A DNA stretch of 32,000 nucleotides, from contig NZ_CP097765.1 in the NCBI RefSeq assembly GCF_023585785.1, forward strand, positions 570,001 through 602,000, given 5' to 3'. A program made the position numbers and the translations under genes. The DNA comes from Blochmannia endosymbiont of Camponotus modoc (GTDB lineage: Bacteria > Pseudomonadota > Gammaproteobacteria > Enterobacterales > Enterobacteriaceae). The notes under the pieces are model-generated. The model was given only the letters and a program-made list of their open reading frames with translations, made no database searches and had not been told where the DNA came from. This document shows, piece after piece, positions 1-32,000 of this stretch; position 1 is the first letter of the stretch; every line of letters begins with the position of its first letter.

Positions 1-152
1 CTCAATACGGGGTGGAATCAATACGTAAATTCGGAGTATTACGAGGTATCTGGATGACATGTATTCGTATATTGCAATGCCATCCTTTAACTGTAAATAA
101 CAATGAAAATTTTAAATATTATTCACATTCACATATTCAGGACATAATCAAC
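1..152 (+). CDS. yidD: yidD (membrane protein insertion efficiency factor), C-terminal fragment entering the window; it reads in frame into yidC without a stop codon
   Basis: Translation from nt 3 gives QYGVESIRKFGVLRGIWMTCIRILQCHPLTVNNNE.... This matches the conserved C-terminal core of E. coli YidD (..[30 protein letters not shown]..). I read every codon from 3 to 152 and found no stop before the yidC ATG at 153. Confidence 0.6.
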
Positions 153-1808
153 ATGGATTCGCAACGTAATTTCTTTGTGATAGCTTTTTTAATTATGTCG
201 TTTATACTATGGCAAATATGGCAAACAGAGTATCATCAAAGCACTAATATCCCAAAAATAAATATACATGAAAATACATATCCACTAATTCGTTCTGAAG
301 ATAATGATGAAATAAAATATATACATCATAAAAGTCATGTGATTACAGTAAAAACAGATGTGTTGTTACTCAAAATAAATACTTATGGAGGAGATATCGA
401 AGAAGCATATCTCGTGAATTATTTAGAGAATTTACATTCTACAGAACCTTTTCATCTATTAAGTACATCACAAGCATTTACATATCAAACAAACATCGGA
501 CTAATAAACGAAAATATACCGGGTCAATCATATAATAATAAAAAATTTATATACACTACCGCAACTGATAAAAGTATGTACACCATACCAAAAAATGAAG
601 ATAAATTACAATTAACTTTAACACATTACGCTTCCGATGGGATTACATATACTAAGAATTATATTTTTAACAGAAATGACTACTCCATATATGTATTCTA
701 TACCGTAAATAATATGAGCACTTATCCATTAAAAATTAAGTTGTTTGGTAATATAGTACAATCCGAACATTATCCCAAATTACATAATAACAGCGATAAC
801 GGAGATAATTTTCCTTTATACTCTTATCGAGGACCAGCATATTCTACTGATAAAAAAAAATATCAAAAATACAGCTTTAAAGATATAAAAAATATGAATT
901 TAAACATTAATACCTCTAAAGGTTGGATAGCAATGTCACAAAAATATTTTGCGACAGCTTGGATACCCCTTACTCAAGGAAATAATACATTTTATACTAC
1001 CTACCATGATAATAATAGTGCTTCTATAGGTTTTCAATCTGATTCAATATATCTCCCGATAGGAGAAACAGGTAAATTTCAATCTATATTATGGATAGGC
1101 CCAAAAATTCAAGAAAAGATGAAAGCAATAGCTCCAAATTTAGATCTATTAGTTGACTACGGATGGTTGTGGTTTATTTCTCAACCATTGTTTCAATTAT
1201 TGAGTTTTATTTACAGTTACATAGAAAATTGGGGTATATCTATTATTATTATAACATTAATTATACGTCTAACCATGTATCCTTTAACTAAAGCACAATA
1301 TACTTCTATGGCAAAAATACGCATGCTACAACCTAAATTATCTATAATACAAGAAGAATATAAACACGATAAATATCAATACCATCAAAAAACTATAGAA
1401 TTATATAAGTTAGAAAAAGTGAATCCATTGGGGGGATGCCTACCTTTATTAATCCAAATGCCAATATTCTTAGCTTTATATTATATGTTATCAGGTTCTG
1501 TAGAATTAAGGCATGCTGAATTTGCTTTCTGGATTCATGATTTATCTGCTCAGGATCCTTATTACATACTACCGATATTAATGGGAATTACTATGTTTTT
1601 TATACAAAAAATGTCGCCTACTACAATTACTGATGCGATACAGAAAAAAATGATGACTATCATGTTAATCATTTTTACTATATTTTTTTTATGGTTCCCA
1701 TCTGGTTTAGTATTATATTATATAGTAAGCAATATAATCACCATTATTCAACAATACATGATTTATCGAGAACTAGAAAAACAAGGATTACACAATAAAA
1801 ATAACTAA
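153..1808 (+). CDS. yidC: YidC membrane protein insertase
   Basis: The ORF track frame is 12..1808. The internal ATG at 153 gives MDSQRNFFVIAFLIMSFILWQIWQ, colinear with the E. coli YidC N-terminus MDSQRNLLVIALLFVSF. An AGGA lies 10 nt upstream. The conserved C-terminal TM core is present (NPLGGCLPLLIQMPIFLALY, PSGLVLYY). Confidence 0.95.
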   Translation: MDSQRNFFVIAFLIMSFILWQIWQTEYHQSTNIPKINIHENTYPLIRSEDNDEIKYIHHKSHVITVKTDVLLLKINTYGGDIEEAYLVNYLENLHSTEPFHLLSTSQAFTYQTNIGLINENIPGQSYNNKKFIYTTATDKSMYTIPKNEDKLQLTLTHYASDGITYTKNYIFNRNDYSIYVFYTVNNMSTYPLKIKLFGNIVQSEHYPKLHNNSDNGDNFPLYSYRGPAYSTDKKKYQKYSFKDIKNMNLNINTSKGWIAMSQKYFATAWIPLTQGNNTFYTTYHDNNSASIGFQSDSIYLPIGETGKFQSILWIGPKIQEKMKAIAPNLDLLVDYGWLWFISQPLFQLLSFIYSYIENWGISIIIITLIIRLTMYPLTKAQYTSMAKIRMLQPKLSIIQEEYKHDKYQYHQKTIELYKLEKVNPLGGCLPLLIQMPIFLALYYMLSGSVELRHAEFAFWIHDLSAQDPYYILPILMGITMFFIQKMSPTTITDAIQKKMMTIMLIIFTIFFLWFPSGLVLYYIVSNIITIIQQYMIYRELEKQGLHNKNN

Positions 1809-1883
1809 TAAAAATATTCAAAAAAAATTTATAACTCAAGTATATCTTCACATTGTAATATGTTTTAAAGTAAAATAAAAATT

Positions 1884-3296
1884 ATGAGCTATACAATAGA
1901 TACAGTAGTTGCTATTTCCACACCTCCAGGCCGTGGAGGTATTGGAATCATACGAATATCTGGAAAATCAGTTCCTGAAATTGCTCATAAATTGTTAGGA
2001 AAAATACCAAATCCCAGAAAAGCAGAGTATTTGCCTTTTTTAGACACGGATGGATCCATATTAGAACAAGTAATAGCCTTGTTTTTTCCTGAACCAAATT
2101 CTTTTACCGGGGAAAACATACTAGAAATCCATGGACATGGAGGCCAAATAATCCTAGATATATTATTAGAACGTATTTTAAAAACATCCTCTGATATTCG
2201 AATAGCACATCCAGGAGAATTTACTAAACGAGCATTCTTAAATAACAAAATAGATCTTGTCCAAGCAGAAGCAATAGCTGATATTATCGATGCTACTTCA
2301 TATCAAGCTGCAAAATCAGCATCAAATTCTTTACAAGGAATTTTCTCTCGTAAAATACATATAATATCAGAACAACTTACTAATCTACGCATGTACGCAG
2401 AATCATCTATTGACTTTTCAGAAGACGAAATTAGTATCATACCATATGAAGATATAAAAAAAAAATTGAGAAACATTATAAACGATGTACAAAAAATGTA
2501 TAAATCAACCTATCACGGCGTTTTACTCCGTGAAGGAATAAAAATAGTAATTGCTGGAAAACCAAATGCTGGAAAATCTAGTTTATTTAATGCATTAGTT
2601 GGTATTGATAGAGCAATTATAAGTACGATATCTGGAACCACACGAGATACATTGCATGAATGTGTTCAATTGAATGGAATAGCATTCCATATTACTGACA
2701 CTGCTGGGCTACAAAAAAAAAGCGATAATGAAATAGAACAAATTGGGATGAAACGTACATGGGAAGAATTAAGTAACTCAGATCATATATTATGGGTAAT
2801 TGATCCTAACGACAAAACAGATAAGGAACATGACATCACATTAGAACACGTAGAAAAAGTACTGTTTTGCAAAAATAAAAAACCTTCTATCACAATTATA
2901 CATAATAAATCTGATTTAACCAAAAATAAAATCGGAATCAGTATAATAAATAATTATACAATTATCACGTTATCGGCTTTATTTGATGATGGAACAGACT
3001 TATTAAAAGAATATTTAAGTAATAATATCAAATTTCAAATACAGGAAGATTACGCTTACAATCTTTCTGAAAATCAAGGAAATTTCATTGCGCGTAGACG
3101 TCACTTAGATGCACTTGAAAAATCTTCTAAATACCTTTTGTCTGCTCAAACCCAACTATTATCTGCTATGTCGATCAATGAACTTTTTGCTGAAGATCTT
3201 GGATTAGCACATAAGGAATTAAGCAAAATTTTTGGAAAATGTACTCCTGATGATTTATTAACAAGAATATTCTCTACATTTTGTATTGGAAAATGA
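1884..3296 (+). CDS. mnmE: tRNA modification GTPase MnmE (TrmE)
   Basis: The N-terminus is TVVAISTPPGRGGIGIIRISG. The G-domain motifs are GKPNAGKSSLFNAL and DTAG. The C-terminus has the family-typical FCIGK motif. The gene follows yidC as in E. coli. Confidence 0.95.
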   Translation: MSYTIDTVVAISTPPGRGGIGIIRISGKSVPEIAHKLLGKIPNPRKAEYLPFLDTDGSILEQVIALFFPEPNSFTGENILEIHGHGGQIILDILLERILKTSSDIRIAHPGEFTKRAFLNNKIDLVQAEAIADIIDATSYQAAKSASNSLQGIFSRKIHIISEQLTNLRMYAESSIDFSEDEISIIPYEDIKKKLRNIINDVQKMYKSTYHGVLLREGIKIVIAGKPNAGKSSLFNALVGIDRAIISTISGTTRDTLHECVQLNGIAFHITDTAGLQKKSDNEIEQIGMKRTWEELSNSDHILWVIDPNDKTDKEHDITLEHVEKVLFCKNKKPSITIIHNKSDLTKNKIGISIINNYTIITLSALFDDGTDLLKEYLSNNIKFQIQEDYAYNLSENQGNFIARRRHLDALEKSSKYLLSAQTQLLSAMSINELFAEDLGLAHKELSKIFGKCTPDDLLTRIFSTFCIGK

Positions 3297-3539
3297 TGAC
3301 TCATAAACTCACAAGTAATTTTCATAATATTTTATAAATATAAAATAAATTGCAAGGATTAAATCGTTTCTTTGCTATGTATGATTACATATAAGTTATA
3401 GATTAATAAATACTAGATAGACTATACATGCAAACCAACATATACACTTCGAAAAAGATATAGAAATAATTTCTTAATAAAATAAACTATGTTTATATAA
3501 TGTTTGCTTGGCGAATAATTCTTAAATAAAAAATACAAA

Positions 3540-4928
3540 TTATTTTTTATTTTTTAATCGCTTCCAATTTAAAATAGAAAATTGTCGTATTCTACTAATA
3601 ATAGTTTCATTAGCTGGCACATCTCGAGTTACTGTAGTTCCGGCTCCAATAGTTGCATTTTTTCCAATAGTAATTGGAGCTATCAGATGACTATCAGCTC
3701 CAATAAAAACATCATCACCAATAATAGTTTTATGTTTCTTGATGCCATCATAATTGCAAATAATAGTGCCGGCTCCGATATTTACTTGATTACCAATTTC
3801 TGCATCACCTAAATAACTAAGGTGTTTAACCTTGGATTTCTCACCCAATCGAGTATTTTTTATTTCTACAAAATTTCCCACATGACTTTTTTCTTTTAAT
3901 TCAGTTCCTGGTCTCAACCGTGCAAATGGCCCAACTTTGCTTTGGAAACTTACTGTTGTATTTTCAATTATTGAAAATGGGTATATCTCTACATCATCTT
4001 CAACTATCGTATCTTTCAATATACAACTTGCTCCTATTTTAACTCTATTCCCCAAAGAAACATGCCCCTCAATGATCACATTGATATCAATGTACACATC
4101 CTTCCCATGTACTAATGTTCCTCTTAAATCAAACCTATTTGGATCAATAATCATCAATCCTGATGATAATAAACATCGTACTTTTCTTTGTTGATATTGT
4201 TTGTCTAAATAAACGAAATCTGATTTACTATTTACTCCCATTATTTCAAATGTATCATCAGGACACATGGTATGTATAATGTAACCTGATTGATGAGCTA
4301 TCTGAATTATATCTGTTAAATAAAATTCATTTTTTGACTTATGAGTTGTTAATGTGCTTAACCAACGCTTTAAATGATCAGAAATAGCAATAAAAATACC
4401 AGTACTGACTTCTTTAATTTTTTTTTGATCATCATTAATGATATCATCATGTTCTATGATGCTAACAACGCTCCCTTCTTGGTTTCGAACAATACGCCCA
4501 TATCCTTTTGGATTAGGTAGTGTAGCAGTTAACATACTTATATCACATTGGGATTTAATGACATGCAATCGTTGTAATGTTTTATGAGAAACAAAAGGAA
4601 CATCGCCATATAAAATAAGAACTTCTTCGTTATCACTGATGATAGGTAACACTCTCCGAACAGCATCTCCAGTCCCAATAAGATCATGTTGCAATATCCA
4701 ATGTACAGGAATTTTGTATTGATCCGTATTAATTTTTTTTATTATTATTTCTCCTTTATATCCATGTACCACATATATGGAGCTAACACCTACTTGTATT
4801 ACAGAATCAATCAAATGTTGTAACATAAACTTACCACCAATTTGGTACAACACTTTTGGTGTATCAGACAACATTCTATTACCTCTACCGGCAGCAAGGA
4901 TAATCGCGCTGAAATTAATATACGACAT
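3540..4928 (-). CDS. glmU: bifunctional GlcNAc-1-P uridyltransferase / glucosamine-1-P acetyltransferase GlmU
   Basis: The N-terminal motif is ILAAGRGNRMLSDTPKVL. The C-terminus carries left-handed beta-helix hexapeptide repeats. It lies directly downstream of atpC, as in E. coli. Confidence 0.95.
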   Translation of the reverse strand: MSYINFSAIILAAGRGNRMLSDTPKVLYQIGGKFMLQHLIDSVIQVGVSSIYVVHGYKGEIIIKKINTDQYKIPVHWILQHDLIGTGDAVRRVLPIISDNEEVLILYGDVPFVSHKTLQRLHVIKSQCDISMLTATLPNPKGYGRIVRNQEGSVVSIIEHDDIINDDQKKIKEVSTGIFIAISDHLKRWLSTLTTHKSKNEFYLTDIIQIAHQSGYIIHTMCPDDTFEIMGVNSKSDFVYLDKQYQQRKVRCLLSSGLMIIDPNRFDLRGTLVHGKDVYIDINVIIEGHVSLGNRVKIGASCILKDTIVEDDVEIYPFSIIENTTVSFQSKVGPFARLRPGTELKEKSHVGNFVEIKNTRLGEKSKVKHLSYLGDAEIGNQVNIGAGTIICNYDGIKKHKTIIGDDVFIGADSHLIAPITIGKNATIGAGTTVTRDVPANETIISRIRQFSILNWKRLKNKK

Positions 4929-5012
4929 AATCTTGATATACTTTCTGTGATTCTTATTTTTAGTGATAAACTATTCTTATTACATTAAACATATAACTAC
5001 ATATACATAAAC

Positions 5013-5040
5013 AAAAAACTTATTTATACAATAAATAAAG
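5013..5040 (-). terminator. candidate intrinsic terminator of the atp operon (A/U-only stem)
   Basis: The minus strand, just after the atpC stop, reads TTATTTAT-tgt-ATAAATAA (8-bp stem, 3-nt loop), then G, then TTTTTT. The stem has no G:C pairs, so it would be weak. Confidence 0.35.
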
Positions 5041-5053
5041 ATATCATTACTAG

Positions 5054-5488
5054 TTACATATGCTTATTCTTTTTAGTTAATTCCATTAATCTAAGTTTTG
5101 CAATAGCTTTAGATATATCTGAAGTTATTTTAATATAATCTATATCAGAAGTATGGCGATAATTTTTAATATGTTTTTCAGCTGCATATTTAGCTTCTCT
5201 GGCTTTTTTTTCATCTAATTCTTCCGCTCGGATGGCTGTATCCGCCAATATCGTCACTATATTTCTCTGAACCTCAAGTATACCCCCAGATATATATACG
5301 TATTCTTCATTATCATATGATTTTACTATGCGCAATACTCCTGGCTTAATCGACGTAAGTAACGGAGTATGACCTGGAAAAATACCCATTTCACCTTCAA
5401 TACCTGTTACTTGAATTTTACAAACTACGCCAGAGAATATTTCTCTTTCAACAGAAACAACAGTTAAGTAATAAGTACATTCAGACAT
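5054..5488 (-). CDS. atpC: F1 ATP synthase epsilon subunit
   Basis: [46 protein letters not shown] is colinear with E. coli AtpC. I chose the ATG at 5488 over the TTG at 5512 by alignment with the E. coli N-terminus and an AAGG upstream. Confidence 0.9.
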
Positions 5489-5526
5489 TCTGATATCTAG
5501 ACCTTTTATCAATAAAATAAAAAAAT

Positions 5527-6939
<1,413 letters not shown>

Positions 6940-6945
6940 TTAAGT

Positions 6946-7812
6946 TTATATTACAGAAGCTCCTGAAACAATTTCAGTAAGTTCTTCCGTAATTTTAGTT
7001 TGTCTAGCTTTATTATAAAACAACTTTAAATCATTAATAATAACTTCTCCATTATCCGAAGCTGTCTTCATCGCCATCATTCGAGCAGATTGTTCACTAG
7101 CTAAATTTTCTACTACTCCCTGGTAAACTTGTGATTCAATATATCTTTGTAATAAACTGTTTAACAAAACTTTAGAATCAGGTTCATATAAATAATCCCA
7201 ATATTTAGTTTTTAATATAGAGTTTTTTGAGGAAATGATTGGTAGAATCTGTAAAATCTGAGGACTCTGAGTTAAGGTATTAACAAATTTATTATACGCT
7301 AAATATAGCCTATCTATCTGATTATTATCATACAACTGCAACATTACTCTCACAGACCCAATTAGCGCTGACATTTTAGGAGCATCTCCAATCCCACAAA
7401 CACAACTGACTATCTTTGTTTGTTTTATGGAACGTAAAAAAGAAGCGCCCTTTGACCCAATAATAGCTAATCTAATCGTTATTCCCTCCTGACTCCATTT
7501 GTTAAAATCACACAATAATGTTTTAAGTAAGTTAATATTCAACCCTCCTGTTAATCCTCTATCCGTAGAGACTACCCAGTAACCAACAGATTGAATTTTT
7601 CGTTCTAAAAAATAAGAATGTTTATATTCTAACGTCCCTGAAGAAATATGATCAATTACTTTACGAATAGTTTCCGCGTACGGTTTACTTATTAACATAC
7701 GCCTCTGAGTTTGATAAATCTTAGCAGCAGAAATCATTTCCATAGCCTTGGCAATTTTTTGTATATTGCGAATGCTATCTATTTTCCCGCGTATTTCTTT
7801 TAAACCAGACAT
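6946..7812 (-). CDS. atpG: F1 ATP synthase gamma subunit
   Basis: [31 protein letters not shown] matches E. coli [31 protein letters not shown]. The ATG at 7812 is preferred over the upstream start at 7851, which would overlap atpA. Confidence 0.93.
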
Positions 7813-7844
7813 ATTTCTATTCCGCAACGATAACACATTTGAGT

Positions 7845-9386
7845 TTACCAAGATTGATTTGATTTAAAAGTCTCAAGAATACTTTTAAATTTATTTTCAA
7901 TATTCATATTATATACACCATCATAATCAATTATTTTAATCAGCTCCTTTTCCGTATAAGTCATATACAATATTAATGCAGACTCAAAATCACTTATTTT
8001 TGAAACCTCAACATCTTCTAAATAACCATGCACTGCTGCAAACAAAATAATAGATTGGCACGAAACAGACATAGGTGCATATTGTTTCTGTTTTAATAAT
8101 TCAGTTACCTTTTGACCATGCTGCAATTGCTTTTGAGTAACCTCATCTAGTTCCGAAGCAAATTGAGAAAAAGCAGCTAATTCACGATATTGAGCTAAAG
8201 CTGTGCGAATTCCTCCAGATAACACCTTCATGATGTTAGTTTGAGCAGATCCTCCAACTCGCGATACCGAAATACCTGGATTTACCGCGGGACGAATTCC
8301 TGAATTAAATAAATGAGATTCTAAAAAAATCTGACCGTCAGTAATAGAAATAACATTAGTTGGAATAAACGAAGAAACATCTCCGGCTTGAGTTTCAACA
8401 ATAGGTATTGCAGTTAACGAACCAGTTCTTCCTATTATCTTGCCGTGAGTACGCCGCTCTACATAGTCAGAGCTAACTCTAGAAGCTCGTTCTAACAAAC
8501 GAGAATGTAAATAAAATATATCCCCTGGATATGCTTCACGCCCAGGAGGACGTCGTAGTAATAAAGAAATTTGACGATAAGCGATCGCTTGTTTAGAAAG
8601 ATCATCGTATACAATTAATGCATCTTCCCCGAGATCTCTAAAATATTCTCCCATAGCACATCCAGAATAAGGAGCTAAATATTGTAATACAGCTGATTCA
8701 GAAGCAGATGCAATAACCACAATAGTATTGGACAACGCACGATGTTCTTCTAGTTTTTTTACAACATTAGCTACAGTTGTTGCCTTCTGACCAATAGCAA
8801 CATAAATACATTTAACCCCGCTATAACGTTGATTAATAATAGCATCAATTGCTAATGCAGATTTTCCAGTTTGACGATCTCCTATAATTAATTCACGTTG
8901 ACCACGTCCAATAGGTATCATAGAGTCGACAGACTTATACCCTGTTTGAATAGGTTCGTCTATCGATTTACGATCGATTACACTAGGCGCAACGGCTTCT
9001 ACCGGCAAATAACAAGAACATTGTATGACTCCTTTATTATCTACAGGGACCCCTAATGCATTTACTACTCTTCCCAACAACGCTGTTCCAACAGGAACTC
9101 TTAATATATTTCCTGTGCATTTTGCCACCATTCCTTCAGACAAATTTAAATATGAACCCATAACTACAGCACCGACAGAATCACGTTCTAAATTCAATGC
9201 TACAGCAAACTGATCTGATGGCAAAGCAATCATTTCACCTTGCATGACATTAGTTAATCCATGTATATGGATGACTCCATCGCCTACAGCAGTAATAGTA
9301 CCTTCATTACGAATCTCACACGTTATATCAAATTGGGCAATACGTCGCTTAATTAATTTGCTAATTTCATTTGAATTTAATTGCAT
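7845..9386 (-). CDS. atpA: F1 ATP synthase alpha subunit
   Basis: The N-terminus is [19 protein letters not shown] and the Walker A motif is GDRQTGKSA. The C-terminus ends ..FKSNQSW versus E. coli ..FKATQSW. Confidence 0.98.
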
Positions 9387-9421
9387 AATCTTGTTTATAC
9401 CTTTTAAATAATGCTAAAATA

Positions 9422-9967
9422 TTAAGATTGTAGTACATGATTTAAGCGAAAAATACGTCCACGTATACTTCCATCAATCACAGTATCTCCAATACGAATA
9501 ATTACACCAGCCAGTATATCTTTATCTACTTTATGTATTGGATTTACTGTTTTAGATAAACGTTTAGCCATCATATCAGTAATTTTTTTCAGCTGATTAT
9601 ACTTCAAAGGCCAAGCAGAGATAATTTCTATCTCTACAGTATGTCCATATATAGAACATAAATAAGTAAACTCTTGAAACACAATTGGTAATAATAATAA
9701 ACGATTATTTTCCGCCATAATATAGATTATATTTTTACTGAAGATATCAACTTGTTTCTTTTGATAATCTTCACAAATAGCAATAAATATATCTGACAAT
9801 CTTTTTGGTTCTAAACATCTAAAAAATAAAGATTTTACTAATCTATTTAGACTAATCTTAGAAAATAAATCAAGAACGGATTTCCACTTGTTTATATTTT
9901 TCTGTTCTACAGCTATATCAAATATAGCTTGAGCGTATGTACGTGCAACCACAAGCATATTAGACAT
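9422..9967 (-). CDS. atpH: F1 ATP synthase delta subunit
   Basis: The protein runs MSNMLVVARTYAQAIFDIAVE ... GDTVIDGSIRGRIFRLNHVLQS, colinear with E. coli AtpH. Its position in the operon agrees. Confidence 0.93.
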   Translation of the reverse strand: MSNMLVVARTYAQAIFDIAVEQKNINKWKSVLDLFSKISLNRLVKSLFFRCLEPKRLSDIFIAICEDYQKKQVDIFSKNIIYIMAENNRLLLLPIVFQEFTYLCSIYGHTVEIEIISAWPLKYNQLKKITDMMAKRLSKTVNPIHKVDKDILAGVIIRIGDTVIDGSIRGRIFRLNHVLQS

Positions 9968-10450
9968 CTAATCCTCATATGACAACGTATTAATAATATT
10001 ATTTAAAAGATCTATATCAATCATTTCATTTATAGAATGTTCTATAATTTTCTCTGTACCTTCAATTACAAGTTTACTAATTTGCTTTCGTAATTCGTCA
10101 GTAACACGTTTTCTTTCATAAATAATCTGTTCTCGCGCTTGAGATAAAATTCTACTTTGCTCTTTTTCAGCTTCATGTTTAGCTTCATTAATTATTTGCA
10201 TTCTACATATATTTGCTTGTTTTATAATTTCTTGAGCTTTGACCCGAGCTTGTCTCAAACAAAGCAAAGCTTCAGCATTGGCACGCTCAGATTCTGTTTT
10301 AGCATGAGTAGCAGAAACTAAATTATCAGAAATTTCTTTTTGACGTTTCTCAATAATAGATATAAATGGATACCACACATACTTCATACAAAACCAAACA
10401 AACAAGATAAATGAAATAGTTTGACCTAATATTGTTGCATTAAGATTCAC
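9968..10450 (-). CDS. atpF: F0 ATP synthase subunit b
   Basis: MNLNATILGQTISFILFVWFCMKYVW matches the E. coli AtpF N-terminus. Its TAG stop (9968-9970) directly abuts the atpH ATG (9967). Confidence 0.95.
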   Translation of the reverse strand: MNLNATILGQTISFILFVWFCMKYVWYPFISIIEKRQKEISDNLVSATHAKTESERANAEALLCLRQARVKAQEIIKQANICRMQIINEAKHEAEKEQSRILSQAREQIIYERKRVTDELRKQISKLVIEGTEKIIEHSINEMIDIDLLNNIINTLSYED

Positions 10451-10509
10451 AGCACAAATCCTGATATTTAATAATCAATATAATAAATACATTCAATTAA
10501 TTTTCATTG

Positions 10510-10776
<267 letters not shown>

Positions 10777-10790
10777 TTACATTATTCATT

Positions 10791-11636
<846 letters not shown>

Positions 11637-11661
11637 TTATAAATATTTTACAATGTTCCTG

Positions 11662-11677
11662 TGTAATGTACATTACA
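11662..11677. repeat. 16-bp perfect palindrome TGTAATGTACATTACA in the atpB upstream region
   Basis: I verified it base by base (pairs 11662/11677 through 11669/11670). It lies 59-74 nt upstream of the atpB start codon. Confidence 0.7.
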
Positions 11678-12272
11678 GCCTCGATATACAACTTGTCGCT
11701 AACGTGTCAAATAAGTCCAAAATCATTATTATGCATAACTTACAATGATGTTGTATTCGAGAAGAATAACAGTGCCTGCATCAACTTTAAAAAGTTAGTA
11801 CTAATAGAAAATAATAAGAACACTCCCTCTTTTCACACAATCATATACTAATGCAATAAAAGAGAATTAAAAAATGGCACTATGAATTAATTAGTAAATT
11901 TCACATAATATATTACAACTACAGAAACAAACATACGACTGAACTATAGTTTAATGTAGGAAAATAATTTATCTTATAATTAATAACCACTAATGCAACT
12001 AAAAACTCAGTATAATCCTTTTTTCAAAAAATTCAAAGCGTAAAATTTAGATACATATCAACAACCGTATAATATTAAAACAAATACCATACATAACAAA
12101 CCATTAAAATAGTACAATTACTATTATTATCTCTATATAAAACTGTTATTGGAAAAAACATAAATATACCACAATTTACACGTCCAACTCTCTCCATATA
12201 GTAGCGATCACAAACACCCCATATAGGGATCAAATAATCTTGATTAAATAGAAAAATCCATTATTCTCTAGA

Positions 12273-14171
12273 TTAGAATGTATTGTATCCTAATAAACCT
12301 TGTTTTTTTAACCAAACCAATAAATTAGAAATAGCTGCAGGAGTTATACCGGAAATGCGAGAAGCCTGTCCAATAGAATAAGGTTTATAATTATTAAGTT
12401 TATCGATAACCTCCTTAGATAATCCAGAAACAATATTGAAATCTATATCAGTCGGTAACAATGTATTTTCATTGTAAATATGTCTTTTTATTTCTTCTTG
12501 TTGATGACGAATATAACCTTCATATTTTATTTGAATTTCAATTTGCTCGAATACTTGACGATCCAATACAGATGGACTAAAAGTACTTAGTTGAGATAAC
12601 TTTGTGTAATTAATTTCTGGCCTTCTCAACAGATCTTCACCATTTGCTTCATGTGTTAACGGTGTTTTAAGAAAATTATTTAACTGTGCAACATCTGCAC
12701 TATACGGGGAAATATAAGTGTTACGTAATCTCTGACGTTCTTTTTCAATATTTTCTTTTTTGCAACAAAAAGCTTTCCACCGTGATTCATCTATCAAACC
12801 TAACTGCCGCGCGGTTTCGGTTAATCTTAAATCAGCATTATCCTCACGTAAAGACAGACGATATTCAGCACGCGAAGTAAACATACGATAAGGTTCTTCT
12901 GTTCCATGCGTACAAAGATCATCTACAAGCACCCCTAAATATGCCTGATCTCTTCTAGGATACCATCCTTCTTTATTTTTGGAAAATCTAGCTGCATTAA
13001 TTCCGGCTAATAATCCTTGGGCAGCTGCTTCTTCATAACCAGTAGTACCATTAATTTGACCAGAAAAAAACAATCCAGAAATAATTTTACTCTCTAATGT
13101 TAACTTTAAATCACGAGGATCAAAAAAATCGTATTCAATAGCATAACCCGGCCTAACTATATCAGCATTCTCTAATCCCTGGATTGATTTAATCATTTGC
13201 ATTTGCACACAAAAAGGTAAACTAGTAGAAATACCATTAAGATATACTTCAGGTGTTGTCAAACCTTCAGGTTCTAAAAAAATTTGATGAGCATTACGAT
13301 CTGAGAAACGAGTTATTTTGTCTTCTATAGATGGACAATATCGAGGTGCTATTCCTTTTATTAAACCTGTATACATAGGGCTCTGATGTAAATTTGATCT
13401 AATTATTTCGTGGGTTTTATTATTAGTATGGGTAATATAACAAGGCATCTGCGTAGGATGTAGTTTTGTAGATCCTATAAATGAAAACACAGGAATGGGA
13501 TCATCACTATATTGTGCGCATAAAGAATCAAAATTTATCCCTTTGGTATGCACACGAGGAGAAGTACCCGTTTTTAACCGACTAACTTGCAAAGATAACT
13601 CTTTCAATCGTTCTGATAACAATGACGATGACTCCGAATCTCCAGATCGACCTCCTCTAAAGTTATTCATCCCAATATGAATCTTGCCATTGAGAAAAGT
13701 TCCGGTTGTCAACACTACAGACGTACCACTAAATTTCATTCCTAATTTTGGAGTAATTACTCCAACAATCCTGTTCCTCCTAACTATTAAATCTTCTACT
13801 GATGCCTGAATAACCAACAAAAATTTTTGATATTCAAGAACATTACGTATTGCCCGTCGATATAATATTTTGTCTGCCTGAGCACGTGTTGCTCTAACAG
13901 CAGCTCCTTTGCTACTATTAAGTACTCTAAATTGAATTCCCGATTGATCGATAGCATAAGCCATCGATCCACCCATCGCATCAATTTCTTTCACTAAATG
14001 TCCTTTTCCTATACCACCAACGGCCGGATTACAAGACATCTGTCCAAGAGTATCAATATTATGAGTAATCAAAAGCGTATTGCATTGCATTCTAGCAGAA
14101 GCCAAAGCTGCTTCTGTCCCAGAATGGCCTCCTCCAACAACAATAACATCAAAATGAGTGGGATAGAACAT
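12273..14171 (-). CDS. mnmG: tRNA uridine-5-carboxymethylaminomethyl modification enzyme MnmG (GidA)
   Basis: The FAD-binding N-terminus is [22 protein letters not shown], followed by [29 protein letters not shown] Shine-Dalgarno sequence lies 7 nt before the ATG. Confidence 0.97.
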
Positions 14172-14220
14172 ACATCAACCTCATCACATGACCAACACAA
14201 CTCCAACAAGAACGATCCCT

Positions 14221-14252
14221 AAAATAAAAATAGAAAGAAACTTTTTTGTTTC
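14221..14252 (-). terminator. weak hairpin plus U-rich tract between the GC island and the mnmG Shine-Dalgarno sequence (possible terminator or attenuator)
   Basis: The minus strand reads GAAAC-aaaaaa-GTTTC (14252..14237), followed by TTTCTATTTTTATTTT. The stem is only 5 bp. Confidence 0.2.
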
Positions 14253-14260
14253 AATTTAAT

Positions 14261-14392
14261 TCCACACCGCAACTACCAAACGAGAACCCGTCCACGCTGC
14301 GCAGCCGCGTTCGAAACAAGAACGCCTCGCCAACAACTCTTATGTACTTTGCTACACATATACGTGTATGGTCATGGCCGTTGGCCGAACAT
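14261..14392. other. GC-rich palindrome-dense island of unknown function (candidate structured RNA, mnmG leader or origin element)
   Basis: G+C is 70 of 130 nt over 14261-14390 and 33/50 (66%) over 14281-14330, against very AT-rich flanks. It contains the palindrome GCTGCGCAGC (14296-14305). It also contains three hairpins: GCGTTC-N7-GAACGC (14307-14325), TACAC-N6-GTGTA (14353-14368) and GGCC-gtt-GGCC (14376-14386). Confidence 0.5.
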
Positions 14393-14399
14393 TTTAACA

Positions 14400-14428
14400 A
14401 TTATATTTAAAAAAGTCGAAAAATTCAA
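14400..14428 (-). promoter_or_regulatory. candidate sigma70-type promoter reading toward the GC island and mnmG
   Basis: On the minus strand, TTGAAT (14428..14423) is followed by a 17-nt spacer and then a perfect TATAAT (14405..14400). The predicted start near 14393 is at the right edge of the GC island. Promoter-like hexamers are common in AT-rich DNA, so this call is tentative. Confidence 0.3.
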
Positions 14429-14794
14429 TGAAAAGAATAGATTAAATTATCTGTTTGTTAAAAATAATTTGAAAATAATATTGATTACTGTATGTGATTA
14501 GGATTGTATTATTGAGGATCGTTGTAGTAGTATGTAAAATTTAAAATAAAAATTTGGAAACAAGTTATTATTGTTTATTAATTTTTCTTAATAACTAAAC
14601 CGATGGAAACACTTGAATTAACATTTTAAGTTGTGTTACTATAGAAGATGGGTTCATTTTATTTAGATAGTAAATGCATGTGCGTTTACTATACCATTCC
14701 ATATTAAATAAACAAGTAGTTTTATGATCGGGATTAATATACAGTCATATGTTGTAGTTAAAGATTATGAAAAATTAATAATATTTTATATTAC

Positions 14795-14868
14795 AGGCTT
14801 GTAGCTCAGGCGGTTAGAGCGCACCCCTGATAAGGGTGAGGACGGTGGTTCAATTCCACTCAGGCCTA
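14795..14868 (+). tRNA. tRNA-Ile (anticodon GAU)
   Basis: AGGCTTGTAGCTCAGGCGGTTAGAGCGCACCCCTGATAAGGGTGAGGACGGTGGTTCAATTCCACTCAGGCCTA is nearly identical to E. coli tRNA-Ile(GAU). The cloverleaf arms all pair. The 3' flank is TCA, so CCA is not encoded. Confidence 0.95.
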
Positions 14869-15204
14869 TCATGAATTGTGATGTATGTAATTAATAGATC
14901 ATGAGAAATGTTCACTAGAATTTATATTCTATTTATGTTTGTATCTGCGTATATTTGATAAATCACTATAAACTATGCGTTAACTATGTTAAATATATGA
15001 TTTATAAATTATCCGTGATACTTGGATAGTGATTTTTATTTTTTGTATTTTACTAAATACGTGTTGAAAAAAAATTAATTTTATAATTATGGATTCCATC
15101 TTCATGAAGGATAGTGGGAATTTGTGATATGTATATAGGTAAAATAAACAATCTGAAACTAAATAGATTTAGAAGATACGTATACATATTAAGGTCACGA
15201 CATT

Positions 15205-16098
15205 ATGCCAATTCGGGTATTAAACAAATTGCCTGCGATAAAAATTTTACAGAATGAAGATGTTTTTGTTATGCAAAAATCACGCAATACTTTTAAAGAA
15301 CAAAGTTCTTTAAAAGTATTGATTCTTAATTTAATGCCAAAAAAAATTGAAACGGAAAATCAATTATTACGTTTGTTATCAAATTCTCCCTTACAAATTG
15401 ATATTCAATTATTGCGCATAGATGGTCATGTTCCTAAAAACACACCTGTTGAGCATTTAAACAACTTTTATTGTAGTTTTTTAGATATCCAATATAAAAA
15501 CTTCGATGGTTTGATCGTAACTGGTGCTCCTTTGGGATTAATTAATTTTGAAAATATAACCTTTTGGCCTCAAATTAAGCAATTATTTTTATGGGCACAA
15601 GAGCATATTAATTCGATATTATTTATTTGTTGGGCGGTACAGGCAGCTTTAAAAGTACTATACAATCTTCCTAAATTTACCCGGAAGCATAAATTAGTAG
15701 GAATTTACCAACATAATACTATAAGTTCACATGCACTTTTAACAAAAGGATTTGATGAAAAATTTTTAGCGCCTCACTCTCGTTATTCGGATTTTCCTAA
15801 AGATGTAATTTATCGGAACACAGATTTAGAAATTTTAGCAGAATCTGATGAAGCAGGTGCATATTTGCTTATTAGTCAAGACAAGCGTTTAATATTTATA
15901 ACTGGACATCCAGAATATGACGCGATGACTTTATCTCAGGAGTATTATAGAGATTTAAAATTAGGATTAAATCCGATGCTACCAGATCATTATTTTCCTC
16001 AAGACAATCCTAATTTAGTTCCTAAGATCAGTTGGAGAAGTCATGCGTATTTATTGTTTGCCAATTGGCTGAATCATTATGTACAAAAAATGTCATAA
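15205..16098 (+). CDS. metA: homoserine O-succinyltransferase
   Basis: The N-terminus is [49 protein letters not shown] is almost identical to E. coli MetA. Confidence 0.96.
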
Positions 16099-16131
16099 AA
16101 CATTTAAGTTCTTTCTGAACAGATTGAGTGA

Positions 16132-16254
16132 AATGACAATAAACTATTATATTTATTTTGTAAAATTAATTTATGAAATATAAATCCAAAAAGTTATAAA
16201 TGTTTTAAAATTATATAATTTTCTCAAAACTACAGTTTTGTGTTTATTGTCATT
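16132..16254. repeat. 13-bp perfect inverted repeat (AATGACAATAAAC / GTTTATTGTCATT) bracketing 97 bp, just downstream of metA
   Basis: The arms are at 16132-16144 and 16242-16254, verified base by base. A nested small hairpin CAAAAC-taca-GTTTTG lies at 16225-16240. Confidence 0.7.
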
Positions 16255-16592
16255 GCGCATACAAAAGATTATGTATTTTTTGGTGTCTAGTTGAGATCGA
16301 TGATATTGATTGGTGTATAAAAATATATTTATACATAATCAAGAATTTTTTAATTTTCATAAATATGTGTAGATGTATACAATATTTCTAGAAAAATAAA
16401 TAGTAATTTCGTATATTTAGTTGTTTGTATAAATTTTCACCATATTTATATACGTGAGGTACGATAATTATACATATAAACCATCTACTACATCTATGTC
16501 GTAACTTGAACGAGTTATGGCGAGTTGAATAGTTTGTTTTAAATTTAATTCTGATTCACTTACTTTTGTGATAAAATATAAGAAGATGAATT

Positions 16593-18248
16593 GTGAAAAA
16601 TATAAATCCCATTAGTACACAAGCTTGGCAACACCTCAAACAACATTTTAACGATATGAAGAGCATATCAATTAACGATTTGTTCAATCAAGATAAATAT
16701 AGGTTTGCTCATTTCTCTAAAACATTTAATAATGAAATTTTAGTGGATTATTCAAAAAACTTAATCACGAACGAAACTATTATTAAACTAATATCTTTAG
16801 CTATTGAATGTGATCTGATAGAAGCCATTTCAGATATGTTTCATGGTGAAAAAATTAATCGCAGTGAAGATCGTGCTGCATTGCATATAGCTTTAAGAAA
16901 TATAAAAAATACACCAATTTTAGTAGATGGATCCAACGTAATGCCACAAATAAATGCAGTACTAAATAAAATGAAACAATTTTGTAATCGGGTTATTCAA
17001 GGTAATTGGACAGGTTACACGGATAAAATAATTACAGATATCGTTAATATAGGTATTGGAGGTTCCAATCTTGGGCCTTATATGGTAACTGAAGCATTAA
17101 AACCATATCGAAATCATTTAAATATGCATTTTGTTTCTAATATAGACGGCACGCATATTTTCGAGACATTAAAAAATTTAAATCCAGAAAATACACTATT
17201 TGTAATAGCGTCAAAAACTTTTACTACGCAAGAAACTATGACCAATGCGTTTAGTGCACGTAACTGGTTTTGTAAAGCTACTTCTAATGCACAACATGTG
17301 TCGAAGCATTTTATAGCATTATCCACAAATACCATAGAAGTGCGTAAATTTGGCATTGATCCATCAGAAAATATGTTTAAATTTTGGGATTGGGTAGGAG
17401 GGCGTTATTCATTGTGGTCATCAATTGGTTTACCGATAATGCTATCGGTGGGAGTAAGCAATTTTGAACTATTGCTAACTGGAGCTCATGACATGGATAT
17501 GCATTTTCATAATACACCGTTACATGAAAATCTACCAGTAATTCTAGCGCTGATTGGCATTTGGTACAATAATTTCTTTCAAGTAGAAACTGAAGCCATT
17601 TTTCCTTATGATCAATATATGCACCGTTTTACAGCATATTTACAACAAGTAAATATGGAATCTAACGGAAAATGTGTAGATCGCAATGGATGCCCTATTA
17701 TATATCAGACTGGTCCTATTATATGGGGAGAACCTGGAACTAATGGACAACATTCATTTTATCAATTGCTTCATCAAGGTACTAAAATGGTCCCATGTGA
17801 TTTTATCGCACCAGCAATTAGTCATAATCCTATGTCTGATCATCATGAAAAATTAATATCAAATTTTTTTGCTCAAACTAAAGCCTTGGCTTTTGGAAAT
17901 ACACGTTCAACAGAAATGCAAAAATATGTAAAATTTAAAAAAAATTACAAATATGAACAATGTGTGGTTCCTTTTAAGTTATGTAAAGGAAATAATCCTA
18001 GTAATTCTATTTTAGTCAAAAAAATTACTCCTTATACTTTAGGGGCTTTGATTGCTTTATATGAACATAAAATATTTACGCAAGGTATTATTTTCAATAT
18101 TTATACTTTTGATCAATGGGGGGTGGAATTAGGAAAACAATTGGCTGACAGTATTTTACCAGAATTAAAATATGAAAATATGATTTCTAAAAATCATGAC
18201 AGTTCAACTTATGGTTTAATAGATTGTTACAAATCTTGGCGTAGTTAA
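16593..18248 (+). CDS. pgi: glucose-6-phosphate isomerase
   Basis: A GTG start gives [12 protein letters not shown], matching E. coli MKNINPTQTAAW. The conserved blocks [29 protein letters not shown] and [14 protein letters not shown] are present. Confidence 0.96.
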
Positions 18249-18264
18249 TGCGATTCTTTGATGT

Positions 18265-18287
18265 ATAAAACCACATCTAATTGTGGT
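18265..18287 (-). terminator. candidate weak terminator hairpin between the convergent pgi and rsmD genes
   Basis: The + strand has ACCACA-tctaat-TGTGGT at 18270-18287. On the minus strand the hairpin is followed by TTTATA, which is only a short U run. Confidence 0.3.
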
Positions 18288-18339
18288 AGACGTGTGAAAT
18301 AATATGTTTTAAGTAGTGTTTTTATTATATTCAAATATT

Positions 18340-18927
18340 CTATGATCTTCTCAAAAAAAGATAATACATGACATTCCGAGTAATTTTTTTGTGATATAAA
18401 ACCCAATAATTCGGAATGATACTAGTATTAAGAATATTTATTTTTTTTGAAGTTTCTATATAAATCCAAGATTCTTTTTGCAATAGATTATGTCTTTCTA
18501 ATAAAAAAATAACTTCAGGTATAATATTGTCTTGAAAAGGAGGATCAAGAAAGATGACATTATAAGTCGTAGTTGATTGTTGTAACCAAGAACGACAATC
18601 AGTATATATTATCTCACTGTTATATGCTGAAAAAGACTGCATTACTTTCATCAATGCGATAATACAAATATGATTATTATCTAAAAAAGTTACTTTGCTA
18701 GCTCCTCTAGACAATGATTCTAGACCTAATGCACCGCTTCCAGCAAAACAATCTAAACACGCCGCTTTAGAAATAATAGGATCAAGCCAACTAAATAATA
18801 TTTCACGCATGCGATTAGTAGTTGGACGTATCTTAGAATGCCGAGTAATTGGTATGTTTCTTCCCTTCCATTTACCGCCGATAATCTTAATTTTTCTGGA
18901 TACACCTAAATGTAGTTTATTTTTCAT
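18340..18927 (-). CDS. rsmD: 16S rRNA (guanine966-N2)-methyltransferase RsmD (YhhF)
   Basis: IIGGKWKGRNIPI..IRPTTNRMREILFSWL..CLDCFAGSGALGLESLSRGA and the DPPF motif are colinear with E. coli RsmD. It is divergent from ftsY, as in E. coli. Confidence 0.9.
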   Translation of the reverse strand: MKNKLHLGVSRKIKIIGGKWKGRNIPITRHSKIRPTTNRMREILFSWLDPIISKAACLDCFAGSGALGLESLSRGASKVTFLDNNHICIIALMKVMQSFSAYNSEIIYTDCRSWLQQSTTTYNVIFLDPPFQDNIIPEVIFLLERHNLLQKESWIYIETSKKINILNTSIIPNYWVLYHKKITRNVMYYLFLRRS

Positions 18928-19186
18928 ACATCCATTATATTTCTATATATGAAAATAATAATTCACAGGATATTTTTGTCTTTTGATATGAAAAGATTTT
19001 TATTATAAGCCATGAATCATCAATTTGTTTTATGTTGTATAAATCTAATTACTTGTACATAAACTATAGAAGTGTAAGAATTATAGTTTCTAATATTTCA
19101 TATATCTACAACCCATTTATTTTTTGTTATACTTTTCATTAGTTGTATTTGCGTCATGCAATTATGTGTAGTGTATTACATATAAA

Positions 19187-19217
19187 TATTTTGTATTTTT
19201 GAAAAAAATACAAAATA
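19187..19217. repeat. 31-nt perfect hairpin/palindrome (14-bp stem, 3-nt loop) in the rsmD-ftsY divergent spacer
   Basis: The sequence is TATTTTGTATTTTT-gaa-AAAAATACAAAATA. All 14 pairs (19187/19217 through 19200/19204) were checked individually. Confidence 0.75.
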
Positions 19218-19322
19218 AACAATATCAATGAAAATTGATTAATAAAGTACGTAATAAAGAACATAAAAATAAATAAAAAATAACATCGTATATGTTAATG
19301 ATAATTATGAGGTTAAATATAT

Positions 19323-20249
19323 ATGAATCGTGCATATAATTTATTTAATAAGCTGAAACAAAGTTTGTTGAATACTCGAAAAAAATTGGGTGATAACATA
19401 ATAGAGTTAATTCGCGATAAAAGAATTGATACTGTTATATTAGATAAAATTAAGAATCAATTATTAATCGCAGACATAAACATACATACTACCCAAAAAA
19501 TCATTAATAATTTGAGAAATTATATTAGTTTTAATACTAACTGTAATGAACAATCTTTTCACGATGCATTACGTAACGAAATGTTAAAAATAGTCACACG
19601 TATCGACAAACCATTATTTTTACAAGAAAAAAAACCATTTATTATATTAATGGTAGGGGTTAATGGTGTTGGAAAGACTACTACTATTGGAAAATTAGCA
19701 CATTATTACCGATTAAAGAATAAAACTGTAATGCTAGCAGCAGGGGATACTTGTAGAGCCGCAGCTGCAGATCAGTTAGAAATTTTGGGAAAACGTAGTG
19801 GTTGCACCGCAGTCATCACAAAAAATACCACCTCCGATTCTGCTTCAATAGTTTTTGATGCTGTTAAAATAGCTAAAATAAAATCTGTTGATTTACTTAT
19901 TATAGACACCGCAGGTAGATTACAAAATAAAATATATGCTATGGAAGAACTAAAAAAAATTATTAGAGTAATAACAAAAATTGATGCAGAGGCGCCTCAT
20001 GAAACCATGTTAGTTCTTGATGCCAATATCGGACAAAATTCTATAAATCAAGTACGCATGTTCAATGAAGCTATTAAAATTACAGGAATAGTTATGACCA
20101 AATTAGACGGTAGTGCTAAAGGAGGAACTCTTTTATCTATTGCTGATCATTTTTCAATACCAATACGATATATTGGAATAGGGCAAAATATTGATGATTT
20201 ACAATCATTTAAATCACACAATTTTGTTGAAGCTATTTTAAAAGAGTAA
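19323..20249 (+). CDS. ftsY: signal recognition particle receptor FtsY (NG domain only)
   Basis: The motifs GVNGVGKTTTIGKLA, DTAGRLQNK and TKLDGSAKGG are present. The N-terminus LFNKLKQSLLNTRKKLG aligns to the start of the E. coli N domain. A GAGG lies 10 nt upstream of the ATG. Confidence 0.95.
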   Translation: MNRAYNLFNKLKQSLLNTRKKLGDNIIELIRDKRIDTVILDKIKNQLLIADINIHTTQKIINNLRNYISFNTNCNEQSFHDALRNEMLKIVTRIDKPLFLQEKKPFIILMVGVNGVGKTTTIGKLAHYYRLKNKTVMLAAGDTCRAAAADQLEILGKRSGCTAVITKNTTSDSASIVFDAVKIAKIKSVDLLIIDTAGRLQNKIYAMEELKKIIRVITKIDAEAPHETMLVLDANIGQNSINQVRMFNEAIKITGIVMTKLDGSAKGGTLLSIADHFSIPIRYIGIGQNIDDLQSFKSHNFVEAILKE

Positions 20250-20859
20250 ATTCAATAAAAAACACTACTTATAATTTATATGGGTGTTTTGTAAAAATAA
20301 GATTATTAGTCTGAATAGCAAAAAAAAATATTTTTATAAATAATTATTGAAAATAATGTTATTAATCTTTATGATGCCTTCGGAGGATTTTAATTAAAAG
20401 AGATTAAAGTTTAAATAATTAAAATAGTATTTATGATTTATTGAAGTAAAAAATTCATAAAACAAAAAATATTAATTAAAAAATAAAATTTACAAATAGT
20501 ATATAGATTGACAACAACAAGCAAATCGACCGAATCTGTCGGTATCTGTATATTCTAGATATAATCCACGCATCATTAATGTTCACTTGATATTCAGATT
20601 GTACCAAAATTATCTATGAAGTATTTGATGTTATTAAGGATAATGATTAGTTATAATAGGTAATTTATGATATATTATATATAATTAGAATTAGCAATAA
20701 AATCAATGATGATTATGTTAATAATAAACACTATATAAGTGTTATACATTATTCTATTGTTGATACAAAATTTTTTACAATGGTTCTGATGCAATTGCAT
20801 GCAGACACAATGATGTACCCATAATTATCTGCGTATACATGGTTATTTTAGGAGAATAA

Positions 20860-21705
20860 ATGCCTAAATATATACAAAAAAATGTAACCTTAATTCCTCC
20901 AGGGAACTTAGAAGCTTATATAAGAGTAGCCAATGCTTATGCTATGTTAACAGCAGAAGAAGAAAAAAGGTTAGCTAAACGCTTATACTATAATGGTGAT
21001 TTAGATGCTGCAAAAAAACTCATTGTATCACATTTAAGATTTGTTGTTCATGTTTCTCGTAATTATTCTGGTTATGGATTACCTCAGGCCGATTTAATAC
21101 AAGAAGGTAATATTGGTTTAATGAAGGCTGTTCGTCGATTTAATCCAGAATTAGATGTTCGTTTAGTATCATTTGCTGTACACTGGATTAAATCCGAAAT
21201 TCATGAATATGTTTTAAAAAATTGGCGCATTGTAAAAATAGCTACTACTAAAGCACAGCGTAAATTATTTTTTAATCTACGTAAAACTAAACAACGTTTA
21301 GGTTGGTTTAATGCGGGAGAAATAGAAATAGTCGCAAAGGCGCTAAATGTGACTAGCAAAGATGTGCGCGAAATGGAATCCAGAATGTCAGCACAAGATA
21401 TGACTTTTGAACAATCTTCAGATGAAGATAACCGAGGAATATCAATAGCACCTATTTTATATTTACAAGACAAAATTGTTTCCTCTAATGAAGAAGAATG
21501 GATCGATCAAGTTAGTGATAAATTAAATGCAGCTATAAAGACTTTAGACAAACGCAGTCAACATATTATTCGTGCCCGATGGTTAAATGTAGATAATAAA
21601 AGTACGTTACAAGAATTAGCCAATCAATACGGTGTGTCTGCTGAACGAGTACGTCAATTAGAAAAAAATGCTATGAAAAAAATGAAACTAATTATACAAA
21701 ATTAA
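20860..21705 (+). CDS. rpoH: RNA polymerase sigma-32 (heat-shock sigma factor)
   Basis: [39 protein letters not shown] is present. So are the RpoH box [18 protein letters not shown] and the C-terminal [23 protein letters not shown] Shine-Dalgarno sequence is present. Confidence 0.97.
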
Positions 21706-22005
21706 TTAAAATTTTTTAAATTTTATTGGTGAAACCAAATAATATAAAAATTATTAAAATGTATATATAAATTATTAATTATTAACCGTTTGATTGTAGT
21801 ATATATATTTGATATAATTCACGTTTATTAATAATTTTTGATGTCACATATTTTTAATTTAAAAAAAGTTATATAGCTATAGAATTAGTTGTAAAGTTAT
21901 TTTGCAATAACCAGATTGACTATTGGGCCATAATACTTTTTTAAATTTTTTACTATAAATTTTTATGAGTACTTCATCTAATCAAAATAGCTCATGGAGT
22001 AAATT

Positions 22006-24300
22006 ATGACAATTGTCAGTCATATATTAGGATTTCCTCGTATTGGATTACATAGAGAACTAAAGTATGCTTTAGAATATTATTGGGATGGAAAAATTAC
22101 AGAAGATAAATTATTAGAAATAGGCCGTACATTACGCATACGGCATTGGAAACAACAGAAAGATTGCGGTATCGACTGGACCCCAGTAGGTGATTTCGCA
22201 TGGTATGATCATGTTTTAACTACCAGCTTGATGCTAAATAATATTCCAGATAGGCATCGTATTGGTCAAGAAAATATTAATTTAAATACATTGTTTAGAA
22301 TAAGTCGAGGGTATTCTTTAAACAAAAAAATGATACCACCTTCAGAAATGAAAAAATGGTTTAATACAAATTATCACTATATAGTACCCGAATTTGTTCC
22401 CAATCAGGAATTTAAGTTAAATTGGACTCAATTATTTGATGAAATAGATGAAGCTTTGTCTCTAAAATATACAGTAAAACCAATACTACTTGGTCCAATT
22501 AGTTATCTGTGGTTAGGAAAAGTAAAAGGAAAAGAATTTGATCGTTTGTCATTATTGCCTCATTTATTATCAATATATCAAGAAATATTAGATATTTTAT
22601 TATCAAAAAATATTGATTGGATACAAATTGATGAGCCCATACTAGTTTTGGAGCTACCGTTACAATGGCTAAATGCATATTTAAGCGCGTATGAACAACT
22701 TCATGGTAAAGTTAAATTACTATTAACCACTTACTTCGACAGCATATATCATCAATTGGATATTATTACACAATTAAAAATAGATGGTCTACATGTGGAT
22801 CTGGTTTCCAATCCTGATAATATACCTTTACTGCATTCCCGATTACCAAAACATTGGATATTATCAGCAGGAGTAATCAACGGACGTAATGTATGGAAAA
22901 CTAATTTACATGATTGGTTTAAAAAACTATATCCCTTAGTAGACGAGCGCAGATTATGGATAGGTTCTTCTTGTTCCTTATTACATAGTCCTATTGATCT
23001 AAATACGGAGATAAAATTAGATAAACACATTAAAGAATGGTTTGCTTTTGCGCTGCAAAAATGTTACGAAATAAAAATGTTATGCGATGCGTTGAATGCT
23101 AAAAACACAAGTGACACGACATATGAAGATACACTTAGTGAATATTATGTTTCTAATAACTTACGATCGTATTCTAGTACAATTCATAATATACAAGTTA
23201 AAAAACGTCTCGAACACATCAATGAGATTTCTTATTCTAGATCTTCTCCGTACACAACACGAGTTACATTACAGCATAAGAAGCTGAATTTACCATTATT
23301 TCCAACAACTACTATCGGTTCATTTCCTCAAACTGAAGAAATTCGTAAACTTCGTTCGCGCTTCAAAAATAACCAAATCAACAAAGAAGATTATCATCTT
23401 AGTATTAAGAATTACATTAAAAAAATTATTATGGAACAAGAAAAATTAGATCTAGATATTCTAGTGCATGGAGAACCAGAACGAAATGACATGGTAGAAT
23501 ATTTTGGAGAGCATTTAAATGGATTTATATTTACTCAAAATGGGTGGGTACAAAGTTATGGTTCACGTTGTGTAAAACCTCCAGTAATTATTGGGGATAT
23601 TAGTCGTTCAAAACCCATTACTATAGAATGGATAAGTTATGCTCAGTCATTAACTAATAAACCGATAAAAGGTATATTAACTGGACCTGTCACCATAATG
23701 TCTTGGTCGTTCCCACGAGAGGATATACCACGAAAAACAATAGCATTGCAATTAGCATTGTCGATACGCGATGAAGTAATAGACTTGGAAAAATCTGGAA
23801 TTGGAATCATACAAATTGATGAGCCAGCTTTGCGAGAAGGATTACCTTTAAAACGTTCTGATCAAAAACAATATTTAGAATGGGCAATTAATGTCTTTAG
23901 GATCACTGTATCATCAGTGAAAGATGATACTCAGATTCATACTCATATGTGTTATTCTGAATTTAATGATATCATTTATGCTATTCTAGCATTAGATGCG
24001 GATGTCATCAGTATAGAAGCAGCTAGGTCAGATGAAAAAATATTAAAATCTATACGACATGTAATAAAGGATTTAAATGAAATTGGACCAGGAATATACG
24101 ATATTCATTCGCCAAATGAACCAACCCAAAATAATCTTATCAGAAGAATTAATCAATTGTTAAAATATATCCCAAAACGACGTTTATGGATTAATCCTGA
24201 TTGTGGATTAAAAACAAGATCATGGCCTGAAATTAAACATTCATTGAATAATATGGTATCTGCAGCTAAATTATTGCGTAAACAATTTTATTCATCGTGA
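22006..24300 (+). CDS. metE: cobalamin-independent methionine synthase
   Basis: MTIVSHILGFPRIGLHRELK matches E. coli [20 protein letters not shown]. Other conserved blocks are KWFNTNYHYIVPEF, HMCYSEFNDII and NPDCGLKTR. A GGAG Shine-Dalgarno sequence is present. Confidence 0.97.
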   Translation: MTIVSHILGFPRIGLHRELKYALEYYWDGKITEDKLLEIGRTLRIRHWKQQKDCGIDWTPVGDFAWYDHVLTTSLMLNNIPDRHRIGQENINLNTLFRISRGYSLNKKMIPPSEMKKWFNTNYHYIVPEFVPNQEFKLNWTQLFDEIDEALSLKYTVKPILLGPISYLWLGKVKGKEFDRLSLLPHLLSIYQEILDILLSKNIDWIQIDEPILVLELPLQWLNAYLSAYEQLHGKVKLLLTTYFDSIYHQLDIITQLKIDGLHVDLVSNPDNIPLLHSRLPKHWILSAGVINGRNVWKTNLHDWFKKLYPLVDERRLWIGSSCSLLHSPIDLNTEIKLDKHIKEWFAFALQKCYEIKMLCDALNAKNTSDTTYEDTLSEYYVSNNLRSYSSTIHNIQVKKRLEHINEISYSRSSPYTTRVTLQHKKLNLPLFPTTTIGSFPQTEEIRKLRSRFKNNQINKEDYHLSIKNYIKKIIMEQEKLDLDILVHGEPERNDMVEYFGEHLNGFIFTQNGWVQSYGSRCVKPPVIIGDISRSKPITIEWISYAQSLTNKPIKGILTGPVTIMSWSFPREDIPRKTIALQLALSIRDEVIDLEKSGIGIIQIDEPALREGLPLKRSDQKQYLEWAINVFRITVSSVKDDTQIHTHMCYSEFNDIIYAILALDADVISIEAARSDEKILKSIRHVIKDLNEIGPGIYDIHSPNEPTQNNLIRRINQLLKYIPKRRLWINPDCGLKTRSWPEIKHSLNNMVSAAKLLRKQFYSS

Positions 24301-24533
24301 ATCATGGCTAATAATTTTTGTTAATTAATTGTATAGCAATCAATATCAAAATAGAATTACCAGATTTATTGATAATATCATGGGTTGATTACGAGATTAT
24401 CTATTTAAGGAACGATCATTGAATGAGTTAAAATTGATATTTTTTATTCATAAAAAAAATAAAGAATTTGGAAAAGTTTCCCACTAATTTTAAACATTCT
24501 CAATAACTTTTAAAAACACGCGATAGTTTTATT

Positions 24534-25328
24534 ATGACTATAACTCATGCATTTCATTTAGGTTTAAAGATCGGGGACCTTCAAGGAGCAACTTTAGCTA
24601 TTCTTCCAGGAGATCCTAATAGAGTAAAAAAAATAGCTTCTCTGATGGATGGGGCAGAATACATTTTTAGTAATCGAGAATTTACAACTTGGTCCGCAAA
24701 AATCAATAAAGAGACAGTAATTGTTTGTTCTACAGGTATAGGCGGTCCATCTACTTCTATTGTGGTAGAAGAATTATCTCAATTAGGCATACGTACATTC
24801 TTACGTGTAGGCACTGCAGGAGCTATCCAAAAATATATAAAAACAGGCGATGTGTTGATTATCACTGCTGCTGTTCGTTGTGATGGAGCAAGTCAACACT
24901 TTGCTCCATTAGAATTTCCAGCAGTAGCAGATTTATCATGTACTATAGCTTTAATTCAAGCAGCTAAAAACATTGGTATTAAATCACATTTTGGTGTAAC
25001 CGTATCTTCAGATACATTTTATCCTGGACAAGAAAGACAGGATACATATTCTGGGCGAGTTATTCAAAAGTTGCGCGGCTCCATGGAAGAATGGAAAAAC
25101 CTGGGAGTTATGAGTTACGAAATGGAATCTGCAACACTACTAACTATGTGTTTAACTCAAGGATTACAAGCAGGAGTTGTTACAGGTGTTATTGTAAATC
25201 GCACACAAAAAGAAATTCCAAACGTTACTTTAATACATCATACTGAATATATGGCAATGAAAGTTGCAATAGAAGGCGCTCATATTCTTCTGAATAAAAG
25301 AAACACTTTATATCGTTATGCGGAATAA
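24534..25328 (+). CDS. udp: uridine phosphorylase
   Basis: [64 protein letters not shown] is colinear with E. coli Udp. Confidence 0.95.
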
Positions 25329-25574
25329 TATTGATCATTATTCTTTAAGTCTTTCTGTTCATTTTAATATATTCAGCCACTAACAAAAAATTTTTGAATA
25401 ACATATTATTATTTTTTAAAATAAAAGAATCTAGAATGGAATTTAGTATGTTGTATTATATAAGTAACATGTTATTCATCAACATGATACACAGCCTACG
25501 TTTATTTGTATTTCTAAAGTATTGATACAATATATATAATGATTAATAATAAGTAATTATTATCAAGATTATTT

Positions 25575-27143
25575 ATGAATATATTTTATGACAGAGAATA
25601 TATGCCAATTACCTTATTTTATTTATATAGCATAATTAGCATATTTGCAGGTTTCTTAATATCTGGAATATTTTTTAAGATTATAAGAAAACGATATATT
25701 ACAAAATATAATCATGCTTATGCATCTCATGAGAATGCTTTATGTGTAATTACACAAAATTTAAAAAATGAATCTGACTTACGTTATAATATTGAACAGA
25801 AATTGCAAAAAAAATCACAAGTGATATATGAACTACATGGTAAATTATCCACTGCCGAAGAGCGTTTAAAATTATTAAATCATTATCATCAAAAATGTGA
25901 AAAACTAAATAATGAATTACATGTACAATTAAATTTAAATCATTCTCAAGAATTAAAAATACAAGAATTAAATATTCGTTTAGAAGAATATAAATTAGCA
26001 ACAGAAGAAAAACAGAAGTTGTTTATCAATAGTGAAAACCGATTAACTATGCAATTTGAAAATTTGGCAAATCGTATTTTTGAGCAAAACGGACGCAAGA
26101 TAGATCAACAAAATCGAATAACTCTTGAGAGAACGTTATATCCATTAAAAGAACAGTTAGAAGGATTTAAAAGTCAAATCCAAAACAATTTCTCAAAAGA
26201 AGAGCAATCGAGACATACCCTGACATATGAAATTCGTAATTTACATCAATTGAATGCAAAAATCACTCAAGAAACTATTAATTTAACACAAGCATTAAAA
26301 GGAAACAATAAAACACAAGGCAGTTGGGGAGAAATAATTTTAACTCGTGCATTAGAAGCTTCTGGTATGCGTGAAGGTCATGAATTTCATGTACAAGTCA
26401 GCATAAAACAAACTGATGGAAATAGATTGCAACCTGATGTAATTATACATTTACCTCATGGTAAAGATGTAATAATTGATTCTAAAGTATCTCTAGTGGC
26501 TTATGAACGTTATTTCAATAGCGATAGCGAAGAAGATCAACGGTTAGCTGTCATTGATCACGTACATTCATTGCGTGCTCATATAAAATCATTAAGCAAA
26601 AAAGATTATCAAAAATTATTTGGATTAAACACATTAGATTATATTTTAATGTTTGTCCCTATTGAATCAGCTTTTATGTTAGCCATTAAAAAAGAAGCAT
26701 CATTATTAACAGATGCTATGCGGTGTAATATTATGTTAATTAGCCCTACAACACTGTTAATAGCTTTGCGCACTATTAATAACTTATGGCGTTATGAATA
26801 TCAAAATTGCCATGCTAAAAAAATTGCTGATAAAGCAGGAAGATTGTATGACAAACTACGGTTGTTTATGGATGACTTAAATAAAATTGGCCTTTATCTA
26901 AATAAAGCAGAAGTTATTTATAATGCAGCAAAGAATAAATTTTCTGAAGGAAAAGGTAATATTATAAGTCAAGCGGAAGGTTTTCGAGCACTTGGAGTGC
27001 AAATAAAACAACCAATTGTTACTAATGTGATTCCACCGAATTCTATATTTTTATGTGATACAAAAAAAAATTCTTCTGATGTATCTAATTTTGAAGATAA
27101 CATCACTGAAAATATATGTCATAAATCTTTATCAAATTCTTGA
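25575..27143 (+). CDS. rmuC: DNA recombination protein RmuC
   Basis: [69 protein letters not shown] and [20 protein letters not shown] match E. coli RmuC. An alternative start exists at the ATG at 25602. Confidence 0.92.
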
Positions 27144-27244
27144 TTTGGTACATTAAAGTATGTGACTTGATAAAATCATATAGTACTATTTTAGTAAAAT
27201 TAGTATTTTTGATAAATAGAAATTTAATGATAAAGATTACGGTA

Positions 27245-28012
27245 ATGATGAATATGAAGAATAAATCTAAAAAAGAAATGACTCATTTTGGTTTTCAAAA
27301 TGTTTACAAGGATAAGAAAACATCATTAGTGTCTAATATATTCCATTCTGTAGCATCACAATATGATTTAATGAATGATTTAATGTCATTTGGAATACAT
27401 AGAATGTGGAAACAATTTATGATTTATCGCAGCGAAGTATACGTCGGATGCACTGTATTGGATCTAGCCGGAGGTACTGGAGATTTAAGTATTCAATTTT
27501 CCCGGTTAGTAGGTAATACAGGGATCGTAGTACTAGCAGATATCAATGATTCCATGCTACATATAGGACAAAAAAAATTACGCAATTTAGGTATATTAAA
27601 TAATGTAATATATATACAAGCTGATGCTGAAGCTTTACCTTTCTCTGAAAATACTTTTGATTGCGTTGCTGTTTCTTTTGGATTACGCAATTTTACAAAT
27701 AAAGAACAAGCATTATTTTCAATGCATAGAGTATTAAAACCTAGAGGAAAATTATTAATCTTAGATTTCGGGGTGCCTACTTTTAAAGTATTGCATAAGA
27801 TATATGATTTATATTCATTTCATATTTTACCTAAAATAGGTAAATGTATAACTCAAGATATTAATAGTTATCGTTATCTTGTAGAATCTATTCGTATGCA
27901 TCCAGATCAAGAAACTTTAAAAAACATGATAATACGAACAGGATTCAACAATGTTGAATATTTCAATATGACTTTTGGGATTGCTGTATTACATTGCGCT
28001 TATAAATGTTAA
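27245..28012 (+). CDS. ubiE: ubiquinone/menaquinone C-methyltransferase UbiE
   Basis: [69 protein letters not shown] matches E. coli UbiE. The start is uncertain among the ATGs at 27245, 27248 and 27254. 27254 gives the length closest to E. coli. Confidence 0.92.
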
Positions 28013-28596
28013 AAAATATTGATATTCAGTGAGTTATTAAAATCGATAGTATCATTATTTTGTTAACATTGCCAAGAACGTGAATATTTATTAAATCCTG
28101 TAAAGGTATTTTATTTCGAGTGCACAAAACTATGATATCTAACTATTTTATATCTTAGTAAGAAACAATTATTTATTTTTATATTTATAAAAATAAGTTA
28201 GATGAAAATAGAATATACAGTGATACTGTATTATTATGTGAATAAACAACCGATAATACAGTAGATGAATATATCTATTTTAAGATTAGCGAGGATATTT
28301 CATTAACTTAAAATTTAATTAAATAGCGTAAACTCATATCTAGTTTCAACATTATTAGTATTTAATACACTTACAATCAAACTTATATTTTATTAAACGG
28401 ATGAAATTTTATTGAATATTTATAGACTTTTATTAGAAAAGTGCATTTTAATTAAAAATGTTTACATGTAACTATGCTTGATAGTAAGAACACGGTATAA
28501 GTTTAATGAACTAAAAGTAATCTTTATAAAGATACATTATTTAAATATAACACTGAATATTTGCTTAATCATTTTAAATCAATTATAGGAAATCTG

Positions 28597-30237
28597 ATGC
28601 TTGTTGATGAGTTATGTCGACTGTATTCTATAATTAAAACAATCTTAAATTATGGATTAAGTGATTTTGTTCCTACTCATCGATTAATTTTTCCATTAAG
28701 AATAGGTAGTAGATTTCTTTTACGCGTTTTAAATAAGCATTCTCAACTAACTTTAGGGGAACGATTTCGTTTAGCATTACAGGAGTTAGGTCCAATATGG
28801 ATTAAATTTGGGCAAATGCTTTCCACTCGACGCGATATCTTTCCAGATTCTGTTGCAGATCAATTATCAATACTACAAGATCGTGTGGCGCCTTTCGATG
28901 GAATTATTGCTAAAATGTGTATAGAACGAGCTATTGGGAATTCATTAGAAACATGGTTTAAAGATTTTCAAGAAATACCATTGGCATCTGCATCTATTTC
29001 GCAGGTACATTCTGCTAGATTAAAAAAAAACAATAAAGATATAGTAATTAAAATTATTCGGCCCGGTCTTTTACCTATTATTAAAATAGATATATGTTTA
29101 ATGTATAGATTAGCCAAATGGATTTGTAAATTTTTACCAGAAGGACGGAAATTTAAGTTTTCAGAAGTTGTTTCAGAATATGAAAAAACTCTTTTTAATG
29201 AGCTTAATTTGCTAAAAGAAACAGCGAATACTATTCAATTGAGAAGAAATTTCAAAAAAAGTCAAATATTATACATACCCAAAGTATATGTAGATTTTTG
29301 TAGCGAAAACGTTATGGTTATGGAGCGTATCTATGGAATACCAGTATATGATTTAGTTGCGCTCAAAAAACAAAAAATTAATATGAAATTATTAGCAGAA
29401 CGTGGAATAGAAATATTTTTTACTCAAGTATTTCGAGATAGTTTTTTTCACGGAGATATGCATCCTGGTAACATTTTTATTAGCTATAAACACCCAGGAA
29501 ATCCAAAATATATTAGTGTTGATTGCGGCATTGTCGGATCTTTAAATAAAAAAGATAAATACTATTTAGCAGCAAATTTCATAGCATTTTTCAATCATGA
29601 TTATCGTAAAATAGCTGAATTGCATCTTGATTCAGGCTGGATACCCTTTGATACCAACATTGAAGATTTTGAATGCGCTATGAGAACAGTATTTGAACCA
29701 ATTTTTGAACAACCGTTAGAAAAAATTCCTTTCAGTAAAATATTATTGTACTTATTTAATACCGCACGATATTTTAATATGGAAATACAACCCCAATTAA
29801 TTTTATTACAAAAAACTTTATTGTACATCGAAGGAATAGTTAGACAATTATATCCAAATCTAAATATTTGGAAATCTGCTCAACCTTTTTTAGAAGGATG
29901 GATGCGGGACCAATTAAAGTTATCAACAACAATATGTACTTTAAAAGACAAGATACCTCATTGGATAGATAAAATACCAGAATTACCTACTTTGTTATCT
30001 AATGAATTTAAACGTTCTTGTATGCTACAAAGAAAAATAGAAATATTAATAAGAGAATTAAGAACTCAGCGAACTAATCACGGTCAAGCGTTATTTTTAT
30101 TCGGTATTGGCGCAACATTAGTTACCAGCAGTATTTTCTTATACATACAGGATAAATATTTAAAAATTTTTTCTATTTTTTTATTTGTAATTGGAATTTT
30201 TATTTGGACAATAGGTTGGAAACGTATCATACAATAA
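28597..30237 (+). CDS. ubiB: ubiquinone biosynthesis protein kinase-like UbiB
   Basis: From the ATG at 28597, [21 protein letters not shown] aligns to E. coli [21 protein letters not shown]. Other conserved blocks are [35 protein letters not shown] and [12 protein letters not shown]. Confidence 0.94.
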
Positions 30238-30445
30238 TAATATGTTATTACTGTCCAATTGAATTTTATTTCATAACACAAGTTTATTTGAGCAATTCCA
30301 TGAAACATTTTATATTAAATGAATTCTGAAATATGATAATGTTAATTAATTCAATTATAACTTTAAAACTGTACTTCATGACAATTATACGATATTTTGT
30401 AACATATATTGAATTATAACAACATTTAATGATTATTAACAGGAT

Positions 30446-31909
30446 ATGAAATATAAAGATTTACGTGATTTTATAAAAATCTTAGAACATAGGGGAGACT
30501 TAAAAAGAATTAAATTTCCCATTAATCCTGATTTGGAAATAACAGAAATTGCTGATCGCACTATTAAATCTGGAGGTCCAGCGCTTTTTTTTGAAAATCC
30601 TACAGGATATACAATACCTGTCCTTTGTAATTTATTTGGTACCCCGAATAGAATAGCTTTAGGAATGGGAAAAGAAAACATTTTATCTTTGCGTGATGTT
30701 GGAAAATTACTTGCATTTTTAAGAGAACCGGAATTACCGACAGGAGTGCATGATTTTTTTTCTAAAATACCTCATTTTCGTCATATCTTACATATGCCGA
30801 TTAAGCGTGTCAGTACAGCTCCGTGCCAAGAAAATGTTTGGTGTAATCAAGATGTAGATATCACACATATGCCAATAATGCGTTGCTGGCCTCAAGACGT
30901 ATCTCCTATAATTACTTGGGGTATTACGATAACGCGCGGTCTAAAAAGTAAACGACAAAATCTTGGAATTTATCGTCAACAAGTGCTATCTAAAAATAAA
31001 ATCATTATGAGATGGTTATCTCATCGTGGTGGCGCATTAGATTTTCAAGAATGGCATAAAAATACTTCAGAGAGAAGATTTCCAATTACTGTAGCATTAG
31101 GCGCTGATCCAGCTACTTTAATAGGAGCGGTAGTTCCCATTCCTGATACACTATCCGAATATGCCTTTTCTGGTTTACTAAGAGGTTGTAGAACTGAAGT
31201 AATTAAATGCATTTCATGCGACTTAGACGTTCCAGCTAATTCTGAAATTGTATTGGAAGGATATTTAGAACGAGATGAAACAGCAATAGAAGGACCCTTT
31301 GGAGACCATACAGGATATTACAATACTACCGCTAAATTTCCAGTATGCACTATTACCCATATTACCCAACGGAACAATCCAATTTATCATTCTACGTATA
31401 CTGGTCGTCCACCAGATGAGCCTGCGATTCTTGGAATGGCAATGAATGAAATGTTCATCCCTATCATACAAAAGCAATTCCCAGAAATTACAGATTTTTA
31501 TTTACCTCCTGAAGGTTGCTCATATAGATTGGCTGTTGTAACTATAAAAAAACAATATATTGGACACGCTAAACGTATAATTTTTGGAATATGGTCTTTT
31601 TTGAAACAATTTATGTATACTAAATTTATTATCGTATGTGACGACGATATTAATGCTCGGGATTGGAATGATGTAGTATGGGCGATAACTACACGCCTGG
31701 ACCCTGATCGAGATATCATAATCGTAAAAAATACCCCAATTGATTATCTTGATTTCTCTAGCCCTATTTCTGGTTTAGGCTCTAAAATAGGTATGGATGC
31801 AACAAACAAATGGCCCGGGGAAACTGAAAGAGAATGGGGTATTCCAATTAAAATGCACGACACAGTACGACATTATATTGATAGTATTTGGGAAAAACTA
31901 GACATATAG
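30446..31909 (+). CDS. ubiD: 4-hydroxy-3-polyprenylbenzoate decarboxylase UbiD
   Basis: The N-terminus is [22 protein letters not shown]. Other conserved blocks are [33 protein letters not shown] and [14 protein letters not shown]. The protein is colinear with E. coli UbiD. Confidence 0.96.
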
Positions 31910-32000
31910 ACATAATATTTTACAATAAAAAAAATAATACAATTAAGTAAGATACACAAAATTAAACACATAGTAATATGATGGATTTTTTACAATAAAA

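Follow-up and report, generated by a model that had tools for sequence, protein, structure and literature searches.

The replication arms of the chromosome of the Blochmannia endosymbiont of Camponotus modoc, as read from mutational strand bias, meet inside the intergenic spacer between mnmG and tRNA-Ile, at about 14340-14430 of the 32-kb stretch of DNA that was analysed (the window). In the modoc lineage, replication forks probably diverge at or very near this spacer, an origin call that is made from skew, and we infer that initiation takes place without DnaA. Overall, we favour a putative DnaA-less origin at the spacer and give this reading a probability of about 0.6; transcription-assisted opening is our best guess for its mechanism, a step in which we have much less confidence. 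The first-pass annotation of the sequence had already called the spacer the origin, and this call is supported by the local skew minimum, by relatives that have the same gene order and no flip, and by the published skew of B. pennsylvanicus. It further proposed a DnaA-independent or highly divergent mechanism of firing, and DnaA independence is backed by the absence of dnaA from the canonical site in a sister strain, by the reported loss of the gene, and by the lack of a box cluster in 50 kb.

The region under study (14172-14794, 623 bp) is almost certainly the mnmG–tRNA-Ile spacer of the Blochmannia of C. modoc. Proteins encoded in the window are identical to URJ26176-URJ26196 of the C. modoc symbiont genome (790,674 bp), and the spacer with its flanks is ~99% identical to the sister strain CP097758.1. 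The features of the locus are collected in Table 1. Gene calls agree with the earlier description of minus-strand genes to the left and almost exclusively plus-strand genes to the right. Thus, glmU, atpCDGAHFEB, and mnmG are encoded on the minus strand to the left of the spacer, and tRNA-Ile, metA, pgi, ftsY, rpoH, metE, udp, rmuC, ubiE, ubiB, and ubiD on the plus strand to the right, with rsmD as the sole minus-strand exception on that side. Two further plus-strand genes, yidC and mnmE, lie at the far left of the window. The tRNA-Ile gene was found at the same position in 7/7 relatives examined. A relic of rsmG or atpI in the gap between atpB and mnmG was rejected, as a tblastn search with Enterobacterales proteins encoded downstream of mnmG gave nothing below E = 0.17.

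Table 1 Features of the mnmG–tRNA-Ile spacer and its boundaries (positions are those of the window)
Feature	Position	Strand	Details
mnmG (gidA), left boundary gene	12273..14171	-	TIGR00136, E = 5e-274; product identical to URJ26186.1
Proximal mnmG 5' leader	14172..14259	-	C-rich on + strand; GAGG Shine-Dalgarno
C-rich block, probably distal mnmG leader	14260..14387	-	~51% GC
Skew switch point, flat bottom of cumulative G-C walk	14339..14429		Minimum at 14363
Predicted sigma-70 promoter of mnmG	14400..14428	-	TTGAAT, 17-nt spacer, TATAAT; 10/12 consensus positions (promoter scan)
AT-rich core between divergent promoters	14429..14612		20% GC, roughly 180 bp
Tandem AT-rich 11/12-mer pair AAAATAATTTG/AAAATAATATTG	14461..14484		TRF score 41, 2.1 copies
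Predicted rightward sigma-70 promoter, towards tRNA-Ile	14613..14642	+	TTGAAT, 18-nt spacer, extended -10 TACTAT after TGt
8-bp hairpin ATAGTAAA-N10-TTTACTAT	14667..14692		At chance level
tRNA-Ile (GAU)	14795..14868	+	ARAGORN; Rfam 66.8 bits
tRNA-Ile to metA spacer	14869..15204		GC 0.24, skew +0.28 (G>C on + strand)
metA, right boundary gene	15205..16098	+	TIGR01001, E = 3e-147

The base counts on which the first-pass annotation had based a switch from C>G to G>C inside the spacer were reproduced (21 C and 6 G over 14172-14260; 34 G and 14 C over 14401-14640), and the minimum of the cumulative G-C walk does fall within the spacer. This minimum is global for the 32-kb window, and the walk stays within 3 units of it across the flat bottom. 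An equally deep minimum was obtained in 0/10,000 re-orderings of 500-bp blocks. In a 50-kb composite of the sister strain CP097758.1, which reaches about 27.8 kb to the right of the spacer, the minimum has the same position. The walk descends with a slope of -53.5 G-C per kb on the left and rises with +21.1 per kb on the right, and the GC3 skew of mnmG, read on the plus strand, is -0.37. Such skew is a record of history rather than of present firing. Moreover, the flip lies right at the predicted transcription start of mnmG and might have been made sharper, or displaced, by a bias that transcription causes in the leader. Recent substitutions were also considered: polarised C>T versus G>A changes between the two modoc strains, with pennsylvanicus as outgroup, amounted to only 19 and 18 differences (p = 0.22), too few to give the comparison any power. 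When the outgroups were instead vicinus and the Blochmannia of C. laevissimus (C-003), the polarisation was clearly biased, with too many apparent AT>GC changes.

The gene order mnmG(-), tRNA-Ile(+), metA(+), pgi(+) is common to eight genomes (modoc and seven relatives), and among these the flip at the spacer is seen only in modoc and pennsylvanicus. The GC3 skew of metA/pgi is +0.31/+0.20 in modoc and +0.32/+0.18 in pennsylvanicus, ~0 in the Blochmannia of C. laevissimus and vicinus, -0.05/-0.27 in ocreatus, -0.38/-0.22 in vafer, and -0.52/-0.23 in floridanus. No skew flip was found at this spacer in the latter three, and the tRNA-Ile to metA spacer has a skew of -0.27 to -0.43 in floridanus and vafer. 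The published positions of the skew shift agree with this pattern of metA and pgi across the genomes. In B. pennsylvanicus, the shift adjoins mnmG (PMC3268670, PMC3017870, PMC4389277) and is described as being without DnaA boxes; in vafer and floridanus, it is located 31.5 kb upstream of mnmG (PMC3268670, PMC3017870). The position of the origin looks labile in the genus Blochmannia.

A rather unlikely alternative to one origin at the spacer is that there are two origins or a diffuse zone. The 30-40 kb from mnmG to yibN–hldD would then be replicated from either end, with a share that is lineage-specific and evolving, and mnmG would be the more-used end in modoc and pennsylvanicus. This reading would fit the right arm of the walk, which has only ~40% of the slope of the left arm and fades to ~zero by about +17 kb. 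It would also fit the composition of the zone in question, whose genes have a GC3 skew of about +0.1 in modoc versus about -0.05 in C. laevissimus (C-003), and whose intergenic skew is mixed in modoc versus negative in 10/11 regions of C-003. In addition, the skew of metA and pgi is graded from positive through zero to strongly negative along a ladder-like tree, and the alternative site upstream of mnmG is a published one (PMC3268670). However, a single recent relocation followed by slow compositional re-equilibration gives the same intermediate values, and the published plots of B. pennsylvanicus describe one shift only, near mnmG.

We consider it improbable that the flip in modoc results from divergent transcription and gene orientation and that replication starts at another site, such as yibN–hldD, the putative origin of B. 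floridanus and B. vafer. It is true that the switch in gene strand coincides exactly with the switch in skew and that the right arm is weak. Furthermore, the GC3 skew of rsmD, the one minus-strand gene on the right, is negative; this reveals a contribution of the coding strand, and replication of the zone may not be purely rightward. Nevertheless, floridanus, vafer, and ocreatus share the gene orientation yet have no flip here, and because relatives with an identical gene order lack it, the flip is not an artefact of gene orientation. On the left, the plus-strand genes yidC and mnmE keep a negative skew, which also speaks against this alternative, as does the change of sign in intergenic regions that look untranscribed (negative in 5/5 regions on the left and positive in 8/10 on the right). 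Finally, the whole-genome skew shift of the sister species sits at this very place (PMC3268670, PMC4389277).

Within the spacer, conservation is limited to two islands, a pair of predicted divergent promoters of which one is directed leftward to mnmG and the other rightward to tRNA-Ile and metA. The mnmG promoter is the most conserved of all (identity of 0.98 to pennsylvanicus over 14388-14440); it is recognisable in the Blochmannia of C. laevissimus, vicinus, and ocreatus and is weaker in vafer and floridanus. The second conservation peak is formed by the rightward promoter; 6/7 genomes retain its CTTGAAT-N18-TAnnAT pattern and the upstream TG, and the form in ocreatus is TGCTATAAT. The prediction of this promoter derives from its conservation, since a match of 8/12 falls below the threshold of a simple scan. 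As both promoters are kept, in weaker form, in genomes that have the skew shift elsewhere, they are not by themselves determinants of the origin.

The AT-rich core between the two promoters is the place where strand opening is most plausible. Its identity to pennsylvanicus (0.89 over 14441-14600) is ordinary for intergenic sequence. A special unwinding element was rejected on the basis of a nearest-neighbour profile, in which at least 12 other intergenic stretches of the window are equally or less stable. The tandem repeat and the hairpin that the first-pass annotation had pointed out are indeed present where it placed them, but as origin elements they did not hold up. The tandem 11-mer pair reaches about p = 0.09 in Markov simulations, and among random sequences composed like 14396-14794, 33% would contain a perfect 8-bp hairpin by chance. 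One arm of the hairpin is already changed in the sister strain, and neither element is conserved in C. laevissimus (C-003) and more distant relatives. With chance-level occurrence and no conservation, both were ruled out. Unwinding repeats of the oriC 13-mer type were not recognisable in the spacer, whose tandem repeats have only 2-3 copies and are at chance level.

The C-rich left half of the spacer is probably the mnmG leader, clade-specific, fast-evolving, and poorly constrained. The GC content over 14260-14395 is 0.515 with a skew of -0.26. The C-rich block is present in modoc and pennsylvanicus, and it is AT-rich or deleted in C. laevissimus (C-003) and beyond. Its identity to pennsylvanicus is 0.69, compared with 0.86-0.93 for other intergenic regions and 0.73 for the proximal leader, and even the two C. 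modoc strains differ in the block by 6 substitutions and 2 indels. No similarity of the block to Rfam, Pfam, oriC, or mioC was detected. A non-coding RNA was rejected, as Rfam scans of 14100-15250 at gathering and permissive thresholds yielded only tRNA-Ile; the remaining permissive matches had E > 1.5 and belonged to eukaryotic or irrelevant families. A protein relic was rejected as well, since Pfam gave no match at E <= 10 for any of the four small ORFs of the block. In CP097758.1, gene calling placed an 82-aa gene across the block, but this gene is broken in the window and hence spurious. Likewise, a structured leader RNA was dismissed with a non-significant fold z-score of -1.4.

The same block would be central to an R-loop origin of the ColE1 or mitochondrial type, to which we give little credence. 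In such an origin, the leader RNA (complement of 14260-14393) would form a persistent hybrid just downstream of the promoter and prime leftward synthesis by Pol I, and the clade-specific block would have brought the origin here. Several properties of the block are compatible with this: it has 51% GC in a spacer of ~20% GC, is G-rich on the RNA-like strand, begins at the predicted transcription start and the skew minimum, and is confined to the clade with the flip at this site. Its GC richness goes together with an evolutionary rate above that of neutral yardsticks, which would fit a constraint on composition and not on sequence. Two conserved promoter-like islands are predicted in the spacer, and polA is present (in the sister strain 20 kb to the right, with a 5'-3' exonuclease domain). 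On the other hand, the RNA strand of the leader, with a skew of +0.26, contains only 32% G and a single GGG run, the RNA has no significant structure, and a relic free of constraint would evolve equally fast. Since only one clade is concerned, the co-occurrence of block and flip counts as one evolutionary event. Finally, as priA is reported absent from a representative of the genus (PMC2671203), a ColE1-style primosome step would be without a known loader.

The absence of recognisable DnaA boxes, claimed from a first reading of the sequence, was confirmed with a mismatch and relaxed-consensus scan of 14172-15204, in which no 9-mer with at most one mismatch from TTATCCACA and no match to TTWTNCACA was found. 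With two mismatches to TTATCCACA, one match is located in the 623-bp spacer; given a window mean of 5.3 per kb, the spacer is depleted of box-like 9-mers rather than enriched. A perfect TTATCCACA occurs just once in the window, at 17319 within pgi. A DnaA-box cluster is also absent from the 50-kb composite, with a maximum of 2 boxes per 500 bp. The count of three unclustered GATC sites was reproduced as well: they are found at 14214, 14517, and 14726 only, and the resulting 4.8 per kb versus 2.9 per kb window-wide therefore does not amount to clustering. A relic of oriC or mioC was rejected because blastn-short and six-frame tblastn gave no match better than E = 1 in free-living relatives (50+ Enterobacterales), where the searches covered 10 kb on the upstream side of mnmG in those of the loci L002-L080 that are 12 kb or longer.

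For the initiator gene, of which the first-pass annotation had recommended a genome-wide search, the canonical site was examined in the sister strain CP097758.1, where dnaA is absent from the 289-bp gap between dnaN and rpmH. This agrees with the literature, according to which dnaA is missing from all Camponotus Blochmannia (PMC4389277). A conventional DnaA-dependent oriC, with boxes and initiator diverged past recognition, could invoke the mnmG-adjacent position, which is the classical gamma-proteobacterial one, and the intact dnaA kept in B. turneri (PMC4389277), but it is close to refuted by the missing gene, by the depletion of box-like 9-mers, and by the lack of similarity to oriC/mioC. 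Other genes are reported missing, too. The recA gene was lost ancestrally in Blochmannia (PMC4389277), B. floridanus is without priA, dnaT, recA, topA, and fis (PMC2671203), and priA/recA routes have been ruled out for dnaA-less symbionts (PMC1472245). With recA, priA, and dnaT reported missing from B. floridanus, the known back-up routes of E. coli, cSDR and iSDR, would therefore also be unavailable.

For the putative DnaA-less origin at the spacer, transcription-assisted opening is a possible initiation mechanism that we put forward tentatively. Divergent transcription from both predicted promoters would build up negative supercoils in the AT-rich core between them, and an RNA-DNA hybrid may in addition be left behind in the transcribed, G-rich leader of mnmG. 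In either case, single-stranded DNA would become accessible, and DnaC could load DnaB onto it directly. An origin of this kind needs little specific sequence, and its position can therefore drift. Taken further, though we regard this extension as a long shot, the origin of dnaA-less Blochmannia would not be fixed by sequence; it would be opportunistic and transcription-dependent and would drift within the 30-40 kb between mnmG and yibN–hldD, as a quantitative trait. The graded skew would then represent a gradual hand-over, or a use shared between the two ends. The ladder-like tree would suggest that the mnmG-adjacent position was derived or regained in pennsylvanicus/modoc and is not simply ancestral, and the origin would have arrived at mnmG at the time when the G-rich, R-loop-prone leader block appeared.

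Because a skew shift beside mnmG has been published for the sister species B. pennsylvanicus, the finding is real but already known, and the observation adds nothing in kind to the record of 2005-2015 on that species (mnmG skew shift, no dnaA, no boxes). Blochmannia is among the clearest cases of chromosome replication without DnaA, RecA, or PriA. What the present analysis adds is the anatomy of the spacer at base level, with two divergent promoters (as predicted), an AT-rich core that is nothing out of the ordinary, and a leader that is specific to its clade and evolves fast, together with the recognition that the eye-catching origin-like motifs are noise. It further adds a natural control, in which the same gene order is combined with different skew, and the intermediate skew states seen in the 2022 Camponotus symbiont genomes. 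These genomes and public read sets make the position and usage of the origin testable by marker frequency in a DnaA-less bacterium.

Among known systems, the putative origin of B. pennsylvanicus was likewise assigned by GC skew and is adjacent to mnmG/gidA (PMC3017870, PMC3268670, PMC4389277), a placement that dates back to the publication of that genome. The spacer there (CP095401.1) is orthologous to that of modoc, ~80% identical overall and 98% identical at the mnmG promoter island, and it shares the gene order and synteny as well as the sign pattern of GC3 skew. It is also without TTWTNCACA or near-consensus boxes, in a genome that is also without dnaA. The differences concern the host species and strain and the C-rich leader, which has diverged by 31% with several indels, and nothing in kind.

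Like the modoc spacer, E. coli oriC (gidA/mnmG–mioC) lies directly upstream of mnmG and at the GC-skew minimum, with a leftward mnmG promoter (predicted in modoc) at the edge of the origin. Transcription from the gidA promoter stimulates E. coli oriC. However, E. coli oriC has the boxes R1-R4 and a GATC cluster (11 GATC in 245 bp), whereas the modoc spacer has 3 GATC in 623 bp and no boxes. It also has no recognisable 13-mers, no mioC, no sequence similarity to oriC, and no DnaA protein to act on it, and the place of E. coli mioC-asnC is occupied by tRNA-Ile and metA. The DnaA-free systems cSDR (oriK) and iSDR of E. coli and RNA II of ColE1, which operate with transcription or R-loops and Pol I, are proposed here as an analogy only. 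Both cSDR and iSDR require RecA and PriA, and helicase loading at ColE1 requires PriA or DnaA. In contrast, Blochmannia lost recA ancestrally, and priA and dnaT are reported absent in B. floridanus (PMC4389277, PMC2671203, PMC1472245).

Within the genus, B. vafer and B. floridanus have a relocated putative origin in the yibN–hldD spacer, about 31.5 kb upstream of mnmG, which is also dnaA-less, skew-defined, and boxless (PMC3017870, PMC3268670). It differs in locus, and the mnmG spacer of these species is unflipped but keeps tRNA-Ile and weaker versions of the predicted promoters. Finally, Wigglesworthia, Baumannia, Carsonella, Sulcia, Blattabacterium, and DnaA-independent cyanobacteria have also lost the initiator, and their origins are placed from skew if at all (PMC4389277, PMC1472245, PMC7198777). 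These systems concern other lineages and loci, and some of them, such as Baumannia, have almost no skew, whereas the skew in Blochmannia is strong.

The cumulative G-C walk across the window reached its global minimum at position 14363, on a flat floor between 14339 and 14429. This minimum lies within the 623-bp intergenic spacer between mnmG and tRNA-Ile (14172-14794), which the first-pass annotation had taken for a presumptive replication origin, noting a skew switch inside it. The walk fell by -53.5 per kb on the left and rose by +21.1 per kb on the right, and 0 of 10,000 re-orderings of 500-bp blocks yielded a minimum as deep. The base counts in that annotation were reproduced: 14172-14260 contains 21 C against 6 G, whereas 14401-14640 contains 34 G against 14 C. 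A 50-kb composite of the second C. modoc symbiont strain (CP097758.1, sister strain), reaching from ~22 kb left to ~28 kb right of the spacer, also had its G-C minimum at the spacer, which bears out the switch together with the walk in the window. The spacer is ~99% identical in the two strains, and G+C across the window is 28-35%. Five proteins encoded in the window show full identity to entries within URJ26176-URJ26196 of Blochmannia endosymbiont of Camponotus modoc. The C. modoc symbiont assemblies originate from Manthey et al. 2022 (PMC9251289), where dnaA, skew and origins are not mentioned.

Genes around the spacer and features within it (window coordinates)
Feature	Position	Strand	Details
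yidC, mnmE	far left of spacer	+	
glmU, atpCDGAHFEB, mnmG	left of spacer up to its edge	-	
C-rich left half	14172-14387, left of island 1		contains 51% G+C block 14260-14387
Island 1	14388-14440		98% identical to B. pennsylvanicus
mnmG promoter in island 1 (predicted)	14428 down to 14400	-	TTGAAT, 17-nt spacer, TATAAT; 10/12 in scan
Core between islands			~180 bp, 20% G+C
Island 2	14602-14642	+	TTGAAT 14613-14618, 18-nt spacer, TACTAT 14637-14642, TG before it
tRNA-Ile-GAU, metA, pgi	right of spacer	+	
rsmD	right of spacer, after pgi	-	
ftsY, rpoH, metE, udp, rmuC, ubiE, ubiB, ubiD	right of rsmD	+	

Some details of the surrounding genes were recorded alongside. The yidC frame (12-1808) continues past the window start and carries ~47 additional N-terminal residues; its sister-strain counterpart encodes a YidD-YidC fusion of 639 aa (PF01809 and YidC domains), as also reported for Camponotus Blochmannia (PMC4389277). 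The ubiE ORF as listed (27140-28012, 290 aa) has a TTG start overlapping the end of rmuC. Its family profile alignment begins at residue 42 and the sister-strain gene is called at 254 aa; the true start is probably ~36-40 codons downstream of the listed TTG. Inverted repeats, perfect and nested, lie just inside the 5' end of metA (15290-15316); together they make up a palindrome whose arms, each ~12 bp long, are separated by a 3-nt loop.

Since the gene strand and the skew switch at exactly the same place, a control was needed. In the window, yidC and mnmE on the left had negative skew despite their plus-strand orientation, and intergenic skew was negative in 5 of 5 cases on the left and positive in 8 of 10 on the right. 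The sole minus-strand gene on the right, rsmD, had negative skew, and a coding-strand component therefore exists. As a comparison set, the orthologous region was fetched for seven further Blochmannia genomes, all of which share the order and orientation mnmG(-), tRNA-Ile(+), metA(+), pgi(+), rsmD(-). GC skew at third codon positions (GC3 skew) nevertheless took opposite signs among Blochmannia genomes, and the same between-genome series was seen in intergenic skews. Because gene orientation is identical but skew is opposite, the flip in the window is not an artefact of transcription or orientation. These results agree with the published skew shifts: that of B. pennsylvanicus is near mnmG, and those of B. 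vafer and B. floridanus fall within the yibN–hldD spacer, ~31.5 kb upstream; DnaA boxes were reported absent at both sites (PMC3017870, PMC3268670).

GC3 skew of two genes right of the spacer
Genome	metA	pgi
modoc (window)	+0.31	+0.20
B. pennsylvanicus	+0.32	+0.18
Symbiont of C. laevissimus (sample C-003)	+0.02	+0.03
B. vicinus	-0.02	-0.01
B. ocreatus	-0.05	-0.27
B. vafer	-0.38	-0.22
B. floridanus	-0.52	-0.23

The arms differ in strength. Across 22 kb of the sister-strain composite, plus-strand genes included, the left one ran at ~-52 G-C per kb; the right arm ran at ~+20 per kb for 17 kb before turning flat or slightly negative across polA, engB, glnA and gmk. The right slope is thus ~40% of the left and approaches zero ~17 kb from the spacer. 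The comparison of this side with the C. laevissimus symbiont drew on window 14869-32000, CP097758.1 piece L088 (1-20815) and CP097752.1 piece L089. For genes in the zone from mnmG to yibN–hldD, mean GC3 skew was ~+0.1 in modoc and ~-0.05 in the C. laevissimus symbiont, in which intergenic regions of the zone were negative in 10 of 11 cases. Neighbour-joining (NJ) trees of MnmG and Pgi formed a ladder (floridanus/vafer, ocreatus, vicinus, laevissimus, then pennsylvanicus + modoc), along which zone skew shifts monotonically. The weak, decaying right arm suggests that the origin moved recently or that two sites are shared. Possibly, the origin relocated at differing times in each lineage and composition is still re-equilibrating; it is also possible that forks enter the zone from either end, in proportions that differ between lineages.

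The observation that the spacer contains no near-consensus DnaA box held from mnmG to metA, where we found neither a TTWTNCACA match nor any 9-mer differing from TTATCCACA at one position or fewer; the count of three GATC sites was likewise reproduced. With one two-mismatch match, against a window mean of 5.3 per kb, the spacer is depleted rather than enriched. The sole perfect TTATCCACA in the window (17319-17327) lies within the pgi coding region and, being isolated, is presumably a chance occurrence. No 500-bp window of the 50-kb composite held more than two box-like 9-mers. A published TTWTNCACA search of the mnmG flanks had one match, in B. pennsylvanicus, which sits in the atpB–mnmG gap and not in the spacer. 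In the window this gap (11604-12272) comprises 669 non-coding bp where free-living Enterobacterales carry rsmG (gidB) and atpI, and has no remaining protein similarity (best E = 0.17).

At the canonical neighbourhood of CP097758.1, the order is gyrB(-), dnaN(-), a 289-bp gap, rpmH(+), rnpA(+), yidD-yidC(+), mnmE(+). Both dnaA and recF are absent between gyrB and rpmH (gaps of 309 and 289 bp), and the divergent gene junction here is accompanied by no skew change. This neighbourhood (5754-7506 of the CP097758.1 piece L087) lies ~2.6-4.4 kb left of the window start. Together, the skew minimum, the same-order control, the missing boxes and the absence of dnaA from its canonical site uphold the proposal of an origin in the spacer, at which we infer DnaA-independent initiation.

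A seven-genome alignment with a conservation profile revealed only two conserved islands in the spacer besides the tRNA. Island 1 holds the predicted mnmG promoter, from which transcription is predicted to begin near 14393, within the floor of the skew minimum. Island 2 holds a predicted extended -10 promoter directed toward tRNA-Ile and metA, kept in six of seven genomes; in B. ocreatus it reads TGCTATAAT. The core is not unusually unstable and its conservation is ordinary (identity to B. pennsylvanicus 0.89, versus 0.86-0.93 for other spacers and ~0.90 for third codon positions). Two motifs singled out earlier, a tandem 11/12-mer pair (14461-14483) and an 8-bp hairpin (14667-14692), are present but amount to noise: the former has p of ~0.09, the latter would turn up in one of every three random sequences with matching composition, and neither shows conservation past the closest relatives.

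The C-rich half would be the transcribed mnmG leader. Its block occurs only in the modoc/pennsylvanicus clade, at an identity of just 0.69 between the two. Across its 128 bp in the window (14260-14387, corresponding to 9057-9180 of the CP097758.1 piece L081), the two C. modoc strains differ by six substitutions and two indels, of 1 bp and 6 bp, and by 0.3-0.4% over the flanking 5-6 kb; the block is a local hotspot of change. It resembled no known family of RNA or protein, nor any oriC/mioC sequence, and had no significant fold. Being clade-limited, fast-changing and without such matches or fold, it was rejected as a conserved origin element; in a genome of 29% GC, a segment so rich in GC and seemingly free of constraint would be expected to disappear soon. 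An 82-aa gene called across the block in CP097758.1 in a public gene collection (L081 9048-9296; window 14246-14410) was most likely called in error because of the local GC-richness, with its frame broken in the window (54 aa) and no Pfam match. As read from the alignment, what the spacer really contains is a pair of predicted divergent promoters and a fast-evolving putative leader.

The mechanism that we prefer, at a probability of roughly one in four, is transcription-assisted opening. Divergent transcription from both promoters would, through the twin-domain effect, make the AT-rich core negatively supercoiled, and the G-rich leader might be left carrying an RNA-DNA hybrid. Each of these events would expose single-stranded DNA for DnaC-mediated loading of DnaB. 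Pol I is available, with polA 20 kb right of the spacer. Such an origin would require little specific sequence, which would explain its evolutionarily mobile position in Blochmannia. Against transcription-assisted opening, the promoters are also kept where the skew flip sits elsewhere, and the AT-rich core is ordinary. Host control of initiation has been put forward as well (a proposal that PMC4389277 credits to Gil et al. 2003) and could go together with each of these readings.

The observation is thus confirmed and its interpretation supported, and both are already known for the modoc/pennsylvanicus clade. What is new, and modestly so, is the comparative control together with the gradation of skew across the 2022 genomes; with these, read data that already exist can serve to test how a DnaA-less bacterium uses its origin. 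In B. floridanus, priA, dnaT, recA, topA and fis are listed as absent (PMC2671203); loss of recA is ancestral (PMC4389277), and alternatives based on priA/recA were ruled out for dnaA-less symbionts by Wu et al. 2006 (PMC1472245). If the present genome likewise lacks RecA, PriA and DnaT, the known stable-replication routes of E. coli would be unusable. For the sister species, the literature already takes the same view of a DnaA-independent origin at this locus, and published skew analysis places the origin beside mnmG in most species.

Follow-up and report, generated by a model that had tools for sequence, protein, structure and literature searches.

A GC-rich island upstream of mnmG in the Blochmannia endosymbiont of Camponotus modoc is probably a weakly constrained part of the mnmG 5' leader

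The region upstream of mnmG in the Blochmannia endosymbiont of Camponotus modoc, whose genome is 790,674 bp long, was analyzed within a 32,000-nucleotide stretch of the chromosome (positions 570,001 to 602,000 of contig NZ_CP097765.1), referred to here as the window, and coordinates are positions in that window. The mnmG (gidA) gene (12273 to 14171; protein URJ26186.1, with a Pfam GIDA match at E = 1.4e-163) is on the minus strand, as is atpB (10791 to 11603), which is followed by further atp genes. A 623-nt spacer (14172 to 14794) lies upstream of mnmG and ends at a solitary tRNA-Ile(GAU) gene (14795 to 14868), found by both ARAGORN and Rfam and carried on the plus strand, as are metA (15205 to 16098; the MetA protein is URJ26187.1) and pgi (16593 to 18248). 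The sign of the GC skew flips between 14 and 15 kb (1-kb bins) and cumulative G-C reaches its minimum at 14363, so that the strand-bias switch which a first-pass annotation of this DNA had placed upstream of mnmG is readily seen. Camponotus Blochmannia lack dnaA and have a skew-predicted origin adjoining mnmG (PMC4389277), and the switch beside mnmG in the window agrees with that published position.

The cumulative minimum coincides with the promoter edge of a GC-rich island (14261 to 14392, minus strand), which makes up the promoter-proximal and central part of the predicted mnmG leader and is G/T-rich on the mnmG sense strand. The island stands out sharply from its A/T-rich surroundings, with 53.8% G+C over 14261 to 14390 and 66% in a core at 14281 to 14330, compared with 21% in the flanking spacer (14393 to 14794), and 14240 to 14395 is the sole place in the 32 kb where 100-nt windows reach 50% G+C. 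These figures, and the motifs that had been listed for the island, are reproduced: a 10-bp perfect palindrome, GCTGCGCAGC, at 14296 to 14305; three hairpins at 14307 to 14325, 14353 to 14368, and 14376 to 14386; TCCAC cores 30 bp apart at 14261 and 14291; the 10-mer AACAAGAACG at both 14205 and 14315; and a C-rich plus strand (33 C versus 14 G over 14261 to 14340). The AACAAGAACG pair is the only direct repeat detected in the island, and Tandem Repeats Finder (TRF) finds no tandem array in it.

The further claim that the island is dense in palindromes does not hold up against chance. When the mononucleotides of the island are shuffled 2,000 times, a 10-bp palindrome turns up with P = 0.09 and the observed numbers of 5-bp and 6-bp hairpins with P = 0.13 and P = 0.11, respectively, placing the density within the chance range (P = 0.09 to 0.13). 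The TACAC-ATATAC-GTGTA hairpin (14353 to 14368) is a degenerate alternating TA/TG simple repeat with no strand assignment, because the orthologous site is a TA/TG run, ATATATATATGTATATGCGTATATATG, in B. chromaiodes and a (TATG)n array in another relative (L086, see below); indels are known to concentrate at multimeric simple repeats in Blochmannia (PMC3268670). The palindromes and hairpins would thus be products of chance or of simple repeats, private to the C. modoc symbiont genome. That G outnumbers C on the mnmG sense strand is likewise unremarkable, since positive skew is general on that strand: in the spacer between mnmG and atpB, which serves as a control, G-C skew on the same strand lies between +0.29 and +0.56 at all seven measured loci. 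The excess in the island would accordingly be the normal strand asymmetry of noncoding DNA on its replication arm.

The island is bounded on the right by a predicted sigma-70-type mnmG promoter (14400 to 14428, minus strand), which consists of a -35 hexamer TTGAAT (14428 to 14423), a 17-nt spacer, and a -10 hexamer TATAAT (14405 to 14400). With 10 of 12 positions matching, it scores higher than any other site in the region, and its location at the island edge is as the first-pass annotation had reported. TTGAAT, a 16- to 17-nt spacer, and TA(T/C)AAT are also kept in five relatives (L081, L089, L084, L083, and L086), and the predicted promoter is therefore conserved in at least six Blochmannia species, including that of the window. 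A transcription start near 14393 is predicted from it, giving a putative 5' untranslated leader of ∼222 nt (14172 to 14393, minus strand, the interval from promoter to start codon) with the island inside it. The leader ends with the mnmG Shine-Dalgarno sequence GAGG (14179 to 14182, minus strand), 7 nt before the ATG at 14171 to 14169, and GAGG is kept in the same five relatives. Measured past the -10 hexamer, the leader is 228 nt long in the window and between 112 and 235 nt across the species. The hexamers, their spacing and conservation, the GAGG, and the ATG are together the defining features of a sigma-70 promoter with an mnmG 5' untranslated region, and with that promoter on one side of it and the Shine-Dalgarno sequence and ATG on the other, the island most likely belongs to the transcribed 5' leader of mnmG.

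Between the island and the Shine-Dalgarno sequence, the leader contains a hairpin and U-tract that had been noted previously (14221 to 14252, minus strand). A weak hairpin, GAAAC-6-GUUUC, and a U-rich tract are indeed present there, but they do not form a credible terminator: a scan for intrinsic terminators finds no sites in 14100 to 14900. The stem is not kept in B. chromaiodes, and the whole segment is missing from L089.

The orthologous pgi-metA-tRNA-Ile-spacer-mnmG-atp region was taken from nine other Blochmannia, and MnmG identity to the window gives an indication of their distance. The nearest are B. chromaiodes (L081; 96%) and L089 (94%), followed by L084 (89%, as in L085 and L091), B. 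vicinus (L083; 84%), L086 (83%), B. ocreatus (L088; 79%), and L092, L093, and L094 (73 to 75%). The window, L081, L089, L084, L086, L083, L088, L092, L093, and L094 form the ten-genome set; it leaves out B. pennsylvanicus, B. herculeanus, and two other C. modoc strains, as well as the upstream spacer of B. floridanus (L001), whose record begins at the mnmG ATG.

The island is the fastest-changing part of the spacer, as its identity to the window is below that of both the promoter and the upstream spacer. With gaps counted, the promoter is 96%, 96%, 81%, and 76% identical in L081, L089, L084, and L086, respectively, and the upstream spacer is 80%, 78%, 67%, and 51% identical, whereas the island is only 66%, 44%, 26%, and 31% identical. 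The proposal that the island is probably under selection thus fails in the comparison with B. chromaiodes, in which no part of the spacer is less conserved. In that alignment the promoter matches at 46 of 48 positions, the upstream spacer is 85% identical, and the island is 82% identical plus 23 gap columns, with 73% identity in the 66%-G+C core; a blastn alignment of the island with adjacent leader (14221 to 14400) has 69% identity over 183 nt, and mnmG third codon positions are 88% identical. Change in the island is through substitutions together with many small indels, and it is faster than in the neighboring A/T-rich spacer.

All four palindromes and hairpins are broken in the two nearest relatives, B. 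chromaiodes and L089. GCTGCGCAGC has become GCTGC-CGAC in B. chromaiodes, where the GCGTTC/GAACGC stem is replaced by GAGTTC/GGATGT and GGCC/GGCC by GGTC/GGAT. The three closest species share the first ∼20 nt of the leader (AAAUGUUCGGYCAACGG). L089 has a leader of only 112 nt (228 nt in the window) and is missing both the A/T segment and the 3' half of the island; this is an internal deletion of ∼115 nt, as the last 27 nt of the L089 leader match those of the window at 24 of 27 positions. A MAFFT placement of the L089 Shine-Dalgarno end on the middle of the island is an artifact, given this terminal match. A/T-rich sequence occupies the position of the island in L084, L083, L088, L092, L093, and L094, and in the more distant species it cannot be aligned with the island. 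Synteny alignment therefore finds the island and its stems unconserved, and the island has no conserved sequence, fold, or reading frame, with its 3' half deleted in the sister L089.

These features are best explained if the island is a poorly conserved piece of 5' untranslated leader, belonging to the mnmG-atp transcription unit, with no function specific to its sequence or fold, a reading to which we give a probability of about two in three. RNA polymerase would initiate near 14393 at the conserved sigma-70 promoter, and transcription would run leftwards across the island to the mnmG Shine-Dalgarno sequence and ATG, the sequence and fold of the island itself contributing nothing specific. 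Transcription of the island is predicted from the promoter upstream of it. The island is thus an ordinary, weakly constrained leader of unusual composition, and it is partly dispensable.

A leader of this kind has a counterpart in other Enterobacterales, in which the gidA/mnmG leader lies beside oriC; the window has the same gene at the same position relative to the skew switch, and the promoter is similarly sigma-70 and transcribes away from the origin, whose position here is deduced from skew. In E. coli there are ∼110 nt between the gidA ATG and oriC, and the ∼220-nt leader in the window is much longer than this gap. The spacer also differs from Enterobacterales oriC regions in having no DnaA boxes and no sequence similarity to E. 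coli, and the symbiont belongs to a group reported to lack dnaA. The indel-rich, noncoding variation of the island resembles that of the hypervariable simple-repeat spacers described in Blochmannia (Williams and Wernegreen 2012, PMC3268670), and the TA/TG repeat at the orthologous site in L081 and L086 is similar to those regions; the island core is unlike them, however, being rich in G+C where they are A/T-rich and not consisting of a simple repeat.

The leader reading does not account for the raised G+C. Neutral DNA should not reach the total G+C of the island, 53% versus 21 to 27% in spacers of the genome. With L089 as the outgroup, 18 substitutions can be polarized, of which 11 are GC>AT and seven AT>GC, and in the window lineage there are five GC>AT and six AT>GC; compared with a decay expectation of ∼4:1 in favor of GC>AT, binomial P values are 0.04 to 0.13 for the full set and 0.01 to 0.03 when the window lineage is taken alone, although these counts are small and alignment dependent. 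The island may therefore not be simply decaying.

Leader G+C also varies with the presence of a skew switch in the spacer. The switch is present in the window, L081, L089, L084, and L086, with leader G+C of 0.43, 0.41, 0.46, 0.30, and 0.35, respectively, and control spacers at 0.23 to 0.27; it is lacking in L083, L088, L092, L093, and L094, with leader G+C of 0.24, 0.17, 0.15, 0.23, and 0.18, respectively, and controls at 0.13 to 0.24. Where the switch is present, leader G+C is 7 to 20 points above that of the control in the same genome; in the five genomes lacking it, the two differ by -3 to +2 points, with no overlap between the groups (Mann-Whitney P = 0.008, uncorrected for phylogeny; Spearman 0.75). 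The MnmG tree is ladder-like, and the ten genomes consequently represent only two or three independent contrasts, although more than one change is required, as B. vicinus (L083) separates L086 from the crown clade. This association hints at something beyond drift, and the raised G+C is a lineage-restricted peculiarity that could reflect a local mutation or repair bias near the start of replication, or weak selection on composition.

If selection on composition is responsible, the island could be an element linked to the origin, in which a persistent RNA:DNA hybrid, formed on the C-rich template by the G-rich transcript of the mnmG promoter, primes or opens the chromosome for replication, or the GC block bounds an A/T-rich unwinding region. 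We regard this as unlikely, even with several observations pointing towards it: the skew sign change within the spacer and the cumulative G-C minimum at 14363, the loss of dnaA and the predicted origin beside mnmG (PMC4389277), the association just described, and, along the window lineage, more AT>GC change than decay predicts. The G+C excess is about zero in the genomes lacking the switch even though the mnmG sense strand remains positively skewed in four of the five (all except L092) and even though B. vicinus has a matching promoter and L093 a similar site (L088 and L092 have no promoter match). Set against these are the retention of the skew switch in L089 after the loss of half of its island, the modest enrichment in L084 and L086, the few independent contrasts, and the possibility that divergent transcription alone sets a local skew change at the promoter. 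Moreover, initiation from R-loops in E. coli depends on RecA and PriA, and every dnaA-less insect symbiont is reported to be missing one or both of them (PMC1472245).

The sequence of the leader is also not typical of R-loop-forming DNA. QmRLFS-type rules for an initiation zone call for three runs of at least three Gs, or two runs of at least four Gs, within 10 nt. Applied in this form, these rules identify no such G-cluster zone in the ten species; the window has only two G3+ runs and a maximum of 37 G per 100 nt, and the maximum in B. chromaiodes is 41. The likeness to ColE1 RNA II and to the primers of mitochondrial conserved sequence blocks (CSB) is one of a promoter followed by a relatively G-rich transcript at an inferred replication start. 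Unlike those systems, the island has no clusters of G-runs and no conserved sequence or fold, and half of it is deleted in L089. The more specific proposition, that in dnaA-less Blochmannia a G+C-enriched, G-skewed mnmG leader acts as an R-loop or primer transcript or as an unwinding boundary, being kept for its composition and decaying to A/T where the origin has moved away from mnmG, is a long shot. In B. vafer and B. floridanus the origin is relocated to the yibN-hldD spacer.

Alternatively, the island may be the decaying GC-rich remnant of a tRNA, rRNA, or other gene fragment, or of a short insertion or templated duplication, in the common ancestor of the C. modoc symbiont, B. chromaiodes, and L089. 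Its G+C equals that of the stable RNA genes of such genomes, the solitary tRNA-Ile is 400 nt away, the 66%-G+C core (∼40 to 50 nt) has no alignable counterpart in L084 and L086, AACAAGAACG is common to the island and the Shine-Dalgarno-proximal part of the leader, and the fast, indel-rich change is that expected of unconstrained G/C-rich DNA under A/T-biased mutation. A source is nonetheless hard to find, and the polarized changes are not dominated by GC>AT, such that we also consider a remnant improbable. Even a permissive Rfam search (E ≤ 10) of 14150 to 14800 and the B. chromaiodes orthologue gives no tRNA or rRNA similarity, its only matches being to unrelated eukaryotic families at E ≥ 1.3, with 9 to 18 bits against thresholds of 50 to 127 and with different families for the two sequences. 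A search of 5,426 E. coli genomes finds no match, plasmid searches give only chance matches of 30 to 50 nt, an exact 24-mer taken from the core does not occur in a metagenome collection, and a metagenome search with the conserved promoter pattern returns nothing. A blastn search of 14221 to 14400 against the window and 94 fetched loci finds only the orthologous sites in L081 and L089 and no second copy. We accordingly set aside a gene fragment or foreign DNA recognizable by its E. coli, plasmid (beyond chance), Pfam, or metagenome matches, and a dispersed GC-rich palindromic repeat such as REP, RPE, or mitochondrial GC-cluster elements, as the island is single-copy in the window and the fetched loci.

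The first-pass annotation had listed, among its options, a structured small RNA or an mnmG 5' leader. The leader part of this proposal fits, with a promoter upstream and a Shine-Dalgarno sequence and ATG downstream, but a structured RNA or cis-regulatory leader (an attenuator or riboswitch-like element) built on the four palindromes and hairpins is very unlikely. The promoter at the island edge, the weak hairpin and U-tract that follow, the kept start of the leader in the three closest species, and a minus-strand fold slightly better than shuffled sequences are all compatible with it. However, folding energies are not significantly better than those of dinucleotide shuffles, with z-scores of -1.20 for the 229-nt leader and, for the island, -1.54 on the minus strand (mnmG sense) and -0.22 on the plus strand. 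The RNAalifold consensus of the leaders of the window, L081, and L089 is only -6.5 kcal/mol, with a covariation term of +0.23, and in neither L081 nor L089 does any of the four named stems survive or show compensatory change. A scan of the whole window at Rfam 15 gathering thresholds matches only the tRNA-Ile, no RNA family is assigned to the island, and ARAGORN predicts no tRNA or tmRNA in the spacer, the tRNA-Ile being its sole match; the earlier view that the island is not tmRNA, RNase P RNA, 4.5S RNA, 6S RNA, or a tRNA is thereby upheld. With no terminator and with half of the element deleted in L089, a structured RNA is in practice refuted by these sequence comparisons. A small protein or leader peptide is similarly rejected, as the two open reading frames spanning the island (49 and 54 aa) have no Pfam match and their frames are lost in L081 and L089, and no reading frame in the island is kept between species.

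Least probable of all is a protein-binding origin or operator element in which the 10-bp palindrome, or the pair of TCCAC cores spaced 30 bp apart at the skew switch, would act in the manner of DnaA boxes. This option fails because the palindromes are lost in L081 and L089, the GGCC pair among them, and the occurrence of a 10-bp palindrome in 9% of shuffles also counts against it. A DnaA-dependent oriC is also rejected, since dnaA is reported missing from Camponotus Blochmannia (PMC4389277) and there are no TTWTNCACA boxes in either spacer flanking mnmG (none in 14172 to 15204 or in 11604 to 12272), the seven in the 32 kb being at chance level (5.8 expected).

As matters stand, the significance of the island as mnmG leader is small: it is a lineage-specific piece of a leader, with palindromes found in one genome. 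The topic on which it touches is how replication starts in insect endosymbionts without dnaA (PMC4389277, PMC1472245), and if the association of leader G+C with the skew switch were to survive control for phylogeny and mapping of the origin, no earlier sequence feature would have been linked to DnaA-independent initiation in such symbionts.

The change in the sign of GC skew at the metA-mnmG spacer, the non-coding DNA upstream of mnmG, is found in the window and in the orthologous regions of B. chromaiodes (L081), L089, L084, and L086, but there is none in B. vicinus (L083; mnmG at position 4001), B. ocreatus (L088; 4001), L092 (10001), L093 (6646), or L094 (9647). The non-coding DNA of L092 has negative, lagging-strand-like skew on the mnmG sense strand.

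The mnmG leader, the DNA between the mnmG promoter and its ATG, varies considerably among the relatives. In the sister species L089 it is 112 nt long (about 3889-4000), compared with 228 nt in the window, with ∼115 nt lost internally relative to the window and B. chromaiodes; the remainder is extremely G/T-rich (37% G, 9% C). The leader of L086 contains a (TATG)n microsatellite (about 3830-3875) at the same position as the TACAC/GTGTA hairpin of the window. Two independent Logan assemblies also end within the leader, 159 nt (L087) and 60 nt (L090) upstream of the mnmG ATG, and a possible cause of these contig breaks is that repeats or polymorphism made the assembly fail here.

On the other side of mnmG, a non-coding spacer of ∼670 nt (11604-12272) separates it from atpB. 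This interval is occupied by rsmG (gidB) and atpI in free-living Enterobacterales, and remnants of eroded genes may lie within the spacer. In the window its G+C content is 27% and its skew, read on the mnmG sense strand, is +0.30; a spacer of similar length (583-713 nt) is present in six of the ten genomes, all of the close relatives among them.

A lone tRNA-Ile(GAU) gene (14795-14868) is located between the mnmG spacer and metA, and its sequence is seen at the same place in the aligned stretches of L084, L088, and L089. The arrangement differs from that in E. coli, in which tRNA-Ile(GAU) lies inside an rRNA operon spacer.

Within the metA-mnmG spacer, conservation is far higher in an A/T-rich block, ATTAGGATTGTATTATTGAGGATCGTTGTAGTAGTATGT on the + strand (14497-14535), than in the GC-rich island (14261-14392) of the inferred mnmG leader. 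The block is well kept in all five genomes with a skew switch in the spacer, with ∼21 of 24 positions the same even in the distant L086, and has no recognizable counterpart in B. vicinus or B. ocreatus. It overlaps a promoter-like site, TTGAGG-17-TAAAAT (14512-14540, + strand), and so may be the promoter of tRNA-Ile and metA, or else a genuine origin-associated element.
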